Shown: piece after piece, positions 1 through 64,000 of the stretch
How the letters are laid out: each line of letters starts with the position of its first letter
How positions within the stretch are numbered: the first letter of the stretch is position 1
Translations under genes and position numbers: made by a program
Notes under the pieces: generated by a model
What the model was told of the DNA's origin: nothing
Database searches by the model: none
Seen by the model: only the letters and a program-made list of their open reading frames with translations
Assembly: GCF_988242995.1 (NCBI RefSeq)
Contig: NZ_OZ547043.1
Length of the DNA: 64,000 nucleotides
Strand: one strand, 5' to 3'

Positions 1-452
1 CGTTTAAGGAGGTTTCAGCAGTAAGCCTGAATGGTGTTGCCGGAGGTAACGGTTTTTGTATCGACAGTTTTGATATTCAGTTCGATAACAAACTCCAGAC
101 ACAGCGTTGTATCGGGACTGGCTCGCCTTATGCAGGAGCAAATATTCCGACTACTTTTACACCGTCCGGTACGGTGACGCTTTCATGGTCTAAAGCCGCG
201 TGGGAAATCTGGAGTAAAACACTGACTGGAGAAACAGTTCCGTTCAGCTTCACGCTTTCGAATGGAGAGGGGGCATACACTTTCAGTTTCCCGAAGGTTC
301 AGGTGTCAGGTGAATGGCCTGATGGGGGTAATAGCGACATTATCCAGGTTCAATTGAGCATTACCGCAGCAGATGAAGCACCTACGATAACCAGAAAAAA
401 AAATTCCCCGGCTGCCGTGATCGCAAAAGCCAGTGCTGAGGCGATTAGTTGA
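1..452 (+). CDS. Phage major tail protein (lambda V-like), 3' fragment; the gene starts upstream of the window
   Basis: Reading frame is open from position 3 to the stop at 450-452; it sits immediately upstream of the G/GT-H-M-L-K-I-J block, as V does in lambda. Identity inferred from position only. Confidence 0.45.
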   Translation, partial: FKEVSAVSLNGVAGGNGFCIDSFDIQFDNKLQTQRCIGTGSPYAGANIPTTFTPSGTVTLSWSKAAWEIWSKTLTGETVPFSFTLSNGEGAYTFSFPKVQVSGEWPDGGNSDIIQVQLSITAADEAPTITRKKNSPAAVIAKASAEAIS

Positions 453-500
453 TTTTCCGTTATTCCTCCTGTGGTACTGCCCTACAGGGGGACGCATTGA

Positions 501-962
501 ATGAGGTTATGGATGTTTATTCTTAATCAGAAAATTATCATTGGTGGAGAACGCTGGTTTACGCCAATGAAGGACTTAAAACCTGTAGACGGGTTAAAAC
601 TGTTGGTGGTAAGCAGCGATAACGATCAGTATCGCTCCCGTAATGCATTAATCCGTCGCCACATTGAGAAAATGGATGCCAGTTTGCACGTCGGAACGAA
701 GGAGTTTGATATTTCAAAGGTTTCCGAGGTGGATTCTGTTGATGATTTACTCATTGATAATGCCGCTCGTTATCTGCTGAAAGACTGGAAAGGGGTTGGT
801 GAACTGGTTAATGGTGTTGAGGTTGCACTGGAATATACGGCAGAACGAGGGATCGCGCTGCTTAAGCAGAATCCAGAGTTGTACTGGCAGATCCTTGCAG
901 AAGCAGCCAGCATCGCCCAGGGTAAAGAGCAGCAGAAGCAGGATACGATAAAAAAGCCATAG
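501..962 (+). CDS. Tail assembly chaperone (lambda G-like)
   Basis: 153-aa ORF directly upstream of the tape measure gene; it ends just after an in-frame A_AAA_AAG slippery heptamer, and the -1 frame continues open into the next ORF (G/GT architecture). Confidence 0.6.
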   Translation: MRLWMFILNQKIIIGGERWFTPMKDLKPVDGLKLLVVSSDNDQYRSRNALIRRHIEKMDASLHVGTKEFDISKVSEVDSVDDLLIDNAARYLLKDWKGVGELVNGVEVALEYTAERGIALLKQNPELYWQILAEAASIAQGKEQQKQDTIKKP

Positions 963-1270
963 CTGCCCAGCGGTGGTTATCGGAGTTCGGGGGAGAAAGG
1001 GGGGAAAAGGCAAGATGGAAGCGAGAAAAACTCAGGTTGCCACCGATACCGGAACCAGAAATAGACCCGGTGCTTAAGGAGTTGTTGTACGCCTATTCGG
1101 TAATATCCCGTGCCCGACGTTATGCTGGAATGGCTGGGGTGCCTTTGCCTTTATCTCTGACAGAGATAAATGAATATTTAGCCACTCATCCGGTATTGAT
1201 TGAGCGCGATGAATTTGAAGCAGTGATCTTTGCACTGGATGACCAGTATTTTCAGGAGCAGTGTGTGTAG
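501..1270 (+). CDS. Tail assembly chaperone GT fusion, predicted product of a programmed -1 ribosomal frameshift
   Basis: The -1 frame is open from 956 through the 77-aa ORF 1037-1270 (which the track starts at TTG); I checked codon by codon for stops between 956 and 1037 and found none. Confidence 0.45.
950..956 (+). other. Putative -1 frameshift slippery heptamer A_AAA_AAG
   Basis: Codons ata-aaa-aag sit in the G frame at 948-956, three codons before the G stop; the heptamer is the same type as the dnaX frameshift site. Confidence 0.5.
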
Positions 1271-1390
1271 TTGTTAATTACGTACACTCTGTTACAGAGA
1301 TGTGATTGTGTCTTTAATTAAATCGATGATGCTCCTGGAGAAAAGCATTGCGTGGCCTCGTAATCGCTATATCTACTATTATGTCGCCTG

Positions 1391-1416
1391 AAACCCACTT
1401 CGCGGTGGGTTTTTTG
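1391..1416 (+). terminator. Terminator-like hairpin plus T-tract about 20 nt upstream of the tape measure start
   Basis: aacccac-ttcgcg-gtgggtt stem-loop followed by TTTTTTG; an AGGAG ribosome-binding site follows before the ATG at 1436. Confidence 0.35.
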
Positions 1417-1435
1417 TTGTCAGGAGTTTTAATAA

Positions 1436-4400
1436 ATGGCAGAGCAAACCTCGCGTCTCGCAATAATTATTGATAGCACTGGAGCGAAAAATAATGCTGA
1501 CAATCTGACCTCCTCATTAGTCAAAATGACGCAGGCTGGGGAAACTGCTGCAAATAGCGCAGGGAAAGTGACTAAGGCAACAGAAGATGAGAAGAACGCG
1601 CTCGCAAAATTAAAAGCAGCTATTGATCCAGTTGGTGCCGCAATTGATACTGTCGGTCGACGCTATTCTGAATTAAAGAAATTTTTCGATAAAGGGCTTA
1701 TTGATAAAGAAGAATATGAATTTCTTGTCCGTAAACTTAATGAAACCACAGAGGAATTGAGCGGGGTTGCGCAAGCGCAGAGAGAAGCCGAGAAGGCCGG
1801 AAAACTTGCTGCCGCCCAGCAGGAAGCGCAGGCTCAGGCCTTTCAAAGAATGCTGGACAAGATCGACCCTCTGGCTGCGGCGCTAAGAAATCTTGAACAA
1901 CAGCATGATGAACTTAATGCTGCGTTTGCATCCGGGAAAATAAATGGTTCTCAGTTTGAGAATTATAGCCGAAAAATACAGGAAACACGGCGAGAGCTTA
2001 CCGGAGAGGCTCAGGCAGAGCGAGAAGCAGCAAAAGCGCATGATGAACAGGTTGTTGCTTTGCAACGTCTGATTGCTCAACTTGATCCTGTCGGAACTGC
2101 TTTTAATCGTCTGGTAGAACAACAGAAACAGCTCAATGAAGCAAAAGCTAAGGGGATGCTTTCTCCTGAAATGTATGAGGAGCTTTCTGGAAAACTTCGT
2201 GCTATGCGGAGTGAGCTTGAGGTTACTCAATCACAATTAAGCAAAACCGGAATGTCGGCAAAACAAACGGCTTTTGCTATGCGCATGTTGCCTGCACAAA
2301 TGACGGATATTGTTGTTGGGTTGTCCACTGGTCAGTCGCCATTTATGGTGTTAATGCAGCAGGGCGGCCAGCTAAAAGATATGTTCGGTGGGATTGGCCC
2401 GGCGATCAAAGGTGTAGGTTCTTATGTGCTGGGATTAATTAATCCTTTTACCCTGGCCGCAGCAGCCGTTGGGGTCTTAGGACTGGCTTACTATAAAGGC
2501 TCTCAGGAGCAGGACGAATTTAATAAATCTCTTATTCTTACCGGAAATCAGTTGGGGACAACCAGCGGGCAATTGGGCGATATAGCTCAACGTGCCGGGA
2601 ATGCGGCTGATTCGACAACTGGTGCTGCGGCGGCAGTATTAAATCAGCTTGTGCGTTCGGGAAAGGTAGCGAGCAGTTCGCTGGAGCAAGTGACGACAGC
2701 GATAGTAAAAACGAGCGAAGTAACAGGAATATCAACCGAACAACTGGTTAATGACTTCAATGAAATTGCAAAGGATCCTGTCAGTGCCATATCAAAACTT
2801 AATGATCAGTACCATTTTCTGACACTTGCGACTTATAACCAGATTAAGGCGCTACAGGATGAAGGGAACCAGCAGGAGGCCGCCCGCATTGCGACAGAAG
2901 AATACTCATCCTCAATGATCCAGCGCACCAACCAGATTAAAGAAAATCTTGGTTATCTTGAGACTGCATGGAAAGCTGTCGCAGACTCCGCAAAATGGGC
3001 ATGGGATTCCATGCTGGATATTGGCCGTGAGGCCTCCCTTGATCAAAAAATCTCAGATGTTCTCCGTCAAATTGATGAAATAGAAAAAAATACCCGACCC
3101 GGAGTTTTCGGGTTAGGTGGCATTGGAGATGGCGGAGCTCAAAATAAAAGGCTGGCACGATTAAAGCAGCAATTGGGCGTACTTCAAGCAGAAAAAATTG
3201 CTCAGGACGTACTAAATTCATCAATAAACGATTACAACAAGCGACAACAGGAAGGAATTGAACTCAGACAGAGAGCAGATGCCTTTTCAAAACAATATCA
3301 GACCCGGGAGCAGCAGAGAGCTAGTGAACTTGCAAAACTGGAAAAGCTAAAGAATCAGTATTCAAAGGAAGAATATAATAATCTTATCGCTCAAATAAAT
3401 GAGCGTTATAAAGATCCAAAGCAACCAAAGGCGAAAGGTTATTCTGATGATGCAGCCCAACGAATGATTGATCATCTGAATCAACAGAATGCGTTACTAA
3501 GTTCACAAGCTGAGTTGACCGTTAAATTAAGTTCCTCTGAACAGGAACTGGTTAAGTGGCGTCAGCGGATTGCCGACCTAGAGTCACGACCATCATCGAA
3601 ATTAACCCAGGATCAGAAATCGCTTCTCTTACACCGGGAAGAAATAACCGCGTTGATGGAGAAAAATGTTGCGATTGAAAAGAATAACAGGCTAATCAAG
3701 GAATCCGCCGAAATAACAGCATGGCGTGATTCATTGCAGGCTTCGATTGATAATCGTCAGCAGGGGTATGATATTCAGATTGCTGGTTATGGGGTTGGCG
3801 ATAAAAATCAGCAACGCCAGCAGGAATTACTGCGGATTGAACATGGATATAACAATCAGCGTCTGCAACTTGAACGTGACTATGCAGATAAATCCCGTGG
3901 AATGTCAGATCATGTTTTTCAAGAGAAAATGCAGGCTCTGAATGATGCTCTGGAACGGGAAAAAGAAATTGTCAGACAGAAAAACGAGCAGCTCGATATT
4001 CAGGCAGGAGACTGGGTTAGTGGTGCCTCCCAGGGATTCAATAACTGGCTGGATGACACTAAGGATATCAGTGAGCAGATAAAATCAACCACGACTCAGA
4101 TGTTTGATGGGATGACCGATGCGCTGGGTGATTTTGTCACGACAGGCAAGGCAAATTTTCGTTCTTTCGCTACTTCCGTGATTTCGGATCTTAGTCGAAT
4201 AGCATTAAAGGCTTCAATTACTGGGATTTTCGACAGCATTAGTAACAGTTCTTCTGGGGGGATTTTAGGAACTATCGGGAGTGCTATTAGTAAATTTATT
4301 CCGAATGCAAAGGGCGGTGTTTATGAGTCTCCGTCATTGAGCACGTATTCGAACGGTATTTATGATTCCCCGCAATTTTTTGCTTTTGCAAAAGGGGCTG

Positions 4401-4669
4401 GTGTTTTTGGTGAGGCTGGACCGGAAGCCATTATGCCATTAACACGAACTTCCGATGGTTCTCTTGGTGTCAGAGCTATTAATAGTAAAAGTGGTAATGG
4501 AGGCGGAGATATTACCTATGCCCCTGTATACCAAATCACTATTCAAAATGACGGCCAGAATGGAGAGATTGGCCCTCAGGCAATAAAAGCACTTATGGGG
4601 ATGGTTGATCAGCGGGTGCAGGGCACTCTGTTAAATATGCGACGTGATGGGGGAATGTTAAGTGGCTAA
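1436..4669 (+). CDS. Phage tail tape measure protein (lambda H-like)
   Basis: 1077-aa ORF, coiled-coil-rich N-terminal half and Gly-rich C-terminal part; sits between G/GT and M. Confidence 0.85.
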
Positions 4670-5000
4670 TACGGAAGAATTTCACTGGTTACCAGAGGAT
4701 GGAATGAAAACAGAAAATAAACCATCGATAAAAACTGTAAGATTTGGCGATGGTTATGAGCAACGAAGTCCAAATGGACTTAATCATTCTCTGCGCGTTT
4801 TCACCTGTGATTTCAAAGTTGAGGCGAATGAACGTGATTCATTTGAAAAATTTTTAGCCCGGCATGAAGGCTATAAATCTTTTTTTTGGCGCCCGCCGGG
4901 TATTAACAGAAAAATCAGAGTGGTGTGTCGAACGTGGTCAGCGACAGAACATATCACCTATACCGATTTTTCGTGTCAGTTTGACGAAGTGGTGATCTGA
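4662..5000 (+). CDS. Minor tail protein M
   Basis: 112 aa; [10 protein letters not shown]...KSFFWRPP motifs resemble lambda gpM as I recall it; overlaps the H stop. Confidence 0.85.
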
Positions 5001-5698
5001 TGCAGGACATACAACAGGAAACACTGAATGAATGCATTCGGGCGGAGCAGTCGGCCAGCGTGGTGCTCTGGGAAATCGACCTGACAGAGGTTGGCGGGGA
5101 TCGCTACTTTTTCTGCAATGAGCAGAATGAAAAAGGTGAGTCTGTCACCTGGCAGAGTCGGCAGTATCAGGCCTATCCCATTCAGGGGAGTGGATTTGAG
5201 ATGAACGGCAAAGGTGCCAGTGCAAGGCCAACACTGAAAGTATCTAACCTGCACGGCATGGTCACCGGGATGGTGGAGGATTTACAGAGTCTGGTCGGCG
5301 GAACAGTCGTCCGGCGTAAGGTCTACGCCCGTTTTCTGGATGCGGTGAACTTCGTCAACGGAAACAGAGACGCCGATCCGGAGCAGGAGGTGATCAGCCG
5401 CTGGCGCATTGAGCAGTGCAGCGAACTGAGCGCGGTGAGTGCCTCTTTTGTACTGTCCACGCCGACGGAAACGGACGGCGCTGTTTTTCCGGGACGTATC
5501 ATGCTGGCCAACACCTGCACCTGGACCTATCGCGGCGATGAGTGCGGTTATCACGGTCCGGCGGTCGCGGATGAATATGACCAGCCAACGTCCGATATCA
5601 CGAAGGATAAATGCAGCAAATGCCTGAGCGGTTGTAAGTTCCGCAATAACGTCGGCAACTTTGGCGGCTTCCTTTCCATTAACAAACTTTCGCAGTAA
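5000..5698 (+). CDS. Minor tail protein L
   Basis: 232 aa, lambda gpL-like with a Cys-rich C-terminus (CTWTYRGDECGY...CSKCLSGCKF); start overlaps the M stop. Confidence 0.85.
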   Translation: MQDIQQETLNECIRAEQSASVVLWEIDLTEVGGDRYFFCNEQNEKGESVTWQSRQYQAYPIQGSGFEMNGKGASARPTLKVSNLHGMVTGMVEDLQSLVGGTVVRRKVYARFLDAVNFVNGNRDADPEQEVISRWRIEQCSELSAVSASFVLSTPTETDGAVFPGRIMLANTCTWTYRGDECGYHGPAVADEYDQPTSDITKDKCSKCLSGCKFRNNVGNFGGFLSINKLSQ

Positions 5699-5702
5699 TC
5701 CC

Positions 5703-6446
5703 ATGACAGAGACAGAATCAGCGATTCTGGCGCACGCCCGGCGATGTGCGCCAGCGGAGTCGTGCGGCTTCGTGGTAAGCACGCCGGAGGGGGAAAGATA
5801 TTTCCCCTGCGTGAATATCTCCGGTGAGCCGGAGGCGTATTTCCGTATGTCGCCGGAAGACTGGCTGCAGGCAGAAATGCAGGGTGAGATTGTGGCGCTG
5901 GTCCACAGCCACCCCGGTGGTCTGCCCTGGCTGAGTGAGGCCGACCGGCGGCTGCAGGTGCAGAGTGATTTGCCGTGGTGGCTGGTCTGCCGGGGGGCGA
6001 TTCATAAGTTCCGCTGTGTGCCGCATCTCACCGGGCGGCGCTTTGAGCACGGGGTGACGGACTGTTACACGCTGTTCCGGGATGCTTATCATCTGGCGGG
6101 GATTGAGATGCCGGATTTTCATCGCGAGGATGACTGGTGGCGTCACGGTCAGAATCTCTATCTGGATAATCTGGAGGCCACAGGGCTGTATCAGGTGCCG
6201 TTGTCATCAGCACAACCGGGCGATGTGCTGCTGTGCTGTTTTGGTTCATCGGTGCCGAATCATGCCGCCATTTACTGTGGTGATGGCGAGCTGCTGCACC
6301 ATATTCCTGAACAACTGAGCAAACGAGAGAGGTATACCGACAAATGGCAGCGACGCACACACTCCCTCTGGCGTCACCGGGCATGGCGCGCATCTGCCTT
6401 TACGGGGATTTACAACGATTTGGTCGCCGCATCGACCTTCGTGTGA
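5703..6446 (+). CDS. Tail assembly protein K (NlpC/P60-JAB-like)
   Basis: Start chosen at the internal ATG (MTETESAILAHARRCAPAESCGF...), in frame with the track ORF 5661-6446 (track start is TTG); contains an HSHPGG motif. Confidence 0.8.
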   Translation: MTETESAILAHARRCAPAESCGFVVSTPEGERYFPCVNISGEPEAYFRMSPEDWLQAEMQGEIVALVHSHPGGLPWLSEADRRLQVQSDLPWWLVCRGAIHKFRCVPHLTGRRFEHGVTDCYTLFRDAYHLAGIEMPDFHREDDWWRHGQNLYLDNLEATGLYQVPLSSAQPGDVLLCCFGSSVPNHAAIYCGDGELLHHIPEQLSKRERYTDKWQRRTHSLWRHRAWRASAFTGIYNDLVAASTFV

Positions 6447-6985
6447 AAACGGGGGCTGAAGCCATCCGGGCGCTGGCCACACAGCTCCCGGCGTTTCGTC
6501 AGAAACTGAGCGACGGCTGGTATCAGGTACGGATTGCCGGGCGTGATACAGGTGAAACGGAATTATCAGCCCGTCTTAATGAACCGCTGGCAAATGGTGC
6601 TGTGATCCATATCGTGCCGCGTCTGGCAGGAGCCAAAAGTGGCGGTGTGTTTCAGGCTGTGCTGGGGGCGGCTGTTATGGCGGTTGCTATATGGATGCCG
6701 GGGGTAGGAATTATGGCGAGTAATCTGCTGTTTTCTCTCGGTGCCAGTATGACGCTTGGCGGTGTTGCACAGATGCTGGCCCCTAAACCCAAAACCCCCC
6801 GCACACAGACAACGGATAACGGCAAACAGAACACCTATTTTTCTTCACTGGATAATATGGTTGCCCAGGGCAATGTTCTGCCCGTTCTGTACGGTGAAAT
6901 GCGCGTGGGATCACGTGTGGTATCTCAGGAGATCAGCACAGCAGATGAAGGTGATGGTGGTCAGGTTGTGGTGATTGGTCGCTGA
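6344..6985 (+). CDS. Tail assembly protein I
   Basis: 213 aa starting MAATHTLPLASPGMARICLYGDLQRFGRR, lambda gpI-like; overlaps the end of K as in lambda. Confidence 0.85.
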   Translation: MAATHTLPLASPGMARICLYGDLQRFGRRIDLRVKTGAEAIRALATQLPAFRQKLSDGWYQVRIAGRDTGETELSARLNEPLANGAVIHIVPRLAGAKSGGVFQAVLGAAVMAVAIWMPGVGIMASNLLFSLGASMTLGGVAQMLAPKPKTPRTQTTDNGKQNTYFSSLDNMVAQGNVLPVLYGEMRVGSRVVSQEISTADEGDGGQVVVIGR

Positions 6986-7004
6986 TGAAAAACGTTTTAT
7001 GTGA

Positions 7005-7030
7005 AACCGCCTCCGGGCGGTTTTATCGTT
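7005..7030 (+). terminator. Terminator-like hairpin between I and J
   Basis: aaccgcc-tccg-ggcggtt stem-loop followed by a T-rich run, 16-40 nt upstream of the J start. Confidence 0.3.
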
Positions 7031-7045
7031 TATGGAGCATGACGA

Positions 7046-10000
7046 ATGGGTAAAGGCAGCAGTAAGGGGCATACCCCGCGCGAAGCGAAGGACAACCTGA
7101 AGTCCACGCAGCTGCTGAGTGTGATCGATGCCATCAGCGAAGGGCCGGTTGAAGGTCCGGTGGATGGATTAAAAAGCGTGCTGCTGAACAGTACGCCGGT
7201 GCTGGACAGTGAGGGGAATACCAATATATCCGGCGTCACGGTGGTGTTCCGGGCCGGTGAGCAGGAGCAGACTCCGCCGGAGGGATTTGAATCCTCCGGT
7301 TCCGAGACGGTGCTGGGTACGGAAGTGAAATATGACACGCCGATCACCCGCACCATCACGTCGGCAAACATCGACCGTCTGCGCTTTACCTTCGGTGTGC
7401 AGGCACTGGTGGAAACCACCTCAAAGGGGGACAGGAATCCATCGGAAGTCCGCCTGCTGGTTCAGATACAACGTAACGGTGGCTGGGTGACGGAAAAAGA
7501 CATCACCATTAAGGGTAAAACCACCTCGCAGTATCTGGCCTCAGTGGTGGTGGATAACCTGCCGCCGCGCCCGTTTAATATCCGGATGCGCAGGATGACG
7601 CCGGACAGCACCACAGACCAGCTGCAGAACAAAACGCTCTGGTCGTCATACACCGAAATCATCGATGTGAAACAGTGCTACCCGAACACGGCACTGGTCG
7701 GCGTGCAGGTGGACTCGGAGCAGTTCGGCAGCCAGCAGGTGAGCCGTAATTATCATCTGCGCGGGCGTATTCTGCAGGTGCCGTCGAACTATAACCCGCA
7801 GACGCGGCAATACAGCGGTATCTGGGACGGGACGTTTAAACCGGCATACAGCAACAACATGGCCTGGTGTCTGTGGGATATGCTGACCCATCCGCGCTAC
7901 GGCATGGGGAAGCGTCTCGGTGCGGCGGATGTGGACAAATGGGCGCTGTATGTCATCGGCCAGAATTGCGACCAGTCGGTGCCGGATGGCTTTGGTGGCA
8001 CGGAGCCTCGCATCACCTGTAATGCCTGGCTGACCACGCAGCGCAAGGCGTGGGATGTGCTCAGTGATTTCTGCTCGGCGATGCGCTGTATGCCGGTATG
8101 GAACGGGCAGACGCTGACGTTCGTGCAGGACCGGCCATCGGATAAGGTGTGGACCTATAACCGCAGTAATGTGGTGATGCCGGATGATGGCGCGCCGTTC
8201 CGCTACAGCTTCAGCGCCCTGAAGGACCGTCATAATGCCGTTGAGGTGAACTGGATTGACCCGAATAACGGCTGGGAGACGGCGACAGAGCTTGTGGAGG
8301 ACACGCAGGCCATTGCCCGTTACGGTCGTAACGTCACGAAGATGGATGCCTTTGGCTGTACCAGCCGGGGGCAGGCACACCGCGCCGGGCTGTGGCTGAT
8401 TAAAACAGAACTGCTGGAAACGCAGACCGTGGATTTCAGCGTCGGCGCAGAAGGGCTTCGCCATGTACCGGGTGATGTTATTGAAATCTGCGATGATGAC
8501 TATGCGGGGATCAGCATTGGCGGGCGCGTGCTGGCGGTGAACAGCCAGACCCGGACGCTGACGCTCGACCGTGAAATCACGCTGCCATCCTCCGGTACCA
8601 CGCTGATAAGCCTGGTTGACGGGCAGGGGAGTCCGGTCAGCGTGGAGGTTCAGTCCGTCACCGACGGCGTGAAGGTGAAAGTGAGTCGGGTTCCTGACGG
8701 CGTTGCCGGATACAGCGTGTGGGGGCTGAAGCTGCCGACGCTGCGCCAGCGCCTGTTCCGCTGTGTGAGTATCCGTGAGAACGATGACGGCACGTATGCC
8801 ATCACTGCCGTGCAGCATGTACCGGAAAAAGAAGCCATCGTGGATAACGGGGCGCACTTTGACGGCGACCAGAGCGGCACGGTGAATGGTGTCACGCCGC
8901 CAGCGGTGCAGCACCTGACCGCCGAAGTCACCGCAGACAGCGGGGAATACCAGGTGCTGGCGCGCTGGGATACGCCGAAGGTGGTGAAGGGCGTGAGCTT
9001 TATGCTTCGCCTGACCGTGGCAGCGGATGACGGCAGTGAGCGGCTGGTCAGCACGGCCCGGACGACGGAAACCACATACCGCTTCAGGCAGCTGGCTCTG
9101 GGAAATTACAGTCTGACAGTCCGGGCGGTAAATGCGTGGGGGCAGCAGGGCGATCCGGCGTCGGTATCGTTCCGGATTGCCGCACCGGCAGCGCCATCGC
9201 GGATTGAGCTGACGCCGGGCTATTTTCAGATAACCGCCACGCCGCATCTTGCGGTTTATGATCCGACGGTACAGTTTGAGTTCTGGTTCTCGGAAAATCG
9301 GATTGCGGATATCAGGCAGGTTGAAACCAGCGCGCGTTATCTTGGCACGGCGCTGTACTGGATAGCCGCCAGTATCAATATCAAACCGGGCCATGATTAT
9401 TATTTTTACGTTCGCAGTGTGAACACCGTCGGCAAATCGACATTCGTGGAGGCTGTCGGTCGGGCGAGCGATGATGCGGAAGGTTACCTGGATTTTTTCA
9501 AAGGCAAGATAACCGAATCTCATCTCGGCAAGGAGTTGCTGGAAAAAGTCGACCTGACGGAGGATAACGCCAGCAGACTGGATGAGTTTTCGAAAGAGTG
9601 GAAGGATGCCAACGATAAATGGAATGCCATGTGGGCTGTCAAAATTGAGCAGACCAAAGACGGCAAACATTATGTCGCGGGTATTGGCCTCAGCATGGAG
9701 GATACAGAGGAAGGCAAACTGAGTCAGTTTCTGGTTGCCGCCAATCGTATCGCGTTTATTGACCCGGCAAACGGGAATGAAACGCCGATGTTTGTGGCGC
9801 AGGGCAATCAGATATTCATGAACGAAGTGTTCCTGAAATATCTGACGGCTCCCACCATTACCAGCGGCGGTAATCCTCCGGCATTTTCCCTGACACCGGA
9901 CGGGCGGCTGACGGCGAAAAATGCCGATATCAGCGGTAACGTGAATGCGAACTCCGGGACGCTCAACAACGTCACGATTAACGAGAACTGCCGGGTTCTG

Positions 10001-10441
10001 GGAAAACTGTCCGCGAACCAGATTGAAGGCGATCTCGTTAAAACAGTGGGCAAAGCTTTCCCCCGTGACTCCCGGGCACCGGAGCGGTGGCCATCAGGGA
10101 CCATTACCGTCAGGGTTTATGACGATCAGCCGTTTGACCGGCAAATTGTTATTCCGGCGGTGGCATTCAGTGGCGCTAAGCATGAGAGAGAGCATACTGA
10201 TATTTACTCCTCATGCCGTCTGATAGTGCGGAAAAACGGTGCTGAAATTTATAACCGTACCGCGCTGGATAATACGCTGATTTACAGTGGCGTTATTGAT
10301 ATGCCTGCCGGTCACGGTCACATGACACTGGAGTTTTCGGTGTCAGCATGGCTGGTAAATGGCTGGTATCCCACAGCAAGTATCAGCGATTTGCTGGTTG
10401 TTGTGATGAAGAAAGCCACTGCAGGCATCACGATTAGCTGA
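7046..10441 (+). CDS. Host specificity protein J (central tail fibre / tip attachment protein)
   Basis: 1131-aa ORF; N-terminus [34 protein letters not shown] and most of the length are lambda J-like from memory; the last ~150 aa diverge. Confidence 0.9.
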
Positions 10442-10460
10442 ATTTTATAACCCAGATACG

Positions 10461-10487
10461 GGCACCAGAAATGGTGCCTTTTTTATT
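10461..10487 (+). terminator. Intrinsic terminator downstream of J
   Basis: ggcacc-agaaat-ggtgcc hairpin followed by TTTTTTATT. Confidence 0.6.
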
Positions 10488-10508
10488 GCAGAAAAGCGAG
10501 AGGTAATT

Positions 10509-11108
10509 ATGCGTAAATTATGTGCTGTTATTCTGTCCGCAGTAGTCTGGCTGGTTGCCGCTGGTACGCCAGCGAGCGCAGCAGAGCATCAGTCCACACT
10601 AAGCGCCGGGTATCTTCAGACCCATACTGATATGCCAGGCAGTGATGACCTGAAGGGCATTAACGTGAAATACCGTTATGAATTTACGGACATGCTGGGG
10701 CTGGTGACGTCATTCAGTTATGCCAATGCCAAAGATGAGCAAAGAACGCATTACAGCGATACCCGCTGGCATGAAGATTCAGTGCGTAACCGCTGGTTCA
10801 GCATGATGGCGGGGCCATCTGTACGCGTGAATGAATGGTTCAGTGCTTATGCGATGGCAGGTGTGGCTTACAGCCGTGTTTCGACGTTCTCCGGGGATTA
10901 TCTCCGCGTAACTGACAACAAGGGGAAAACGCACGATGTGCTGACCGGAAGTGATGACGATCGCCACAGCAACACGTCTCTGGCGTGGGGAGCTGGCGTG
11001 CAGTTTAACCCGACCGAATCCGTGGCCATTGATATTGCTTATGAAGGCTCCGGCAGTGGCGACTGGCGCACTGACGGTTTCATCGTGGGTGTCGGTTATA
11101 AGTTCTGA
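10509..11108 (+). CDS. lom: Lom-like outer membrane beta-barrel protein (Ail/Lom/PagC family)
   Basis: 199 aa with a signal peptide and a C-terminal aromatic residue (…VGVGYKF); lambda lom position between J and stf; bracketed by terminator hairpins. Confidence 0.8.
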   Translation: MRKLCAVILSAVVWLVAAGTPASAAEHQSTLSAGYLQTHTDMPGSDDLKGINVKYRYEFTDMLGLVTSFSYANAKDEQRTHYSDTRWHEDSVRNRWFSMMAGPSVRVNEWFSAYAMAGVAYSRVSTFSGDYLRVTDNKGKTHDVLTGSDDDRHSNTSLAWGAGVQFNPTESVAIDIAYEGSGSGDWRTDGFIVGVGYKF

Positions 11109-11134
11109 TTAGCCAGGTAACACAGTGTTATGAC

Positions 11135-11162
11135 AGCCCGCCGGTTCAGGCGGGCTTTTTTG
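11135..11162 (+). terminator. Intrinsic terminator downstream of lom
   Basis: agcccgcc-ggttcag-gcgggct hairpin followed by TTTTTTG. Confidence 0.6.
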
Positions 11163-11166
11163 TGGA

Positions 11167-13530
11167 GTGGATATGGCAGCAGTAAAAATCTCAGGTGTGC
11201 TGAAAGATGGTGCGGGAAAACCAATACAGAACTGCACTATTCAACTGAAGGCAAAGCGTAACAGCACCACGGTACTGGTGAACACGGTGGCCTCTGAAAA
11301 TCCGGATGAAGCCGGGCGTTACAGCATGGATGTTGAGTATGGTCAGTACAGCGTCACCCTGCTGGTTGAAGGTTTTCCGCCTTCACATGCCGGGACCATT
11401 ACCGTCTATGAAGGTTCCAGACCAGGTACGCTGAATGATTTTCTCGGTGCCATGACGGAAGATGATGTCATGCCGGAGGCATTGCGTCGTTTTGAGGCAA
11501 TGGTGGAAGAAGCGGCACGCAACGCCGAAGCCGCCTCTCAGAGCGCAGCAGCGGCAAAGAAATCCGAAACTGCAGCGGCATCATCGAAGAACGCGGCGAA
11601 AACCTCAGAAACAAATGCAGCTAACAGCGCACAGGCGGCAGCGTCCTCGCAGACTGCATCGGCAAACTCCGCGACAGCAGCCAAAAAATCAGAAACCAAC
11701 GCGAAAAATAGCGAGACAGCCGCAAAGACGAGCGAAACCAACGCAAAGTCCAGCCAGACGGCAGCGAAAACAAGCGAAACGAATGCCAAAGCCAGTGAAA
11801 CTGCGGCAAAAAACAGCCAGGTTGCAGCAGCCCAAAGCGAGAGCGCGGCAGCCGGTTCTGCGACTTCAGCAGCTGGATCAGCAACTGCTGCGGCTAACAG
11901 CCAGAAAGCTGCGAAGACGAGTGAAACTAACGCAAAGTCCAGCCAGACGGCAGCGAAGACCAGCGAAACGAATGCCAAAGCCAGCGAAACTGCGGCGAAA
12001 AACAGTCAGGATGCAGCAGCCCAAAGCGAGAGTGCTGCAGCTGGTTCTGCCACTGCATCAGCCAACAGTCAAAAAGCAGCAAAAACCAGTGAAACCAATG
12101 CAAAGACAAGCGAGACTGCAGCGGCGAACTCGGCGAAAGCATCCGCTGCAAGCCAGACCGCTGCAAAAGCAAGTGAAGACGCAGCCAGAGAGTATGCAAG
12201 CCAGGCAGCAGATCCGTATAAATATGTCTTACAGCCGCTGCCTGATGTGTGGATACCGTTTAACGATTCACTGGATATGATTACGGGCTTTTCGCCATCA
12301 TATAAAAAGATTGTTATTGGTGACGACGAAATAACGATGCCTGGCGACAAGATTGTTAAGTTTAAACGTGCATCGAAAGCAACCTATATTAACAAATCTG
12401 GTGTGTTGACAGAGGCTGCCATTGATGAGCCACGATTTGAACGTGATGGCCTGCTTATTGAGGGGCAAAGAACTAATCTTCTGCTTAATTCAACAAATCC
12501 ATCTAAATGGAATAAGTCAGGCAATCTGGAACTCACAGAAATATCCACGGATTCTTTTAATTTTACTTATGGGAGATTTACTGTAAAAGATACTCTTATT
12601 GGTCAGACAAGTGCTATTAATATCGTAACGATTTCTGGCAGTAAAGGGTTTGATGTCACAGGTGATGAAAAATATGTGACCATTTCATGCCGTGTAAGAA
12701 GTGATGTTGAAAATATAAGGTGTCGTTTAAGATTTGAACACCATGATGGTTATACTTACACTTTTTTGGGAGATGCTTACCTCAATTTATCAACACTTGT
12801 AATTGATAAAACTGGTACTGCTGCAGACCGTATTATTGCAAAGGCTGTAAAAGATGAGGTTACTGGTTGGATTTTCTATCAGGCTACAATTAATGCACTA
12901 GATACAGAGAGCATGATTGGTGCGATGGTTCAATACGCTCCTGTAAAAGGTTCAGGTACAGCATCTGGAGACTATCTGGATATCGCAACTCCACAAGTGG
13001 AAGGTGGATCAAGTGCTTCGTCATTTATTGTAACTGATATAACTGCAAGCACTCGCGCAAGCGATATGGTGACAGTCCCAATCAAGAATAACCTTTATAA
13101 TCTTCCTTTTACGGTTCTTTGTGAGGTACATAAGAACTGGTATAAAACGCCAAATGCAGCACCGCGTGTTTTTGATACCGGCGGTCATCAAACCGGAGCG
13201 GCTATTATTCTTGGCTTCGGTCGTTCAACAGATTACGACGGATTTCCTTATTGTGATATAGGTTTGGCTAACAGACGGGTAAACGAAAACGCATCGCTTG
13301 AAAAAATGGTTATGGGGATGCGTGTAAAGTCAGATCAGTCTACGTGCTCAGTAAGTAACGGGCGTATATCCAGCGAAAAGAAAGCCACATGGTCCTATAT
13401 TCAGAACTCCGCAATTATCCGTATTGGAGGCCAGACTACAGCCGGGTTGCGTCATTTATTTGGTCATGTCAGGAATTTCAGAATATGGCACAAGGCATTG
13501 ACTGATGCTCAGATGGGGGAGTCAATCTAA
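11167..13530 (+). CDS. stf: Side tail fibre protein (Stf-like) with a replaced C-terminal receptor-binding region
   Basis: 787 aa; N-terminal region with Ala/Ser/Thr-rich KTSETNAK-type repeats typical of Stf; the C-terminal ~400 aa are markedly AT-richer by eye and end in a motif (GHVRNFRIWHKALTDAQM) reminiscent of ConA/LamG-like lectin folds. Confidence 0.8.
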   Translation: MDMAAVKISGVLKDGAGKPIQNCTIQLKAKRNSTTVLVNTVASENPDEAGRYSMDVEYGQYSVTLLVEGFPPSHAGTITVYEGSRPGTLNDFLGAMTEDDVMPEALRRFEAMVEEAARNAEAASQSAAAAKKSETAAASSKNAAKTSETNAANSAQAAASSQTASANSATAAKKSETNAKNSETAAKTSETNAKSSQTAAKTSETNAKASETAAKNSQVAAAQSESAAAGSATSAAGSATAAANSQKAAKTSETNAKSSQTAAKTSETNAKASETAAKNSQDAAAQSESAAAGSATASANSQKAAKTSETNAKTSETAAANSAKASAASQTAAKASEDAAREYASQAADPYKYVLQPLPDVWIPFNDSLDMITGFSPSYKKIVIGDDEITMPGDKIVKFKRASKATYINKSGVLTEAAIDEPRFERDGLLIEGQRTNLLLNSTNPSKWNKSGNLELTEISTDSFNFTYGRFTVKDTLIGQTSAINIVTISGSKGFDVTGDEKYVTISCRVRSDVENIRCRLRFEHHDGYTYTFLGDAYLNLSTLVIDKTGTAADRIIAKAVKDEVTGWIFYQATINALDTESMIGAMVQYAPVKGSGTASGDYLDIATPQVEGGSSASSFIVTDITASTRASDMVTVPIKNNLYNLPFTVLCEVHKNWYKTPNAAPRVFDTGGHQTGAAIILGFGRSTDYDGFPYCDIGLANRRVNENASLEKMVMGMRVKSDQSTCSVSNGRISSEKKATWSYIQNSAIIRIGGQTTAGLRHLFGHVRNFRIWHKALTDAQMGESI

Positions 13531-13811
13531 TGAAAGATTTAACACTCAAATTTGCAGACAGGGCCGACTTTTCGGCCTTTATGGATAGCATTGGCTATTA
13601 TGATGACGAGTCGATGCAGGATGATATTCTTATTGACGTGATAGGTAACGTGTACAAAGAAACCGGAGAACTGACTGAAGATGGCGAACCGGTATGTGTT
13701 AAGGAAGACGGATATTTTGTAAACGTGCGCATCATTAATGATGCAAAAAAATCGTCAATATTCGATGAATACGCGGTTGTAGTTGAACATCAACTTCGTG
13801 GCTGGATGTGA
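13530..13811 (+). CDS. Hypothetical acidic 93-aa protein; possible tail-fibre chaperone
   Basis: ATG overlaps the stf stop (TAATG), suggesting translational coupling; no family recognised. Confidence 0.4.
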   Translation: MKDLTLKFADRADFSAFMDSIGYYDDESMQDDILIDVIGNVYKETGELTEDGEPVCVKEDGYFVNVRIINDAKKSSIFDEYAVVVEHQLRGWM

Positions 13812-13820
13812 GGGAGACAA

Positions 13821-14525
13821 ATGGCTACATCGACAGTAATTCCAGGAGACATCACCACGTTAAAGGGAGATGTCAGTAAAGCCAAGGAAGATATTTCCTC
13901 AATTAACGGAAAAGTATCAACGCTTCAGGCTGATATGACCAGTGCAAAGCAGGATATCAGCACCAGATACACAAAAACTGAAGTTGATAATAAGCTGAAA
14001 AACAAACTGGAAGTGAACGCTCTGGAAAGCGGTCGTTATGGTGGAGATTTTTACCCGTTGACTGGCCGTGAAGCGTTTTATTTGTGGGGATTGGGCACGA
14101 CTACAGCGGCGGCAAACCTTTATCTTAATCCTGACCCCGCAATTTCGTCTGTGCTGCGGTCAACATCGTCTATCCGCTATAAACATTCAGTAGAGACAAT
14201 AGATTCAGAGCACGCCGAACTCATTTTCAGGATGCGCCCTGTGTGGTACAGGTCACAATGCGAAAATGACAGGCGTGACTGGGGATTCTACGGATTGATT
14301 GCCGAGGAAGTAGGAGAAATTGCCCCTCAGTTTGTACACTGGCGACCAGCTAACGAAGATGATGCACCGGAAGCTATTTCCAGCAATGGCCTTGTTGCCG
14401 AAGGTGTAATGTACGAACGTCTGGTTGTTCCACTGATTCACCATATCCAGAAGCTGACTGAAAGAGTTGATGAACTTGAGTCAGAATTAAAGTTGTTATC
14501 CGTTTCCCGAAGCGATATCGGATAA
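13821..14525 (+). CDS. Short fibre-like protein: N-terminal coiled coil plus C-terminal intramolecular-chaperone (peptidase S74-like) domain
   Basis: 234 aa; heptad-repeat N-terminus; C-terminal region (RPVWYRSQ...WGFYGLIAEEVGEIAPQFV...MYERLVVPLIHHIQKLTERVDELESEL) matches, from memory, the self-cleaving chaperone domain of endosialidase and T5 L-shaped tail fibres. Confidence 0.5.
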   Translation: MATSTVIPGDITTLKGDVSKAKEDISSINGKVSTLQADMTSAKQDISTRYTKTEVDNKLKNKLEVNALESGRYGGDFYPLTGREAFYLWGLGTTTAAANLYLNPDPAISSVLRSTSSIRYKHSVETIDSEHAELIFRMRPVWYRSQCENDRRDWGFYGLIAEEVGEIAPQFVHWRPANEDDAPEAISSNGLVAEGVMYERLVVPLIHHIQKLTERVDELESELKLLSVSRSDIG

Positions 14526-14535
14526 AGGAGGAGTA

Positions 14536-14829
14536 ATGGATATAACACCTTTCCTTCATGCGCTTTGTGCTGTGGCTGCGCAGCTACTGATTGGTCTTTT
14601 TACCGGGAACTGGGCTTACGGGGCGATAGCCGGTTGTACGTTCTTCATTGCGCGTGAACACACCCAGGCAGAATATCGCTGGATCGAAATGTTCGGGCAT
14701 GGCAAGCGAATGAATATGCCGTGGTGGGGCGGTTTTGATCCGCGCGCGTGGGATGTGGCAAGCCTGATGGATTTTGCTGTGCCGGTGGTGGCGTGTCTGC
14801 TGGTCTGGCTGTTGGTTAATCGTGGGTGA
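14536..14829 (+). CDS. Hypothetical small membrane protein
   Basis: 97 aa with two to three hydrophobic segments; GC-rich coding sequence; function unknown. Confidence 0.35.
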   Translation: MDITPFLHALCAVAAQLLIGLFTGNWAYGAIAGCTFFIAREHTQAEYRWIEMFGHGKRMNMPWWGGFDPRAWDVASLMDFAVPVVACLLVWLLVNRG

Positions 14830-14839
14830 AAAAAGGTGA

Positions 14840-14968
14840 GCTGTATATGCAACGGAGGAAGAAACCCCGTTGCTGGAAGCCTGGAAAAAGTATCGGATGC
14901 TGCTGAACCGTGTTGATACATCAACTGCACCTGATATTGAGTGGCCTACGAACCCTGTCAGGGAGTAA
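14840..14968 (+). pseudogene. tfa: 3' remnant of a tail fibre assembly gene (tfa), lacking start and N-terminal part
   Basis: Frame-2 translation gives ...[36 protein letters not shown], which matches the conserved C-terminus of lambda/P2-type Tfa proteins as I recall it; an in-frame stop lies immediately upstream (14837-14839). Confidence 0.55.
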
Positions 14969-15180
14969 TCATTGGGATTATGCCGCAGAAACGTTGTATG
15001 CAATAACGTTCTGCGGTTGGCTGATGCACTTTCGAGAGTGCATGTATTGAATTATTTCCAGCTATTATCGATTTTACGTATTTTTTGCATGAGAGAATTT
15101 GTACCTCCTCCCAACAACGACCTTCCATGACTTTCCGGACTTCTGTGGGCCAGCGGACGATGCTGCCCTCGGATGTTGTG

Positions 15181-16038
15181 CTAATTGGGTGATGACAAAT
15201 CCTGTGTATGGGTGTTTCCCTTTGTGCGTGCGTTGATGCTGGTAACGGTGAACGTCATGATGAACACAACCGCGAATAAGACGACAATCGTCGGAGCTGG
15301 TGCACTGTCGATAAAAAAGGACAACCAGACACCAGTCATTGACACTATTACCGATATGCCAATCGCCAGTAGGAGCGCAATATGAAAGCGTTGTGTCAGG
15401 AGTACCGCAATGGCGCCAGGCGCAATGAGCAGAGAAATGGAGAGAATGATACCTACCGCTTTCAGCGTCGCCACAATGGTCAGAGAGACCATGCACAGCA
15501 GCCCATAATGCAGACATCTCGTATGCAAACCGCTTACCTGCGCCTGTTGATAATCAAAGCTGAACAGCAAAAAATCCCGCCATTTTACGCTAATAACAAG
15601 TGTAACCAGCCCGGCAATAATCACCGTCTGGATTATATCGCCGATGGTTACCCCGAGCATGTCGCCGAAAAGAATATGGTCAAGATGTACGTCTGGTTTG
15701 ACTGCAATATACAAGATCAGACCTGCGGCAAACATGCCAGAAAAAACAATCCCCATCACTGTATCTTGCTTGATTCGGCTGTTGTCTTTCAGGTATCCCG
15801 TCGCCACCGCGCAGAATACTCCGGCGACGAATGCCCCTGTAGCCAGAGGTAACCCCAGAATCCAGGCAAGCACGATGCCAGGAAAAACCGCATGACTCAT
15901 CGCGTCACCCATCAGTGCCCAACCTTTCAGGACCAGAAAGACCGACAGCAGCGCACAGGGTATGGAAACTACCAGTGAAATCAGCAGTGCGTGACTCATA
16001 AAGGTGAACTGCAGTGGCTCCAGTAATAATGCCATCAT
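15181..16038 (-). CDS. sitD: Mn/Fe ABC transporter permease SitD
   Basis: 285-aa polytopic membrane protein of the ABC-3 (ZnuB/MntB) type; last gene of a four-gene operon with overlapping stop/start codons. Confidence 0.8.
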   Translation of the reverse strand: MMALLLEPLQFTFMSHALLISLVVSIPCALLSVFLVLKGWALMGDAMSHAVFPGIVLAWILGLPLATGAFVAGVFCAVATGYLKDNSRIKQDTVMGIVFSGMFAAGLILYIAVKPDVHLDHILFGDMLGVTIGDIIQTVIIAGLVTLVISVKWRDFLLFSFDYQQAQVSGLHTRCLHYGLLCMVSLTIVATLKAVGIILSISLLIAPGAIAVLLTQRFHIALLLAIGISVIVSMTGVWLSFFIDSAPAPTIVVLFAVVFIMTFTVTSINARTKGNTHTQDLSSPN

Positions 16039-16892
16039 GAGCGATCCTCCAGCGCTTTATGCGCACGCCGACGATTTGCCAAAAGCCCATGGGTGGGCGC
16101 AAATACAAATGCTAAAAGAAACAGCAGTGTCTGCGCCACCACGATGATTCCACCTGTCGCGCCGTCCAGAAAGTAACTGACCCACGCGCCGAGGAAACTG
16201 GTTACACTGCCAATAGTTACAGCAATTATGAGCAGGCGGGGAAAACGATCGGTTAACAACCATGCTGTTGCACCGGGAGTCACCACCAGACAGATCACCA
16301 GAAAGGCACCAACCGTTTGCAGCGCCGCAACGGTCGAAACCGACAGCAGGGTGAAGAAGAGGATTTTTAATCTGCCCGGATGCAATCCAATAGCACGAGC
16401 GTGATTCTCGTCGAAAAAGGTCACCATAAGATCTTTCCATTTGAAAAAAAGCACGATGATCGAGAGAATGCCAATGATAGTGAGTTGCAGGATATCCGCC
16501 GGATCGATTGCCAGAATATTGCCCAGGACGATGGTCTGAATGTTCACGGATGTCGGGTTCAATGACACCATAAACAGCCCCAGGCCAAAAAAGGAGGAGA
16601 AGATCAGGCCGATGATGGCATCTTCTTTTAAGCGAGTGCGTTGGTTAAGAAACAGCATGCTGCCCGCTGCCAGTCCGCCGGAAAAGAAGGCTCCCAGAGA
16701 AAACGGAAGCCCCAGCATATATGCCCCCGCAACACCCGGGACAATAGAGTGCGACAGCGCATCGCCAATCAGCGACCAGCCTTTTAGCATCAGATAGCAT
16801 GACAGGAAAGCGCAGAGACCGCCGACCATCGCCGAGACCCACATCGCATTGAGCATATATTCATAGCTGAAGGGTTCCAGTAGCACGTTCAT
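16035..16892 (-). CDS. sitC: Mn/Fe ABC transporter permease SitC
   Basis: 285-aa polytopic membrane protein; overlaps sitB and sitD by 4 nt each. Confidence 0.8.
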
Positions 16893-17716
16893 CTTGCTTC
16901 CCCCTGCACCGCTGACGGTCGATGTGCCACAAAAGGGTGTTCATCGTCAGTAATAATGCTTTCTTCCGAGCCGTTAAGTGTGACATGGCGCAGTACGCCG
17001 CTAAAAGCCAGCTCCAGGTTCTCGGCTGTAAAAGTGGTGTCTGTCGGCCCGCTTGCCAGGACGGTGCCTTTGACCATGACCGTATAATCGCAAAATGTCG
17101 TGACTGAGCCGAGATTGTGCGTTGAGACAAGCATCGTCTTGCCTTCCGCGCGTAACTCCCTCAACAGGCTGATGATTTTCGCTTCGGTTTTCACATCAAC
17201 GCCCGTAAAAGGTTCATCCAGCAGGATCACATCACCCTGCTGTGCAATCGCTCTCGCCAGAAAGACGCGTTTCTTTTGTCCACCGGAAAGCTCGCCGATT
17301 TGTCGATGGCGAAAATCCACCATATCGACACGTTCCAGCGCATCGGTGACAATCTGACGATCCCTCTTTTTGGCTATACGCAACATACCCATGTGCCCAT
17401 AGCGGCCCATCATCACCACATCTTCCACTAGTACAGGAAATGACCAGTCAACCTCTTCTGACTGAGGGACGTAGGCAACCAGGTTTTTCTGTAGCGCCTG
17501 TCGCGTGGGAATACCCAGAACAGATATCTTTCCGCTGGTCAGACGCACAAATCCCATAATCGCTTTAAACAACGTCGATTTTCCGGAACCGTTTACCCCA
17601 ACCAGAGCGGCAATAGATCCACTTGGTACTGTGAAGGATGCATCGCGCAGTGCTGTGTGCCCGTTACGCCAGGTGACAGTAACATCATTAACGACAATGC
17701 CCGCAGATTGCATCAT
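16889..17716 (-). CDS. sitB: Mn/Fe ABC transporter ATP-binding protein SitB
   Basis: Walker [10 protein letters not shown], signature LSGGQKKR, Walker B ILLDEP. Confidence 0.85.
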
Positions 17717-18630
17717 TATTTCTCCCTTTTCCCGGCTTTAATTCCCTGTACCAGCGTACTGGTAGTAACCTTCAGAAGGTCGATATACGTAGGTACCGGG
17801 CCGTTTTCTGTGCTCAGGGAATCGACATAGAGTACACCGCCGTAGTGCGCGCCGGTTTCACGCGCAACCTGACGCGCTGGTTTATCGGAAATCGTACTCT
17901 CGCTAAAGACTGCCGGGATATGATTTTTCTTCACCATATCAACAACCTTACGTACCTGCTGCGGCGTGCCTTGTTGATCGGCATTAATCGGCCACAGATA
18001 AAGCTCTTTTAGCCCCAAATCGCGTGCGAGATAAGAAAAAGCCCCTTCACTGGTGACCATCCATCGCTGATTCTCAGGGAGTTCAGCAATCTGCTTACGC
18101 AGGGGGGCAAGGGTTTGGGTAATCTTGGCTTTATAAGTATCGGCATTACGTTGGTAGGTTTGTGCATTTGCCGGATCGTATTTTATCAACGCATCACGAA
18201 TATTATCGACGTAAATCAGAGCATTATCTGGCGACATCCAGGCATGGGGGTTAGGTTTGCCCTCATAGGGGCCTTCAGTGATCCCTACTGGCGTCACACC
18301 CGAAGAGACAATTACTTCTGGAACCCCATTAAGATGCTGGTAAAAGCGTTGGAACCACAATTCCAGATTCATACCATTGGCGAGAATCAGTTGTGCCCCC
18401 TGCGCACGTTTAATATCGCCAGGGGTAGGCTGATACTCATGAATTTCTGCACCGGGCTTGGTTATGGATGAGACTTCTGCAGCATCTCCAGCCACGTTTT
18501 TGGCCATATCTGCGATGATGGTAAATGTTGTAATGACCTTGAATTTTTCAGTTGCACTCGCCTGAAATGCGATCGAGCAGGTGAGGGCGAGGCACCCCAA
18601 GAGCATGGTTACTTTTTTTATTGAGTACAT
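17716..18630 (-). CDS. sitA: Periplasmic metal-binding protein SitA (cluster A-I substrate-binding protein)
   Basis: 304 aa with a signal peptide; first gene of the operon; MntR and Fur boxes lie upstream. Confidence 0.85.
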
Positions 18631-18662
18631 AATTTAGTACCTATAGTGAGCAAAATTAGAAC

Positions 18663-18684
18663 AAACATAGCAACGGCTATGTTT
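18663..18684 (-). promoter_or_regulatory. MntR-box palindrome upstream of sitA
   Basis: AAACATAGCAACGGCTATGTTT, a perfect 9-bp inverted repeat matching the MntR operator type, ~33 bp upstream of the sitA start. Confidence 0.6.
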
Positions 18685-18703
18685 TATAGCACAACCTATA
18701 CAA

Positions 18704-18722
18704 AATGAAAATGATTATCATT
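18704..18722 (-). promoter_or_regulatory. Fur box upstream of sitA
   Basis: AATGAAAATGATTATCATT; about 16 of 19 positions match GATAATGATAATCATTATC. Confidence 0.55.
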
Positions 18723-18840
18723 AGCAGCTTTGGGGCCCAAAACAGGGATTAGGTTGTTTCCTGCTGGCGACGCGTTATTGAGGAAAAAAGTAAGGCAGCT
18801 AGTAGGCTTTGAAATGACTTGATGAGGAAAATTGTTGATG

Positions 18841-18892
18841 GCAAAAATGGGGCAAAGCGCTGCAAAAGGGGCAAAAAAGGGGCAAAAAAAGA
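18841..18892. repeat. Phased G-GCAAAA A-tract repeats (five copies at ~10-11 bp spacing); predicted intrinsically bent DNA
   Basis: gcaaaaatggggcaaagcgctgcaaaaggggcaaaaaaggggcaaaaaaag, with repeat starts at about 18841, 18852, 18862, 18871 and 18882. Confidence 0.5.
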
Positions 18893-19184
18893 GTGGGTTA
18901 TCGTAGCTTATTGTTGTCGCTGATGATATTTAACACATTGAAAAATAAGTAAAATACTTATGAGTCAGAGAGTTGTGATTTTTGCCCTTACTTGTTCAGG
19001 TTGTATTGTTCTTTCTTACTAAATTCTTGATTTTGCGACATTTAAAAGCGACTCAATTCGTTATATGGCATCAGAAGAGTATGCGTCATGCCGGAACGCC
19101 CAGCATAAGAAATCTGATATAAAAACTGTGGCGTGTATGGTACGGATTAGAGGGGAAAATGTCAGCACATTTGCGAAATGAATC

Positions 19185-19210
19185 AAAAAGCCCGCAGGAA
19201 TGTGCGGGCG
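19185..19210 (-). terminator. Intrinsic terminator downstream of uspF
   Basis: On the minus strand, a gcccgca-cattcc-tgcgggc hairpin followed by TTTTTG. Confidence 0.55.
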
Positions 19211-19216
19211 TTAGTG

Positions 19217-19732
<516 letters not shown>

Positions 19733-19759
19733 TTAGATCAAAGGAGGAAGAATAAGCAG

Positions 19760-19783
19760 AAAAAGCCCGCCATAACAGCGGGC
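19760..19783 (-). terminator. Intrinsic terminator downstream of ompN
   Basis: On the minus strand, a gcccgc-tgttat-ggcgggc hairpin followed by TTTTTC. Confidence 0.55.
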
Positions 19784-19791
19784 AGGAGGAT

Positions 19792-20910
19792 TTAGAACTG
19801 ATAAACCAGACCTAAAGCGACAATATCATCGGTAGAGATGCCGTTGGCAGCGTAGAAGCTGTCATCTTCATCCAACAGGTTGATTTTATAGTCAACATAA
19901 GTGGACATGTTTTTATTGAAATAGTAAGTCGCGCCAACATCGGCGTATTTAACCAGATCTTTATCACCGTCGGTACCGACCAAATCCTTGCCTTTAGACA
20001 TCAGGAAAGAGACTGCCGGACGCAGCCCAAAATCGAACTGATACTGCGCAGTAACTTCAAAGTTCTGGGTTTTGTTGGCAATCGTATTTGTTGAATCACC
20101 GTAAGGTGTCATGTTACGCGTTTCAGAATACATGGTCGCCAGGTAGATATTGTTAGCATCGTATTTTGCCCCGGCAGTCCAGGCATCTGCCTTATCGCCT
20201 TTTGCGGTAGAGAATTCAGCCTGCTGGTTAGTGCGATCGGAACTGGTATAGGCGGCACCAAAACTCATGCCCATACCTAAGTCGTAGGTAGTAGAGATGC
20301 CAAGACCGTCGCCATTGGCGTTCTTAATGTTTCGATCACCACCGTTTGCGGTACCTTCTTGCTCATGGGTGACCTGGTTTTCATTCGCACCCTGGTACTG
20401 TAACGCAAAATTCAGACCATCAACCAGACCGAAGAAATCAGTATTACGATAGGTTGCTACGCCATTGGCTCGACCGGTCATATAGTTATCGGCTTTGGTA
20501 TAAGAGTCACCACCGAATTCCGGTAGCATATCGGTCCAGCCTTCGATGTCGTACATTACGCCATAATTACGACCATAGTCGAATGAACCCAGGTCACCAA
20601 ATTTCAGACCGGCAAAAGCAAGACGAGTCCAGGAATCACCTTTATCACCTTCAGAGCCATTAGCCTGCACGTTATATTCCCACTGGCCATACCCAACCAG
20701 TTGATCCGTGATTTGCGTTTCACCCTTAAAACCAAAACGCACATAAGTTTGATCACCATCACTATTGGTATTATCAGAAAAATAATGCAGGCCATCAACT
20801 TTGCCATACAGATCTAATTTGTTGCCGTCTTTATTATAAACTTCGGCTGCATGTGCAGCACCTGCGGCGAGCAGGGCAGGAATTAAAAGTGCCAGTACTT
20901 TGCTTTTCAT
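19792..20910 (-). CDS. ompN: Outer membrane porin OmpN (OmpC/OmpF family)
   Basis: 372 aa; signal peptide [21 protein letters not shown], porin-like body, C-terminal ...GLVYQF. Confidence 0.8.
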
Positions 20911-21138
20911 TGAATAAATCCTTTAGTTATTTTATTTGCCTTTTCATCCCCATTTTGGGGAGTGAAAGCATCCTAAAGGAGAAGTTCAGTTAGCCGATAA
21001 ATATCATTTGTTACGCCTTAAGTAAAACCTTAATCAAATAATTCTTCTGAAATGATAATAAGTCTGGTGAATGTATTGAAGATAATACATACAAAATAAA
21101 AATTATACTTTTAATTTGCTATACGTTATTCTGCGCGG

Positions 21139-21248
21139 GTTATATGCCTTTATTGTCACAGATTTTATTTTCTGTTGGGCCATTGCGTTGCTACTGATTT
21201 TCCAACAAATAATGAGACAAGCCCGAACAGTCGTTCGGGCTTTTTTTT
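21139..21248 (+). ncRNA. micC: MicC small regulatory RNA
   Basis: Starts GTTATATGCCTTTATTGTCACAGATTTTATTTTCTGTTGGGCCATTGC and ends in a GCCCGAAC-AGTC-GTTCGGGC hairpin plus T8; matches the MicC sequence I recall and its known location between ompN and ydbK. Confidence 0.8.
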
Positions 21249-21276
21249 AGAATTGGATAATCCTTATCCAGTGCAT

Positions 21277-24200
21277 TTAATCGGTGTTGCTTTTTTCCGC
21301 TTTTCCGGCCATTTGTGCCAGGAAGTCATAGCGTTTTTGCAAATCAGCTGCAGCATCTTTCCATAACTGTTCTGCCACTTCTGGCTGCTGCGAATTCAGA
21401 CGACGGAAACGCTGCTCGTGAAGTAACGTTTCTTCCAGTGCTTCTGACGGCGGGCGTGAATCCAGTGCCAGCGGCAGTTTGCCTTCATCGGCTCGACGTG
21501 GATCGAAGCGATATAGCGGCCAGAAGCCGGTGGCAGTGAGTTGGCGCATCTGGTCGTGGCTGAGTGCCAGATCGTAACCATGCTCTTCACACGGGCTATA
21601 AGCAATGATCAGCGATGGCCCCGGATACGCTTCCGCTTCCTGAATCGCTTTCACCGTCTGGTTCAGCTGCGCGCCGAGAGAAATCTGCGCCACATAAACA
21701 TGACCGTACATCATCATACTGACGCCAAGATCTTTACGCGCTTTACGTTTGCCGTGCTCGCCAAACTTAGTCACCGCGCCAAGCGGCGTGGCTTTTGACG
21801 CCTGACCACCGGTATTGGAATAGCATTGCGTATCCAGCACCAGAATGTTGACGTTTTCCGTCAAACTCAATACATGATCCAGACCGCCAAAGCCGATATC
21901 GTAAGCCCAGCCGTCGCCACCAATCAGCCAGATTGATTTTTCCACCAGTGCATCTGCGTCACGTAGCAGTTCATGTGCTTCGGCAACATCGTTGAGTTGC
22001 TGGCGTAAAGCTGCGACCTGTTCTCGACGAACCTCTGGCGTGGCGTCTGATTTCAACGCAGTCAGTAATTCCGCCGGGATTTTATCGGCAAATTGATCCA
22101 GCAGACGCAGCACGCGGACACGGTGTTGATCGACCGTCAGGCGGAAACCAAGGCCAAATTCGGCATTATCTTCAAATAGAGAGTTCGCCCATGCCGGCCC
22201 GCGACCGTTGGTATCGGTGGTATACGGTGTAGAGGGCAGGTTACCGCCATAAATTGAAGAACAGCCGGTGGCGTTAGCGATCAACATCCGGTCGCCATAG
22301 AGCTGAGTCAGCAATTTAATATACGGCGTCTCGCCACAACCGGAGCAAGCACCGGAATATTCAAACAGCGGTGTAATCAGCTGCGATGTACGAATATCAA
22401 TACGCTCCAGTTTGCTACGGTCGATTTCTGGCAGGTTGAGGAAGAAATCGTAATTGATTTTCTCTTCTTCGACATGTTCCAGCCGCGACATCATATTGAT
22501 GGCTTTAATCTCTGGATTCTGACGGTCTTTCGCCGGGCAAACTTCGACGCACAGGTTACAACCGGTGCAATCTTCCGGAGCCACCTGCAAGACATATTTC
22601 TGCCCGCGCATATCACGCGATTTCACATCCAGCGAATGCAGGCTGGCAGGGGCGTTTTCCATCGCTTCAGGCGGCACCACTTTTGCGCGAATAGCTGAGT
22701 GTGGGCAAGCGGCGACGCAGTGGTTACATTGGGTACAGAGTTCCTCTTTCCAGATGGGGATCTCTTCGGCGATATTGCGTTTTTCCCAGCGCGTGGTGCC
22801 CATCGGCCAGGTGCCGTCTGGCGGCAGCGCCGAAACGGGGAGGGCATCACCAAGCCCGGCGAGCATCGCCGCGGTTACGGTTTTCACGAAATCAGGGGCG
22901 GCATCGGAAACCACTGGCGGTCGATTGGCGCTGTGCGGATTAACCGGCTGCAGCGGAACTTCTTCTACGGATTCACGTGCCAGCGCCAGAGCCTGCCAGT
23001 TGCGTTCCACCAGATCCTGACCTTTGCTACTGTAACTTTTGGCAATCGCACCCTGCAATTCTGCGAGGGCGCTATCGCCAGGCAGAATTTGCGTAAGATG
23101 GAAAAAAGCCATCTGCATGACGGTATTAATACGGGCCGCCAGGCCACATTCGCGGGCGATTTTCGCCGCGTTAATCACATAGAAGCGCGCTTTTTTCTGG
23201 TTTAACACGGCCTGAACTTCTTGCGGCAAGCGCGACCACACTTCATCTGCGCTGTACGGCGTGTTGAGCAGGAAAATGCCGCAAGGTTTTAAACGCTCAG
23301 CCATCTGATATTTATCGATAAACTGCAACTGGTGGCAGCCAACAAAATCAGCCTGGGAAATGAGATAAGCGGAACGAATCGGCTGTTCGCTCACGCGAAG
23401 GTGAGAAACCGTCAGGCCGCCCGCCTTTTTGGAGTCGTAAACAAAATAGCCCTGTGCGTACCACGGCGTGGAATTACCGATAATCTTGATATTGTTTTTG
23501 GTCGCGGAAACGCTGCCATCGCTACCAAGGCCATAAAACAAGGCTTCAAGTTTCGCCGAGTTTGGCAGGGTGTTTTCCGGCAACGGCAGTGACAGATTGG
23601 TCACATCATCGTAAATACCAACCGTAAAGCGCGCTTTCGGTTTAGCCGCGTTGAGCTCGGCAAATACCGCCAGTACACAGTCCGGGCCAAATTCTTTGGA
23701 TGAAAGACCATAGCGCCCACCAATGACACGGGGCAGGGTTTCGCGCTCGCCATTATTAAAGGCTTCTGCCAGTGCGGTCATCACATCCAGATAGAGCGGT
23801 TCAGCCTGGGCACCGGGTTCTTTGGTTCTGTCCAGTACCGCCACGCTGCGTACGGATCCCGGCAGAGCTTGTAGCAAGTGTTTGGCGGAGAAGGGACGGT
23901 ACAGGCGAACTTTCAGCACGCCGACTTTTTCGCCACGGGTTAGCAATTCATCAACCACTTCTTCACAGGTGCCAATGGCAGAGCCCATCAGGATAATCAC
24001 CCGTTCCGCTTGCGGATGCCCGTAATACTCAAACGGCTGATACTGACGACCTGTCGCGGCAGAGAAATCATTCATCGCCTGTTCAACATGGTCGTAAACT
24101 GCGTTGTACCACGGGTTGGTGGCTTCACGTGACTGGAAATAGGTGTCCGGGTTAGCCGAGGTACCACGAATCACCGGATGCTCCGGATTCAGCGCGCGGG

Positions 24201-24801
24201 CGCGGTGGGCATCAATTTCGGCCTGCGGTATCAGTTCAAGAATCGTGTCATCGGCCAGCGGGACAATTTTATTGATTTCGTGGGACGTGCGGAAACCATC
24301 AAAGAAATGAATAAATGGCACGCGACTCTTCAGCGTCGCGATGTGCGAAATAAGAGCAAAGTCTTGCGCTTCCTGGACGTTTGCCGCACACAACATCGCG
24401 CAACCCGTCTGGCGCACCGCCATAACGTCGGAATGATCGCCAAAAATAGAGAGTGCATGTGTGGCAACGGTACGTGCCGCTACATGCAGGACAAATGGCG
24501 TCAGTTCGCCTGCCAGTTTGTACAGCGTCGGGATCATCAGCAGCAAACCCTGCGATGACGTAAACGATGTTGAAAGGGCACCCGTCTGCAAAGCGCCATG
24601 CACGGTAGCGATAGCCCCCGCTTCCGACTGCATTTCAACCACGCGTGGTGTGTCTCCCCAAACGTTCTTCAAGCCGTTTCCGGCCCATGCATCAGCCTGT
24701 TCTGCCATCGTGGAACTGGGGGTAATAGGGTAGATGGCGATAACTTCACTGGTGCGAAACGCCACCGAAGCAACCGCGCCATTACCGTCAATAGTAATCA
24801 T
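21277..24801 (-). CDS. ydbK: Pyruvate:flavodoxin/ferredoxin oxidoreductase
   Basis: 1174 aa; 4Fe-4S cysteine motifs (CTQCNHCVAACP, CTGCNLCVEVCP); TPP-binding region. Confidence 0.9.
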   Translation of the reverse strand: MITIDGNGAVASVAFRTSEVIAIYPITPSSTMAEQADAWAGNGLKNVWGDTPRVVEMQSEAGAIATVHGALQTGALSTSFTSSQGLLLMIPTLYKLAGELTPFVLHVAARTVATHALSIFGDHSDVMAVRQTGCAMLCAANVQEAQDFALISHIATLKSRVPFIHFFDGFRTSHEINKIVPLADDTILELIPQAEIDAHRARALNPEHPVIRGTSANPDTYFQSREATNPWYNAVYDHVEQAMNDFSAATGRQYQPFEYYGHPQAERVIILMGSAIGTCEEVVDELLTRGEKVGVLKVRLYRPFSAKHLLQALPGSVRSVAVLDRTKEPGAQAEPLYLDVMTALAEAFNNGERETLPRVIGGRYGLSSKEFGPDCVLAVFAELNAAKPKARFTVGIYDDVTNLSLPLPENTLPNSAKLEALFYGLGSDGSVSATKNNIKIIGNSTPWYAQGYFVYDSKKAGGLTVSHLRVSEQPIRSAYLISQADFVGCHQLQFIDKYQMAERLKPCGIFLLNTPYSADEVWSRLPQEVQAVLNQKKARFYVINAAKIARECGLAARINTVMQMAFFHLTQILPGDSALAELQGAIAKSYSSKGQDLVERNWQALALARESVEEVPLQPVNPHSANRPPVVSDAAPDFVKTVTAAMLAGLGDALPVSALPPDGTWPMGTTRWEKRNIAEEIPIWKEELCTQCNHCVAACPHSAIRAKVVPPEAMENAPASLHSLDVKSRDMRGQKYVLQVAPEDCTGCNLCVEVCPAKDRQNPEIKAINMMSRLEHVEEEKINYDFFLNLPEIDRSKLERIDIRTSQLITPLFEYSGACSGCGETPYIKLLTQLYGDRMLIANATGCSSIYGGNLPSTPYTTDTNGRGPAWANSLFEDNAEFGLGFRLTVDQHRVRVLRLLDQFADKIPAELLTALKSDATPEVRREQVAALRQQLNDVAEAHELLRDADALVEKSIWLIGGDGWAYDIGFGGLDHVLSLTENVNILVLDTQCYSNTGGQASKATPLGAVTKFGEHGKRKARKDLGVSMMMYGHVYVAQISLGAQLNQTVKAIQEAEAYPGPSLIIAYSPCEEHGYDLALSHDQMRQLTATGFWPLYRFDPRRADEGKLPLALDSRPPSEALEETLLHEQRFRRLNSQQPEVAEQLWKDAAADLQKRYDFLAQMAGKAEKSNTD

Positions 24802-25074
24802 ATGACACCCTTACATTGCGCAAATGAGGGGCGCACGAAATTGCTGCGCGCCCAGTAGTAATCCTTCAATTTTAGCAAATGGCTTTCTTCTGCATTTTCG
24901 CTTTTGTGTCCCCCTCATCAGCGTAATGAATGTTTTGATCAAACAGAGGGCAAAAAAATAGCCATAAAAAAGTAAAAATGCGGGGCAACGCGCAGGACAG
25001 CTCTCGACGCCGCCCTCTGTGCTGCCTATTATTTATGGCGGTGTCGTTTGGCTTGAAGATCAGAGGAAGAAAAG

Positions 25075-25341
25075 ATGCGAGCAGCGTTTTGGGTAGGGTG
25101 TGCCGCTTTATTGTTGTCGGCGTGTAGTAGTGAACCTGTTCAGCAGGCGACTGCGGCGCACGTAGCGCCAGGTTTAAAAGCGTCGATGTCCAGTAGTGGA
25201 GAAGCAAATTGTGCAATGATCGGCGGTTCGCTTTCTGTTGCCCGTCAACTGGATGGTACGGCGATTGGGATGTGTGCATTACCCAACGGCAAACGCTGTA
25301 GCGAACAGTCACTTGCCGCCGGGAGCTGTGGCAGCTATTAA
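25075..25341 (+). CDS. ydbJ: Small lipoprotein YdbJ
   Basis: 88 aa with signal peptide and lipobox (LLLSACSS). Confidence 0.7.
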   Translation: MRAAFWVGCAALLLSACSSEPVQQATAAHVAPGLKASMSSSGEANCAMIGGSLSVARQLDGTAIGMCALPNGKRCSEQSLAAGSCGSY

Positions 25342-25760
25342 TTCATTAAATCCGCTAGCTTATAAGTTAATGTCTGTTTCGCGGTCGCCAGCGTTAACTG
25401 GTTCGCGGTCAGATCCACTTGTGCACCTTCTTTCAGCATTTCGCTAATGGTGTTATCGAGTTCATTAAGCTGCGGGTTAGCGCACATCATACGGGTCATT
25501 GCCAGCCCTTTGGCTGTCAGTTTACCATTAGACAGTTTGCCATCACCGCTAAAGCGGTTACACATGCTGCCGGAAATCATCATTTTTTCACCAAAGCTGA
25601 TTTCTGGCGGATTTTTATCGCTGGTCACGGGCTTACCGTTTACGCTTTCCAGCACAAAGCGATGATGCTGTAGCTGTTCTGGGGTTACAGCAATTTTGTC
25701 ATTACTTACACATCCCGCCATCAGCAGGCTTAGCGCAACAAACGCGGCTACTTTCTTCAT
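25338..25760 (-). CDS. hslJ: Heat-inducible lipoprotein HslJ
   Basis: 140 aa from MKKVAAFVALSLLMAGC, in frame with the track ORF 25338-25772. Confidence 0.8.
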   Translation of the reverse strand: MKKVAAFVALSLLMAGCVSNDKIAVTPEQLQHHRFVLESVNGKPVTSDKNPPEISFGEKMMISGSMCNRFSGDGKLSNGKLTAKGLAMTRMMCANPQLNELDNTISEMLKEGAQVDLTANQLTLATAKQTLTYKLADLMN

Positions 25761-25870
25761 TGTGGTTCTCAATTACAGTTTCTGACTCAGGACTATTTTA
25801 AGAATAGAGGATGAAAGGTCATTGGGGATTATCTGAATCAGCTCCCCTGGAATGCAGGGGAGCGGCAAGA

Positions 25871-26860
25871 TTAAACCAGTTCGTTCGGGCAGGTTTCGCC
25901 TTTTTCCAGATTGCTTAAGTTTTGCAGCGTAGTCTGAGAAATACTGGTCAGTGCTTCTGCTGTCAGGAATGCCTGGTGCCCGGTAAACAGCACGTTGTGG
26001 CAGGCAGACAGACGACGGAACACGTCATCCTGGATCACGTCGTTGGATTTGTCTTCAAAGAACAGATCGCGTTCGTTCTCATACACGTCCATACCCAACG
26101 AACCAATTTTCTGATTTTTCAGCGCTTCAATTGCCGCCTGAGAATCAATCAATGCACCGCGACTGGTATTGACGATCATCACGCCATTTTTCATCTGATC
26201 GAAGGCGGCTTCGTTCAACAGATGGTAGTTTTCCGGTGTCAGCGGGCAGTGCAGAGAGATAACGTCTGATTCAGAGAACAGGGTTGGCAGATCGACATAC
26301 TCCACACCGAGTTCCAGTGCCGCCGCACTTGGATACGGATCGAACGCCAGCAGACGCATACCAAAACCTTTCAGAATGCGCAGCATCGCCACACCGATTT
26401 TACCGGTACCGATAACGCCTGCCGTTTTGCCATACATAGTAAAGCCGGTCAGACCTTCCAGAGAGAAGTTGGCGTCACGAGTACGCTGATACGCTCGATG
26501 AATACGGCGGTTCAGCGTCATCATCATACCGATGGCGTGTTCAGCAACGGCTTCTGGATCATAGGCTGGAACACGGACTACTTTCAGCCCCAGTTCTTTT
26601 GCCGCGTCAAGGTCGACGTTATTGAAACCGGCACAGCGCAGGGCGATATATTTAACGCCGTGCTTTTTCAGCTCTTCCAGCACCGGGCGGCTGCCGTCAT
26701 CGTTTACGAAAATACATACCGCTTCGCAGCCATTGGCGGTTTTAGCGGTTTTTTCCGTCAGCAGAAAGTCAAAAAATTCCAGCTCAAAGCCAAAGGACTC
26801 GTTCACCTGTTGCAGGTACTTCTTGTCGTACTGTTTTGTGCTATAAACGGCGAGTTTCAT
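25871..26860 (-). CDS. ldhA: Fermentative D-lactate dehydrogenase (NAD-dependent 2-hydroxyacid dehydrogenase)
   Basis: 329 aa, MKLAVYSTKQYDKKYLQQVNESFGFELEFFDF..., GxGxxG fold motif. Confidence 0.95.
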   Translation of the reverse strand: MKLAVYSTKQYDKKYLQQVNESFGFELEFFDFLLTEKTAKTANGCEAVCIFVNDDGSRPVLEELKKHGVKYIALRCAGFNNVDLDAAKELGLKVVRVPAYDPEAVAEHAIGMMMTLNRRIHRAYQRTRDANFSLEGLTGFTMYGKTAGVIGTGKIGVAMLRILKGFGMRLLAFDPYPSAAALELGVEYVDLPTLFSESDVISLHCPLTPENYHLLNEAAFDQMKNGVMIVNTSRGALIDSQAAIEALKNQKIGSLGMDVYENERDLFFEDKSNDVIQDDVFRRLSACHNVLFTGHQAFLTAEALTSISQTTLQNLSNLEKGETCPNELV

Positions 26861-27067
26861 AAGACTTTCTCCAGTGATGTTGAATCACATTTAAGCTACT
26901 AAAAATATTTTACAAAATTTCAAATATAATTGAAAGCTATGGCGATATTGAAAAATTCATCAACAACTATGCTTAGTGTAGGCGCAACCTTCAACTGAAC
27001 GGTTAAACATGCCACAATACCCGTATTGAATGCTTAATTTTTCGCTAAATCAGGATATTAACTACCC

Positions 27068-29707
27068 ATGCTGGGTAAATATAAAGCCGTTCTCGCGCTG
27101 TTATTACTGATTATTCTTGTGCCGTTGACGCTGCTGATGACGCTCGGCTTGTGGGTTCCCACACTGGCGGGCATCTGGCTACCGCTCGGGACACGTATTG
27201 CATTAGATGAAAGCCCACGCATTACGCGTAAAGGTTTAATCATTCCCGATCTCCGTTATCTGGTGGGAGATTGTCAGCTTGCGCATATCACCAACGCCAG
27301 CCTTTCACATCCGAGCCGCTGGTTATTGAACGTCGGCACGGTAGAACTTGATTCTGCTTGTCTGGCGAAATTGCCGCAGACGGAGCAATCGCCTGCCGCT
27401 CCAAAAACCCTCGCGCAGTGGCAGGCCATGTTGCCTAACACCTGGATCAATATCGATAAACTAATTTTTTCTCCCTGGCAGGAATGGCAGGGAAAACTCT
27501 CTCTCGCATTAAACTCCGATATCCAGCAACTGCGTTATCAGGGCGAAAAAGTTAAATTTCAAGGCCAGCTGAAAGGGCAACAACTTACAGTCAGCGAACT
27601 GGATGTCGTCGCGTTTGAAAATCAGCCGCCGGTAAAACTGGTGGGGGAATTTACTATGCCGCTAGTGCCGGATGGACTTCCTGTAAGTGGTCATGCTACT
27701 GCGACGTTAAACTTGCCGCAGGAACCGTCACTGGTGGATGCCGAGCTGGACTGGTTGGAAAATAGCGGGCAATTGATTGTGCTGGCACGGGATAACGGCG
27801 ATCCGTTGCTCGATTTGCCGTGGCAAATTACTCGTCAACAATTGACCGTAAGCGATGGTCGCTGGAGTTGGCCGTATGCAGGTTTTCCTTTGAGTGGCCG
27901 ACTGGGTGTCAAAGTCGACAACTGGCAGGCAGGGCTCGAGAACGCTCTGGTCAGCGGACGACTGAGTGTGCTGACCCAGGGGCAAGCGGGTAAAGGCAAC
28001 GCGGTGCTTAATTTTGGCCCAGGAAAATTAAGCATGGATAACAACCAGCTGCCTATGCAACTGACCGGTGAAGCGAAACAGGCGGACCTCATTTTATATG
28101 CCCGTTTACCTGCGCAGCTAAGCGGAAGTCTGACTGACCCAACGCTGGCCTTTGAGCCTGGCGCGTTACTTCGTTCAAAGGGAAGAGTCATTGATTCGCT
28201 GGACATCGATGAAATCCGCTGGCCTTTAGCGGGTGTAAAAGTCACCCAACGTGGTATTGACGGACGTTTGCAGGCCATTTTGCAGGCGCATGAAAATGAA
28301 CTGGGCGATTTCGTGCTGCATATGGATGGACTGGCGAATGATTTTCTCCCTGACGCTGGCCGCTGGCAGTGGCGCTACTGGGGAAAAGGCAGTTTTACAC
28401 CGATGAATGCCACCTGGGATGTCGCAGGAAAGGGTGAGTGGCATGACAGCACGATTACGCTGACCGATCTCTCCACCGGTTTCGACCAGTTACAATACGG
28501 TACGATGACGGTAGAAAAGCCGCGATTAATTCTCGACAAGCCCGTCGTCTGGGTACGTGACGCACAGCATCCCTCCTTCAGTGGCGCGCTGTCACTGGAC
28601 GCCGGGCAAACGCTGTTCACTGGCGGCAGTGTGTTACCGCCATCAACCTTAAAATTTAGCGTCGATGGGCGCGATCCGACGTATTTCCTCTTTAAAGGCG
28701 ATTTACATGCTGGTGAGATTGGCCCGGTTCGGGTAAATGGTCGCTGGGACGGTATTCGTCTGCGCGGTAACGCCTGGTGGCCTAAACAATCACTGACTGT
28801 ATTCCAGCCGCTGGTGCCACCCGACTGGAAGATGAACTTACGCGATGGTGAACTGTATGCTCAGGTTGCATTTTCTGCTGCGCCTGAACAAGGATTCCGC
28901 GCGGGAGGGCACGGCGTGTTGAAAGGCGGTAGTGCCTGGATGCCAGATAATCAGGTTAACGGTGTCGATTTTGTCCTGCCTTTCCGTTTTGCCGATGGAG
29001 CCTGGCATCTGGGGACTCGCGGCCCCGTTACGTTGCGAATTGCCGAAGTGATTAATCTGGTGACAGCGAAAAATATTACGGCTGATTTGCAAGGGCGCTA
29101 TCCGTGGACTGAAGAAGAACCATTGCTGTTGACTGATGTTAGCGTCGATGTGTTAGGCGGTAACGTGCTGATGAAACAATTACGTATGCCGCAACATGAC
29201 CCGGCGCTGTTGCGGCTGAATAATCTCTCATCCAGCGAACTGGTTAGCGCCGTCAATCCGAAACAATTCGCCATGTCCGGGGCATTTAGTGGTGCATTGC
29301 CGTTATGGCTAAACAACGAAAAATGGATAGTGAAAGATGGTTGGCTGGCAAATAGCGGGCCAATGACCTTGCGGCTGGATAAAGACACCGCAGATGCGGT
29401 GGTGAAAGACAATATGACTGCGGGTTCAGCAATTAACTGGTTGCGCTATATGGAAATTAGCCGTTCATCGACAAATATTAATTTAGATAATCTCGGTTTA
29501 TTAACCATGCAGGCCAACATTACAGGTACCAGTCGCGTTGATGGTAAAAGCGGTACGGTAAACCTTAATTACCATCATGAAGAGAATATTTTTACGCTGT
29601 GGCGCAGTTTACGCTTTGGCGATAATCTCCAGGCATGGTTGGAGCAGAACGCACGTCTGCCGGGAAATGACTGTCCGCAAGGAAAAGAGTGTGAGGAAAA
29701 ACAATGA
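27068..29707 (+). CDS. ydbH: AsmA/TamB-like envelope protein YdbH
   Basis: 879 aa with an N-terminal membrane anchor; forms an operon with ynbE-ydbL as recalled for K-12. Confidence 0.85.
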   Translation: MLGKYKAVLALLLLIILVPLTLLMTLGLWVPTLAGIWLPLGTRIALDESPRITRKGLIIPDLRYLVGDCQLAHITNASLSHPSRWLLNVGTVELDSACLAKLPQTEQSPAAPKTLAQWQAMLPNTWINIDKLIFSPWQEWQGKLSLALNSDIQQLRYQGEKVKFQGQLKGQQLTVSELDVVAFENQPPVKLVGEFTMPLVPDGLPVSGHATATLNLPQEPSLVDAELDWLENSGQLIVLARDNGDPLLDLPWQITRQQLTVSDGRWSWPYAGFPLSGRLGVKVDNWQAGLENALVSGRLSVLTQGQAGKGNAVLNFGPGKLSMDNNQLPMQLTGEAKQADLILYARLPAQLSGSLTDPTLAFEPGALLRSKGRVIDSLDIDEIRWPLAGVKVTQRGIDGRLQAILQAHENELGDFVLHMDGLANDFLPDAGRWQWRYWGKGSFTPMNATWDVAGKGEWHDSTITLTDLSTGFDQLQYGTMTVEKPRLILDKPVVWVRDAQHPSFSGALSLDAGQTLFTGGSVLPPSTLKFSVDGRDPTYFLFKGDLHAGEIGPVRVNGRWDGIRLRGNAWWPKQSLTVFQPLVPPDWKMNLRDGELYAQVAFSAAPEQGFRAGGHGVLKGGSAWMPDNQVNGVDFVLPFRFADGAWHLGTRGPVTLRIAEVINLVTAKNITADLQGRYPWTEEEPLLLTDVSVDVLGGNVLMKQLRMPQHDPALLRLNNLSSSELVSAVNPKQFAMSGAFSGALPLWLNNEKWIVKDGWLANSGPMTLRLDKDTADAVVKDNMTAGSAINWLRYMEISRSSTNINLDNLGLLTMQANITGTSRVDGKSGTVNLNYHHEENIFTLWRSLRFGDNLQAWLEQNARLPGNDCPQGKECEEKQ

Positions 29708-29889
29708 AAATTTTACTGGCTGCGTTGACGTCATCTTTTATGCTGGTTGGCTGTACGCCTCGCATTGAAGTCGCTGCGCCTAAGGAACCGATCACTATCA
29801 ATATGAACGTTAAAATTGAGCATGAGATCATCATCAAGGCAGACAAAGATGTCGAAGAGCTGCTTGAGACTCGTAGCGATCTTTTCTGA
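29704..29889 (+). CDS. ynbE: Small lipoprotein YnbE
   Basis: 61 aa, MKILLAALTSSFMLVGC; start overlaps the ydbH stop. Confidence 0.8.
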   Translation: MKILLAALTSSFMLVGCTPRIEVAAPKEPITINMNVKIEHEIIIKADKDVEELLETRSDLF

Positions 29890-29896
29890 GGCGATG

Positions 29897-30223
29897 ATGA
29901 AGAAAACATTACTTCTTTGTGCGTTTCTTGTTGGGCTGGTAAGCAGCAATGTAATGGCATTGACTCTGGATGAAGCCAGAACTCAGGGGCGGGTAGGGGA
30001 AACATTTTATGGTTATCTGGTTGCGCTGAAAACAGATGCTGAAACAGAGAAATTAGTAAACGACATTAATGCCGAACGTAAAGCGAGTTACCAACAACTG
30101 GCAAAGCAGAATAATGTCTCGGTAGATGATATCGCGAAACTCGCCGGGCAAAAGCTCGTAGCTCGGGCTAAACCGGGGGAATATGTACAAGGGATAAACG
30201 GTAAATGGGTGCGAAAATTTTAA
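29897..30223 (+). CDS. ydbL: Periplasmic protein YdbL
   Basis: 108 aa from MKKTLLLCAFLVGLVSSNVMA, in frame with the track ORF 29816-30223. Confidence 0.75.
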   Translation: MKKTLLLCAFLVGLVSSNVMALTLDEARTQGRVGETFYGYLVALKTDAETEKLVNDINAERKASYQQLAKQNNVSVDDIAKLAGQKLVARAKPGEYVQGINGKWVRKF

Positions 30224-30357
30224 TAGCAAAACCGCAATATCGGGATAACGCTACAGGAGAAGGCGATTATTCTATTTTCCGGAAACAAGGTGAATATTCA
30301 AAAATTCCTGTCAAATTGCCTTTCGCCCTGAAAAATGCATAGTCAAATATCTGTTTT

Positions 30358-30396
30358 AACTAATTCGCGTTGCTGTACATGCAACGCGAATTAGTT
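30358..30396. terminator. Perfect 16-bp inverted repeat between convergent ydbL and feaR (candidate bidirectional terminator or protein-binding site)
   Basis: aactaattcgcgttgc-TGTACA-gcaacgcgaattagtt; there is no clear T-tract on either side. Confidence 0.4.
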
Positions 30397-31300
30397 AGCG
30401 GAATTTACGTCGATACTCGCCTGGCGTCATCCCAAAGCGTTGCTTAAATACCGTTGAAAAATGACTCTGGTCGGAAAATCCCCAATGAAAGCCAATGCCT
30501 GCCAGTTTTTCATCATCTGCGGCATGGCGAATCGCATCTGCACAAAAATCGAGACGACGGTTACGGATATATTGCGCGACTACCAAACCTTTATCGGCAA
30601 ACATTCGGTACAAACTACGTACTGACATACCTGTCTCTCCGGCTATCCACTCCGGGCGTAATATCTCTTCGCGAATATTATCGTCTATCAACGTAACCAC
30701 TTTTTGAAACTGACGTTCACGGCGAGGTTGGACAGATTCCCGCTGATGAAGTACTGGGCGAAGCAGACACACCATCGCCTGTAGCGCAGCTTCACTTTCT
30801 GTTTCAGAAAGTGCCGGATTATTCATGCTCTCCTGTAACAGGCGATGACTGAGTTGCACCATGGGTAAGTCAGCGTCCAGTCTTTCTGCGCAGACAGGTT
30901 TTTGATGGGGAAAATATTGTTCCAGCAGAGTGCGTGGCAAAAGTAATGAAATCTGTTTAGAAGACTCCTGCCAGTAAAGCGAACAGGGGCGTGAGGCATC
31001 GAGTAACGTAATATCGCCAGCGCCAATCTGCACCTGACGCTCATCCTGCTCCATTATTGCCTGACCACTAAGCTGAAAAACGGTGTAAAACCAGGCATCG
31101 TCGCTGCCTTTTATTTCCTGCCAGGTGCGGGATAAATTCACCCCGTTGGTTGTCACGGTACTCAGCTTTAGTCCTTTGGCAAAATGCGTATCCAGTACAC
31201 CCGTGTAACGCTCAGTCAGCAGGCGTCCGGTAAAATTTCCGCATACCTGATTGATTTGGGAAAGCCATTGCTGAAACTCATTATCCACTGCGGGGTTCAT
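30395..31300 (-). CDS. feaR: AraC-family transcriptional activator FeaR
   Basis: 301 aa with a C-terminal AraC helix-turn-helix; divergent from feaB. Confidence 0.9.
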   Translation of the reverse strand: MNPAVDNEFQQWLSQINQVCGNFTGRLLTERYTGVLDTHFAKGLKLSTVTTNGVNLSRTWQEIKGSDDAWFYTVFQLSGQAIMEQDERQVQIGAGDITLLDASRPCSLYWQESSKQISLLLPRTLLEQYFPHQKPVCAERLDADLPMVQLSHRLLQESMNNPALSETESEAALQAMVCLLRPVLHQRESVQPRRERQFQKVVTLIDDNIREEILRPEWIAGETGMSVRSLYRMFADKGLVVAQYIRNRRLDFCADAIRHAADDEKLAGIGFHWGFSDQSHFSTVFKQRFGMTPGEYRRKFR

Positions 31301-31418
31301 GGCACGTTTTCGCTCTGTGAAATGTATTTTTATTGTTGCATTTGTGTTGCAATAAACGAAGCTAATGAGCCTGACTATAGGAAATAAGTCTTGTCAGGCA
31401 TAGAGACATAAGCGGTTA

Positions 31419-31480
31419 TTGTCACGATTTGCGGAGCTTGTCACAGCTGACAAAGCGAATGTCACAGCGAAAAAAGTGAC
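31419..31480. promoter_or_regulatory. TGTCAC(A)-repeat cluster in the feaR-feaB intergenic region (candidate FeaR operator)
   Basis: Four TGTCAC/GTGACA motifs, including the palindrome TGTCACAGCTGACA; a related palindrome lies upstream of tynA. Confidence 0.4.
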
Positions 31481-31535
31481 TTTTCTTGTCGCTGCGTACA
31501 CTGAAATCACACTGGGTAAATGATAAGGAAAAGTG

Positions 31536-33035
31536 ATGACAGAGCCGCATGTAGCAGTATTAAGCCAGGTCCAACAGTTTCTCGATCGTCAACACGGTCT
31601 TTATATTGATGGTCGTCCTGGCCCCGCACAAAGTGAAAAACGGTTGGCGATCTTTGATCCGGCCACCGGGCAAGAAATTGCGTCAACTGTTGATGCCAAC
31701 GAAGCGGATGTAGATAACGCGGTCATGTCTGCCTGGCGGGCCTTTGTCTCGCGTCGCTGGGCCGGGCGATTACCCGCAGAGCGTGAACGTATCCTGCTAC
31801 GTTTTGCCGATCTGGTGGAACAGCACGGTGAGGAGCTGGCACAGCTGGAAACCCTGGAGCAAGGCAAGTCAATTGCTATTTCCCGTGCTTTTGAAGTGGG
31901 CTGTACGCTGAACTGGATGCGTTATACCGCTGGGTTAACGACCAAAATCGCGGGTAAAACGCTGGACTTGTCGATTCCCTTACCCCAGGGGGCGCGCTAT
32001 CAGGCCTGGACGCGTAAAGAGCCGGTTGGCGTAGTGGCGGGAATTGTGCCATGGAACTTCCCGTTGATGATTGGCATGTGGAAGGTGATGCCAGCACTGG
32101 CAGCAGGCTGTTCAATCGTGATTAAGCCTTCGGAAACCACGCCACTGACGATGTTGCGCGTGGCGGAACTGGCCAGCGAGGCTGGTATCCCTGATGGCGT
32201 TTTTAATGTCGTCACCGGGGCCGGTGCTGTATGCGGCGCGGCCCTGACGTCACATCCTCATGTTGCGAAAATCAGTTTTACCGGTTCAACCGCGACGGGC
32301 AGAGGTATTGCCAGAACTGCTGCTGATCGCTTAACGCGTGTAACGCTGGAACTGGGCGGTAAAAACCCGGCAATTGTATTAAAAGATGCTGATCCGCAAT
32401 GGGTTATTGAAGGCTTGATGACCGGAAGCTTCCTGAATCAGGGGCAAGTATGCGCCGCCAGTTCGCGAATTTATATTGAAGCGCCGTTGTTTGACACGAT
32501 GGTTAGTGGATTTGAGCAGGCGGTAAAATCGTTGCAAGTGGGACCGGGGATGTCACCTGTTGCACAGATTAACCCTTTGGTTTCTCGTGCGCACTGCGAC
32601 AAAGTGTGTTCATTCCTCGACGATGCGCAGGCACAGCAAGCAGAGCTGATTCGCGGGTCGAATGGACCAGCCGGAGAGGGGTATTATGTTGCGCCAACGC
32701 TGGTGGTAAATCCCGATGCTAAATTGCGCTTAACTCGTGAAGAGGTGTTTGGTCCGGTGGTTAACCTGGTGCGAGTAGCAGACGGAGAAGAGGCGTTACA
32801 ACTGGCAAACGACACGGAATATGGCTTAACTGCCAGCGTCTGGACGCAAAATCTCTCCCAGGCTCTGGAATATAGCGATCGCTTACAGGCAGGGACGGTG
32901 TGGGTAAACAGTCATACCTTAATTGACGCTAACTTACCGTTTGGTGGGATGAAGCAGTCAGGAACAGGCCGTGATTTTGGCCCGGACTGGCTGGACGGTT
33001 GGTGTGAAACTAAGTCGGTGTGTGTACGGTATTAA
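31536..33035 (+). CDS. feaB: Phenylacetaldehyde dehydrogenase
   Basis: 499 aa from [26 protein letters not shown]; aldehyde dehydrogenase family. Confidence 0.9.
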
Positions 33036-33049
33036 TCTGGTTCGCTCAT

Positions 33050-33762
33050 AATAAATATCCTCCGGCATAGCCGGAGGTTTTTCAAATGCGCCTATAAGGC
33101 TCTCTTACCAGCCGCGCCCTAACAGGCGCACACGATCTGACATTTGCATCCAACTTCGTTACTTACGGCCCGTAAACGGGCTGCCCGGATAGGGAATCGA
33201 TAACTGCTCTCCCATTTTATCCTCTTCAAGCTGGTGCTTTATGTAATCCTGTATCTTCGCCGTGTTCTTACCCACTGTATCGACGTAGTACCCTCTGCAC
33301 CAGAACTCCCTGTTCCTGTATTTGAATTTCAAATCACCAAACTGCTCGTAAAGCATCAGACTGCTTTTCCCTTTCAGATATCCCATAAACCCGGATACGC
33401 TCATTTTGGGCGGGATCTCCACAAGCATATGGATATGATCTGCACAGCATTCAGCTTCCAGAATCCGTACGCTTTTCCACTCACACAGCTTTCTCAAAAT
33501 ACTGCCTATTGCTCTACGCTTCTCTCTGTAGAACACCTGTCTTCGGTATTTTGGCGCAAAAACTATGTGATATTTACAGTTCCATCGGGTGTGCGCTAAG
33601 CTCTTTTCGTTCCCCATTGGGACCCCCTTTTGATTTCTTGTTTGACACTTGCAGTTGCCAGACCGCAAAGTGTTTTAACAAATCAAAAGGGGTTTTAATA
33701 ACTGGCTCAAAGCTGAAAGCTTTCCGGAACCCCCAGCCTAGCTGGGGGTTTTCTGTGCACAA
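33050..33762 (-). mobile_element. IS200-type insertion sequence (IS200/IS605 family), copy A
   Basis: ~713-bp unit whose reverse complement matches 62558-63270 along its whole length by eye; encodes a 152-aa HuH Y1 transposase; sits between convergent feaB and tynA. Confidence 0.8.
33159..33617 (-). CDS. tnpA: IS200/IS605-family transposase TnpA (Y1 HuH)
   Basis: 152 aa from MGNEKSLAHTRWNCKYHIVFAPKYRRQVFY; the track ORF has an upstream extension. Confidence 0.85.
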   Translation of the reverse strand: MGNEKSLAHTRWNCKYHIVFAPKYRRQVFYREKRRAIGSILRKLCEWKSVRILEAECCADHIHMLVEIPPKMSVSGFMGYLKGKSSLMLYEQFGDLKFKYRNREFWCRGYYVDTVGKNTAKIQDYIKHQLEEDKMGEQLSIPYPGSPFTGRK

Positions 33763-33763
33763 G

Positions 33764-33792
33764 TAAAAAACGGCACCTGGTGCCGTTTTTTT
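33764..33792 (-). terminator. Bidirectional terminator hairpin downstream of tynA
   Basis: A7-cggcacc-ggtgccg-T7. Confidence 0.55.
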
Positions 33793-33804
33793 AGTCTGAA
33801 ACAA

Positions 33805-36078
33805 TCACTTATCTTTCTTTAGCGCCCCTAGCGTTGGCGTTTCGTCAAAGAAGTTCCATGGTTTCAGCAGGGTATGTACCCATTCGGTCGGCATAATCGG
33901 CCACTCTTCGGCGCGGGCCACATGTGTGGTGCCGGTGGTCATCCAGACAACGGCGTCGGTGTTGTCCAGCGACTCGTTATCTTTACTGTATTGTCCAAGA
34001 CCGGTGTCATGAGTAGAACGGTTCGGATATTTGCCTTCCGGGAAACGCTCGCCAGGATGATAACGCGTTACCCAGAGCTGCTTGTCCATAAAGCTTAAAC
34101 GATGATAGATCCACTCGTCCGGCGCGAACTGGGCACCTTTTGCTACCGGGTGAGTACCACCTGCATAAGGAATAATTTGATAGGAAACCGGATTGCCCAT
34201 GCGGTTCTCTTTGTTCAGGTTACTCAACAGACGAATCGTGCCCGGATCAAACTTCTGCGCGGCATCCTGTTCATTGCCGATGTTGTACTGATTAACTTGC
34301 ATGGTACTGGTGCGTGGGCCACCGGCAGTATTCGGTTTTACCACCGGGTCCATCGCCACCAGGCTGTTATTCTCGCCATCTACATCCAGATCGAGGCGGA
34401 AATTATAAATATGTTGGTGTGTAGTACCCACTATATTGTGATCGATAAGCGTGCCGTAGCGCGTGTCATCTTTCGCCGTCTCATCGTGCATGGTTTTCGC
34501 TTTAACACCTTTCACCGCTTCGATGCCCGTAGCACCGGCATCAATGCCAATAGTGCCGTTTTCATGGAAGATCCAGTCAAAAATGTAGTCATAGTTACCC
34601 ACTGTACTGATCCAGCGCACCACCAACTCCCGGCGTTCGGTACTGACGTTGGGCTGGCCCATTTCCTGATGCTTATACTCAGGCCCGGCATAACGTTCAA
34701 ATACCGCGATAGCGCGAGGGATCTCCATCGGCACGCCAGTGTAGTCGGCGATGGTTTCATTAAGGAGCACTGCGTTAGACGGTGCATCTTTACCACGAGC
34801 AATTGGTGAGGTTAGCGTGCCCATACCGTAGTCACCAGAGTCCAGATACGCTTTAAAGTACCAGCCAATATCAGGATCACCGTAAGGCACAATCATGCCG
34901 CCGAGAGAACCTTCGTACATGACTTTGCGTTTGGTGCCATTGTCGTTATAAGTCACGGTGGAGATCATCGGCCCGACGCGAGAGTTCATGCTGAGGTGAA
35001 AATCCCAGTTACGCCAGTGAATCATATCGCCAGTAATGGTGTAATTTTTACCTTCAGGCTCGATGATTTGCATAGGTTTAACTGCCGGAGCAATGCGGTC
35101 ACGGCCATCAAATGGGCGTGCGGTCATTGGCACCGGAACTACCGGACCTTCTTCAATCTTAACGATTTTTTTCTGTTCTAAGTCAACGACCGCCACCAGG
35201 TTTTCGATGGGATGTGCCCAGTAGTTGCCATCACCAACATCAAGATAGCTGATGACTTTGAGCAACCGGGCATCTTGTTTCAGGCCATCTTTACCATCGA
35301 AATAACCTACGGTCAGCGGCGTGGTAATCACTTTCTTCGCATCAGTAATACCGCGCTTCTTCACGGCAGCGGCAAATTCTTCACTGTTGTTAATAATGTT
35401 CTGCACACTGGCGAAATCATCCAGCAACACCATACCGTGGGCGTCTTTAATGGGTTGCCAGGAGAGCAGTTTGTTGTTTTGCAGATCCACCACCGCTTCG
35501 ATGATATGTTTGCCGTCGAGCATAATGACGTCGGCTTTGCGCGGCTGGTCAACTGGTTTGTTTTCGAGCGCAAACGCCCAGACAGCTTCTTTATCTGGCG
35601 GTAGCAGGGAGATCTCAGTAAAACGGGTATTGGGTTTGAAGTCCGCGGAAGCTTTAACAATTTCAACGGCCTGTTTAATTTCGTCCGCAGTTAGCGCATT
35701 AAGTGGGTGAGGGCGCTTTTCTACCTGAAAGGTTTGATCCAGCCCGGACTGGAAAACATCGTTAATAAAGGTGTCAGAAACCCAGGCTTTATTGTCTTTC
35801 ATCACTACCGGGACTTGCAGTGCCAGAGGCTGACCATTAACAATTGCTGTTTGCGCACCAGGCTTCACTTTCACGTACGCGCCATCTTTAATCAGGGTAA
35901 AGATCTGGGCGTAGTCGTCCCACTGCACATCGGCACCAAATTCTTTAAGCGTTTTATCCATTGGCACCATATGCGCTTCACCACCGTGGGCAAATACCGG
36001 CGCTTGCCAGGCGAAACTTAAGGCGACTGCCAACGCCAGGGCTGTTTTACGGGCAGAATACAGAGAGGGGCTTCCCAT
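33805..36078 (-). CDS. tynA: Periplasmic copper/topaquinone amine oxidase (tyramine oxidase)
   Basis: 757 aa from MGSPSLYSARKTALALAVALSFAWQAPVFA, in frame with the track ORF. Confidence 0.9.
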   Translation of the reverse strand: MGSPSLYSARKTALALAVALSFAWQAPVFAHGGEAHMVPMDKTLKEFGADVQWDDYAQIFTLIKDGAYVKVKPGAQTAIVNGQPLALQVPVVMKDNKAWVSDTFINDVFQSGLDQTFQVEKRPHPLNALTADEIKQAVEIVKASADFKPNTRFTEISLLPPDKEAVWAFALENKPVDQPRKADVIMLDGKHIIEAVVDLQNNKLLSWQPIKDAHGMVLLDDFASVQNIINNSEEFAAAVKKRGITDAKKVITTPLTVGYFDGKDGLKQDARLLKVISYLDVGDGNYWAHPIENLVAVVDLEQKKIVKIEEGPVVPVPMTARPFDGRDRIAPAVKPMQIIEPEGKNYTITGDMIHWRNWDFHLSMNSRVGPMISTVTYNDNGTKRKVMYEGSLGGMIVPYGDPDIGWYFKAYLDSGDYGMGTLTSPIARGKDAPSNAVLLNETIADYTGVPMEIPRAIAVFERYAGPEYKHQEMGQPNVSTERRELVVRWISTVGNYDYIFDWIFHENGTIGIDAGATGIEAVKGVKAKTMHDETAKDDTRYGTLIDHNIVGTTHQHIYNFRLDLDVDGENNSLVAMDPVVKPNTAGGPRTSTMQVNQYNIGNEQDAAQKFDPGTIRLLSNLNKENRMGNPVSYQIIPYAGGTHPVAKGAQFAPDEWIYHRLSFMDKQLWVTRYHPGERFPEGKYPNRSTHDTGLGQYSKDNESLDNTDAVVWMTTGTTHVARAEEWPIMPTEWVHTLLKPWNFFDETPTLGALKKDK

Positions 36079-36248
36079 TATTAACCTCGTCAGATGTTGT
36101 GTTCTTGTTAGCAACCGCGCTCTGTGGGCGGTTTAGTCAGGTTCACATTATCAGTACTGATGTAAAGGGGATTGCCTGCACCTGCCAGGTTGTTTGGCAG
36201 GTGTGCCAGCTTTTCATACAGTGAGTGCCCTGAAAATACAGATACACA

Positions 36249-36263
36249 TCATGCATAATGTGA
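36249..36263. promoter_or_regulatory. TGTGACA-ACG-TCACA palindrome upstream of tynA (candidate FeaR site)
   Basis: Same TGTCAC motif family as in the feaB promoter region. Confidence 0.35.
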
Positions 36264-36276
36264 CAACGTCACAAAA

Positions 36277-36306
36277 TTTGGTGAAATAAAAGGGCAACTA
36301 TTCGCC
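36277..36306 (-). terminator. Intrinsic terminator downstream of paaZ
   Basis: Minus strand: aagggcaac-ggcgaata-gttgccctt followed by TTTATTT. Confidence 0.5.
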
Positions 36307-36325
36307 GTTGCCCTTCATTGACCGA

Positions 36326-38371
36326 TTAATCGACAAAATCACCGTGCTGCCTGGCCACCAGCGTCAGAATTGAATACAGCGCCACCGGGGTTTGATGCTG
36401 ATTGAATACCTCTACCGACCATTCCACTACACCTGTTGGTTTTTCTTCTGCGCTACGCTGTTTTTTCAGCGTCTTGCGCTTACAGGTGAGACGCACCTGG
36501 ATGGTATCGCCTGGTTTTACGGGTTCGATAAAACGCAAGTTTTCCAGCCCGTAGTTAGCAATGACCGGACCAACTCCGGCATCGACAAACAGACCCGCAG
36601 CCGCAGAAAGCACAAAATACCCATGCACCACCCGCTCACCGAAAATAGATTCGGCAGCGGCAATTTTATCCATATGTGCATAGAAATGATCGCCGCTGAG
36701 GCAAGCAAAGTTAACAATATCGGCCTCTGTCATTGTGCGGCGGGGGGTCAGCAGGCTGTCGCCTGGTTGCAACTCCTCAAAATATTTGCGGAACGGATGA
36801 ATACGATCTTCTTCGACTTTCGCACCGCGCACCCACTGTTTACTGATAGCGGCAAGCATCGTCGGACTACCCTGAACAGCGGTTCGCTGCATGTAATGTT
36901 TCACCGCTCGTAAACCACCTAATTCTTCACCGCCTCCTGCGCGACCAGGCCCACCATGTAACAGTTGTGGCAGTGGGGAGCCATGCCCGGTGGATTCTTT
37001 TGCCGATTCTTCATTGAGGATCTGAATTCGCCCATGCGTACGCGCCGCGTCGGCAATAAACTGACGCGCAATTTGCGGATCAGCCGTCACCAGCGTTCCC
37101 GCAAGGCTACCACCGCCTGCACAAGCCAGTTGCAGAGCATGTTGCTGGTTTTGTGCTGGCATCAGCGTTGCGACAGGGCCAAAGGCTTCTGTTGCATGTA
37201 CCGCCGGTGTTTCATCCGGCTGCGGACAGTACAATAAGGTTGGCGGGAAGAATGCACCCGCAGCAGATAAATCCGCCTGACCACCGAGGCGAATCTCGCA
37301 TCCTGCAGCCAGCAATGTGTTCACTTTTTCCTGCACATCGGCACGCTGTTCAGCATTTACCAGTGCGCCCATTTTCACGCCTTCCTGCCCAGGATCACCG
37401 ACCACGACTTTCTGTAATCGCGCAACCAGAGCATCACTGACAGCATTAACCAATGCCTGCGGCACAATAATCCGCCGGATTGCCGTACATTTTTGCCCGG
37501 CTTTTGTGGTCATCTCACGCACAACTTCACGAATAAACAGTGCAAACTCCGGTTGATCCGGGGTGACATCTTCGCCCAGTACGCAGCAGTTCAGGGAATC
37601 AGCTTCCATGGTGAAGGGGATAGATTTGGCGACGATATTTGGCTGAACACGTAGCATCTGTCCGGTCGTCGCAGAGCCCGTGAAAGTCACCACATCCTGG
37701 CTGTCCAGATGATCCAACAAGTCGCCCGCACTACCGCAGATCAGACTAATTGCGCCTTCGGGAACAAGACCACTATCGACAATTGATTTTACCATCGCCT
37801 GAGTCAGTTGGGCAGTCGCGGTGGCAGGTTTGATGATGGCTGGCATTCCGCCCAGCCACGTTGGTGCCAGCTTTTCCAGCATTCCCCAGCAGGGGAAGTT
37901 AAAGGCGTTAATATGCACTGCCACGCCTGACTTTGAGGTCAGTACATGGCGCGCGGCAAATCCACCTTCTTTCGATAAGGGGATCAATTCATCTTCCGGC
38001 CACAGCGTATCGTCAGGCAGCTCCCGGCTACCGAGGCTGGCGTATGTAAATAACGTCCCAATGCCACCTTCAATATCAACCCAACTGTCTGCCCGCGTTG
38101 CGCCTGTTTGTGCAGAAAGAGCATAGAAACGCTCTTTTTCACTCAGCAGATGTTTAGCGACCGCTTTAAGCATCGCCGCACGTTCGATAAAGGTCATAGC
38201 GCGGAGGGCGGGGGCACCTTTTTCAATGGCAAACTGGCGGGCAGCCGCCATATCAAGACCTTCACTGGTCACTTCCCATAACGCCTCGCCGCTAATGGCG
38301 TGGTGAATCAAACGGCTACGGCCCCGGCCAGACTGCCAGGTACCGGATAAGAAACTGGCTAACTGCTGCAT
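36326..38371 (-). CDS. paaZ: Bifunctional oxepin-CoA hydrolase / aldehyde dehydrogenase PaaZ
   Basis: 681 aa; aldehyde dehydrogenase domain plus C-terminal MaoC-like hotdog domain. Confidence 0.9.
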
Positions 38372-38603
38372 CGCTACTCTCCAGATGTTTCACATTTCTG
38401 TTGCTAATAGTTAAATCGCGAATCATAAAAAGCAAGTGGTCTTTTAACGAAATGTTAACTATGCGATCTGTATAGCAACTGCGAAAAACATTAATGCACT
38501 GATAAATAATGATTTATAAAAATAGGGTGCGAAATTCGTCACAGTTCAAACATACAAAATTTGTGATTTTAGTTAACCATTGTGTAACTTTCATAAAACA
38601 ACG

Positions 38604-38642
38604 TGATTCGTGTTTTTAATTAAATCACGAAATCTGGAATCG
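38604..38642. promoter_or_regulatory. Candidate PaaX operator in the paaA promoter
   Basis: TGATTC-N27-GAATCG, one mismatch to the TGATTC-N27-GAATCA consensus as I recall it, just upstream of paaA. Confidence 0.45.
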
Positions 38643-38655
38643 TAAAGGTGATGAC

Positions 38656-39585
38656 GTGACCCAAGAAGAACGCTTTGAGCAACGGATAGCCCAGGAAACG
38701 GCTATCGAGCCGCAGGACTGGATGCCCGATGCTTACCGAAAGACATTGATCCGCCAGATTGGGCAGCATGCGCACTCCGAGATTGTGGGTATGTTGCCTG
38801 AAGGTAACTGGATCACTCGCGCACCAACCTTGCGGCGTAAAGCCATTCTGTTAGCCAAAGTGCAGGATGAAGCCGGTCATGGTCTGTATCTCTATAGCGC
38901 CGCCGAAACACTGGGCTGCGCCAGAGAAGACATCTACCAAAAAATGCTCGACGGACGGATGAAATATTCCTCCATCTTTAATTATCCGACATTGAGTTGG
39001 GCTGATATCGGTGTTATCGGCTGGCTGGTGGATGGCGCAGCGATCGTCAATCAGGTGGCGTTATGCCGCACTTCTTATGGCCCGTATGCCAGAGCAATGG
39101 TGAAAATCTGCAAAGAAGAGAGTTTTCACCAGCGTCAGGGGTTTGAAGCCTGCATGGCACTGGCGCAGGGCAGCGAAGCTCAAAAGCAGATGTTGCAAGA
39201 CGCCATTAACCGTTTCTGGTGGCCAGCCTTAATGATGTTCGGGCCAAACGATGATAACTCGCCAAACAGCGCCAGAAGTCTCGCCTGGAAAATCAAACGT
39301 TTCACCAACGACGAACTCCGCCAGCGTTTCGTGGATAACACCGTTCCACAGGTTGAAATGCTCGGTATGACCGTTCCTGACCCGGATCTGCATTTTGATA
39401 CTGAAAGCGGTCACTACCGCTTTGGTGAGATCGACTGGCAGGAGTTTAACGAAGTGATAAACGGTCGCGGAATTTGTAATCAGGAGCGGCTCGACGCCAA
39501 ACGTAAAGCCTGGGAAGAAGGTACCTGGGTACGGGAAGCTGCGCTGGCCCATGCACAAAAACAACATGCCTGTAAGGTCGCATAA
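38656..39585 (+). CDS. paaA: Phenylacetyl-CoA 1,2-epoxidase subunit A
   Basis: 309 aa, [14 protein letters not shown] (GTG start). Confidence 0.9.
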
Positions 39586-39596
39586 GGAGTTTCAAA

Positions 39597-39884
39597 ATGA
39601 GTAATGTTTACTGGCCGTTATACGAAGTTTTCGTGCGTGGCAAACAGGGCTTATCACACCGCCATGTTGGCAGTTTACATGCTGCCGATGAGCGGATGGC
39701 ACTGGAAAATGCCCGTGATGCTTATACCCGTCGTAGCGAAGGATGTTCAATTTGGGTGGTGAAGGCGAGTGAAATTGTTGCCTCGCAACCGGAAGAACGC
39801 GGTGAATTTTTTGATCCGGCTGAAAGCAAGGTCTATCGCCATCCAACGTTTTACACCATCCCTGATGGCATTGAGCACATGTGA
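39597..39884 (+). CDS. paaB: Phenylacetyl-CoA epoxidase subunit B
   Basis: 95 aa. Confidence 0.9.
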   Translation: MSNVYWPLYEVFVRGKQGLSHRHVGSLHAADERMALENARDAYTRRSEGCSIWVVKASEIVASQPEERGEFFDPAESKVYRHPTFYTIPDGIEHM

Positions 39885-39892
39885 GGTCGGAA

Positions 39893-40639
39893 ATGAATCA
39901 GTTAACGGCTTACACCTTGCGCCTGGGCGATAACTGCCTGGTGCTCTCCCAGCGGTTGGGTGAATGGTGCGGTCACGCACCGGAACTGGAAATCGATCTC
40001 GCACTGGCAAACATTGGCCTCGATTTATTAGGTCAGGCACGCAACTTCTTATCGTATGCCGCTGAATTAGCGGGAGAAGGCGATGAAGATACCCTGGCCT
40101 TCACCCGAGACGAGCGCCAGTTCAGCAACTTATTGTTGGTTGAACAACCAAACGGCAATTTTGCCGACACCATTGCACGCCAGTATTTCATCGATGCATG
40201 GCATGTGGCGCTCTTTACCCGTCTGATGGAAAGCCGCGAGCCGCAACTGGCGGCGATTTCTGCCAAAGCAATTAAAGAAGCTCGCTATCACCTGCGTTTT
40301 AGTCGTGGCTGGCTGGAGCGACTGGGCAATGGTACTGACGTATCAGGGCAAAAGATGCAGCAGGCCATCAACAAGTTGTGGCGTTTTACCGCCGAACTGT
40401 TCGATGCCGACGAGATTGATATTGCACTGAGTGAAGAGGGTATTGCGGTTGACCCACGCACTTTACGCGCAGCGTGGGAAGCCGAAGTTTTTGCCGGGAT
40501 CAACGAAGCCACATTGAACGTACCGCAAGAGCAGGCGTATCGCACTGGCGGTAAAAAAGGACTGCATACCGAACACCTTGGACCCATGCTGACAGAAATG
40601 CAGTATCTCCAGCGTGTCTTGCCCGGTCAGCAATGGTAA
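39893..40639 (+). CDS. paaC: Phenylacetyl-CoA epoxidase subunit C
   Basis: 248 aa from MNQLTAYTLRLGDN. Confidence 0.85.
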   Translation: MNQLTAYTLRLGDNCLVLSQRLGEWCGHAPELEIDLALANIGLDLLGQARNFLSYAAELAGEGDEDTLAFTRDERQFSNLLLVEQPNGNFADTIARQYFIDAWHVALFTRLMESREPQLAAISAKAIKEARYHLRFSRGWLERLGNGTDVSGQKMQQAINKLWRFTAELFDADEIDIALSEEGIAVDPRTLRAAWEAEVFAGINEATLNVPQEQAYRTGGKKGLHTEHLGPMLTEMQYLQRVLPGQQW

Positions 40640-40653
40640 CAGAGGAGATGGGT

Positions 40654-41151
40654 ATGCAACGTCTGGCCACCATTGCACCGCCACAGGTTCATGAAATATG
40701 GGCGCTACTCAGCCAGATCCCGGACCCGGAGATTCCGGTGCTGACCATTACCGATTTAGGCATGGTGCGTAATGTGACACAGATGGGAGAAGGATGGGTG
40801 ATCGGCTTTACGCCAACATATTCCGGTTGTCCGGCAACGGAACATTTGATTGGCGCGATACGTGAGGCAATGACAACCCACGGGTTTACTCCCGTTCAGG
40901 TTGTGCTTCAACTCGACCCGGCATGGACCACCGACTGGATGACCCCCGATGCCCGTGAGCGTCTGCGACTGTATGGCATTAGCCCGCCCGCCGGACACAG
41001 TTGCCATGCCCATTTGCCGCCAGAAGTACGTTGCCCGCGCTGCGCCAGCGTCCATACCACACTTATCAGTGAATTTGGTTCCACGGCCTGCAAAGCATTG
41101 TATCGCTGCGATAGTTGCCGCGAACCTTTCGATTATTTCAAATGTATTTGA
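40654..41151 (+). CDS. paaD: Phenylacetate degradation protein PaaD
   Basis: 165 aa from MQRLATIAPPQVHEIW. Confidence 0.85.
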   Translation: MQRLATIAPPQVHEIWALLSQIPDPEIPVLTITDLGMVRNVTQMGEGWVIGFTPTYSGCPATEHLIGAIREAMTTHGFTPVQVVLQLDPAWTTDWMTPDARERLRLYGISPPAGHSCHAHLPPEVRCPRCASVHTTLISEFGSTACKALYRCDSCREPFDYFKCI

Positions 41152-41158
41152 GGATGCC

Positions 41159-42229
41159 ATGACAACGTTTCATTCCTTAACGGTGGCAAAAGTGGAGCCG
41201 GAAACCCGTGATGCGGTGACCATTACCTTTGCGGTGCCCCAGCCTTTGCAGGAGGCGTATCGCTTTCGCCCCGGTCAACATTTGACCTTAAAAGCCAGCT
41301 TTGATGGTGAAGAATTACGCCGTTGTTACTCCATTTGCCGCAGCTACCTGCCTGGCGAAATTAGTGTGGCGGTGAAAGCCATTGAAGGCGGACGTTTCTC
41401 CCGCTATGCCCGCGAACACATACGCCAGGGTATGACGCTGGAGGTCATGGTGCCGCAGGGGCATTTCGGCTATCAGCCGCAGGCCGAACGCCAGGGGCGC
41501 TATCTGGCTATTGCAGCAGGATCAGGTATTACGCCAATGCTGGCGATTATCGCTACCACTTTACAAACCGAGCCTGAAAGTCAGTTCACCCTGATCTACG
41601 GTAACCGTACCAGCCAGAGCATGATGTTTCGCCAGGCACTGGCAGACCTGAAAGACAAATATCCTCAGCGTTTACAGTTGTTGTGCATTTTCAGTCAGGA
41701 AACCCTCGACAGCGATCTGCTTCACGGGCGTATTGACGGTGAAAAATTACAGTCACTTGGGGCCTCGCTCATTAATTTTCGTCTTTATGATGAGGCGTTT
41801 ATTTGTGGTCCGGCGGCGATGATGGATGACGCGGAAGCCGCCTTAAAAGCACTGGGAATGCCAGAAAAAGCTATTCATCTGGAGCGGTTTAATACGCCTG
41901 GCACGCGCGTCAAACGTAGCGTTAACGTGCAAAGTGACGGACAAAAAGTGACTGTACGTCAGGATGGGCGGGATCGGGAAATCGTGCTTAATGCCGACGA
42001 TGAAAGCATTCTCGATGCGGCATTGCGCCAGGGGGCGGATCTGCCCTATGCCTGCAAAGGCGGCGTCTGTGCGACCTGCAAATGCAAAGTGCTGCGTGGC
42101 AAAGTGGCGATGGAAACCAATTACAGTCTGGAACCGGATGAACTGGCCGCAGGCTATGTGTTGAGTTGCCAGGCACTGCCGCTGACCAGCGATGTGGTGG
42201 TTGACTTTGACGCGAAGGGGATGGCATGA
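41159..42229 (+). CDS. paaE: Phenylacetyl-CoA epoxidase reductase subunit (ferredoxin-NADPH reductase)
   Basis: 356 aa from MTTFHSLTVAKVEPETRD; C-terminal 2Fe-2S motif CKGGVCATCKC. Confidence 0.9.
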   Translation: MTTFHSLTVAKVEPETRDAVTITFAVPQPLQEAYRFRPGQHLTLKASFDGEELRRCYSICRSYLPGEISVAVKAIEGGRFSRYAREHIRQGMTLEVMVPQGHFGYQPQAERQGRYLAIAAGSGITPMLAIIATTLQTEPESQFTLIYGNRTSQSMMFRQALADLKDKYPQRLQLLCIFSQETLDSDLLHGRIDGEKLQSLGASLINFRLYDEAFICGPAAMMDDAEAALKALGMPEKAIHLERFNTPGTRVKRSVNVQSDGQKVTVRQDGRDREIVLNADDESILDAALRQGADLPYACKGGVCATCKCKVLRGKVAMETNYSLEPDELAAGYVLSCQALPLTSDVVVDFDAKGMA

Positions 42230-42993
42230 GCGAACTGATCGTCAGCCGTCAGCAACGAGTATTGTTGCTGACCCTTAACCGTCCCGCCGCACGTAATGCG
42301 CTAAATAATGCCCTTCTGACGCAACTGGTAAATGAACTGGAAGCTGCGGCTACCGATAGCAGCATTTCGGTCTGTGTGATTACCGGTAATGCACGCTTTT
42401 TTGCCGCCGGGGCCGATCTCAACGAAATGGCAGAAAAAGATCTCGCGGCCACCTTAAACGATACACGTCCCCAGCTATGGGCGCGATTGCAGGCCTTTAA
42501 CAAACCACTCATCGCAGCCGTCAATGGTTACGCGCTTGGTGCGGGTTGCGAACTGGCATTGTTGTGCGATGTGGTGGTTGCCGGAGAGAACGCGCGTTTT
42601 GGGTTGCCGGAAATCACTCTCGGCATCATGCCTGGCGCAGGCGGAACGCAACGTTTAATCCGTAGTGTCGGTAAATCGTTAGCCAGCAAAATGGTGCTGA
42701 GCGGAGAAAGTATCACCGCCCAGCAAGCACAGCAGGCCGGGCTGGTTAGCGACGTATTCCCCAGAGATTTAACCCTCGAATACGCCTTACAGTTGGCATC
42801 GAAAATGGCACGTCACTCGCCGCTGGCCTTACAAGCGGCAAAGCAAGCGCTGCGCCAGTCGCAGGAAGTGGCTTTGCAAGCCGGACTTGCCCAGGAGCGA
42901 CAGTTATTCACCTTGCTGGCGGCAACAGAAGATCGTCATGAAGGCATCTCCGCTTTCTTACAAAAACGCACGCCCGACTTTAAAGGACGCTAA
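42226..42993 (+). CDS. paaF: 2,3-dehydroadipyl-CoA hydratase (enoyl-CoA hydratase)
   Basis: 255 aa, crotonase fold. Confidence 0.9.
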   Translation: MSELIVSRQQRVLLLTLNRPAARNALNNALLTQLVNELEAAATDSSISVCVITGNARFFAAGADLNEMAEKDLAATLNDTRPQLWARLQAFNKPLIAAVNGYALGAGCELALLCDVVVAGENARFGLPEITLGIMPGAGGTQRLIRSVGKSLASKMVLSGESITAQQAQQAGLVSDVFPRDLTLEYALQLASKMARHSPLALQAAKQALRQSQEVALQAGLAQERQLFTLLAATEDRHEGISAFLQKRTPDFKGR

Positions 42994-43781
42994 TGATGGA
43001 ATTCATCCTCAGTCATGTAGAAAAGGGCGTGATGACACTAACGCTCAACCGCCCGGAACGCCTGAACAGTTTTAATGATGAGATGCACGCACAACTGGCA
43101 GAGTGCCTGAAACAGGTCGAGCGCGACGACACTATCCGTTGCTTGTTAATTACAGGTGCCGGACGTGGATTTTGTGCTGGTCAGGATCTTAACGATCGTA
43201 ACGTTGATCCCACAGGCCCCGCACCGGATTTAGGTATGTCAGTGGAGCGTTTCTATAACCCACTGGTACGTCGCCTGGCAAAACTGCCAAAACCGGTGAT
43301 CTGTGCAGTTAATGGCGTGGCTGCAGGGGCAGGCGCAACACTGGCACTGGGGTGCGATATCGTTATTGCTGCCCGTTCAGCAAAATTCGTCATGGCGTTT
43401 AGTAAGTTAGGTTTGGTACCCGATTGCGGTGGTACCTGGTTACTGCCACGCGTTGCCGGACGAGCGCGCGCCATGGGGCTGGCACTGCTGGGGAATCAAC
43501 TGAGTGCTGAACAGGCGCACGAATGGGGGATGATCTGGCAGGTTGTTGATGATGAAACGCTGGCAGATACCGCGCAACAGCTGGCACGGCATCTGGCGAC
43601 ACAACCGACATTTGGTCTTGGACTTATCAAGCAAGCGATAAATAGCGCTGAAACCAATACGCTTGATACGCAACTGGATCTGGAACGTGACTATCAGCGA
43701 CTTGCCGGACGGAGCGCAGATTATCGTGAAGGTGTCAGTGCGTTCCTGGCTAAACGCTCACCGCAGTTCACGGGGAAATAG
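42993..43781 (+). CDS. paaG: 1,2-epoxyphenylacetyl-CoA isomerase
   Basis: 262 aa, crotonase fold. Confidence 0.9.
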   Translation: MMEFILSHVEKGVMTLTLNRPERLNSFNDEMHAQLAECLKQVERDDTIRCLLITGAGRGFCAGQDLNDRNVDPTGPAPDLGMSVERFYNPLVRRLAKLPKPVICAVNGVAAGAGATLALGCDIVIAARSAKFVMAFSKLGLVPDCGGTWLLPRVAGRARAMGLALLGNQLSAEQAHEWGMIWQVVDDETLADTAQQLARHLATQPTFGLGLIKQAINSAETNTLDTQLDLERDYQRLAGRSADYREGVSAFLAKRSPQFTGK

Positions 43782-43782
43782 C

Positions 43783-45207
43783 ATGATGATAAATGTGCAA
43801 ACTGTGGCAGTGATTGGGAGCGGCACCATGGGGGCTGGCATTGCTGAAGTTGCCGCCAGTCATGGACATCAGGTTTTACTGTATGACATTTCTGCTGAAG
43901 CGCTGACCCGCGCAATCGACGGGATACACGCGCGGCTAAATTCACGAGTGACGCGGGGAAAACTGACTGCTGAAACCTGTGAACGCACATTGAAACGCCT
44001 GATCCCGGTGACCGATATTCACGCGCTGGCAGCTGCGGACCTGGTCATTGAAGCGGCGTCTGAACGTCTGGAAGTCAAAAAAGCGCTCTTTGCACAGCTG
44101 GCGGAAGTTTGCCCGCCACAAACGCTATTGACCACTAACACTTCGTCAATCTCTATAACCGCGATTGCTGCGGAGGTAAAAAATCCTGAACGTGTTGCGG
44201 GGCTGCATTTTTTTAACCCGGCACCGGTGATGAAGTTGGTGGAGGTGGTCAGTGGGCTGGCAACGGCAGCGGAAGTTGTTGAGCAGTTGTGTGAACTAAC
44301 GTTGAGTTGGGGTAAGCAGCCTGTGCGCTGTCATTCGACTCCTGGATTTATCGTTAACCGTGTTGCGCGTCCTTATTATTCCGAGGCCTGGCGGGCACTG
44401 GAAGAGCAGGTTGCTGCACCAGAAGTGATTGACGCTGCACTTCGCGATGGCGCTGGTTTCCCGATGGGGCCGCTGGAATTAACCGATCTGATTGGTCAGG
44501 ACGTCAATTTTGCTGTCACCTGTTCGGTGTTTAACGCTTTCTGGCAGGAGCGTCGTTTTTTACCTTCGCTGGTGCAACAGGAACTGGTGATTGGTGGACG
44601 GTTGGGCAAGAAAAGTGGGCTGGGCGTGTACGACTGGCGCGCGGAACGTGAGGCAGTTGTTGGCCTGGAAGCGGTAAGCGACAGTTTTAGCCCCATGAAA
44701 GTAGAAAAGAAAAGTGACGGTGTCACGGAAATTGACGATGTTTTATTGATTGAGACACAAGGCGAGACGGCACAGGCGCTGGCAATACGACTGGCACGCC
44801 CGGTGGTAGTGGTCGACAAAATGGCGGGCAAGGTGGTGACCATTGCTGCGGCAGCGGTGAACCCGGACTCAGCGACCCGCAAGGCCATTTATTACCTGCA
44901 ACAGCAGGGCAAAACAGTGCTGCAAATTGCAGATTACCCAGGAATGCTGATTTGGCGAACGGTAGCAATGATCATCAATGAAGCCCTTGATGCGCTTCAA
45001 AAAGGCGTGGCCTCTGAACAGGATATCGATACCGCCATGCGTCTTGGGGTGAATTATCCATATGGCCCGCTTGCCTGGGGAGCGCAACTTGGCTGGCAGC
45101 GAATATTAAGGCTCCTGGAAAATCTACAACATCACTATGGCGAAGAACGCTATCGCCCATGTTCATTGCTGCGCCAACGAGCGCTTCTGGAGAGCGGTTA
45201 TGAGTAA
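43783..45207 (+). CDS. paaH: 3-hydroxyadipyl-CoA dehydrogenase
   Basis: 474 aa from MMINVQTVAVIGSGTMGAGIA (Rossmann GxGxxG). Confidence 0.9.
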   Translation: MMINVQTVAVIGSGTMGAGIAEVAASHGHQVLLYDISAEALTRAIDGIHARLNSRVTRGKLTAETCERTLKRLIPVTDIHALAAADLVIEAASERLEVKKALFAQLAEVCPPQTLLTTNTSSISITAIAAEVKNPERVAGLHFFNPAPVMKLVEVVSGLATAAEVVEQLCELTLSWGKQPVRCHSTPGFIVNRVARPYYSEAWRALEEQVAAPEVIDAALRDGAGFPMGPLELTDLIGQDVNFAVTCSVFNAFWQERRFLPSLVQQELVIGGRLGKKSGLGVYDWRAEREAVVGLEAVSDSFSPMKVEKKSDGVTEIDDVLLIETQGETAQALAIRLARPVVVVDKMAGKVVTIAAAAVNPDSATRKAIYYLQQQGKTVLQIADYPGMLIWRTVAMIINEALDALQKGVASEQDIDTAMRLGVNYPYGPLAWGAQLGWQRILRLLENLQHHYGEERYRPCSLLRQRALLESGYE

Positions 45208-45622
45208 TAAGGCCTGGCAAAATGCCCATGCAATGTATGAGAACGATGCCTGCGCCAAAGCGCTTGGCATCGACATTATCTCAATGGATGAAGGCTTTGC
45301 TGTAGTGACCATGACCGTCACTGCACAAATGCTTAATGGTCATCAAAGTTGCCACGGCGGGCAGCTATTTTCACTGGCTGATACTGCCTTTGCCTACGCC
45401 TGCAATAGCCAGGGGCTGGCAGCCGTCGCTTCTGCCTGCACGATTGATTTTTTGCGTCCAGGCTTTGCCGGAGACACCTTAACTGCTACTGCGCAGGTAC
45501 GTCATCAGGGCAAGCAAACCGGTGTTTACGACATCGAAATTGTTAACCAACAACAAAAAACGGTTGCGCTGTTTCGCGGTAAATCTCACCGCATCGGCGG
45601 CACCATTACAGGAGAAGCCTGA
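45200..45622 (+). CDS. paaI: Hydroxyphenylacetyl-CoA thioesterase (hotdog fold)
   Basis: 140 aa from MSNKAWQNAHAMYEND. Confidence 0.9.
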   Translation: MSNKAWQNAHAMYENDACAKALGIDIISMDEGFAVVTMTVTAQMLNGHQSCHGGQLFSLADTAFAYACNSQGLAAVASACTIDFLRPGFAGDTLTATAQVRHQGKQTGVYDIEIVNQQQKTVALFRGKSHRIGGTITGEA

Positions 45623-46827
45623 TGCGTGAAGCCTTTATCTGTGACGGAATTCGTACGCCAATTGGTCGCTACGGCGGGGCATTATCAGGTGTTCGGGCTG
45701 ATGATCTGGCTGCTATCCCTTTGCGGGAACTGCTGGTGCGAAACCCGCGTCTCGATGCGGAATGTATCGATGATGTGATCCTCGGCTGTGCTAATCAGGC
45801 GGGAGAAGATAACCGTAACGTAGCCCGGATGGCGACTTTACTGGCGGGGCTGCCGCAGAGTGTTTCCGGCACAACCATTAACCGCTTGTGTGGTTCCGGA
45901 CTGGACGCACTGGGGTTCGCCGCACGGGCGATTAAAGCGGGCGATGGCGATTTGCTGATCGCTGGTGGCGTGGAGTCAATGTCTCGGGCACCGTTTGTTA
46001 TGGGCAAGGCAACCAGTGCATTTTCTCGTCAGGCTGAGATGTTTGATACCACTATTGGCTGGCGATTTGTGAACCCGCTCATGGCTCAACAATTTGGAAC
46101 TGACAGCATGCCGGAAACGGCAGAGAATGTAGCTGAACTGTTAAAAATCTCGCGAGAAGATCAAGATAGTTTTGCGCTACGCAGTCAGCAACGTACAGCA
46201 AAAGCGCAATCTTCAGGCATTTTAGCTGAAGAGATTGTTCCGGTTGTGTTGAAAAACAAAAAAGGTGTTGTAACAGAAATACAACATGACGAGCATCTGC
46301 GCCCGGAAACGACGCTGGAACAGTTACGTGGACTAAAAGCACCATTTCGTGCCAATGGAGTGATCACCGCAGGCAATGCCTCCGGGGTGAATGATGGAGC
46401 CGCTGCGTTGATTATTGCCAGTGAACAGATGGCAGCAGCGCAAGGACTGACACCGCGAGCGCGTATCGTAGCCATGGCAACCGCCGGGGTGGAACCGCGC
46501 CTGATGGGGCTTGGTCCGGTGCCTGCAACTCGTCGGGTGCTGGAACGCGCGGGGTTGAGTATTCACGATATGGACGTGATTGAACTGAACGAAGCGTTCG
46601 CGGCCCAGGCGTTGGGTGTACTACGCGAATTGGGGCTGCCTGATGATGCCCCACATGTTAACCCCAACGGAGGCGCTATCGCCTTAGGCCATCCATTGGG
46701 AATGAGTGGTGCCCGCCTGGCACTGGCTGCCAGCCATGAGCTGCATCGGCGTAACGGTCGTTATGCATTATGCACCATGTGCATCGGTGTCGGTCAGGGC
46801 ATCGCCATGATTCTGGAGCGTGTTTGA
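45622..46827 (+). CDS. paaJ: 3-oxoadipyl-CoA / 3-oxo-5,6-dehydrosuberyl-CoA thiolase
   Basis: 401 aa, thiolase motifs. Confidence 0.9.
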
Positions 46828-46853
46828 GCATATCAACCTGCGAGTAACCTACA

Positions 46854-48167
46854 ATGATAACCAATACAAAGCTTGACCCGATTGAAACCGCGTCTGTTGA
46901 TGAGTTACAGGCGTTGCAAACACAGCGTCTGAAATGGACGCTCAAACACGCGTATGAAAATGTGCCGATGTATCGGCGCAAATTCGACGCAGCAGGCGTA
47001 CATCCTGATGATTTCAGGGAACTTTCAGACCTGCGTAAATTTCCCTGTACCACCAAACAGGATCTGCGCGACAACTATCCCTTTGACACCTTTGCCGTGC
47101 CAATGGAACAAGTGGTGCGCATTCATGCTTCTTCGGGAACCACAGGTAAACCGACAGTTGTCGGCTATACGCAAAACGATATTGATAACTGGGCCAATAT
47201 TGTAGCGCGTTCTTTGCGTGCGGCAGGGGGCTCGCCCAAAGACAAAATTCATGTCGCCTATGGTTACGGCCTGTTTACTGGCGGGCTGGGTGCGCACTAT
47301 GGTGCCGAACGTCTGGGCGCTACGGTGATCCCGATGTCTGGCGGGCAGACGGAAAAACAAGCGCAACTGATCCGTGATTTTCAACCAGATATGATCATGG
47401 TTACGCCATCTTATTGCCTTAACCTGATTGAAGAGCTGGAGCGGCAGTTGGGCGGTGATGCCAGCGGTTGCTCGCTGCGGGTTGGAGTATTTGGTGCTGA
47501 GCCGTGGACACAGGCCATGCGTAAAGAAATTGAGCGTCGCCTGGGGATCACCGCACTGGATATTTATGGCCTGTCAGAAGTGATGGGGCCGGGGGTGGCG
47601 ATGGAGTGTCTGGAAACTACCGACGGCCCAACCATTTGGGAAGATCATTTCTATCCTGAAATTGTTAATCCTCAGGACGGCACACCGCTTGCCGATGGTG
47701 AACATGGCGAACTGTTATTCACCACGCTGACCAAAGAAGCATTGCCGGTCATTCGTTACCGCACGCGTGATTTAACCCGACTGTTACCAGGAACGGCGCG
47801 GACTATGCGCCGCATGGATCGCATCAGCGGACGCAGCGATGACATGTTGATTATTCGCGGTGTAAATGTCTTTCCGTCACAACTGGAAGAAGAGATTGTC
47901 AAATTCGAACATTTATCGCCGCATTACCAACTGGAGGTGAACCGCCGGGGGCATCTTGATTCACTTTCTGTGAAAGTGGAGTTGAAAGAAAGCAGCCTGA
48001 CATTGACGCATGAGCAGCGTTGCCAGGTGTGCCACCAGCTACGCCATCGGATTAAGTCGATGGTGGGGATCTCTACTGATGTAATGATCGTGAACTGTGG
48101 CAGTATCCCGCGTTCAGAAGGCAAGGCGTGTCGGGTGTTTGATCTGCGCAATATTGTTGGTGCCTGA
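46854..48167 (+). CDS. paaK: Phenylacetate-CoA ligase
   Basis: 437 aa, adenylate-forming enzyme. Confidence 0.9.
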   Translation: MITNTKLDPIETASVDELQALQTQRLKWTLKHAYENVPMYRRKFDAAGVHPDDFRELSDLRKFPCTTKQDLRDNYPFDTFAVPMEQVVRIHASSGTTGKPTVVGYTQNDIDNWANIVARSLRAAGGSPKDKIHVAYGYGLFTGGLGAHYGAERLGATVIPMSGGQTEKQAQLIRDFQPDMIMVTPSYCLNLIEELERQLGGDASGCSLRVGVFGAEPWTQAMRKEIERRLGITALDIYGLSEVMGPGVAMECLETTDGPTIWEDHFYPEIVNPQDGTPLADGEHGELLFTTLTKEALPVIRYRTRDLTRLLPGTARTMRRMDRISGRSDDMLIIRGVNVFPSQLEEEIVKFEHLSPHYQLEVNRRGHLDSLSVKVELKESSLTLTHEQRCQVCHQLRHRIKSMVGISTDVMIVNCGSIPRSEGKACRVFDLRNIVGA

Positions 48168-48267
48168 TGTGTCGTCTGGCCCTGGTGAGGTAAAGCGCCA
48201 GGGCCAGAAGTCGATACGACCTGTGCTATGATTCATAAATCACAACAATAACAACAGACTGAATCGA

Positions 48268-49218
48268 ATGAGTAAACTTGATACTTTTATCCAACATGCT
48301 GTAAACGCTGTTCCGGTCAGTGGCACATCTTTGATCTCCTCTCTGTATGGTGATTCACTTTCCCATCGTGGTGGTGAAATCTGGCTGGGTAGTCTGGCTG
48401 CTTTGCTGGAAGGGCTGGGATTTGGTGAGCGTTTCGTGCGCACCGCTTTGTTTCGTCTTAATAAAGAAGGCTGGCTGGATGTTTCCCGCATCGGGCGACG
48501 CAGTTTCTATAGCCTCAGTGATAAAGGCTTGCGCCTGACGCGACGGGCAGAAAGTAAAATTTATCGCGCTGAGCAACCTGCATGGGATGGTAAATGGCTC
48601 CTGTTGCTCTCGGAAGGTTTAGATAAAACGACGCTGGCTGATGTCAAAAAGCAGTTGATCTGGCAAGGTTTTGGCGCACTGGCACCCAGCCTGATGGCAT
48701 CGCCGTCGCAAAAACTGGCCGATGTACAGACACTTTTGCATGAAGCGGGTGTGGCGGATAACGTGATTTGTTTTGAAGCGCAAATACCACTGGCGCTTTC
48801 TCGCGCAGCACTGCGTGCCAGAGTAGAAGAGTGCTGGCATTTAACTGAACAAAATGCCATGTACGAAACCTTTATTCAGTCATTCCGCCCGCTGGTGCCG
48901 CTGTTAAAAGAGGCGGCAGACGAATTAACCCCGGAGCGTGCATTTCATATTCAGCTTTTACTGATCCATTTTTATCGCCGTGTCGTCCTTAAAGACCCAT
49001 TGTTGCCGGAGGAGTTGCTTCCGGCTCACTGGGCAGGGCATACGGCGCGTCAGCTGTGTATCAACATTTATCAGCGCGTAGCGCCTGCTGCTTTAGCGTT
49101 CGTTAGTGAAAAAGGTGAAACCTCGGTCGGTGAACTGCCTGCGCCGGGAAGCCTGTATTTTCAACGTTTTGGCGGTTTGAACATTGAACAGGAGGCGTTA
49201 TGCCAATTTACCAGATAG
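48268..49218 (+). CDS. paaX: Transcriptional repressor PaaX
   Basis: 316 aa. Confidence 0.9.
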
Positions 49219-49790
49219 ACGGTCTGACTCCGGTTGTACCAGAAGAGAGTTTTGTTCATCCGACAGCGGTATTGATCGGCGATGTTATTCTCGGCAAGGG
49301 CGTGTACGTTGGGCCAAATGCCAGCCTGCGTGGCGATTTCGGTCGTATCGTGGTGAAAGATGGCGCGAACATTCAGGATAATTGCGTTATGCACGGTTTT
49401 CCCGATCAGGATACTGTCGTGGAAGAAGATGGGCATATTGGTCATAGCGCTATCCTTCACGGCTGCATTATCCGCCGCAATGCATTAGTGGGTATGAACG
49501 CGGTAGTGATGGACGGTGCGGTGATTGGCGAGAACAGCATTGTTGGCGCTTCCGCATTTGTGAAAGCCAAAGCAGAAATGCCTGCTAATTACCTGATTGT
49601 CGGCAGCCCGGCAAAAGCGATTCGTGAACTTAGTGAGCAGGAACTGGCATGGAAAAAGCAGGGCACGCATGAGTATCAGGTGCTGGTGACACGCTGTAAG
49701 CAGACGTTACATCAAGTCGAGCCATTGCGGGAAGTTGAACCTGGCAGGAAACGCCTGGTATTTGATGAGAATCTGCGACCGAAACAGTAA
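49200..49790 (+). CDS. paaY: Hexapeptide-repeat thioesterase PaaY
   Basis: 196 aa, left-handed beta-helix repeats. Confidence 0.9.
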
Positions 49791-49822
49791 CAGATGTAAA
49801 ATTATTTTGTCCTTTTAATTAT

Positions 49823-49860
49823 AAAGCAGAGTTATGTTTCAGCTCTGCTTTATTTATTTT
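49823..49860 (+). terminator. Intrinsic terminator downstream of paaY
   Basis: aaagcagag-loop-ctctgcttt hairpin followed by ATTTATTTT. Confidence 0.55.
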
Positions 49861-50120
49861 AGTATTAAATCATACCGTTTTTTTCATTATATGATTATTT
49901 ATAATGGTAATTTGGTTTAATTTATAATATGTATAATATACACAATTCATATATTTCATGGTCTTTTTTTATTCATCTGAATTATAACTGTGAATTATCG
50001 TAAAGTATATTTGATTAGATAATAATCCACTGGCAATATAGGATGTCTTCAATGTTTTAAATAACTAATTGGTCGGGTTAGTGCATCCGGCTTTCTTTAT
50101 ATTCGCCAGAAGGATTTATT

Positions 50121-53100
50121 ATGCAAAGGAAAACTTTATTGTCGGCCTGTATTGCATTAGCTCTGAGTGGTCAGGGTTGGGCGGCAGATATCACAGAGGT
50201 AGAAACCACCACAGGTGAAAAGAAAAATACTAATGTGACTTGTCCGGCAGATCCAGGAAAACTCAGTCCGGAAGAGCTTAAACGCTTACCCTCTGAATGC
50301 ACCCCTTTAGTCGAACAAAACCTGATGCCATGGCTTGCCACAGGCGCTGCTGCGTTAATCACGACCTTAGCCGTAGTGGAACTAAACGACGATGATGATC
50401 ATCATCATCGCAACAATTCTCCACTCCCACCGACGCCCCCTGATGATGATTCAGACGACACTCCAGTGCCCCCAACTCCTGGCGGAGATGAGATAATACC
50501 GGACGTTCCGGATGATACGCCTACACCTCCCAAACCGATTTCGTTTAATAATGACGTTATTCTCGATAAAACAGAAAAAACGTTAACTATTCGCGATTCA
50601 GTTTTTACTTATACCGAGAATGCTGACGGGACTATTTCTCTGCAAGATAACAGTGGTCGTAAGGCAACGATTAATCTTTGGCAGATTGATGAAGCGAATA
50701 ATACTGTTGCCCTTGAAGGTGTGAGCGCAGATGGCACAACAAAGTGGCGATATAATCACAACGGTGAGCTTGTTATAACGGGTGATAATGCCACAGTAAA
50801 CAACAATGGCAAAACCACCGTTGACGGTAAAGACTCCACCGGCACGGAAATCAACGGTAATAACGGAAAAGTTATCCAGGACGGCGATCTGGATGTCAGC
50901 GGCGGCGGTCACGGCATTGATATCACCGGCGACAGCGCGACGGTGGATAACAAGGGCACCATGACCGTCACCGATCCGGAGTCCATCGGTATTCAGATCG
51001 ACGGCGACAAGGCGGTTGTTAACAACGAAGGCGACAGCACCATCAGCAATGGTGGCACCGGCACACAGATTAACGATGATGATGCCACGGCGAATAACAA
51101 CGGCAAAACCACCGTTGACGGCAAGGATTCCACCGGTACAGAAATCAACGGTAATAACGGGAAGGTTATCCAGGATGGCGATCTGGATGTCAGCGGTGGC
51201 GGTCACGGGATTGATATTACCGGCGACAGCGCAACGGTGGACAACAAGGGCACCATGACCGTCACCGATCCGGAGTCCATGGGGATCCAGATCGACGGCG
51301 ACAAGGCCATCGTCAATAACGAAGGCGAGAGCACCATCACCAACGGCGGCACCGGTACGCAGATTAACGGTGATGACGCCACGGCGAACAACAACGGCAA
51401 AACTACCGTTGACGGTAAAGATTCCACCGGTACAGAAATCAACGGTAATAACGGAAAAGTGATTCAGGGCGGCGATCTGGATGTCAGCGGCGGGGGCCAC
51501 GGCATTGATATCACCGGTGACAGCGCGACGGTGGATAACAAGGGCACCATGACCGTTACCGATCCGGAGTCCATCGGTATCCAGATCGACGGCGACAAGG
51601 CGGTTGTCAATAACGAAGGCGACAGTTCCATCAGCAACGGCGGCACCGGTACGCAGATTAACGGAGATGACGCCACGGCGAACAACAGCGGCAAAACCAC
51701 CGTTGACGGTAAAGACTCCACCGGCACGGAAATCAACGGTAATAACGGAAAAGTTATCCAGGACGGCGATCTGGATGTCAGCGGCGGCGGTCACGGCATT
51801 GATATCACCGGTGACAGCGCAACGGTGGACAACAAGGGTACCATGACTGTCACCGATCCGGAGTCCATCGGTATTCAGATCGACGGCGACAAGGCCATCG
51901 TCAATAACGAAGGCGACAGCACCATCAGCAACGGCGGCACCGGCACACAGATTAACGGTGATGACGCCACGGCAAACAACAACGGCAAAACCACCGTTGA
52001 CGGTAAAGATTCCACCGGTACGGAAATCAACGGTAATAACGGAAAAGTGATTCAGGACGGCGATCTGGATGTCAGCGGTGGCGGTCACGGGATTGATATT
52101 ACCGGTGACAGCGCGACGGTGGATAACAAGGGCACCATGACCGTCACCGATCCGGAGTCCATGGGGATCCAGATCGACGGCGACAAGGCCATCGTCAATA
52201 ACGAAGGCGAGAGCACCATCACCAACGGCGGCACCGGCACGCAGATTAACGGTGATGACGCCACGGCGAACAACAACGGCAAAACTACCGTTGACGGCAA
52301 GGATTCCACCGGCACGGAAATCAACGGCAATAACGGAAAAGTTATCCAGGACGGTGATCTGGATGTCAGCGGCGGCGGTCACGGCATTGATATTTCTGGC
52401 GATAATGCCGCCGTCGATAACAAAGGCAATATGACCGTCACGGACGCAGACTCGATCGGTGTACTGATCAATGGCGACAACGCGACACTTGCCAATACTG
52501 GTGATGTGGATGTCAGTAATTCAGCGACGGGATTTGCTATTACCAGCGACGAGGGGAAAATCTCCCTCGCGGGAAGTATGCAGGTCGGTGATTTTTCAAC
52601 AGGGCTGACATTAACTGGCGATAATAATAGCCTGACAATGGCAATGCAGGATCTTAATGTCGTTGGTCAGAAAGCTACAGGTATTAACGTCTCCGGTGAT
52701 GCCAACACAATTGATATAACTGGTAATATTCTGGTTGATAAAGATCAGAGCGCAGACAATGCGGCAGAGTATTTTTATGACGCTTCCGTGGGCGTAAATG
52801 TCAGTGGTCATAATAACAATGTGACACTGGATGGTAAATTAACGCTTGTTGCGGATGGTGAAACTACCACACGTGATGTCTCGAATTTTGATGGTAGCCA
52901 GGAAAATATTTCTGGTCTTATTGTTTCCGGTGATGGTAACAACATCAATCTGAATGGCGGGATTGCATTTGTTGGTGAAATAAATGCGCTGACCGATGGT
53001 TCAGCCATTGCTAACAAACGGACTTTCTTCGGTAATACGCCACTTATTGGTATTGATGGTGAATCGAAGGTATATCTGAATGGTGACTCAACGATCAGTG

Positions 53101-56100
53101 GTGATCTGCAACTAGGATATGCAAGCCTTATCCAGTTAAAAAATAAAGCAGCTATTGAGATTGGCAGTGAAGCTACTTTCAATATGCGGGATATTGAAAA
53201 TTATGATCATTACTATGCACAAACACCACAGATTATAAAGGCAGAAAGTAGCTCTGAGGTCATAAATAACGGTAATGTTGATATCTGGAATATCAGTTTT
53301 GCTGGTATCTTTGGCGAAAATACCACAGGTATCAATAACGGGAATATCACACTTTCTCTGTATGATTATGCCTCAACTAATACGCCAGCACCGGAACCAG
53401 ATAACACGGCCTTCTTGACCTCTAACGGCGGCAGCGCAGTAAACAAAGGGGTAATTACCTCAAAAGTAATGGAGCAACATAGCGTTGTTAATATGGCTGC
53501 ACTCACGGGGTCAACGGATCAGCGCGTGTTTAATAACAGCGTAGCAAGCATGATGGGGATGGAGGCGTATAATAAAGGCTCTGTTCTCAATGCCGAAGAT
53601 GCTGTCATTGATATGTATGGACGCGGTAGCATTGGCATGTTAGCCATCGATAACTCAACGGCGGATAATGCAGGCAATATTACGGTGGATACGTTATGGA
53701 TTGATGACAATGACACCACCAGTTTGCATACCGATCTTCCGGGGGCAACGGCAAAAGATTATGGCGTTGGTATGGCAACCGGGACAGACACCGGGGGTGG
53801 CGCTCGTAACAACGCTATTGCGACCAACCTGGAAGGTGGTGTAATTACTGTATATAACGCAGGTGCCGGTATGGCCGCCTACGGTAACAGTAATATGGTT
53901 ATTAACCAGGGAATCATTAACCTCGAGAAAAATGCAGATTACGATGCAAACCTGGGTAGTAATACGCTGGTAGGGATGGCAGTGTATAAAGGTGCTACGG
54001 CAATAAACGACCAAACTGGTGTAATCAATATTAATGTTGATACGGGCCAGGCGTTTTATAATGATGGTACAGGCATTATCCTCAACTATGGTGAGATTAA
54101 TCTCAACGGAGCGGAAATTGATAGCACCGACTCTCATTATGGTGCTCCTGCAGAGAATCTGGAACTGTTATCTGAATTGAGTGCCAGTGGAGAGAACATT
54201 ACAAAAACAGTTATCCGAGATGGCTTTGTTACCATTAAACCGCTGGCTAATTATGGTACAGAAATACTGAACGGCGATGTCGATGCCAACCTATGGTTAT
54301 ATAACGAGGATAAGGCCAGCCTGACAGTTAATGGTGATTTGAATATTGTCCAGGGGCTGGAAAACAGCGGGAGCATGGATGCCGACAAGCTTACTGCCAA
54401 TGCCAGTGTTTACAATCGCGCCTCGGGCAGTATGACAACCGAACTGTTAATGTTAAAAGGCGGGTCTGCCTTCTTCAATGAGGGAAGCTTTAGCGGAGTA
54501 ATTAGCGGTGATAGTTATAAACAAAACGTTGTAAATACGGGGGAGATGACAACTGTCACAGATGGTAGTGCCTTAATTAACGGCAGTTTCGTACTTTATA
54601 ATGAAGCCGGTTCAACGCTTACAAATAGCGGCAATGCTATTGCGGGAGGGGAAAATGCCATCGTTAATATCACACGCACCAGTGATTCTCTTTCACAGGT
54701 TAACCGCGGAAAAATTACCGCCACAAACGGTTACAGTGCGATTAAAACTGCCAGCACAGCCTCTAACAGCAACGGCAAATGGATTTGGAATACAGAAACC
54801 GGTGTAATTAATGGTATCAATCCAGATGCTCCACTGATTGATTTAGGTCGCGGGTATAATTTTGCTAACGCCGGAACAATTAATGTTCAGGGTGATGGTT
54901 CAGTTGCTATTAGCGGAGGCACCACCAGCTATACTGTTCAGTTAGTGAACAGCGGCACAATTAACGTGGGTACTGAACAGGGCAAAGCAGATGGAAGCAA
55001 CGGTGAAGGTCTGATTGGCATCAAAGGAAATGGTTCTGCAACAACGATTAATAATACTAAAGACGGTGTCATTAACGTTTATGCAGATAATTCATGGGCG
55101 TTTGGTGGTTCCACTAAAGCGATTGTGAATAATGGGATAATCAACCTGTTGTGTAATATTGGTTGCGAGATTTATGCGCCAAATACCACAGGGACGAGAA
55201 ACAGTCAGGATGGAACTGCGGATATAATCGTACCGGTCGCTTCTGCGACGCCTGGGCAAGGTAATGTTCCTGCGGCACCAGTCAATGCTGTAAGTCAGCA
55301 AAAACTTACCAATTACACTATTGGTACTAATAGCGACGGAAGTTCCGGCACCTTGAAAGCCAATAACCTTGTTATCAGTGACAACGTCAAGGTAAATACT
55401 GGCTTTAGTGCAGGAACTGCTGATACTACCGTGGTGATTGATGATGTTTTCAAAGGTGAAAATATCAGCGGCGCGGAGAATATCACTTCCTCTTCAGTTG
55501 TCTGGAACGCTAAAGGCAGTACCGATGCCAGCGGCAACGTTGACGTCACTATGAGCAAAAACGCTTATACCGATGTGGCGACCGATGCTTCGGTGAATGA
55601 CGTCGCGAAAGCACTGGATGCGGGTTACACCAACAACGAGCTGTATACCAGCCTGAACGTCGGCACGACTGCCGAACTGAACAGCGCCCTGAAACAGGTC
55701 AGCGGTAGCCAGGCGACCACGGTATTCCGCGAAGCGCGTGTGCTCAGCAACCGCTTTAGCATGCTGGCAGATGCCGCACCGAAAGTGGGTAACGGTCTGG
55801 CGTTCAACGTGGTGGCGAAAGGCGATCCGCGCGCGGAGCTGGGGAACAATACCGAGTACGACATGCTGGCACTGCGTAAAACCATTGACCTGAGTGAAAG
55901 TCAGACCATGAGTCTGGAGTACGGTATCGCTCGTCTCGATGGCGACGGTGCGCAGAAAGCTGGCGATAATGGTGTTACAGGCGGTTACAGCCAGTTCTTT
56001 GGCCTGAAACATCAGATGTCCTTCGACAATGGCATGAACTGGAACAACGCATTGCGTTATGACGTTCACAACCTTGACAGCAGCCGTTCGATTGCATTTA

Positions 56101-56612
56101 GCAACACGAACAAAACTGCTGATACCGACGTGAAACAGCAGTACCTGGAGTTCCGCAGCGAAGGAGCGAAGACTTTCGAACCGAGCGAAGGGCTGAAGGT
56201 CACACCATATGCGGGTGTGAAACTGCGTCACACACTGGAAGGTGGCTATCAGGAGCGCAATGCCGGAGACTTTAACCTGAATATGAACAGTGGTAGCGAA
56301 ACGGCGGTGGACAGCATCGTCGGGCTGAAACTGGACTATGCAGGTAAAGACGGCTGGAGCGCTAGCGCTACGCTGGAAGGCGGGCCGAACTTGAGCTACG
56401 CGAAGAGCCAGCGCACAGCAAGCCTGGCAGGTGCAGGCAGTCAGCACTTTAACATCGATGACGGTCAGAAGGGCGGCGGCATCAACAGCCTGGCAAGTGT
56501 CGGCGTGAAGTACAGCAGCAAAGAAAGTTCGCTGAATCTGGATGCGTACAACTGGAAAGAGGAAGGCATCAGCGACAAAGGCGTGATGCTGAACTTCAAG
56601 AAAACGTTCTAA
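50121..56612 (+). CDS. ydbA: Large autotransporter adhesin-like protein, uninterrupted
   Basis: 2163 aa: signal peptide, Pro/Asp/His-rich linker, about six and a half tandem 98-aa repeats, long beta-helix-like passenger, and a C-terminal beta-barrel translocator ending in F. Confidence 0.85.
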   Translation: MQRKTLLSACIALALSGQGWAADITEVETTTGEKKNTNVTCPADPGKLSPEELKRLPSECTPLVEQNLMPWLATGAAALITTLAVVELNDDDDHHHRNNSPLPPTPPDDDSDDTPVPPTPGGDEIIPDVPDDTPTPPKPISFNNDVILDKTEKTLTIRDSVFTYTENADGTISLQDNSGRKATINLWQIDEANNTVALEGVSADGTTKWRYNHNGELVITGDNATVNNNGKTTVDGKDSTGTEINGNNGKVIQDGDLDVSGGGHGIDITGDSATVDNKGTMTVTDPESIGIQIDGDKAVVNNEGDSTISNGGTGTQINDDDATANNNGKTTVDGKDSTGTEINGNNGKVIQDGDLDVSGGGHGIDITGDSATVDNKGTMTVTDPESMGIQIDGDKAIVNNEGESTITNGGTGTQINGDDATANNNGKTTVDGKDSTGTEINGNNGKVIQGGDLDVSGGGHGIDITGDSATVDNKGTMTVTDPESIGIQIDGDKAVVNNEGDSSISNGGTGTQINGDDATANNSGKTTVDGKDSTGTEINGNNGKVIQDGDLDVSGGGHGIDITGDSATVDNKGTMTVTDPESIGIQIDGDKAIVNNEGDSTISNGGTGTQINGDDATANNNGKTTVDGKDSTGTEINGNNGKVIQDGDLDVSGGGHGIDITGDSATVDNKGTMTVTDPESMGIQIDGDKAIVNNEGESTITNGGTGTQINGDDATANNNGKTTVDGKDSTGTEINGNNGKVIQDGDLDVSGGGHGIDISGDNAAVDNKGNMTVTDADSIGVLINGDNATLANTGDVDVSNSATGFAITSDEGKISLAGSMQVGDFSTGLTLTGDNNSLTMAMQDLNVVGQKATGINVSGDANTIDITGNILVDKDQSADNAAEYFYDASVGVNVSGHNNNVTLDGKLTLVADGETTTRDVSNFDGSQENISGLIVSGDGNNINLNGGIAFVGEINALTDGSAIANKRTFFGNTPLIGIDGESKVYLNGDSTISGDLQLGYASLIQLKNKAAIEIGSEATFNMRDIENYDHYYAQTPQIIKAESSSEVINNGNVDIWNISFAGIFGENTTGINNGNITLSLYDYASTNTPAPEPDNTAFLTSNGGSAVNKGVITSKVMEQHSVVNMAALTGSTDQRVFNNSVASMMGMEAYNKGSVLNAEDAVIDMYGRGSIGMLAIDNSTADNAGNITVDTLWIDDNDTTSLHTDLPGATAKDYGVGMATGTDTGGGARNNAIATNLEGGVITVYNAGAGMAAYGNSNMVINQGIINLEKNADYDANLGSNTLVGMAVYKGATAINDQTGVININVDTGQAFYNDGTGIILNYGEINLNGAEIDSTDSHYGAPAENLELLSELSASGENITKTVIRDGFVTIKPLANYGTEILNGDVDANLWLYNEDKASLTVNGDLNIVQGLENSGSMDADKLTANASVYNRASGSMTTELLMLKGGSAFFNEGSFSGVISGDSYKQNVVNTGEMTTVTDGSALINGSFVLYNEAGSTLTNSGNAIAGGENAIVNITRTSDSLSQVNRGKITATNGYSAIKTASTASNSNGKWIWNTETGVINGINPDAPLIDLGRGYNFANAGTINVQGDGSVAISGGTTSYTVQLVNSGTINVGTEQGKADGSNGEGLIGIKGNGSATTINNTKDGVINVYADNSWAFGGSTKAIVNNGIINLLCNIGCEIYAPNTTGTRNSQDGTADIIVPVASATPGQGNVPAAPVNAVSQQKLTNYTIGTNSDGSSGTLKANNLVISDNVKVNTGFSAGTADTTVVIDDVFKGENISGAENITSSSVVWNAKGSTDASGNVDVTMSKNAYTDVATDASVNDVAKALDAGYTNNELYTSLNVGTTAELNSALKQVSGSQATTVFREARVLSNRFSMLADAAPKVGNGLAFNVVAKGDPRAELGNNTEYDMLALRKTIDLSESQTMSLEYGIARLDGDGAQKAGDNGVTGGYSQFFGLKHQMSFDNGMNWNNALRYDVHNLDSSRSIAFSNTNKTADTDVKQQYLEFRSEGAKTFEPSEGLKVTPYAGVKLRHTLEGGYQERNAGDFNLNMNSGSETAVDSIVGLKLDYAGKDGWSASATLEGGPNLSYAKSQRTASLAGAGSQHFNIDDGQKGGGINSLASVGVKYSSKESSLNLDAYNWKEEGISDKGVMLNFKKTF
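50798..52560 (+). repeat. In-frame tandem repeats inside ydbA: 294-bp unit (98 aa), ~6.5 copies
   Basis: Recurring unit NNNGKTTVDGKDSTGTEINGNNGKVIQDGDLDVSGGGHGIDITGDSATVDNKGTMTVTDPESIGIQIDGDKAVVNNEGDSTISNGGTGTQINDDDATA with a few substitutions per copy. Confidence 0.85.
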
Positions 56613-56630
56613 TTTTTAGCACGTGATACA

Positions 56631-56666
56631 CAAACCGCAATGCTGATACAGGTTGCGGTTTTTTAT
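56631..56666 (+). terminator. Intrinsic terminator downstream of ydbA
   Basis: aaccgcaa-tgctgatacaggt-tgcggtt hairpin followed by TTTTTATT. Confidence 0.55.
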
Positions 56667-56819
56667 TGCCGGATGCGATGCTTTAGGCGTTTTGTTTTGG
56701 TGTCTTCAAGGACAATAGAGCAACTCATCCAGTAATCTTGTTTACGCCTTCGCATTATTTATCTCTTTTCGTTTCTATACTGATTTTTCTTAATCCGTTT
56801 TATTACAGGGCAGGGTGCG

Positions 56820-57680
56820 ATGAGCAGCAACACATTTACTCTCGGTACAAAATCCGTTAACCGTCTTGGTTATGGCGCGATGCAACTGGCAGGCCCTGGG
56901 GTTTTTGGCCCCCCAAGAGATCGCCACGTTGCTATAACCGTGCTGCGCGAGGCGCTGGCATTGGGCGTCAATCATATTGATACCAGCGACTTTTATGGTC
57001 CGCACGTCACCAATCAGATTATCCGCGAAGCGCTACATCCTTACTCTGACGACCTGACAATTGTCACTAAAATTGGTGCACGACGTGGTGAGGATGCTTC
57101 CTGGTTGCCCGCATTTTCTCCGGCAGAGCTGCAAAAAGCGGTACACGATAATCTACGTAATCTCGGCCTGGACGTACTGGATGTGGTTAACCTGCGCGTC
57201 ATGATGGGGGATGGTCATGGCCCGGCGGAAGGATCGATTGAAGCCAGCCTGACCGTGCTGGCAGAGATGCAACAACAAGGCCTGGTAAAACATATTGGCC
57301 TGAGCAACGTCACACCGACGCAGGTCGCAGAGGCGCGTAAGATTACCGAAATCGTCTGTGTGCAGAACGAATACAACATTGCTCATCGTGCTGATGACGC
57401 AATGATTGATGATTTGGCCCGCGTTGGCATTGCTTACGTGCCGTTCTTCCCGCTTGGGGGCTTTACGCCGCTGCAATCCTCCACACTTTCGGATGTAGCA
57501 GCGAGCCTGGGCGCAACACCAATGCAGGTGGCGCTGGCGTGGCTGTTACAACGTTCACCGAATATTTTGCTGATCCCAGGGACATCTTCTGTTGCGCATT
57601 TACGGGAGAATATGGCTGCTGAAAAATTGCATCTTTCTGAGGAAGTGTTGTCTACGTTGGATGGTATTTCGCGAGAATAA
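56820..57680 (+). CDS. ydbC: Aldo-keto reductase
   Basis: 286 aa; family motifs (GYGAMQLAG, IDTSDFYG). Confidence 0.85.
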   Translation: MSSNTFTLGTKSVNRLGYGAMQLAGPGVFGPPRDRHVAITVLREALALGVNHIDTSDFYGPHVTNQIIREALHPYSDDLTIVTKIGARRGEDASWLPAFSPAELQKAVHDNLRNLGLDVLDVVNLRVMMGDGHGPAEGSIEASLTVLAEMQQQGLVKHIGLSNVTPTQVAEARKITEIVCVQNEYNIAHRADDAMIDDLARVGIAYVPFFPLGGFTPLQSSTLSDVAASLGATPMQVALAWLLQRSPNILLIPGTSSVAHLRENMAAEKLHLSEEVLSTLDGISRE

Positions 57681-57749
57681 CGAGTCAGGCGCTCGCAGAT
57701 TGTGCTTAAGGAAGAGCACAAAGCGATAGAAAACAGGTAAGCGGATTGA

Positions 57750-57779
57750 GATGTGGACTGAATATCTACAGTCCACATC
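57750..57779. terminator. Strong hairpin between convergent ydbC and azoR (candidate bidirectional terminator)
   Basis: gatgtggact-(10 nt)-agtccacatc, a perfect 10-bp stem. Confidence 0.45.
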
Positions 57780-57793
57780 AAGATCGTGTCCGG

Positions 57794-58408
<615 letters not shown>

Positions 58409-58599
58409 TTATGGATGTTTGAATGGGCGATGCCCTGTTGCTTGTTGACACTTTATTCACAATCCTGCCACAGAGATAGCGCAATAAATCGAAGCCTATG
58501 TTCGAATTTATTGAACAACGCATAGAAAGCCGCGATGTGGTACTCTATATCTATCATTTAAAAGAAAATTAATCAGGCAGCCTACTGCCCACTAACGTT

Positions 58600-61500
58600 A
58601 TGACAGAACAACAAAAATTGACCTTTACGGCCTTGCAGCAGCGGCTGGATTCGCTGATGCTGCGCGACAGACAGCGTTTTTTACGCCGTCTTCACGGTGT
58701 GAAGAAGGTTAAAAATCCTGATGCACAACAGGCCATTTTCCAGGAGATGGCGAAAGAGATTGACCAGGCGGCAGGGAAAGTCCTGCTGCGTGAAGCGGCA
58801 CGTCCGGAAATTACTTATCCGGACAATTTGCCGGTTAGTCAGAAAAAGCAGGACATTCTCGAAGCAATTCGTGATCACCAGGTAGTGATCGTCGCCGGGG
58901 AAACGGGTTCCGGTAAAACGACTCAGCTACCGAAAATCTGTATGGAGCTGGGCCGCGGGATTAAAGGGCTGATCGGCCATACCCAGCCGCGTCGTCTGGC
59001 GGCACGAACGGTGGCCAACCGTATTGCGGAAGAGCTGAAAACGGAGCCGGGCGGTTGCATCGGTTACAAAGTGCGTTTCAGCGATCACGTAAGTGATAAC
59101 ACGATGGTCAAGCTGATGACCGACGGTATCCTGCTGGCGGAGATCCAGCAAGACCGCCTGCTGATGCAGTACGACACTATCATTATTGACGAAGCGCACG
59201 AACGCAGCCTGAATATCGATTTTCTGCTCGGCTATTTGAAAGAGTTGCTGCCGCGGCGTCCTGACCTAAAAATCATTATCACTTCCGCGACTATCGACCC
59301 GGAACGCTTTTCGCGCCACTTTAATAATGCGCCGATTATCGAAGTCTCCGGCCGGACCTATCCGGTGGAAGTGCGCTATCGCCCGATTGTTGAAGAAGCC
59401 GATGATACCGAGCGCGATCAGTTGCAGGCGATTTTTGACGCCGTAGACGAACTGAGCCAGGAAAGTCCCGGCGACATTCTGATCTTTATGAGCGGTGAGC
59501 GGGAAATTCGCGATACCGCCGATGCGCTGAACAAGCTGAACTTACGCCATACCGAAATCTTGCCGCTTTATGCGCGGCTTTCGAACAGCGAACAGAACCG
59601 CGTGTTCCAGTCGCACAGCGGACGGCGTATTGTGCTGGCGACCAACGTCGCGGAAACCTCGCTGACCGTACCGGGGATTAAATACGTTATCGACCCCGGT
59701 ACAGCACGTATCAGCCGCTACAGCTATCGCACCAAAGTGCAGCGTTTGCCGATTGAGCCGATTTCGCAGGCGTCTGCCAATCAGCGTAAAGGCCGCTGTG
59801 GTCGTGTGTCTGAAGGGATCTGTATTCGTCTCTATTCCGAAGACGATTTCCTCTCGCGCCCGGAGTTTACCGATCCGGAGATTCTGCGTACCAACCTGGC
59901 CTCGGTTATTTTGCAGATGACCGCGCTGGGGCTGGGTGATATCGCGGCGTTCCCGTTTGTCGAAGCACCGGATAAACGCAATATCCAGGATGGCGTGCGT
60001 CTGCTCGAAGAACTGGGCGCGATCACCACTGATGAACAGGCCAGCGCTTATAAACTGACGCCGCTCGGTCGCCAGCTCTCGCAGTTGCCTGTCGACCCAC
60101 GTCTGGCGCGTATGGTGCTGGAAGCGCAAAAACATGGCTGCGTGCGTGAGGCGATGATTATCACGTCCGCGCTCTCCATTCAGGATCCGCGCGAGCGTCC
60201 GATGGATAAACAGCAGGCATCGGACGAAAAACATCGCCGCTTCCACGACAAAGAATCCGACTTCCTCGCGTTTGTAAATCTGTGGAATTATCTCGGCGAG
60301 CAGCAAAAGGCGCTTTCTTCTAACGCCTTCCGTCGCCTGTGTCGTACCGATTATCTCAACTATCTGCGCGTGCGCGAATGGCAGGATATCTACACCCAGT
60401 TGCGTCAGGTAGTGAAAGAACTTGGCATTCCGGTTAACAGCGAACCGGCGGAGTATCGCGAAATTCACATCGCCTTACTGACCGGTTTGCTTTCCCATAT
60501 CGGCATGAAAGATGCCGATAAACAAGAATATACCGGCGCACGTAACGCGCGTTTCTCCATTTTCCCCGGTTCCGGCTTATTTAAAAAGCCGCCGAAATGG
60601 GTAATGGTGGCGGAACTGGTAGAAACCAGCCGCCTGTGGGGGCGCATTGCGGCACGCATCGACCCTGAATGGGTAGAACCCGTTGCTCAGCATTTGATTA
60701 AACGCACCTACAGCGAACCGCACTGGGAACGGGCGCAGGGCGCGGTGATGGCAACGGAAAAAGTCACTGTTTATGGTTTGCCGATTGTTGCTGCGCGTAA
60801 GGTCAACTACAGCCAGATCGATCCGACGTTATGTCGTGAACTCTTTATTCGCCACGCTCTGGTGGAAGGTGACTGGCAGACACGTCACGCATTCTTCCGT
60901 GAAAACCTGAAACTGCGGGCCGAAGTGGAAGAGCTGGAACACAAATCACGTCGCCGCGATATTCTGGTTGATGACGAAACGCTGTTTGAGTTCTACGACC
61001 AGCGCATCAGCCACGATGTAATCTCCGCTCGTCACTTCGATAGCTGGTGGAAAAAAGTCAGCCGCGAAACGCCTGATTTGCTCAACTTTGAAAAGAGCAT
61101 GTTGATCAAAGAAGGGGCGGAAAAAATCAGCAAGCTGGATTACCCGAACTTCTGGCATCAGGGCAATCTCAAGCTGCGTTTGAGCTATCAGTTTGAGCCC
61201 GGCGCGGACGCGGACGGTGTGACCGTGCATATTCCGCTGCCGCTGCTTAATCAGGTAGAAGATAGCGGGTTTGAATGGCAAATCCCCGGCCTGCGTCGTG
61301 AACTGATCATCGCACTGATTAAATCGTTGCCGAAACCGGTACGCCGTAATTTTGTGCCTGCACCAAACTACGCCGAAGCGTTTTTAGGCCGCGTCACACC
61401 GCTGGAGTTACCGTTGCTCGACAGCCTTGAGCGCGAGTTACGGCGGATGACCGGCGTTACCGTTGACCGCGAAGACTGGCACTGGGATCAGGTGCCTGAT

Positions 61501-62502
61501 CACCTGAAAATCACCTTCCGCGTGGTGGATGACAAAAACAAGAAGCTAAAAGAAGGGCGCTCTCTACAAGGTCTGAAAGATGCGCTGAAAGACAAAGTGC
61601 AGGAAACGCTGTCTGCGGTGGCGGATGACGGTATCGAGCAGAGCGGCTTACATATCTGGAGTTTTGGTCAGCTGCCGGAAAGCTACGAACAGAAGCGTGG
61701 CAACTATAAAGTGAAGGCGTGGCCAGCGCTAGTGGATGAACGCGACAGCGTGGCGATCAAACTGTTTGATAATCCGCTGGAACAAAAGCAGGCAATGTGG
61801 AACGGTCTTCGCCGTCTACTGCTGCTGAATATTCCCTCGCCAATCAAATATTTGCATGAGAAGTTGCCAAACAAAGCCAAGCTGGGGCTGTACTTTAACC
61901 CGTATGGCAAAGTGCTGGAGCTGATCGACGACTGTATCTCCTGCGGTGTGGATCAACTGATCGACGCCAATGGTGGCCCGGTCTGGACGGAAGAAGGCTT
62001 TGCTGCGCTGCATGAAAAAGTCCGCGCTGAACTGAACGACACGGTGGTGGATATTGCGAAGCAGGTCGAGCAAATCCTTACTGCAGTCTTCAATATCAAC
62101 AAACGCCTGAAAGGGCGGGTGGATATGACTATGGCGCTGGGGCTTTCTGACATCAAAGCGCAGATGGGCGGGTTGGTGTATCGCGGTTTTGTCACTGGCA
62201 ACGGTTTTAAACGGCTGGGCGACACGCTGCGTTATTTGCAGGCGATTGAAAAACGACTGGAAAAACTGGCGGTTGATCCGCATCGTGACCGTGCTCAGAT
62301 GCTGAAAGTCGAAAACGTCCAGCAGGCGTGGCAGCAATGGATCAACAAACTGCCGCCCGCACGTCGTGAGGATGAAGACGTGAAAGAGATCCGTTGGATG
62401 ATAGAAGAGTTGCGCGTTAGTTACTTCGCTCAACAACTTGGTACGCCTTATCCGATTTCAGATAAGCGTATTTTGCAGGCGATGGAGCAGATTAGCGGTT
62501 AA
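58600..62502 (+). CDS. hrpA: ATP-dependent RNA helicase HrpA (DEAH-box)
   Basis: 1300 aa; Walker A GETGSGKTTQ, DEAH motif (IIIDEAHERS). Confidence 0.95.
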   Translation: MTEQQKLTFTALQQRLDSLMLRDRQRFLRRLHGVKKVKNPDAQQAIFQEMAKEIDQAAGKVLLREAARPEITYPDNLPVSQKKQDILEAIRDHQVVIVAGETGSGKTTQLPKICMELGRGIKGLIGHTQPRRLAARTVANRIAEELKTEPGGCIGYKVRFSDHVSDNTMVKLMTDGILLAEIQQDRLLMQYDTIIIDEAHERSLNIDFLLGYLKELLPRRPDLKIIITSATIDPERFSRHFNNAPIIEVSGRTYPVEVRYRPIVEEADDTERDQLQAIFDAVDELSQESPGDILIFMSGEREIRDTADALNKLNLRHTEILPLYARLSNSEQNRVFQSHSGRRIVLATNVAETSLTVPGIKYVIDPGTARISRYSYRTKVQRLPIEPISQASANQRKGRCGRVSEGICIRLYSEDDFLSRPEFTDPEILRTNLASVILQMTALGLGDIAAFPFVEAPDKRNIQDGVRLLEELGAITTDEQASAYKLTPLGRQLSQLPVDPRLARMVLEAQKHGCVREAMIITSALSIQDPRERPMDKQQASDEKHRRFHDKESDFLAFVNLWNYLGEQQKALSSNAFRRLCRTDYLNYLRVREWQDIYTQLRQVVKELGIPVNSEPAEYREIHIALLTGLLSHIGMKDADKQEYTGARNARFSIFPGSGLFKKPPKWVMVAELVETSRLWGRIAARIDPEWVEPVAQHLIKRTYSEPHWERAQGAVMATEKVTVYGLPIVAARKVNYSQIDPTLCRELFIRHALVEGDWQTRHAFFRENLKLRAEVEELEHKSRRRDILVDDETLFEFYDQRISHDVISARHFDSWWKKVSRETPDLLNFEKSMLIKEGAEKISKLDYPNFWHQGNLKLRLSYQFEPGADADGVTVHIPLPLLNQVEDSGFEWQIPGLRRELIIALIKSLPKPVRRNFVPAPNYAEAFLGRVTPLELPLLDSLERELRRMTGVTVDREDWHWDQVPDHLKITFRVVDDKNKKLKEGRSLQGLKDALKDKVQETLSAVADDGIEQSGLHIWSFGQLPESYEQKRGNYKVKAWPALVDERDSVAIKLFDNPLEQKQAMWNGLRRLLLLNIPSPIKYLHEKLPNKAKLGLYFNPYGKVLELIDDCISCGVDQLIDANGGPVWTEEGFAALHEKVRAELNDTVVDIAKQVEQILTAVFNINKRLKGRVDMTMALGLSDIKAQMGGLVYRGFVTGNGFKRLGDTLRYLQAIEKRLEKLAVDPHRDRAQMLKVENVQQAWQQWINKLPPARREDEDVKEIRWMIEELRVSYFAQQLGTPYPISDKRILQAMEQISG

Positions 62503-62528
62503 CACTGCTATTTGCCTGATAAATCTAA

Positions 62529-62559
62529 AACCCGGTAAGCATTTAGCGCCGGGTTTTTT
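62529..62559 (+). terminator. Intrinsic terminator downstream of hrpA
   Basis: aacccgg-loop-ccgggtt hairpin followed by T6; IS200 copy B begins in or directly after the T-tract. Confidence 0.5.
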
Positions 62560-63270
62560 GTGCACAGAAAACCCCCAGCTAGGCTGGGGGTTCCGGAAAG
62601 CTTTCAGCTTTGAGCCAGTTATTAAAACCCCTTTTGATTTGTTAAAACACTTTGCGGTCTGGCAACTGCAAGTGTCAAACAAGAAATCAAAAGGGGGTCC
62701 CAATGGGGAACGAAAAGAGCTTAGCGCACACCCGATGGAACTGTAAATATCACATAGTTTTTGCGCCAAAATACCGAAGACAGGTGTTCTACAGAGAGAA
62801 GCGTAGAGCAATAGGCAGTATTTTGAGAAAGCTGTGTGAGTGGAAAAGCGTACGGATTCTGGAAGCTGAATGCTGTGCAGATTATATCCATATGCTTGTG
62901 GAGATCCCGCCCAAAATGAGCGTATCCGGCTTTATGGGATATCTGAAAGGGAAAAGCAGTCTGATGCTTTACGAGCAGTTTGGTGATTTGAAATTCAAAT
63001 ACAGGAACAGGGAGTTCTGGTGCAGAGGGTACTACGTCGATACAGTGGGTAAGAACACGGCGAAGATACAGGATTACATAAAGCACCAGCTTGAAGAGGA
63101 TAAAATGGGAGAGCAGTTATCGATTCCCTATCCGGGCAGCCCGTTTACGGGCCGTAAGTAACGAAGTTGGATGCAAATGTCAGATCGTGTGCGCCTGTTA
63201 GGGCGCGGCTGGTAAGAGAGCCTTATAGGCGCATTTGAAAAACCTCCGGCTATGCCGGAGGATATTTATT
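62558..63270 (+). mobile_element. IS200-type insertion sequence (IS200/IS605 family), copy B
   Basis: ~713 bp, reverse complement of copy A (33050-33762); the transposases differ at one residue (Tyr vs His in CCAD[Y/H]IHML). Confidence 0.8.
62703..63161 (+). CDS. tnpA: IS200/IS605-family transposase TnpA (Y1 HuH)
   Basis: 152 aa from MGNEKSLAHTRWNCKYHIVFAPKYRRQVFY. Confidence 0.85.
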   Translation: MGNEKSLAHTRWNCKYHIVFAPKYRRQVFYREKRRAIGSILRKLCEWKSVRILEAECCADYIHMLVEIPPKMSVSGFMGYLKGKSSLMLYEQFGDLKFKYRNREFWCRGYYVDTVGKNTAKIQDYIKHQLEEDKMGEQLSIPYPGSPFTGRK

Positions 63271-63443
63271 CTTTATGAATTCTGAAAAATAGCAAGGGCG
63301 GTACTATTTTACATAAGTTACATTCATACTCTGCCCATGGTAAACAGGACGTATTGCAATGAGTAAGCATGATATTTTAATGAGATCGTATTATGAGCGA
63401 ATAATAGAGCTTGATTGCGTCGGTCAGGCTTTAATCTCTTTCT

Positions 63444-63836
63444 ATGAAAAACTTCCAGAGGAAATTTTATCAGAAAGTAATGGATTGGATTAATAGTATG
63501 AAAAATTTAGACAATATTATCTGGCATGATGGTGTTTTAGTAGAAACCAGAATGGAATGTCACCACACCGAGTATAATTTTATATTGACGGCAGAACTTT
63601 ATGTTGATGAATTTACAGCCGGAAGGGAACGAAAAAGGTTCGAGTTTACGGGAGTGGAACATTTATCGCAGGTTATGGATATTGCTGAACTTATAGATAA
63701 CCAAAATGCAGGTAATATTAAAGATGCGGTAATTGTTTATAAGGCAAAGAAGTATGAAATTTCACTTCATTTGTTTGGCGGTTTTTTAAATTTTATATTT
63801 AAAACCATGCGAGTTGTTGACAATGAATTTGAGTAA
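63444..63836 (+). CDS. Hypothetical protein in an AT-rich accessory segment; start uncertain (candidate ATG at 63498 gives 112 aa)
   Basis: Track ORF of 130 aa; an overlapping 44-aa ORF (63359-63493) in another frame suggests a possible frameshifted or degenerate gene; no family recognised. Confidence 0.35.
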   Translation: MKNFQRKFYQKVMDWINSMKNLDNIIWHDGVLVETRMECHHTEYNFILTAELYVDEFTAGRERKRFEFTGVEHLSQVMDIAELIDNQNAGNIKDAVIVYKAKKYEISLHLFGGFLNFIFKTMRVVDNEFE

Positions 63837-64000
63837 TACCAAATGCGACAAATTGTCTTTTTATGAAGAAAAAATCCGCTGGCGAATGCGTCGGCAAATC
63901 TCGAATGCAGAGGCAATATTTTACGAGAATCAGGAAGAACACATTCAGCGCTTTTTAGGCAGATATACCTGCCGCAAACCGGTTCTTGTTTATTGGGAAA
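63826..64000 (+). CDS. Hypothetical protein, 5' fragment running off the window end
   Basis: ATG at 63826 overlaps the stop of the previous ORF by 11 nt; open to the window end (MNLSNTKCDKLSFYEEKIRWRMRRQISNAEAIFYENQEEH...). Confidence 0.3.

What the first reader, a model, noticed from the sequence alone, without database searches (positions are those of the whole stretch)
950..1270. Predicted programmed -1 frameshift producing a G-T tail chaperone fusion at A_AAA_AAG
The slippery heptamer lies three codons before the stop of the G-like ORF, and the -1 frame is open from the heptamer through the 77-aa ORF at 1037-1270. This recreates the conserved G/GT strategy of long-tailed phages with a dnaX-type heptamer instead of lambda's G_GGA_AAG.
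Basis: partly seen in the sequence, partly recalled or inferred. Interest (0 to 1): 0.35.

Follow-up and report, generated by a model that had tools for sequence, protein, structure and literature searches.

The report
Tail chaperone frameshift in Rac-type prophage
This is an ordinary but unannotated example of a well-known phage trick: a slippery A_AAA_AAG near the end of a tail-assembly chaperone gene lets a few ribosomes slip back one base and make a longer fusion protein, in a Rac-type E. coli prophage whose chaperone gene is currently labelled only "YdaY" or "hypothetical".

Summary
A_AAA_AAG lies at 950-956 in phase with the ORF 501/513..962 (AAA 951-953, AAG 954-956, CCA, TAG). The -1 frame is open from 926 to 1270 and contains the 77-aa ORF at 1037-1270.

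- The ORF pair lies between a tail tube gene (ends 452) and a tape measure gene (1436-4669).
- A canonical heptamer sits at the homologous site in 80 of 80 related IMG/VR loci: A_AAA_AAG in 77, lambda's G_GGA_AAG in 3. The 0-frame stop position varies among them.
- More distant relatives (Erwinia, Pseudomonas, Acinetobacter phages, about 30% identity) keep an A_AAG-containing site at the same invariant Lys.
- Third-codon-position variability switches from frame 0 to frame -1 exactly at the heptamer.
- Both protein halves fold like halves of annotated fused chaperones from other phages.
- No conserved downstream RNA structure was found.

The proteins show no detectable sequence similarity to lambda G or T. 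A_AAA_AAG in an E. coli prophage tail chaperone (ECs1801, no detectable sequence similarity to this protein) was already reported in 2014. This is therefore a new member of a known kind. Its practical value is annotation: the site is unmarked in every E. coli record opened here, and K-12 Rac ydaY carries it too. No experiment supports it yet.

The parts
1..452 (+). 3' part of the tail tube (major tail) gene; its start lies outside the window
   Evidence: Pfam Phage_tube_2 E 1.2e-11; phrog_290 E 1.1e-47; annotated 'phage tail tube protein' in identical E. coli records.
513..962 (+). G-like tail assembly chaperone ORF (YdaY family). The conserved start is ATG 513 (149 aa); an alternative ATG at 501 gives 153 aa. 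The stop is TAG 960-962.
940..943 (+). SD-like AGGA 6 nt upstream of the heptamer; a possible stimulator (inferred, untested)
   Evidence: Present in 54 of 55 unique A_AAA_AAG haplotypes and absent from the 3 G_GGA_AAG haplotypes. It falls within the 6-17 nt rule used in PMC4066793. It also encodes conserved Gln-Glu/Asp, so the conservation is ambiguous.
926..962 (+). 37-nt overlap in which both frame 0 and frame -1 are open; the shift must occur here
950..956 (+). Slippery heptamer A_AAA_AAG, the predicted -1 shift site
   Evidence: A canonical heptamer sits at the homologous site in 80 of 80 related loci. The Lys of its AAG codon is invariant in a 15-sequence alignment reaching 18% identity.
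956..1270 (+). T-like segment, read in frame -1 after the shift: 104 codons, GCC 956 to GTG 1265-1267, then TAG 1268-1270. The predicted GT fusion is 252 aa from ATG 513, or 256 aa from ATG 501.
   Evidence: phrog_1189 E 1.4e-36; weak match to PF23812 Phage_TAC_18. tblastn matches start at residue 1 in nearly all loci. Model pLDDT 89.8 including residues 1-25. Foldseek matches to the C-terminal halves of fused chaperones.
1436..4669 (+). Tail tape measure protein gene (1077 aa), the presumed client of the chaperone
   Evidence: Pfam TMP_2 E 1.4e-81, Tape_meas_lam_C, TMP_4.

Best explanation
This is the tail assembly chaperone pair of a Rac-type lambdoid prophage, expressed through a programmed -1 ribosomal frameshift.

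Most ribosomes translating the chaperone gene (513..962) pass the heptamer, read CCA and stop at TAG 960. This gives the short G-like protein of 149 aa. A minority slip while the two lysine tRNAs sit on AAA (951-953) and AAG (954-956). They re-pair one base back on AAA/AAA (950-955). The ribosome then reads GCC at 956 and continues in frame -1 to 1270. The result is a 252-aa fusion whose junction reads ...QDTIKK|AIAAQRWLSEF....

By analogy with lambda G/GT, the shared G part would coat the tape measure protein (1436-4669). The rarer T part would recruit the tail tube protein (gene ending at 452). This would fix a many-to-one ratio of the two chaperones, neither of which ends up in the virion.

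Shown here: the sequence anatomy, its conservation, the frame switch in the coding signal, and the fold resemblance. Inferred from established knowledge: the tRNA-Lys slippage mechanism (dnaX, IS911, lambda G/GT), the binding partners, and the ratio. The efficiency is unknown. It is probably between a fraction of a percent and a few percent, because no conserved RNA stimulator was found.
For: Anatomy
- The heptamer is in phase, and frame -1 is open 926-1270.
- Gene order is tube, G-like, T-like, tape measure, then lambda-like M, L, K, I, J ORFs.

Conservation
- tblastn of the fused protein finds two-frame matches in Klebsiella (64%), Erwinia (55%), Pseudomonas (32%) and Acinetobacter (31%) phages.
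- A canonical heptamer sits at the homologous site in 80 of 80 IMG/VR loci: A_AAA_AAG in 77 and G_GGA_AAG in 3. The 0-frame stop lies 0, 1, 7, 25 or 35 codons downstream.
- Pseudomonas phages have G_GAA_AAG, Acinetobacter phages G_GGA_AAG, and Erwinia phage Gungnir39 GCA_AAG_TAA, all at the same invariant Lys.
- Acinetobacter phage TRS1 carries an annotated joined CDS here.

Coding signal
- Upstream of the site, the variable columns peak at frame-0 third codon positions (28/28, against 19/28 and 18/28 at positions 1 and 2).
- Downstream, they peak at frame -1 third positions (26/29, against 14/29 and 13/29).
- tblastn matches start at the first residue after the junction.
- No ATG occurs in the first 48 T-frame codons of any locus. 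Gene callers pick three different non-ATG starts.

Structure
- The T model (pLDDT 89.8) matches other parts of several of the same fused proteins.

Heptamer equivalence
- A_AAA_AAG and G_GGA_AAG give nearly identical frameshift efficiencies in E. coli reporters: 0.29/4.3/39% against 0.28/3.8/43% (PMC4066793 Table S3). This explains why they interchange.
Against: - No experimental detection of the fusion exists, and no paper in the searchable library links ydaY or Rac with frameshifting.
- No downstream stimulatory RNA was found. Fold z-scores are 0.17 and -0.29. The consensus fold of 10 diverged loci is -1.7 kcal/mol with no covarying pair.
- The bare heptamer gave only 0.29% shifting in one reporter.
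- There is no detectable sequence similarity to lambda G or T, so the chaperone roles are assigned by position, PHROG family and predicted fold only.
- In the 100%-identical strain PF9285, an IS1 lies in a gene upstream of the tail module. This particular prophage may therefore be defective.
Confidence: 0.9

Rival explanations
1. The downstream ORF is an independent small gene, translated from its own start (TTG 1037, GTG 1070 or TTG 1085). The heptamer would then be incidental.
For: Gene callers annotate separate 61-77 aa proteins here. A perfect AAGGAG lies at 1076-1081, 3 nt before TTG 1085.
Against: - The 27 codons between the heptamer and 1037 are conserved as protein in frame -1 down to about 30% identity, and they fold confidently (pLDDT 84-90).
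- No ATG occurs in the first 48 codons in any locus.
- The three proposed starts disagree with one another and all are non-ATG.
- The residues encoded by AAGGAG (Lys-Glu) are not conserved in the Klebsiella, Erwinia or Pseudomonas relatives.
- The 3-nt spacing is too short for efficient initiation (general knowledge of ribosome binding sites).
- Independent initiation does not explain why the heptamer is invariant.
Confidence: 0.04
2. The fusion arises mainly by transcriptional slippage: RNA polymerase adds one A in the A6 run at 950-955, rather than the ribosome slipping.
For: A run of six A residues is present. Some IS elements and dnaX homologues use A-runs in this way (reviewed in PMC5009743).
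Against: - Homologues replace the run with G_GGA_AAG or G_GAA_AAG at the same site. These keep tRNA re-pairing but leave only 3-4 A residues.
- From general knowledge, efficient polymerase slippage in E. coli needs runs of roughly 9 or more.
Confidence: 0.03
3. It is a chance arrangement, or a decayed single gene split by a frameshift mutation, with no function.
For: This is a prophage region, and many Rac-type prophages are defective, K-12 Rac among them. A variant with the two frames fused by a 35-nt deletion exists (P0009).
Against: - The same two-frame arrangement with a slip site occurs in 80 of 80 loci and across five bacterial genera.
- A near-identical stretch (95% identity or more in 1,052) is found in 1,074 of 5,426 complete E. 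coli genomes.
- It is the only in-phase A_AAA_AAG in 33,320 codons.
- Both halves show purifying-selection periodicity.
Confidence: 0.02

Closest known systems
Phage lambda G / GT tail assembly chaperones (Levin, Hendrix and Casjens 1993; Xu, Hendrix and Duda 2004, 2013, 2014; summarised in PMC5009743)
   Same: - Two overlapping ORFs lie between the major tail and tape measure genes.
- The second ORF is in frame -1 and has no start of its own.
- An X_XXY_YYZ heptamer ending in A_AAG lies near the end of the first ORF.
- Lambda's own heptamer, G_GGA_AAG, is used by 3 of 80 relatives at the same site.
- Product sizes are similar: 140 and 279 aa in lambda, 149 and 252 aa here.
   Different: - No detectable sequence similarity to lambda G or T.
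- The heptamer is A_AAA_AAG.
- The shift site is 1 codon from the stop here, against about 6 in lambda (G ends at 10133 and the shift is at 10115).
- The T part is shorter (104 against 144 aa).
- A 165-nt gap with a terminator-like hairpin separates T from the tape measure gene, whereas in lambda T overlaps H.
ECs1801/ECs1802 of E. coli O157:H7 Sakai prophage Sp9 (cluster A_AAA_AAG_25, 'tail assembly chaperone; true', in PMC4066793 Table S4)
   Same: An E. coli prophage tail chaperone with A_AAA_AAG at the very end of the gene (AGA AAA AAG TAG). The frameshift was 'safely inferred' from sequence. The gene order is the same.
   Different: The protein shows no detectable sequence similarity (BLASTP finds nothing) and is 124 aa. 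The YdaY family is not in that paper's prophage table, and the terms ydaY and b1366 are absent from its supplements.
Acinetobacter phage vB_AbaS_TRS1 TRS1_18/TRS1_19, and the Pseudomonas phage phiPSA1 / Aurca01 chaperone pairs
   Same: True distant homologues of both halves (about 31-33% identity). The shift site is at the same invariant Lys. TRS1 has an annotated joined CDS.
   Different: The heptamers are G_GGA_AAG (Acinetobacter) and the non-canonical G_GAA_AAG (Pseudomonas). The 0-frame ORF runs 20-29 codons past the site.
E. coli dnaX frameshift signal (A_AAA_AAG with an upstream SD-like element and a downstream stem-loop)
   Same: The heptamer and the slipping tRNA-Lys pair are identical. 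An SD-like AGGA lies upstream.
   Different: No downstream hairpin is supported. AGGA lies 6 nt from the heptamer, against about 10 nt in dnaX (from memory). The shifted product is longer here, not shorter. The expected efficiency is low rather than about 50%.

Membership tests
G/GT-type tail assembly chaperone pair with programmed -1 frameshift (functional class defined by Xu et al. 2004) | Two ORFs located between the major tail (tube) gene and the tape measure gene | tested here: met
   Tube gene ends at 452 (Phage_tube_2, phrog_290). ORFs at 513-962 and 956-1270. Tape measure gene 1436-4669 (TMP_2, E 1.4e-81)..
G/GT-type tail assembly chaperone pair with programmed -1 frameshift (functional class defined by Xu et al. 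2004) | The second ORF overlaps the first in frame -1 and lacks a credible start of its own | tested here: met
   37-nt overlap with frame -1 open 926-1270. No ATG in the first 48 codons in 81 sequences. Annotated starts are inconsistent.
G/GT-type tail assembly chaperone pair with programmed -1 frameshift (functional class defined by Xu et al. 2004) | A slippery sequence in the correct phase inside the overlap | tested here: met
   A_AAA_AAG at 950-956, the only canonical heptamer in the overlap.
G/GT-type tail assembly chaperone pair with programmed -1 frameshift (functional class defined by Xu et al. 2004) | The arrangement and slip site are conserved in diverged relatives while the flanking sequence varies | tested here: met
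   80 of 80 loci have a canonical heptamer, and the stop position varies. The frame switch appears in third-position variability. Distant genera keep an A_AAG site at the invariant Lys.
G/GT-type tail assembly chaperone pair with programmed -1 frameshift (functional class defined by Xu et al. 2004) | The fusion protein is produced at a low fixed ratio and is required for tail assembly | not testable with these tools
   Needs a reporter assay, a western blot or mass spectrometry, and genetics.
Tail assembly chaperone fold (HK97 chaperone, PDB 2ob9; 'conserved spiral structure', Pell et al. 2013) | Structural similarity of the G part to a solved tail assembly chaperone | tested here: inconclusive
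Lambda gpG and gpT sequence families | Detectable sequence homology to lambda G and T | tested here: not met
   BLASTP finds no alignment at E <= 100 for either half. No Pfam or NCBIfam hit for the G part.
PHROG 313 (tail assembly chaperone) | Significant profile match | tested here: met
   G part E 5.8e-46 over profile positions 13-149 of 258. T part weak: E 0.0097 over positions 173-246 of the same 258-position profile.
Pfam PF23812 Phage_TAC_18 (T part) | Score at or above the gathering threshold (27 bits) | tested here: not met
   20.7 bits, E 4.7e-4. Only 2 of 6 family members match at E <= 0.01. This suggests a distant relationship only.
dnaX-type tripartite frameshift signal | Heptamer plus upstream SD-like element plus downstream stem-loop | tested here: not met
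   The heptamer is present. AGGA is present but at a different spacing, and it is confounded by coding constraint. No downstream structure exceeds shuffled controls or is conserved.

The most novel reading that the evidence does not exclude
At one invariant lysine codon, this chaperone family has exchanged four kinds of slip site:
- A_AAA_AAG in most enteric members;
- G_GGA_AAG in some enteric members and in Acinetobacter phages;
- the non-canonical G_GAA_AAG in all Pseudomonas phages examined;
- GCA_AAG followed directly by TAA in Erwinia phage Gungnir39.

If all four are functional, the family is a natural allelic series. It would show that only the A-site A_AAG is essential. P-site re-pairing, or a neighbouring stop codon, could then be traded to tune the G:GT ratio. 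As a by-product, E. coli K-12 would contain a previously unrecognised live frameshift signal in the Rac gene ydaY.
Probability: 0.45. Interest if true: 0.35.

Novelty: new member of a known kind. Interest (0 to 1): 0.25.

Why it matters
The main value is annotation.
- A near-identical stretch (95% identity or more in 1,052) occurs in 1,074 of 5,426 complete E. coli genomes.
- In the E. coli and phage records opened here, the first gene is called 'protein YdaY' or 'hypothetical', the second half is missing or called as a short orphan, and no ribosomal slippage is marked.
- K-12 MG1655 Rac carries the same heptamer and an intact, unannotated -1 ORF after ydaY (b1366).

Recognising the pair gives YdaY a function as a tail assembly chaperone. 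It supplies a correct 252-aa product for prophage annotation. It also adds a well-sampled family in which A_AAA_AAG and G_GGA_AAG interchange at one site. It does not change the understanding of frameshifting or of tail assembly.

Tried and rejected
- Downstream stimulatory RNA: single-sequence folds of 957-1060 and 957-1000 were no better than shuffled controls. The consensus fold of 10 diverged loci was -1.7 kcal/mol with no compensatory pair. Rejected as unsupported.
- Rfam scan of the whole window: nothing at the locus.
- Homology to lambda G/T and to ECs1801: none by BLASTP.
- Pfam and NCBIfam for the G part: no hit in the local copies. The protein database lists a precomputed family, PF27119.1, that the local Pfam copy lacks, so its name is unknown.
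- Sequence search of solved structures with profiles of both halves: only noise, E >= 0.2.
- Literature: no paper in the library links ydaY or Rac with frameshifting. Xu et al. 2004 is not held, so I could not check whether Rac-type chaperones were in their survey.
- Stop-codon proximity as a required feature: rejected, because the stop lies 0 to 35 codons after the heptamer among relatives.
- Two early calls failed on a wrong frame, and one script failed on a file name. None of these affects the results.

Full report
**1. What is in the sequence**

The window opens inside a tail tube gene that ends at 452 (Pfam Phage_tube_2, E 1.2e-11; phrog_290, E 1.1e-47).

Next is an ORF at 501..962. Homologues start at the position of the second ATG, 513, and a GAGG lies 6 nt before it. 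The likely product is therefore 149 aa.

The gene ends GAT ACG ATA AAA AAG CCA TAG. A_AAA_AAG thus occupies 950-956 in the X_XXY_YYZ phase, one sense codon before the stop.

Frame -1 has a TAA at 923-925 and is then open to 1270. The 77-aa ORF listed at 1037-1270 is the distal part of this 114-codon open stretch.

After a 165-nt gap comes a 1077-aa tape measure gene (TMP_2, E 1.4e-81).

**2. Is it more than chance?**

- A_AAA_AAG occurs in phase only once in 33,320 codons of the 135 open frames of at least 100 codons in the window.
- Sharma et al. found this phasing strongly depleted in E. coli genes, z = -10.1 (PMC4066793 Table S3).

**3. Where it comes from**

- The stretch 400-1500 is 100% identical to E. 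coli PF9285. It is present in 1,074 of 5,426 complete E. coli genomes, at 95% identity or more in 1,052 of them.
- The first ORF is annotated 'protein YdaY' or 'hypothetical protein'.
- The second half is either unannotated or called as a 61- or 66-aa hypothetical protein. The start codon differs from record to record. No slippage is marked.
- YdaY is a gene of the cryptic Rac prophage. In K-12 MG1655, ydaY (b1366) ends with the same heptamer, and the -1 ORF is intact but unannotated, at 99.9% identity.
- MicC lies at 21136-21256. This fits a location near the Rac attachment region (gene order recalled from memory, not checked against a K-12 record here).

**4. Comparative test**

tblastn with the conceptual fusion protein finds two-piece, two-frame matches in several phage groups:

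| Phages | Identity |
|---|---|
| Klebsiella | 64% |
| Erwinia phage Gungnir39 | 55% |
| Pseudomonas syringae | 32% |
| Acinetobacter | 31% |

A scan of IMG/VR with a profile of the T part returned 80 loci.
- All 80 have a canonical heptamer at the homologous position: A_AAA_AAG in 77 and G_GGA_AAG, lambda's own heptamer, in 3.
- The frame-0 stop lies 0, 1, 7, 25 or 35 codons further on.
- The two heptamers encode different frame-0 residues (Lys-Lys against Gly-Lys). In E. coli reporters they shift with almost the same efficiency: 0.29/4.3/39% against 0.28/3.8/43% with no stimulator, the IS911 stimulator and the IS3 stimulator (PMC4066793 Table S3). What is conserved is slipperiness, not the peptide.

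Further out, the site varies but stays in place:
- The four Pseudomonas phages examined have G_GAA_AAG.
- The four Acinetobacter phages examined have G_GGA_AAG.
- Gungnir39 has GCA_AAG followed directly by TAA.
- All align to one invariant Lys in a 15-sequence alignment that reaches 18% identity.
- A_AAG is the most shift-prone tetramer in E. coli (PMC4066793).
- Acinetobacter phage TRS1 already carries an annotated joined CDS at this site.

**5. Which frame is coding?**

Across 61 unique sequences, the variable columns were counted by codon position.

| Region | Frame tested | Position 1 | Position 2 | Position 3 |
|---|---|---|---|---|
| Upstream of the heptamer (866-949) | frame 0 | 19/28 | 18/28 | 28/28 |
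| Downstream of the heptamer (959-1045) | frame -1 | 14/29 | 13/29 | 26/29 |

- tblastn matches begin at the first residue after the junction in nearly all loci.
- No locus has an ATG in the first 48 codons of the T frame.
- The 27 codons between the heptamer and TTG 1037 fold confidently as helices in the AlphaFold model (pLDDT 84-90).
- The region between the slip site and the '77-aa ORF' is therefore protein-coding in frame -1. The only way into it is from the upstream gene.

**6. What the proteins are**

- The G part matches phrog_313, 'tail assembly chaperone', at E 5.8e-46. That profile is 258 positions long, about the length of a fused product. The T part aligns weakly to its distal third.
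- The T part matches phrog_1189 at E 1.4e-36 (function unknown). It also matches Pfam Phage_TAC_18, but below threshold at 20.7 bits against a cut-off of 27.
- Neither half resembles lambda G or T by BLASTP.
- The G model (pLDDT 81) matches annotated tail or tape-measure chaperones in the viral structure library at E 4e-5 to 3e-3. These include the roughly 260-aa fused proteins of phages Loki, CcrColossus, Seurat and K1H.
- The T model (pLDDT 89.8) matches several of the same fused proteins: CcrColossus, Loki, K1H and UPI001CE65305.
- The two halves of this locus therefore correspond to the two halves of recognised GT-type fusions.

**7. Stimulators**

- No downstream RNA structure is supported.
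- An SD-like AGGA at 940-943 lies 6 nt before the heptamer in 54 of 55 unique A_AAA_AAG haplotypes. None of the three G_GGA_AAG haplotypes has it.
- AGGA meets the spacing rule used by Sharma et al.. It also encodes conserved Gln-Glu/Asp, so it remains only a candidate.
- Lambda G/GT is reported to shift at a low level, giving a 30:1 ratio of G to GT (PMC5009743). The absence of a strong stimulator therefore fits this class.

**8. Mechanism and rivals**

The best explanation is tandem -1 slippage of the two tRNA-Lys on A_AAA_AAG. It would yield a 252-aa GT fusion alongside the 149-aa G protein. By analogy with lambda, G would bind the tape measure protein and T the tube protein. My confidence is about 0.9.

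- Independent initiation of T is contradicted by section 5.
- Transcriptional slippage is contradicted by the G_GGA_AAG and G_GAA_AAG variants.
- Chance or gene decay is contradicted by conservation across five genera.

**9. Comparison with what is known, and novelty**

- The G/GT strategy is textbook (Levin 1993; Xu 2004; reviewed in PMC5009743).
- A_AAA_AAG at the end of an E. coli prophage tail chaperone has already been listed as a safely inferred frameshift: ECs1801, cluster A_AAA_AAG_25 (PMC4066793 Table S4).
- ECs1801 shows no detectable sequence similarity to this protein.
- I found no paper that mentions a frameshift in ydaY or in Rac-type chaperones.
- The finding is therefore a new member of a known kind. 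It is correct and useful for annotation, and unsurprising to a specialist.

**10. Limits**

All evidence is computational. The shift efficiency, the product ratio, the binding partners, and whether this particular prophage is still functional are all unknown.

Noticed in passing
window 1271-1435 (hairpin at 1390-1413, + strand): The 165-nt non-coding gap between the T stop and the tape measure start contains a strong intrinsic-terminator-like hairpin, GAAACCCAC-TTCG-CGGTGGGTTTT, followed by a T run, inside what should be the late operon. The gap sequence is found only in the E. coli/Salmonella Rac-type phages. In Klebsiella and Acinetobacter relatives the region downstream of T carries extra genes, including a membrane protein and, in phage AM106, a HicA/HicB pair. 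In Pseudomonas phiPSA1 one extra small ORF sits between T and the tape measure gene. The slot therefore looks like a site where accessory genes are inserted.
   Followed up: partly
window 897-941 (10-nt direct repeats GCAGAAGCAG at 897-906 and 932-941): Protein P0009 (240 aa, E. coli NB16F79_39920, 5 member sequences) is a natural in-frame G-T fusion. It is explained by a 35-nt deletion between these repeats. Such an allele would make only the fusion and no free G protein.
   Followed up: partly
L091 (E. coli K-12 MG1655, NC_000913.3 1425621-1426290): K-12 Rac ydaY (b1366) is an N-terminally truncated copy of this chaperone. It has the same A_AAA_AAG CCA TAG ending and an intact, unannotated 104-codon -1 ORF. 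The neighbouring ynaA is a tape measure fragment.
   Followed up: yes
window 33050-33762 and 62558-63270: A 713-bp inverted repeat at 99.7% identity. Each copy contains an Rfam STnc490 match (33627-33750 on the - strand, 62570-62693 on the + strand). These are probably two copies of a small IS200-like element about 29 kb apart.
   Followed up: no
window 50776-52484: Tandem repeats with a period of about 294 bp and about 90% identity, probably a gene encoding repeated domains.
   Followed up: no
window 11707-12062: Two adjacent copies of a 167-bp segment, 189 bp apart and 88.6% identical, inside the 787-aa ORF 11167-13530 downstream of the J-like gene. The ORF is probably a tail fibre gene.
   Followed up: no
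window 21136-21256 (+): MicC sRNA (Rfam, 124 bits). This fits a location near the Rac attachment region (gene order recalled from memory, not checked here), so about two thirds of the window would be host DNA.
   Followed up: no
L001 330-1027 (E. coli PF9285, upstream of the window start): In the strain that is 100% identical over 400-1500, an IS1A interrupts a gene about 1.1 kb upstream of the tail tube gene. PGAP calls that gene 'glutamate 5-kinase', which looks like a misnomer for a head-tail module gene. This copy of the prophage may be defective.
   Followed up: no
L006, L007, L093, L094 (Pseudomonas syringae phages phiPSA1, Aurca01, Cruim01, psageK9): All four have G_GAA_AAG at the homologous shift site. 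This is not a canonical X_XXY_YYZ heptamer, because P-site GAA would re-pair on GGA. None has a joined CDS annotated.
   Followed up: partly

What the first reader, a model, noticed from the sequence alone, without database searches (positions are those of the whole stretch)
1391..1416. Terminator-like hairpin immediately upstream of the tape measure gene
A GC stem followed by T6 sits 20 nt before the H start inside what should be a continuous late operon. It could act as a partial terminator/attenuator tuning the low stoichiometry of tape measure relative to the major tail protein, or as an RNA processing or stability element.
Basis: inference. Interest (0 to 1): 0.3.

Follow-up and report, generated by a model that had tools for sequence, protein, structure and literature searches.

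The report
Conserved terminator hairpin before tape-measure gene
The hairpin is a real, textbook-looking transcription terminator that sits just before the tail tape-measure gene in this E. coli Rac-type prophage and in over 80 related phages, where it marks the fixed downstream edge of a slot that usually holds extra "moron" genes; it is a known kind of element, of modest interest.

Summary
A GC stem (1394-1398 with 1405-1409, extendable to 1390-1413) is followed by T6 (1410-1415). The tape-measure ATG (1436) lies 20 nt further on.

The window carries a Rac-type lambdoid tail module. The 165-nt gap is 99.4% identical to the K-12 ydaY-ynaA intergenic region and occurs in 1045 of 5426 complete E. 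coli genomes.

A hairpin plus T-run ends about 15-26 nt before the tape-measure start in relatives from Klebsiella, Erwinia, Pseudomonas and Acinetobacter phages and in about 80 viral contigs. At least 13 different stem sequences all still pair. The distance from the chaperone stop to the tape-measure start ranges from 38 to over 3000 nt.

Larger gaps hold variable accessory genes, including lipoproteins, Zn-ribbon membrane proteins, Ail/Lom, Fic and SocA. HK97's gene 15 moron, with its annotated terminator, sits at the same place.

Best reading: this is an intrinsic terminator that forms the fixed 3' border of a moron slot, which is nearly empty here. It would stop ordinary RNA polymerase in the lysogen and be read through by Q-modified polymerase in lytic growth.

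No experimental 3'-end data could be found. Interest is low to moderate; it is a new member of a known kind.

The parts
501..962 (+). G-type tail assembly chaperone gene (K-12 ydaY homologue)
   Evidence: ORF. Its position between the tube protein (PF18906) and the tape-measure gene fits a chaperone. It is annotated YdaY in related phages. It has no Pfam hit of its own.
950..956 (+). Slippery heptamer A_AAA_AAG for the -1 frameshift that produces the GT fusion
   Evidence: Read directly from the sequence. The -1 frame is open from here to 1270. Its translation aligns with T domains of related phages. It has a weak Phage_TAC_18 hit, below the family cut-off.
956..1270 (+). T extension of the GT chaperone (-1 frame), stop TAG at 1268-1270
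1271..1298 (+). Weak promoter-like skeleton at the start of the gap: TTGTTA (1271-1276), 16-nt spacer with TG at 1290-1291, TACAGA (1293-1298)
   Evidence: Own scan and alignment. It occupies the same position and has the same architecture as the conserved extended -10 promoter that follows the T stop in cargo-carrying relatives. It lacks the -7 T and was not reported by the standard promoter scan. Function is doubtful.
1302..1391 (+). Small ORF (29 aa from GTG 1302, or 21 aa from ATG 1326) whose stop TGA overlaps the hairpin foot; probably not a gene
   Evidence: It has no Shine-Dalgarno sequence, no Pfam hit, and no similarity to relatives' cargo. Codon 2 varies I/M/I among E. coli copies.
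1390..1415 (+). Intrinsic-terminator-type hairpin plus T6: stem 1394-1398 with 1405-1409 (plus 1399.1404), A/U extension 1390-1393 with 1410-1413, T-run 1410-1415
   Evidence: Conserved position and covarying stems are shown.
1416..1435 (+). Tape-measure leader with Shine-Dalgarno AGGAG (1422-1426), related to the family consensus TTTTTTATTGCCCGGAGA
1436..4669 (+). Tail tape-measure protein gene (1077 aa)
   Evidence: PF06791 1.4e-81, PF09718 3.9e-26, PF24622. The N-terminus [13 protein letters not shown] is shared with relatives.

Best explanation
The hairpin is a Rho-independent (intrinsic) terminator. It is a fixed feature of the junction between the GT tail-assembly chaperone gene and the tape-measure gene in a wide family of siphophages.

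It forms the downstream border of a slot that in most relatives holds accessory genes (morons) with their own promoters. In this Rac-type prophage the slot is nearly empty: about 120 nt with a degenerate promoter-like skeleton and no convincing gene.

Proposed mechanism:
- In the lysogen, ordinary sigma-70 RNA polymerase arriving from upstream forms the GC hairpin, pauses on the U-tract and releases. Such polymerase could start at a slot promoter, at other prophage-expressed genes such as trkG, or at spurious starts. Release keeps it out of the tape-measure and tail-tip genes.
- After induction, polymerase modified by the phage Q antiterminator reads through, so the late operon stays functionally continuous.

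Shown here: the anatomy, the conservation with compensatory stem changes, the slot and its variable cargo, and a Q homologue with a tR'-like terminator in a near-identical phage.

Inferred, not measured: that termination occurs in vivo, and that Q-modified polymerase reads through.
For: - Canonical anatomy: GC stem, 4-6 nt loop, U6, -12.8 kcal/mol.
- A hairpin plus T-run ends 15-26 nt before the tape-measure start in all 53 distinct upstream sequences from 85 sources.
- Covariance model R1 finds the element on the + strand upstream of the tape-measure gene in every locus that reaches that gene. It also finds it in Pseudomonas and Acinetobacter phages whose T domains are only 35-41% identical.
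- At least 13 different stems all pair, including CCCAC/GTGGG, CCCGC/GCGGG, CCTCGC/GCGGGG, CCTCGC/GCGAGG, GCCCGG/CCGGGT, GCCGCG/CGCGGC, CCCGGC/GCCGGG, CCCGAC/GTCGGG, CCCACTC/GAGTGGG and ACCGCC/GGCGGT.
- Pair counting gives 80.4% of cells paired against 76.4% in shuffles. None of 500 shuffles reached the observed values for percent paired, cells with double changes, or covariation score.
- The T-stop to tape-measure gap varies from 38 to 3091 nt and carries 0-6 ORFs in 44 protein clusters. These include Zn-ribbon membrane proteins, lipoproteins, Ail/Lom, SocA/Panacea, Fic/DOC and KilA-N.
- One 3' flank class (hairpin plus leader) goes with 11 different cargo sets.
- A conserved extended -10 promoter-like motif follows the T stop in cargo-carrying loci.
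- HK97 has the same layout: GT, gene 15 moron, annotated terminator, tape-measure gene. The moron literature describes such units as having their own promoter and terminator for expression from the repressed prophage (PMC3594210).
- Phage vB_EcoS-666R9, 98% identical here, encodes a Q homologue (PF06530 27.4 bits, DUF1133) followed by a tR'-like hairpin.
- Other moron genes of the same genome are also bordered by such hairpins: trkG and lom.
- Cargo-free relatives have shorter or interrupted T-runs of 4-5, against a mean of 6.2 where the gap is 60 nt or longer.
Against: - There is no direct evidence of termination. The curated K-12 Term-seq tables have no 3' end at 1,4264xx. The region is probably silent there, because a Rho termination region lies just after trkG at 1,425,351.
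- Two cargo-free lineages (Erwinia Gungnir39; the L022 group) still keep the hairpin directly after the GT stop. It is therefore not simply brought in by each moron and may serve the late operon itself.
- The slot in this window has no convincing promoter or gene, so there is little local transcription to insulate against.
- Q read-through is inferred from lambda. The Q gene lies outside this window.
- The T-run comparison rests on only 4 distinct cargo-free sequences from 2 lineages.
- The sequences compared are related, so the shuffle controls overstate significance.
Confidence: 0.55

Rival explanations
1. Partial terminator or attenuator of the late operon. A fraction of late transcripts ends here even during lytic growth, which lowers mRNA for the tape-measure and tail-tip proteins relative to the tube protein and chaperones.
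For: - The hairpin sits exactly where protein demand drops, from tube and G to tape-measure, M, L, K and I.
- It persists in cargo-free relatives right after the GT stop.
- Further hairpins lie at other module borders: after the major capsid gene and before the scaffold gene in 666R9, between I and J and after J in the window, and before the tube gene in Acinetobacter and Pseudomonas relatives and in HK022.
- SPP1 late gene clusters are likewise delimited by predicted terminators (PMC6316719).
Against: - A Q-type antiterminator is present in the near-identical phage. In lambda, Q-modified polymerase is resistant to intrinsic terminators (established knowledge).
- Lambda and HK022 make similar tails with no hairpin at this junction: T and H overlap in lambda, and the gap is 19 nt in HK022.
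- The hairpin before the scaffold and capsid genes would lower capsid mRNA, the opposite of what is needed. Step-down tuning therefore cannot explain the whole set.
Confidence: 0.2
2. RNA stability element. The hairpin acts mainly after transcription as a 3' barrier to exonucleases. The upstream tube-G-GT message outlives the tape-measure part after endonucleolytic cleavage.
For: - A stable hairpin at the 3' end of a highly expressed block.
- In several relatives hairpins bracket the tube-G-GT block on both sides.
- A hairpin directly follows the major capsid gene.
- This role is compatible with Q read-through.
Against: - An exonuclease barrier does not need a U-tract, yet a T-run of 4-8 is conserved next to the stem in every locus.
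- No processing site is known here.
- There are no data.
Confidence: 0.15
3. Terminator of a tiny independent unit in the gap. A weak promoter at 1271-1298 would drive a roughly 110-nt RNA, either a small RNA or a 21-29 aa peptide, that ends at the hairpin: a miniature moron.
For: - The promoter-like skeleton TTGTTA-N16-TGtTACAGA sits where relatives have their cargo promoter.
- The gap is AT-richer than its flanks, GC 0.39 against 0.45-0.49.
- The gap folds better than shuffles, z = -2.6.
- A small ORF ends at the hairpin.
- The gap is conserved at 95% or more in 1045 E. coli genomes.
Against: - The -10 element lacks the key -7 T, and the standard scan reports no + strand promoter.
- The ORF has no Shine-Dalgarno sequence, and its possible start codons vary among copies.
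- There is no Pfam or Rfam hit.
- No ncRNA is annotated in K-12.
- It is absent from the curated K-12 3'-end table and from the RIL-seq-based sRNA predictions that were searchable.
- High conservation among E. coli copies may only reflect recent spread.
Confidence: 0.07
4. Chance hairpin with no function.
For: The lax terminator pattern is not enriched over shuffles (14 found against 10.9 expected). On its own the hairpin's z-score is only -2.5.
Against: The element sits at the same position with covarying stems in all related loci across at least five host genera.
Confidence: 0.03

Closest known systems
Terminator of the HK97 gene 15 moron (Juhala et al. 2000; annotated 'putative terminator' 8398-8422 in NC_002167)
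   Same: It has the same position: after the -1 frameshifted GT chaperone gene and 13-20 nt before the tape-measure start. It has the same form: GACCCGCT-ATCA-AGCGGG followed by T8. The family model R1 matches it at 19.2 bits, E = 0.002. It has the same proposed logic: a moron unit with its own promoter and terminator, expressed from the prophage (PMC3594210).
   Different: HK97 carries a real cargo gene (gp15, 62 aa) with a promoter; this window has none that is convincing. In the HK97/HK022/lambda group the hairpin is present only where the moron is: HK022 and lambda have none. In the Rac-type family it is present in every member, including cargo-free ones. HK97 did not appear among the T-domain matches, so common descent of the two junctions is not shown.
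Intrinsic terminators flanking other lambdoid morons (lom, trkG) and the tR' terminator downstream of Q
   Same: They share the same hairpin plus U-tract design. Examples are the hairpins before and after lom in this window (10461-10478, 11136-11155), after trkG, and after Q in 666R9. All lie inside a Q-dependent late transcription unit.
   Different: Those terminators belong to identifiable cargo genes or to the Q control region. This one borders an almost empty slot and travels with the tape-measure leader across genera.
Partial terminators or hairpins after abundant structural genes (T7 T-phi after gene 10; the f1/M13 terminator after gene VIII; predicted SPP1 late terminators)
   Same: A hairpin plus U-tract is placed between highly and weakly expressed virion genes. 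SPP1 has predicted terminators that delimit late gene clusters (PMC6316719). T7 and f1 are cited from general knowledge.
   Different: In those phages no processive antiterminator is involved, and the effect on expression has been measured. Here nothing has been measured and a Q homologue is present.

Membership tests
Intrinsic (Rho-independent) terminator | GC-rich stem of at least 5 bp with a short loop | tested here: met
   CCCAC(T)/(G)GTGGG with a 4-6 nt loop and 4 G-C pairs. Free energy is -12.8 kcal/mol including the A/U extension.
Intrinsic (Rho-independent) terminator | U-tract immediately 3' of the stem | tested here: met
   T6 at 1410-1415. The run is 4-8 T in all relatives.
Intrinsic (Rho-independent) terminator | Structure conserved by compensatory changes in homologous sites | tested here: met
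   At least 13 distinct pairing stems. Pair counts exceed all 500 shuffles for percent paired and for covariation score. The alignment has register problems, and the sequences are related.
Intrinsic (Rho-independent) terminator | RNA 3' ends mapped at the U-tract in vivo or in vitro | not testable with these tools
   The curated K-12 Term-seq tables show no 3' end at 1,4264xx. Upstream transcription is stopped by Rho at 1,425,351, so this absence is uninformative. Other data sets were not held or contained nothing.
Moron (Juhala/Hendrix sense) | Extra DNA between two genes that are adjacent in related phages | tested here: met
   The gap is 165 nt here. T and H overlap in lambda, the gap is 19 nt in HK022, and it is 38-45 nt in cargo-free family members.
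Moron (Juhala/Hendrix sense) | Own terminator | tested here: met
   This hairpin.
Moron (Juhala/Hendrix sense) | Own promoter | tested here: inconclusive
   Only a weak skeleton is present: TTGTTA-N16-TGtTACAGA. The standard scan does not report it. Relatives have a better extended -10 motif at the same place.
Moron (Juhala/Hendrix sense) | Carries an accessory gene | tested here: not met
   There is only a 21-29 aa ORF with no Shine-Dalgarno sequence and no homologues. Relatives carry 1-6 genes in the slot, and 19 E. coli genomes carry an Ail/Lom gene there. The window's gap is therefore best described as an empty or degenerate moron slot, not a moron.
Moron (Juhala/Hendrix sense) | Base composition different from neighbours | tested here: met
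   GC is 0.39 in the gap, 0.45-0.49 in G/T and 0.46 in the tape-measure gene. The stretch is short, so this is weak evidence.
Regulated attenuator (terminator/antiterminator switch) | Conserved alternative structure that competes with the terminator | tested here: not met
   The minimum-energy and centroid folds keep the terminator intact. The only notable long-range pairing joins anti-SD 1331-1338 to SD 1420-1427 and encloses the hairpin rather than competing with it. It is not significant (5.2% of shuffles as good). It is also not compensated in variants.
Q-dependent late operon (lambda type) | Q antiterminator gene with a terminator downstream of the late promoter | tested here: met
   Shown in the 98%-identical complete phage vB_EcoS-666R9, not in the window itself. 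The Q homologue scores PF06530 27.4 bits (cut-off 26) plus DUF1133, and a hairpin lies at 16830-16855.
Known RNA family (Rfam) | Match at gathering score | tested here: not met
   Only a partial sroH terminator match appears, 14.7 bits against a gathering score of 80. Nothing matches here in the whole-window scan.

The most novel reading that the evidence does not exclude
The GT|tape-measure junction of this phage family is a dedicated cargo-exchange slot. A conserved promoter lies right after the chaperone stop. A conserved unit of terminator, AUUGCC and Shine-Dalgarno sequence is fused to the tape-measure leader. This unit has been kept from E. coli to Acinetobacter and Pseudomonas phages, even where the neighbouring proteins are only 35-40% identical. 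The two conserved flanks act as homology anchors for swapping accessory genes between phages. The terminator was there first, which would explain why morons accumulate at this site. Under this reading the window shows the slot in its emptied state.
Probability: 0.3. Interest if true: 0.5.

Novelty: new member of a known kind. Interest (0 to 1): 0.3.

Why it matters
This result explains an apparent oddity, a strong terminator inside a late operon. It is a regular, selected feature of one lineage of temperate siphophages and is tied to a hotspot for accessory and defence genes.

Practical uses:
- The hairpin plus leader is a compact landmark. A 58-position covariance model locates the true tape-measure start and the cargo slot in prophages. 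It already exposes misplaced start codons in two deposited Acinetobacter phage genomes.
- It marks where to look for lysogen-expressed genes such as superinfection-exclusion lipoproteins, outer-membrane proteins and toxin-antitoxin parts.

It opens no new class of mechanism. The K-12 copy (ydaY-ynaA intergenic region) offers an easy system to test terminator strength with and without Q.

Tried and rejected
- **Rfam.** Only a sub-threshold match of the terminator part of sroH at E-value threshold, and nothing at this site at gathering score. No known RNA family matches.
- **K-12 experimental data for NC_000913.3 at about 1,426,409-1,426,434.**
  - The Adams 2021 Term-seq and Rho tables have no 3' end there. 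They do show Rho termination just after trkG and an antisense Rho region in ynaA.
  - The supplements of the Melamed 2016 RIL-seq paper and of Dar & Sorek 2018 are not held.
  - The RIL-seq-based sRNA prediction paper and the TERMITe supplements contain nothing relevant.
  - The Thomason 2015 transcription-start paper is not held.
  - A literature search for ydaY/ynaA found nothing relevant.
- **Remnant of a degraded cargo gene in the gap.** blastn and tblastx of the gap against all related loci found only the hairpin region. Rejected.
- **Known prophage small RNAs.** The anti-sRNAs of Tree 2014, the Pas sRNAs and svsR lie at the Q/PR' moron site or elsewhere, not at the GT|tape-measure junction. 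Rejected.
- **Small protein in the gap.** The 21-29 aa ORF has no Shine-Dalgarno sequence, no family hit and a variable start. Judged unlikely.
- **Anti-SD pairing (1331-1338 with 1420-1427) that would mask the tape-measure ribosome site.** The duplex is -13.2 kcal/mol, but 5.2% of shuffles do as well, and natural variants in the SD flank are not compensated. Not supported.
- **Bidirectional terminator.** On the - strand the stem is followed by only TTTC. Rejected from the sequence.
- **Alignment quality.** The MAFFT and covariance-model alignments of the hairpin have register shifts between 5-bp and 6-bp stems, which depress the paired percentage. I therefore also listed the stems sequence by sequence.

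Full report
**What is in the window.** Bases 1-6500 carry a lambda-like tail module on the + strand:
- the 3' end of a tail tube gene (to 452; PF18906);
- a G-type chaperone gene (501-962);
- a -1 frame extension open to the stop at 1268-1270;
- a 165-nt non-coding gap (1271-1435);
- a 1077-aa tape-measure gene (1436-4669; PF06791 1.4e-81, PF09718, PF24622);
- then M, L and K.

The G gene ends with ATA AAA AAG CCA TAG. The heptamer A_AAA_AAG (950-956) is a classic -1 slippery site. The -1 frame product aligns with T domains of related phages.

The gap is 99.4% identical to the ydaY-ynaA intergenic region of the Rac prophage of E. coli K-12 (NC_000913.3 1,426,289-1,426,453). It occurs at 95% identity or more in 1045 of 5426 complete E. 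coli genomes. Nothing is annotated in it. MicC further along the window (21136-21256) fits the Rac locus.

**The observation.** At 1390-1416 the sequence reads G AAA CCCAC TTCGCG GTGGG TTTTTT G.
- The core stem is 1394-1398 with 1405-1409, and T1399.G1404 can add a pair.
- GAAA can pair with the first T's of the run.
- The T-run is 1410-1415.
- AGGAG lies at 1422-1426 and the ATG at 1436.

The fold of 1386-1418 is -12.8 kcal/mol (z = -2.5). A lax terminator pattern is not enriched in this region (14 found, 10.9 expected). On its own, therefore, the hairpin is only suggestive. Under stricter criteria the first 16 kb hold four + strand hits, all between tail genes: GT|tape-measure, I|J, J|lom and lom|stf. 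Rfam has nothing for the site.

**Comparative evidence.** DNA searches find only near-identical copies, so I searched with the T domain instead. tblastn found relatives in Klebsiella, Erwinia, Pseudomonas and Acinetobacter phages at 35-67% identity. A pattern scan of viral contigs returned 80 more loci.

In every locus that reaches the tape-measure gene, a GC hairpin followed by a T-run ends 15-26 nt before the tape-measure start. A covariance model built from 42 of these sequences finds the element once per locus on the + strand. It also finds it in six further phage loci fetched later.

The stems differ yet still pair. At least 13 versions were seen:
- CCCAC/GTGGG, CCCACC/GGTGGG, CCCACTC/GAGTGGG
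- CCCGC/GCGGG, CCCGCT/GGCGGG, CCCGAC/GTCGGG, CCCGGC/GCCGGG
- CCTCGC/GCGGGG, CCTCGC/GCGAGG
- GCCCGG/CCGGGT, GCCGC/GCGGC, GCCGCG/CGCGGC, ACCGCC/GGCGGT
- GGCCCCGCTT/AAGCGGGGCT

. Pair counting on the model alignment gives 80.4% of cells paired against 76.4% in shuffles. None of 500 shuffles reaches the observed percent paired, double-change cells or covariation score, and slid controls are lower. The alignment has register shifts between 5-bp and 6-bp stems, and the sequences are related, so these numbers are supportive rather than decisive.

The leader after the T-run (ATTGCCCGGAGA, or ATTGCCTAGAGG in Acinetobacter) is also conserved. In the window it reads GTTGTCAGGAG.

**The junction is an accessory-gene slot.** The distance from the T stop to the tape-measure start ranges from 38 to 3091 nt.
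- Gaps of 38-45 nt hold only the hairpin (Erwinia Gungnir39; the L022 group).
- Larger gaps hold one to six ORFs, 122 in all, which fall into 44 clusters.
- The cargo includes a Zn-ribbon membrane protein (30 loci), several lipoproteins, Ail/Lom outer-membrane proteins, SocA/Panacea, Fic/DOC, KilA-N and FtsK-gamma proteins.
- Deposited annotations agree. Acinetobacter phage TRS1 even has three annotated terminators in the slot.
- Many cargo-carrying loci have a conserved extended -10 promoter-like motif 8 nt after the T stop (cATTGtnt, 16 nt, TGnTAGGAT or TGcTAAcCT). The cargo start codon follows about 35 nt later.
- Some loci also have a first hairpin directly at the T stop.
- One 3' flank class (hairpin plus leader) is found with 11 different cargo sets, and one 5' flank class with 4.
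- Within E. coli, 19 genomes carry a relative with an Ail/Lom gene in the slot.

The window's gap has the same skeleton but in degenerate form:
- TTGTTA (1271-1276), a 16-nt spacer with TG, and TACAGA (1293-1298), which lacks the -7 T;
- about 90 nt with no similarity to any cargo;
- a 21-29 aa ORF with no Shine-Dalgarno sequence and no homologues;
- then the hairpin.

Its GC content is 0.39, against 0.45-0.49 for the flanks.

**Comparison with known phages.** In HK97 the GT gene ends at 8145. The gene 15 moron occupies 8203-8391. A 'putative terminator' is annotated at 8398-8422 (GACCCGCTATCAAGCGGGTTTTTTTT). The tape-measure gene starts at 8435.

The review by Cumby and colleagues states two relevant points. 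Gene 15, the first element called a moron, lies between the tail assembly chaperone and tape-measure genes. Morons carry their own promoter and terminator for expression from repressed prophages (PMC3594210).

Lambda has overlapping T and H genes, and HK022 a 19-nt gap, so neither has a hairpin. The window's hairpin is therefore the positional and formal counterpart of a known moron terminator. The difference is that in the Rac-type family the hairpin is universal, including in cargo-free members. It also travels with the tape-measure leader across genera.

**How it most likely works.** The complete phage vB_EcoS-666R9 is 98% identical in this region. It encodes a Q homologue (PF06530 27.4 bits, just above cut-off, plus DUF1133) followed by a tR'-like hairpin. 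Strict hairpins also lie after an unknown gene before the holin gene, after trkG, before the scaffold gene, after the major capsid gene and before the tape-measure gene.

By established lambda biology, Q-modified polymerase reads through intrinsic terminators while unmodified polymerase does not. The best-supported reading is therefore an insulator. In the lysogen the hairpin stops transcripts that start upstream, whether at a slot promoter, at other prophage-expressed genes or at spurious starts. After induction it is bypassed.

One comparison fits this reading. Loci whose gap is 60 nt or longer have T-runs averaging 6.2, whereas the four distinct cargo-free sequences have 4-5, often interrupted. 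The sample is small.

Anatomy, conservation, slot, cargo and the Q homologue are shown. Termination and read-through are inferred.

**Rivals.**
- For them: the hairpin persists without cargo, and similar hairpins sit at other module borders. In Acinetobacter and Pseudomonas relatives and in HK022 one precedes the tube gene, so that hairpins bracket the tube-G-GT block.
- Against them: the Q context argues against strong termination in lytic growth. Lambda and HK022 manage without such a hairpin. The hairpin before the scaffold and capsid genes would act in the wrong direction for step-down tuning.
- A miniature transcription unit (small RNA or peptide) in the gap cannot be excluded, but it has only weak support.
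- A predicted pairing between 1331-1338 and the tape-measure Shine-Dalgarno region is no better than 5% of shuffles and is not compensated in variants.

**Experimental data.** I found none for this site. The curated K-12 Term-seq tables list no 3' end at 1,4264xx. The same study lists a Rho termination region at 1,425,351 (+), just after trkG. The ydaY-ynaA region is therefore probably not transcribed in untreated K-12, and the absence of a 3' end is uninformative. Other data sets were not held or held nothing.

**Verdict.** The hairpin is a real, selected, intrinsic-terminator-type element. It is best filed as a new member of a known kind, the boundary terminator of a moron slot at the GT|tape-measure junction, as in HK97. 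The modest added point is that in this phage family the terminator is a universal fixture fused to the tape-measure leader, and here it borders an empty slot. The stoichiometry-tuning interpretation is only partly supported. Interest is low to moderate.

Noticed in passing
window 950-956 and 956-1270: There is a clear -1 frameshift signal (A_AAA_AAG) at the end of the G-type chaperone gene, with an open -1 frame that encodes the T domain. In K-12 and most deposited records only ydaY (the G part) or a separate 'hypothetical protein' is annotated, not the GT fusion.
   Followed up: partly
window 7007-7020, 10461-10478, 11136-11155: Three more strict terminator-like hairpins lie on the + strand, all between tail genes (I|J, J|lom, lom|stf). 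The Ail/Lom gene at 10509-11108 (PF06316, 3e-126) is bracketed by two of them, as expected for a moron.
   Followed up: partly
window 1331-1338 with 1420-1427: The minimum-energy fold of the gap pairs GCUCCUGG with UCAGGAGU, which contains the tape-measure Shine-Dalgarno sequence, and encloses the terminator hairpin. The duplex is -13.2 kcal/mol, but 5.2% of shuffles do as well. Natural variants in the SD flank (CTGGAG, AAGGAG) are not compensated.
   Followed up: yes
window 21136-21256; 33627-33750 (-); 62570-62693 (+): Rfam finds MicC (124 bits), consistent with the Rac/ompN neighbourhood. It also finds two full-length STnc490 copies (144.6 bits each) in opposite orientation about 29 kb apart.
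   Followed up: no
L097 (Acinetobacter phage vB_AbaSI_1) 5120-5170; L096 (phage YC#06) 6100-6150: The deposited tape-measure starts look misplaced. In L097 the annotated GTG (5135) lies inside the terminator hairpin. The conserved N-terminus MTQESRLII begins at the ATG at 5169. In L096 the conserved start MAQESRLVIVID is at 6145, inside a separately annotated CDS.
   Followed up: partly
L048, L057, L066, L067, L075, L047, L049, L039 and others: 8-45 nt after the T stop: A conserved extended -10 promoter-like motif (cATTGtnt, 16 nt, TGnTAGGAT or TGcTAAcCT) directly follows the chaperone stop codon and is shared by loci with different cargo genes. Together with the conserved hairpin and leader, this makes the slot look like an exchangeable cassette site.
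   Followed up: partly
L056 6253-6778 and 7034-7094: In this viral contig the tape-measure ORF stops after 180 aa. A second copy of the hairpin-plus-leader element precedes a different gene (MPAGTIALTNN...). This suggests a rearranged or decayed prophage, and shows that the element can occur at other junctions.
   Followed up: no
L093 2054-2085, L094 1922-1952, L096 1817-1848, L097 1913-1943, L091 (HK022) 703-761: The hairpin model also matches just upstream of the major tail (tube) gene in Pseudomonas and Acinetobacter relatives and in HK022. In those phages terminator-like hairpins therefore bracket the tube-G-GT block.
   Followed up: no
K-12 NC_000913.3 1,425,351 (+) and 1,426,769 (-): Supplementary file 2 of Adams et al. 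2021 lists a Rho termination region just downstream of trkG and another antisense within ynaA. The first probably keeps the ydaY-ynaA region silent in K-12.
   Followed up: partly
window 1399-1404 compared with other E. coli copies: The window and K-12 have loop TTCGCG, while most other copies have the UUCG tetraloop (CCCAC-TTCG-GTGGG). The T-run varies between 5 and 8 among copies, which looks like homopolymer slippage. One phage has CTTTTT.
   Followed up: partly

Follow-up and report, generated by a model that had tools for sequence, protein, structure and literature searches.

A hairpin between tail genes I and J

The late genes of lambdoid phages are transcribed from the promoter pR′ by a Q-modified polymerase that is resistant to terminators (PMC7547250). 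In a preliminary description of the 64,000-nt stretch of DNA studied here (the window), a terminator-like hairpin was proposed to lie inside a tail operon, as an aaccgcc/ggcggtt stem followed by a T-rich run just upstream of tail gene J. This proposal raises the question of whether the element is real, and of what a terminator could be doing in an operon that is read in this way. The window carries a lambda-like tail operon on its + strand, at approximately 500-13530, and the element occupies the 60-nt gap between gene I, whose TGA stop codon lies at 6983-6985, and J, whose ATG begins at 7046, as given by the sequence and the list of open reading frames (ORFs). The features of this junction are as follows.

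6344-6985, + strand: tail assembly gene I, 213 aa (from the ORF list; the homologous region is annotated as gpI or tail assembly protein in lambda, Ayreon and E. coli)
7001-7026, + strand: I-J stem-loop, GUGAAACCGCC-UCCG-GGCGGUUUUAU (from the sequence, RNAfold, the scored scan and alignment A7)
7021-7031, + strand: U-rich tract UUUUAUCGUUU following the stem (from the sequence; conserved in 35 haplotypes)
7034-7048, + strand: ribosome-binding site (RBS) GGAG of J (7034-7037) and its start codon ATG (7046-7048) (from the sequence; in OM418627, the corresponding site of lambda, at the J start, carries an RBS annotation)
7046-10441, + strand: J ORF

The two arms, aaccgcc (7005-7011) and ggcggtt (7016-7022), enclose the loop tccg (7012-7015) and are followed by ttttatcgttt (7021-7031). 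The core of the stem has five G-C pairs (7007-7011 with 7016-7020) and three A-U pairs (7004-7006 with 7021-7023), and is capped by a UNCG-type tetraloop, C(UCCG)G; the three outermost pairs of the stem-loop are weak and mostly wobble. The initial three to four U nucleotides of UUUUAUCGUUU double as partners of the upstream A nucleotides. The tract is interrupted, with U at 8 of the 12 positions that follow the G-C core and a modest T-score of 3.81, and it ends 3 nt before the GGAG of J. The stem begins 15-21 nt past the stop codon of I, ends upstream of the RBS of J and is co-oriented with I. In form, position and orientation, the element thus fits an intrinsic terminator, as had been proposed: a G-C-rich stem-loop on the transcribed strand, with a U-rich tract directly 3′ of the stem, located after a stop codon, co-oriented with the genes and outside coding sequence.

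The predicted fold agrees with this description. In RNAfold, the centroid structure of the I-J RNA consists of this hairpin alone (11 bp, -17.4 kcal/mol), and the core of the stem contributes -7.8 kcal/mol in the scored scan described below. The 71-nt region has a z-score of -2.36, and equally good folding was found in 3 of 200 shuffles. A longer helix in the minimum-free-energy structure, which pairs AAACG with CGUUU and extends into the RBS of J, has an ensemble frequency of 0.11 and is absent from the centroid; variation within this helix looks like CpG decay.

We considered several other identities for the gap. A terminator on the minus strand is unlikely, since the fold is poorer there, no U-run is adjacent and there is no positive-scoring match on that strand. 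The ORF list and a scan of the window revealed no ORF and no promoter-like site in the gap, and coding on either strand (e.g., by an antisense ORF at 6911-7072) is disfavoured because close relatives have one-base indels in the spacer. Searches of Rfam with window positions 1-14000 and with seven related I-J loci yielded no match to the gap at E<=1. Of the prophage small RNAs, AgvB and AsxR map to the pR′ moron site and Pas to the neighbourhood of the Q and lysis genes, rather than to I-J; by match or by position, the hairpin is none of the described RNAs that we considered (Rfam; AgvB/AsxR, Pas, STnc100). Within this region it is also no dispersed repeat of the REP or BIME type, as the window contains only one copy, and lambda likewise, with up to three mismatches allowed.

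Terminator-like hairpins in the tail operon

To each hairpin-plus-tail we assigned a d score in the style of d'Aubenton-Carafa, using ViennaRNA with Turner-2004 energies; the cut-off on d is approximate, as modern energies are combined with a threshold from 1990, and lambda tR′ is missed. Within window positions 1-14000, four sites reach d>=6 (at 1394, 7007, 10461 and 11136), all of them on the + strand and intergenic, whereas 40 dinucleotide shuffles of the same region give an expectation of 0.17 +/- 0.44 sites. Per 60-nt gap and strand, the chance expectation is approximately 0.0004 such sites. The I-J hairpin is therefore confirmed as real, in that it exceeds what chance would produce. The four hairpins are distributed over the operon as follows.

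501-962 and 1037-1270, + strand: chaperone-like ORFs
1390-1419, + strand: pre-H terminator-like hairpin, AAACCCAC-UUCG-CGGUGGGUUU, with U-run (d = 17.4)
1436-4669, + strand: H
4662-5000, + strand: M
5000-5698, + strand: L
5661-6446, + strand: K
7001-7031, + strand: I-J hairpin and U-rich tract (d = 6.1)
10460-10485, + strand: J-lom terminator-like hairpin (10460-10479) with U6 (d = 34.0; terminator annotated at the equivalent site of Ayreon)
10509-11108, + strand: lom
11135-11162, + strand: lom-stf terminator-like hairpin (11135-11156) with U6 (d = 42.8; terminator annotated at the equivalent site of Ayreon)
from 11167, + strand: stf

The idea that hairpins punctuate the tail operon thus holds: from H to stf there are exactly four, all of them intergenic and on the coding strand, and the three others named in the preliminary description are present (pre-H at approximately 1390-1413, J-lom at 10460-10479 and lom-stf at 11135-11156). 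Its remark that the J-lom and lom-stf terminators are more conventional than the I-J hairpin is borne out by their d scores, 34.0 and 42.8 versus 6.1. Indeed, when both strands of the whole window are scored, 16 sites have a positive d and the I-J hairpin ranks last among them; this weakness, along with its interrupted U-tract, counts against the terminator reading. A simple scan for consensus terminators missed the hairpin, and found 14 sites where 13.5 were expected from shuffles. In our own reading, it may have been missed because maximal extension of the stem through G-U and A-U pairs would consume the first U nucleotides of the tail.

The same scoring applied to lambda gave d values of 29.6 for oop, 25.0 for tR2, 7.9 for tI, 40.4 for lom-stf, 9.0 for J-lom and 6.1 for I-J. 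We take the first three to be matches to known terminators. Lambda (locus L018) also has a + strand terminator-like hairpin after gene D at 6101-6114 (GCCGCCTGTGCGGC followed by U7, d = 22), and another hairpin, UGGCCC-UUCG-GGGCCA, after the major capsid gene E at 7164-7179 (+ strand, d = 4); therefore, intergenic hairpins punctuate the lambda head genes, too.

Some further observations concern the surroundings. The pre-H hairpin (1390-1413, with a UUCG loop and U6) is followed by AGGAG and by the ATG of H at 1436, and is housed in a gap of 166 nt between the T-like ORF and H (1270-1436). In the prophage gene order, Q and pR′/tR′ are upstream of the start of the window, hence outside it; both are present in lambda. 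Elsewhere, the window contains a perfect 713-nt inverted repeat pair, at 33050-33762 and 62558-63270, whose arms are 28.8 kb apart and each carry an ORF (MGNEKSLAHTRWNCKYHIVFAPKYRR...) plus hairpins of their own. This ORF presumably encodes an IS200-type transposase, and we take the genes flanking the 33050-33762 copy to be chromosomal genes resembling feaB and tynA.

Identity with lambda and conservation among relatives

The I-J hairpin is the same element as one at positions 15464-15481 of lambda (NC_001416). The flanking genes, the 60-nt gap and the stem are equal in the two; the loop is UGCG in lambda in place of UCCG, and two bases of the tail differ. A 351-nt segment spanning the junction (6850-7200) shares 94% identity with lambda and 97% with phage Ayreon. 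Many E. coli chromosomes contain it with 100% identity, and of 5426 complete E. coli genomes, 4286 have it at >=80% identity. The hairpin is unannotated in the lambda RefSeq record and in the record of lambda h434 imm21. In Ayreon (MF807953), a feature named ‘terminator’ is annotated at 14895-14934, the counterpart of the I-J hairpin, and further such features are located at V-G, J-lom and lom-stf. The I-J feature has no experimental qualifier, and we assume it to be a software call. The I-J hairpin thus belongs to an already known kind, and is annotated in the public record of a close relative.

We collected 35 haplotypes of the region from the hairpin to the ATG, from 109 loci with a lambda-type hairpin. 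The CCGCC/GGCGG stem is invariant in 34 of these haplotypes, the exception (in locus L026) being a single-base insertion in the 5′ arm. What varies is the loop, the fifth base of the tail and both flanks. The loops are nearly always UNCG (UCCG, UGCG, UUCG or UACG), and rarely UCAG or UCCA, and the tail is conserved as UUUU(G/A)UC(G/A)UUU. When the window is compared with relatives of four kinds (Citrobacter-type, Gifsy-1, L115 and L109), the hairpin and tail (7004-7032) are 86-93% identical, versus 39-61% for the upstream spacer, 46-62% for the RBS region and 65-76% for the coding DNA of I and J. These comparisons provide good support for the view that the hairpin has been maintained by selection across prophages of E. 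coli, Salmonella and the Citrobacter type.

Compensatory changes and alternative stems

Alignment A7, which has 15 sequences, contains an 8-bp helix in which pairing reaches 97.5%, as compared with 31-62% in slid controls. In three of the eight pairs, both sides are altered, from A-U to G-C twice and from G-C to A-U once. The covariation score was matched by none of 500 shuffles, and derives from few lineages and few independent events. Covariation within each family alone (alignments A4 and A5) is not significant.

Different stems also occupy this site. In Stx-type phages (BP-4795, 1717 and many contigs), the I-J gap is approximately 250 nt long and ends in ACAGGCA(C/U)CC-UCCG-GG(G/A)UGCCUGU with a U-run, where a C-G pair is exchanged for U-A and U-G intermediates are present. 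In the lineage of loci L204-208, the stem is AAGCCACC-U(A/U)CG-GGUGGCUU with U6; the RBS region is recognisably homologous, and the loop is separated from the ATG by 33 nt, just as in the window. Still other stems are present in loci L209 and L181, where a U7 run comes after each. In L181, L204-208 and L209, the stem and its U6-U7 run are found approximately 25 nt before the ATG of J. A U-run accompanies every independent stem variant at the I-J site. The compensatory changes, the constant U-run and the Ayreon annotation all lend further backing to the original call of a terminator-like element.

The additional sequence of the Stx-type phages (e.g., L004 742-989 in BP-4795, L005 742-1002 in the Stx2 phage 1717, L011 and L116) has features of its own. 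A strong minus-strand terminator, TCCCGCAG...CTGCGGGA with T7, abuts the stop codon of I, the + strand hairpin lies near J, and there is a 30-codon ORF (MKINHREFCFYWPEK...). Phage 1717 has repeats of the heptamer CATCAGA upstream of the J RBS. We found no Rfam match and no promoter-like site in this insert, which could be a degenerate moron or a convergent pair of small RNAs.

More distantly related J loci usually have no such element. In 44 of 50 distinct loci there is no hairpin, and I and J abut or nearly do so, which argues that the hairpin is dispensable for tail assembly. In one class from E. coli and E. albertii, a minus-strand lipoprotein-like gene precedes J and no hairpin is found.

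The same hairpin in unrelated phages

The central 20-mer of the element (window 7005-7024; AACCGCCTCCGGGCGGTTTT, or AACCGCCUCCGGGCGGUUUU as RNA) occurs once in the window and once in lambda. However, it is not confined to this junction. We found exact copies in at least 120 viral contigs of IMG/VR (L259-L378). Among the 123 matches listed, 23 precede a J-like start and 100 are not beside J. The latter, among the matches listed, represent 84 distinct contexts, 80 of which place the 20-mer just after an ORF on the same strand and 60 of which have the start of a same-strand ORF within 80 nt downstream. These copies often continue as a U-run, GGAG and ATG. Because the exact 20-mer recurs after genes in so many unrelated phage contigs, it has the appearance of a generic terminator module: by its contexts, the hairpin is a recurrent, near-optimal small terminator candidate that is not specific to J. 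This recurrence supports the terminator reading, yet it also tempers the argument from conservation, as a stable minimal terminator that is favoured by selection can be kept, or can arise anew, with an identical sequence.

Phage operons seem to use the compact combination of a terminator and an RBS as a frequent module. The pre-J spacer of L204, with its hairpin and RBS (1453-1492; TTCAATAAGCCACCTACGGGTGGCTTTTTTGTTTCTGGAG), is 92.7% identical over 41 nt to a spacer of the Ralstonia phage Albius (L258; MT740726 19225-19265), where it is upstream of the sheath gene of a myophage. This likeness could reflect convergence or the transfer of an intergenic cassette.

Proposed role of the I-J hairpin

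From these features, we infer the activity and the biological role of the hairpin. It is probably a module for Rho-independent (intrinsic) termination among the late (tail) genes of an E. coli prophage resembling lambda. The + strand RNA has a short upstream A-tract, a stem of five G-C and three A-U pairs, a stable C(UNCG)G tetraloop and an interrupted U-tract, and with this layout unmodified E. coli RNA polymerase would be expected to release the transcript approximately 7-9 nt past the G-C stem, at about 7027-7031, before reaching the Shine-Dalgarno sequence of J.

During lytic growth, the hairpin should not split the operon, because Q-modified polymerase ignores such signals; it would be read through, and I and J would still be co-transcribed. 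The hairpin would instead act mainly on polymerase that is not antiterminated, which might originate from stray initiation inside tail genes of a lysogen, from transcription reading in or, in relatives, from the promoters of morons. Its effect would be to insulate J, lom and stf from such stray transcripts. RNA of tail genes G and T has been detected at a low level in uninduced lambda lysogens (PMC2147009), which weakly favours the insulator role.

Translation may modulate this activity. In a reporter based on tR2, the ribosome represses termination at short distances from stop codon to stem, and termination is maximal only beyond approximately 27-30 nt (PMC4824070). Since the I-J stem begins only 15-21 nt past the stop codon, it is conceivable that a ribosome finishing I would partly suppress the hairpin, and termination would then be strongest on untranslated transcripts. 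This short distance also counts against the terminator reading. Slight attenuation and protection of the 3′ end of the upstream RNA are possible secondary effects.

In the literature that we could search, which covered arrays of induced lambda, Term-seq of EHEC, the transcriptome of a Salmonella prophage and ribosome profiling, we found no transcript 3′ ends reported for I-J. According to the preliminary description, uniform transcript coverage across the junction after induction would count against a terminator. We would, on the contrary, expect uniform coverage after induction even for a genuine terminator, because the late polymerase is Q-modified and terminator-resistant, and such a result would not disprove it. 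For annotation, this is a warning that uniform RNA coverage in induced cells does not disprove terminators of this kind.

The hairpin could instead serve during lytic growth itself, despite Q, as a leaky attenuator or an RNA-stability element. A fraction of polymerases would stop there, or the hairpin would block 3′-to-5′ exonucleases after cleavage, such that the upstream tail RNA outlasts or outnumbers J RNA and helps to set protein ratios. The weak score of 6.1 fits a leaky site, and leaky terminators that tune gene dosage have been measured in the Pseudomonas phage LUZ7, where over 60% of sites have an efficiency below 50% and the authors cite a precedent in T7 (PMC9163698). However, it is established knowledge that Q-modified polymerase passes strong terminators across the whole lambda late operon. 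A stability hairpin would moreover need no U-run, yet the U-run persists with every stem variant, and most distant relatives do without any hairpin. We regard attenuation or stabilisation as possible, though on the unlikely side.

Accessory genes at the junction

Under another explanation, the hairpin is the boundary, or the terminator end, of a slot for accessory genes (‘morons’), either left over after the loss of a moron or retained as a homologous right-hand anchor for cassette swaps. By definition, a moron consists of a promoter, a gene and a terminator (PMC3594210), and in phage HK97 the gp15 moron occupies the junction at which the pre-H hairpin is found here (PMC3594210). Several relatives have differing genes inserted between I and the hairpin, as do the Stx-type phages with their 250-nt sequence.

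L027 1084-1434, + strand: AT-rich lipoprotein gene
L114, + strand: 208-aa ORF
L113 1043-1345, - strand: lipoprotein gene
L015 834-1364, - strand: ORF for a SodC-like periplasmic protein (Citrobacter sp. On2M prophage)

The lipoproteins of L113 and L027 are small and differ from one another, and have the lipobox LTGC. The right junction of the inserts is always within a few nucleotides of the hairpin, adjoining the RBS of J, and the site between I and J has the look of a hotspot for genes of lysogenic conversion. The + strand accessory genes, in L027 and L114, end at the I-J hairpin, which is, judging by this arrangement, the obvious candidate for their terminator. The hairpin is not the terminator of the inserts in L113 and L015, because those genes are on the minus strand. 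In the window itself, the gap is only 60 nt long, with no ORF and no promoter-like site, and thus there is no moron here. The strong conservation of the lone hairpin also speaks against a decaying relic. We therefore consider an explanation by the slot alone to be tentative and rather improbable; it is compatible with the terminator explanation, and does not exclude it.

A broader proposal would combine several of these ideas, such that the hairpin is at once a translation-gated insulator, the fixed right edge of an accessory slot and part of an RBS cassette that is mobile between unrelated phages. The mobile cassette is suggested by the 20-mer found ahead of genes in many unrelated contigs, and by the 41-nt version that a J locus has in common with the Ralstonia sheath gene. 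We offer this combination as speculation, and think it distinctly unlikely to hold in full.

The hairpin could also belong to a translation leader of J, in which the hairpin and the U-rich stretch stabilise a processed J mRNA or enhance ribosome (S1) binding. The hairpin adjoins the RBS of J whatever is upstream, with the same 33-nt distance from loop to ATG in the window and the L204 lineage, and the sequence following the 20-mer in unrelated phages often includes GGAG and ATG after the U-run. However, among the matches listed, 24 of the 84 distinct copies not beside J lack an ORF that starts on the same strand in the next 80 nt, there is no promoter or known processing site that would make the hairpin a 5′ end, and most J homologues have no hairpin. 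The terminator reading accounts for the same facts, and a leader function is very unlikely. Finally, the small stem and marginal score might suggest a functionless chance palindrome, which is extremely improbable given the expectation of approximately 0.0004 such sites in the gap, the island of conservation, the compensatory changes and the independent alternative stems at this position, each with its U-run.

We thus favour the intrinsic terminator, and our analysis confirms that lambda-type tail operons have small predicted terminators between their genes, at the pre-H, I-J, J-lom and lom-stf junctions. Taken alone, the I-J hairpin is of little importance. It bears on the question of why operons that are read by terminator-resistant polymerase retain internal terminators, and for this question the site is a convenient test case, as it is tiny, is present in lambda itself and is flanked by accessory genes that are swapped among relatives.

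Comparison with known systems

Moron cassettes were reportedly described by Juhala et al. in 2000. What the window shares with them is the junction, at which relatives carry morons, and the hairpin, which forms the 3′ end of the + strand ones. In contrast, the gap between I and J in the window has neither gene nor promoter, and here the element can represent no more than the terminator of an unoccupied slot.

The lambda terminators oop, tR2 and tI and the J-lom and lom-stf terminators have in common with the I-J hairpin a G-C stem-loop and a U-run, located after a stop codon on the coding strand. The I-J hairpin differs in its shorter G-C stem, its interrupted U-tract and its score, which is 6.1 versus 25-43 for tR2, oop and lom-stf, and is nearest to those of tI (7.9) and lambda J-lom (9.0). 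A further difference is its location within an operon transcribed by antiterminated polymerase.

Another parallel is the P22-like phage L, in which Rho-independent terminators are predicted within a late operon that has a single promoter and is controlled by antitermination, as would be the case for I-J (Zaworski et al., 10.1101/2020.10.05.325894). The phage L terminators belong to another phage group and to other gene junctions, and they are likewise predictions. The authors of that study note that terminators within late operons are common and that their role is unknown, and they propose two roles, namely partial termination, which would suit a leaky attenuator, or the halting of transcription that is not antiterminated (10.1101/2020.10.05.325894), which is the role that we consider probable for the I-J hairpin.

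Follow-up and report, generated by a model that had tools for sequence, protein, structure and literature searches.

Which outer membrane protein does a J protein address when its body is that of lambda but its C-terminal end is not? The question is raised by gene J in the window, by which we mean the whole stretch of 64,000 nucleotides of contig NZ_OZ547043.1 (assembly GCF_988242995.1) that was analysed. The prophage is of the lambda-like siphovirus kind, and J would be its trimeric protein of tail tip and central fibre; the last ~157 residues of J would form a swappable module made up of the end of the fibre shaft and an Ig-like receptor-binding domain. With a probability of roughly 0.8, this J combines a lambda-type body with a recombined tip of the VT1-Sakai/2G7b/1A2 type, which most likely docks on OmpC rather than on LamB. 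The gene and its parts are located as follows.

7046–10441, plus strand: gene J (tip attachment protein / central tail fibre), intact open reading frame of 1131 aa
7046–9967, plus strand: lambda-like J body, aa 1–974, 96.8% amino acid identity to lambda J
9940–9990: mosaic junction from lambda-like to VT1-Sakai/2G7b-like sequence, located by identity profiles
9968–10438, plus strand: divergent C-terminal module, aa 975–1131 (fibre shaft end and Ig-like receptor-binding domain)
10046–10438, plus strand: Ig_GpJ_C receptor-binding domain (PF12421), aa 1001–1131, found with Pfam

The reading frame runs uninterrupted through 1131 codons, and its stop codon ends at 10441. Residues 1–1130 align collinearly with residues 1–1131 of lambda J (PDB 8iyk_J; 2317 bits), with 89.4% identity over the 1131 columns of the whole-protein alignment (BLASTP). 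FNIII-A_GpJ, Phage-tail_3, Ig_J, Ig_J_second, Phage_Tail_Tip and Ig_GpJ_C all scored above their Pfam gathering thresholds, and the domain order is that expected of a lambda-type J, namely hub, two FNIII/Ig domains, helical shaft with beta-prism fibre, and C-terminal Ig-like receptor-binding domain. The initial annotation had stated that most of J matches lambda gpJ, and this was borne out for residues 1–974, in which a global alignment to lambda J (NC_001416) revealed 31 substitutions; at the codon level, 102 synonymous and 31 non-synonymous differences were counted. The body lies inside a lambda-homologous block (4978–9978, nucleotide identity 92.7% by blastn). Given the 97% identity of the body to the solved lambda trimer, J would presumably also close the tail tip as a trimer. 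Two small open reading frames overlap J (9808–10104 on the minus strand and 9945–10223 on the plus strand); as genes they are without support, and they were taken as chance open reading frames inside J.

The high identity to lambda ends abruptly, with a fall at the nucleotide level from ~93–97% to ~55–62% at roughly 9940–9980. Nucleotide identity per 100 nucleotides is 87–100% up to 9945 and 54–62% beyond, mismatches become dense from ~9966, and the blastn match to lambda stops at 9978. This drop coincides with the onset of ~95–99% nucleotide identity to the J gene of VT1-Sakai, which climbs to that level from ~9896; the VT1-Sakai profile, with 63–90% identity in the body and 95–99% in the tail, is the reverse of the lambda profile. 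A homology block shared with VT1-Sakai extends from 9628 to 11528 (blastn) and covers the J tip and the adjacent lom gene. At the protein level, 67–68 of the 157 residues of the tail (975–1131) are identical to lambda J in a global alignment with one indel, that is ~43%, and the step from 97% to 43% within one open reading frame is far beyond chance. The GC content is 51.2% in the divergent tail versus 57.9% in the J body. The junction directly follows a conserved stretch of 10 residues and lies near lambda amino acid 964, the fusion point used for gpJ chimeras with natural variants (Brodel et al., Nature 2024; PMC11338833). The lambda-type body and the tip allele were probably joined by homologous recombination within conserved shaft sequence at about aa 955–975. 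The initial annotation had set the start of the divergence at 9990, a position within codon C982, and the peptide it quoted begins at N975 (nucleotide 9968).

That annotation also held that the C-terminal ~150 residues do not resemble the end of lambda J. This stands with respect to identity, which is low, but not with respect to domain and fold. PF12421 was matched with an E value of 6.3e-37 (127 bits; cut-off 26.2), and an AlphaFold (AF2) monomer model of the tip folds into a beta-sandwich with a pLDDT of 80.5. Foldseek listed 9wcb, 9wca, 8xck and 8xcj as top matches to this model. The best was 9wcb_F with 60% identity and a TM score of 0.78, an entry entitled 'Open state of A8 gpJ 713 central tail fiber with OmpC G17 from E. 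coli EDL933', followed by the lambda receptor-binding domain structures 8xck and 8xcj (TM 0.80). The J tail is a diverged homologue of the lambda tip, not an unrelated sequence. High identity of residues ~980–1131 to lambda J, named by the initial annotation as evidence against a change of receptor, was not found (41–43%).

The differences from lambda are unevenly distributed. Conserved and variable loops alternate along the tip, an arrangement in line with the four bottom loops (L1–L4) by which lambda J binds its receptor (PMC11101478). The variable loops comprise aa 1004–1017, 1046–1053, 1074–1076 and 1104–1115; all four differ from those of lambda, and in three of them the identities amount to 0/8, 0/3 and 3/12. 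Framework motifs common to the lambda and window tips are WPSGT, DDxPFDRQIV, NG and DMPAGxG. The beta-sandwich framework is retained together with the loops DDQPFD, NG and DMPAGxG, which probably face the fibre, and the four intervening loops are rewritten and probably face the receptor; this orientation is suggested by the monomer model and by conservation. High identity to lambda J ~975–1132 including L1–L4, as expected of a LamB-specific allele, is lacking in the window tip.

Close relatives of the tip occur in prophages of E. coli O157:H7 and in Escherichia phage 2G7b. The J tail of VT1-Sakai (Sp15) shares 155 of 157 residues with the window tail, the differences being R1048K and G1106N, and 10 synonymous versus 2 non-synonymous codon differences point to purifying selection and a conserved function. 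Phage 2G7b (Lambda_2G7b, LR595866 / NC_049954) has the same tail protein sequence (100% identity), encoded by DNA that differs at one nucleotide; the 18 residue differences between the two whole J proteins all fall in the body (nucleotide identity 96.8%), and lom and stf are ordered as in the window. The two differ in the tape-measure gene, which has lambda length in 2G7b (2562 nt), whereas H of the window encodes 1077 aa and departs from lambda upstream of 4978. The mosaic of 2G7b J has been published, with >97% identity in the N-terminal 982 aa and 40–60% in the C-terminal ~150 (Andrews & Fields, bioRxiv 10.1101/2020.06.25.171868). Altogether, the tip is 98.7% identical to VT1-Sakai, 100% to 2G7b, ~60% to A8, 43% to lambda and 42–45% to phage 434, and more than 3000 records of complete E. 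coli genomes contain DNA at least 90% identical to the J tail.

A link to a receptor is provided by gpJ 1A2, an engineered lambda chimera (Brodel et al., Nature 2024; PMC11338833) whose tip is the C-terminal allele of the VT1-Sakai (Sp15) and PPompW prophage J proteins of E. coli O157:H7. Its sequence is available as recoded DNA in the supplement of that study and was compared by frameshift-tolerant alignment. The machine-read 1A2 tail equals the Sakai allele at 146/157 codons, i.e. at every cleanly readable one, and the remaining 11 fall at text-extraction errors. Of the window tail, 144/157 codons are identical to 1A2, with R1048K and G1106N as the sole clean differences, and the near-identity in tip sequence that marks the 1A2/VT1-Sakai allele is thus present in the window. 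Both proteins join a lambda-type body near aa 964–975 to the same class of tip; the window J is a natural mosaic, whereas 1A2 is engineered, and it is on 1A2 that the use of OmpC was demonstrated. In the same study, DNA delivery by 1A2 was 93% in strain s14269 (MG1655 carrying EDL933 OmpC) at an MOI of 26 and 96% with TN03 OmpC in an MG1655 derivative at an MOI of 125, and 2% in MG1655 lacking lamB and ompC and supplied with plasmid-borne K-12 OmpC at an MOI of 39 (PMC11338833). Judged by tip sequence, the probable receptor of the window J is OmpC in EDL933-like variants, and K-12 OmpC is probably not used. The expectation of the initial annotation that the receptor is a protein other than LamB is supported by the 155/157 identity to VT1-Sakai, the allele of OmpC-using 1A2. 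A literature search for receptor experiments on natural phages with this tip (2G7b, PhiR49/30/26/63, Stx-phage J with OmpC) found none.

In A8 gpJ (PDB 9wca, closed; 9wcb, open on EDL933 OmpC), as proposed for the window J, a lambda body ends in a tip that binds OmpC, and A8 gpJ is the best match of solved structure both by sequence (271 bits versus 203 for lambda) and by fold. For the class to which the window tip belongs, a structure in complex with OmpC has been solved (A8 gpJ–EDL933 OmpC, PDB 9wcb). However, the A8 tip is only ~60% identical, its first variable loop being shorter by 4 residues and its second longer by 5, so that the close identity and equal loop lengths of an A8-type allele are not found despite the common fold. 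K-12 OmpC is accepted by A8 but not by 1A2 (PMC11338833). Given its near-identity to 1A2, the window tip would most likely dock on OmpC, a trimeric porin, at its extracellular mouth, and docking would trigger opening of the tail, as has been shown structurally for lambda–LamB and A8–OmpC. The J protein of phage 434, reportedly OmpC-specific (PMC11101478), shares the domain family, but its tip forms a separate allele class; OmpC use in common would therefore not be explained by close relatedness.

HK022, phi80 and N15 have FhuA-specific lambdoid tail tips. Their J proteins are homologous to the window J over the N-terminal ~700–860 aa alone (31–35%), and a BLASTP comparison of J residues 975–1131 with these three yielded no match better than E 0.38; a FhuA-type tip was dismissed for want of detectable similarity. 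Gifsy-1 J, which binds OmpC, OmpX and BtuB, was set aside as a comparator, as it was absent among the tblastn matches listed and its C-terminus is reportedly just 18% identical to that of lambda. A 2026 receptor-prediction preprint was not used as a guide either, since it covers GpJ of Drexlerviridae and explicitly leaves out lambda J.

Other readings of the tip have to be weighed against OmpC docking. It might be a diverged allele that still binds LamB, which we regard as hardly credible. The lambda tip has the same Pfam domain and fold (PDB 8xcj with LamB; 8xck closed; TM 0.80), and LamB, like OmpC, is a trimeric beta-barrel porin, but the variable loops of the two tips are essentially unrelated, and the near-identical 1A2 tip functions in a lamB-deleted strain, where delivery is switched on or off by the OmpC variant (PMC11338833). 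LamB binding has already been largely refuted by these 1A2 data. A relic in a defective prophage is very improbable as well; J would then be without a current receptor role, and its divergence would be silent on present host range. The window holds the tail-gene end of the prophage alone, with a remnant for tail-fibre assembly at 14848–15018, and in VT1-Sakai a mutation has truncated J. The locus is the Rac-like site, at which defective prophages often occur. Yet J is open over its full length, most codon differences from its relatives are synonymous, and none of the neighbours H, M, L, K, I, lom and stf is interrupted, each matching its Pfam family.

The two residues that separate the window tip from 1A2 bear on a further reading.

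10187–10189, plus strand: codon R1048 (K in VT1-Sakai and 1A2), in variable loop aa 1046–1053
10361–10363, plus strand: codon G1106 (N in VT1-Sakai and 1A2, D/N in other members), in variable loop aa 1104–1115

R1048 lies in the second and G1106 in the fourth variable loop, both among the least conserved, and the two positions are polymorphic (R/K and G/N/D) among close relatives in the allele class. The tip might therefore act on OmpC-family porins with a variant spectrum unlike that of 1A2 (e.g. K-12-type OmpC, OmpF or OmpN). In lambda J, a change of receptor from LamB to OmpF is known to result from point mutations (cited in PMC11101478), and A8 and 1A2, of classes ~60% identical to each other, already differ in the set of variants accepted out of 23 OmpC variants (PMC11338833). 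Such an altered spectrum is nevertheless unlikely with differences at only 2/157 residues and a synonymous to non-synonymous ratio indicative of conserved function. As the two substitutions sit in variable, presumably receptor-facing loops, they could shift the spectrum of OmpC variants and less likely the receptor itself; OmpC docking, assigned to the R1048/G1106 allele because its tip is near-identical to 1A2, would be left in place. More speculatively, the two sites may represent a recurrent polymorphism that tunes the usable OmpC variants or OmpC-like porins, a minimal natural host-range switch. If so, the host spectrum of the window allele should be measurably unlike that of 1A2.

The mosaic J shows that receptor tips pass as cassettes among lambdoid prophages. 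The tip variant is common and already known: the 2G7b mosaic has been published, O157 prophages carry near-identical tips, and 1A2 is used in engineered delivery particles. Its practical value is limited to annotation, as 'J, OmpC-type receptor-binding domain, 1A2/VT1-Sakai class'. Downstream of J, the following features were found.

10460–10489, plus strand: terminator-like hairpin with T-run just 3' of the J stop, found by consensus scan
10509–11108, plus strand: lom (Ail/Lom outer-membrane protein), Pfam Ail_Lom, E 3e-126
11167–13530, plus strand: side tail fibre gene, 787 aa, Pfam phage_tail_N, E 1e-66

The gene order H-M-L-K-I-J-lom-stf is evident from the Pfam families of the neighbours and from synteny with lambda, 2G7b and VT1-Sakai, and lom and the J tip belong to one VT1-Sakai-like block. 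In related genomes the side tail fibre gene carries the annotation of a prophage tail fibre, and it is a second host-range determinant beside the J tip. Together, tip and side fibres would set which strains can be infected on induction, namely those with suitable OmpC variants rather than LamB. The hairpin, with an 8-bp stem containing five GC pairs and followed by TTTTTATTGC, is a pattern match only.

The open reading frame that ends in the divergent stretch belongs to a lambda-like siphovirus prophage and is its J gene, because its product is collinear with the lambda tip attachment protein J over the whole length (PDB 8iyk_J, residues 1-1131, 2317 bits), carries the complete J Pfam domain set (FNIII-A_GpJ, Phage-tail_3, Ig_J, Ig_J_second, Phage_Tail_Tip, Ig_GpJ_C) and is encoded downstream of H (the tape-measure gene), M, L, K and I and upstream of lom and a side tail fibre gene.

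7046-10441, + strand, J open reading frame, 1131 codons plus stop

The initial annotation had described a lambda-like body with a divergent end of about 150 residues, and a protein alignment with lambda J (NC_001416) bore out both parts. Residues 1-974, the body, differ by 31 substitutions (96.8% identity), whereas in residues 975-1131, the tail, 67 of 157 match (about 43%) and a single-residue indel occurs, a sharp step that is not noise. High identity to lambda J was looked for in residues ~980-1131, and from C982 onward 41% was found. The divergent part lies at the 3' end of the gene: the 29-residue peptide quoted in that annotation starts at N975 (nucleotide 9968), its start coordinate 9990 falls within codon C982, and 10441 is the final base of the TGA stop. 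In 100-nt bins, nucleotide identity to lambda is 87-100% until 9945 and 54-62% from there to the gene end; the lambda blastn match spans 4978 (the start of L) to 9978 and then ends. GC content is 57.9% in the body versus 51.2% in the tail.

The claim that this end does not resemble that of lambda J stood as to divergence and failed as to unrelatedness. The tail matches PF12421 (Tip attachment protein J, C-terminal receptor binding domain; residues 1001-1131, E 6.3e-37) and aligns with lambda J residues 935-1131 (E 1e-58), and an AlphaFold2 model of residues 975-1131 is a nine-strand beta-sandwich (mean pLDDT 80.5) that superposes on the solved lambda receptor-binding domain (8xck, 8xcj; TM 0.80). 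The tail is thus the same domain in a diverged allelic form. Among solved structures, a PDB search ranks A8 gpJ 713 first, ahead of lambda J (271 versus 203 bits); A8 is an engineered lambda gpJ chimera with a swapped tip, and the model also superposes on it (9wca, 9wcb; TM 0.77-0.78).

When 50,697 phage records were searched by tblastn with the 157-residue tail, 243 matched.

Tail identity of phages and tip types in the tblastn search
Escherichia phage 2G7b: 100%
VT1-Sakai, PPompW prophages and phage vB_EcoS-783R2: 98.7%
many long-tailed Stx1a and Stx2a phages: 98.1%
band including A8-like tips: 60-64%
lambda-type tips: 43%
434-type tips: about 42%

Nucleotide identity to VT1-Sakai J is the reverse of the lambda profile, with 63-90% in the body, then 95-99% beyond about 9896, and the VT1-Sakai-like block (9628-11528) runs through lom into the start of stf. 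Judged by these mirror-image profiles and by the extent of the block, the J gene is a naturally occurring mosaic: its body, like L, K and I, is of lambda type, and its tip, like lom, of VT1-Sakai/2G7b type. The junction falls at about residues 965-975, directly after a conserved 10-residue stretch. Between the window and VT1-Sakai tails there are 13 nucleotide differences, giving ten synonymous and only two non-synonymous codon differences (R1048K and G1106N), which reads as a signature of maintained function. VT1-Sakai J itself (3002-6474 of that record) is annotated as two truncated coding sequences, split by mutation; the best-known natural carrier of the tip allele matching chimera 1A2 is thus J-defective.

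The initial annotation had further proposed a receptor other than LamB, and this interpretation is supported by a near-identical tip that delivers OmpC-dependently without lamB. A8 and a second chimera, 1A2, were made by fusing C-terminal portions of natural gpJ variants to lambda gpJ, and were screened on a lamB-deleted recipient and then on a lamB- and ompC-deleted strain with plasmid-borne OmpC variants (Brodel et al., Nature 2024, PMC11338833). The 1A2 gene is given in the supplement as recoded DNA, and its machine-read text, with lost and added bases, was compared by frameshift-tolerant alignment. Cleanly readable were 146 of the 157 tail codons, and all of these agree with VT1-Sakai; the window tail agrees at 144 of 157, the clean differences being R1048K and G1106N only, exactly the VT1-Sakai residues. 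The remaining 11 codons fall at text-extraction errors, including an internal stop. On this codon comparison, 1A2 carries the VT1-Sakai allele, two residues from the window tip.

Delivery by 1A2 reached about 2% (MOI 39) on the lamB/ompC-deleted strain with K-12 OmpC, 5% (MOI 50) on wild-type MG1655, 93% (MOI 26) and 99% (MOI 78) on s14269, an MG1655 derivative with EDL933 OmpC, and 96% (MOI 125) with TN03 OmpC; wild-type lambda particles had no success on lamB/ompC-deleted strains (PMC11338833). Since exchanging the OmpC variant in the MG1655 background (plasmid-complemented strains without lamB) switched 1A2 delivery on or off (PMC11338833), OmpC is the receptor for the 1A2 tip. One A8 entry, 9wcb, is titled 'Open state of A8 gpJ 713 central tail fiber with OmpC G17 from E. 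coli EDL933'. By its near-identity to 1A2, OmpC is probably the receptor of the window tip too, at a probability of no more than about 0.8, mainly because of the R1048 and G1106 differences from 1A2.

The lambda domain is Ig-like, and its four bottom loops L1-L4 enter the lumen of the LamB trimer on its extracellular side; on binding, the three domains spread apart, and the motion passes up the fibre and opens the tail (Ge et al., PMC11101478). In the window tip model, conserved and variable inter-strand loops alternate.

Inter-strand loops of the tip model, identity to lambda
conserved: DDQPFD 5/6; NG 2/2; PAGHG 4/5
variable: residues 1004-1017 7/14; 1046-1053 0/8; 1074-1076 0/3; 1104-1115 3/12

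From the monomer model and this conservation, the four variable loops may be the counterparts of L1-L4 and bear the specificity change, and the conserved face may couple to the shaft; from such a division it would follow that the cassette is exchangeable without disturbing the triggering machinery. R1048 and G1106 both sit in variable loops, and both sites are polymorphic among close relatives (1048 R/K; 1106 G/N/D). That they tune the range of OmpC variants accepted is the one mildly novel reading, and not a likely one.

The J proteins of the FhuA users HK022, phi80 and N15 are homologous to the window J only over the N-terminal 700-860 residues (31-35% identity); against them the tip itself gave no hit better than E 0.38. 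All characterised members of the Ig_GpJ_C class compared here bind a trimeric porin (LamB or OmpC). As phage 434 J is reported to be OmpC-specific (PMC11101478) yet is only 42-45% identical to the window tip, the OmpC users of this domain fall into two or three distant allele classes at the least.

Of 5426 complete E. coli genomes, 3371 carry matches to the 474-nt tail DNA (median two copies each), and the best match is at least 99% identical in 205 records, 95-99% in 1885 and 90-95% in 1160. Identical tail DNA occurs in at least 13 records, with isolates from human, gull, poultry and mollusc, and thousands of sequences fall into the protein clusters that represent this allele. A J with more than 97% lambda identity over the N-terminal 982 residues and 40-60% over the C-terminal ~150 was described for lambda_2G7b (Andrews & Fields, bioRxiv 10.1101/2020.06.25.171868), and the tip is already in use as an OmpC-targeting module. 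The mosaic finding is therefore correct and its interpretation supported, but already known.

The window includes only the tail-gene end of the prophage, whose tail genes stop near 15,000 and are followed by sitABCD, uspF, ompN, MicC, nifJ/ydbK, hslJ, ldhA and ydbH; on the K-12 map this is where the Rac prophage lies in the E. coli chromosome.

1436-4669, + strand, H tape-measure protein, 1077 aa
11167-14829, + strand, side tail fibre cluster, four ORFs
15181-18630, - strand, sitABCD iron/manganese ABC transporter operon
19792-20910, - strand, ompN porin gene, adjoining MicC
21136-21256, + strand, MicC sRNA (Rfam RF00121, 124 bits)
33627-33750, - strand, and 62570-62693, + strand, Rfam STnc490 matches, 144.6 bits each
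50121-56612, + strand, BigA/YdbA ORF, 2163 aa

H is 1077 aa long and its lambda counterpart 853 aa (gene 2562 nt), which predicts a longer tail for this virion. The H DNA is not lambda-like, lambda homology beginning only at 4978, and a second mosaic boundary lies between M and L. The side tail fibre cluster consists of ORFs of 787, 93, 234 and 97 aa, the first a fibre with a prophage tail-fibre N-terminal domain and the third carrying a Peptidase_S74 intramolecular chaperone domain; its stf gene is only about 81% identical in nucleotides to that of strain JNEC-KY178, and the cluster represents a second, independent host-range module. Downstream of these non-lambda genes, a 171-nt stretch (14848-15018) matches, at 90% identity, the lambda tfa 3' end together with the sequence just past it (lambda positions 13438-13609); in RefSeq the corresponding position is annotated with a partial gene for tail fibre assembly. 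sitABCD adjoins the tail-fibre end, an arrangement also present in other E. coli genomes, and has the look of cargo at the border of the prophage.

MicC, which is known to repress OmpC, is encoded about 11 kb away from the J tip with its predicted OmpC use, probably a coincidence of locus. The porin gene homologous to ompN is labelled 'ompC' in one RefSeq genome. Each STnc490 match overlaps a 169-aa ORF (33159-33668, - strand; 62652-63161, + strand), and the pairs look like two IS200-type element copies in opposite orientation. The BigA/YdbA frame, with BigA/YdbA N-terminal barrel and BigA beta-sandwich domains, is intact; in K-12, ydbA is an interrupted pseudogene.
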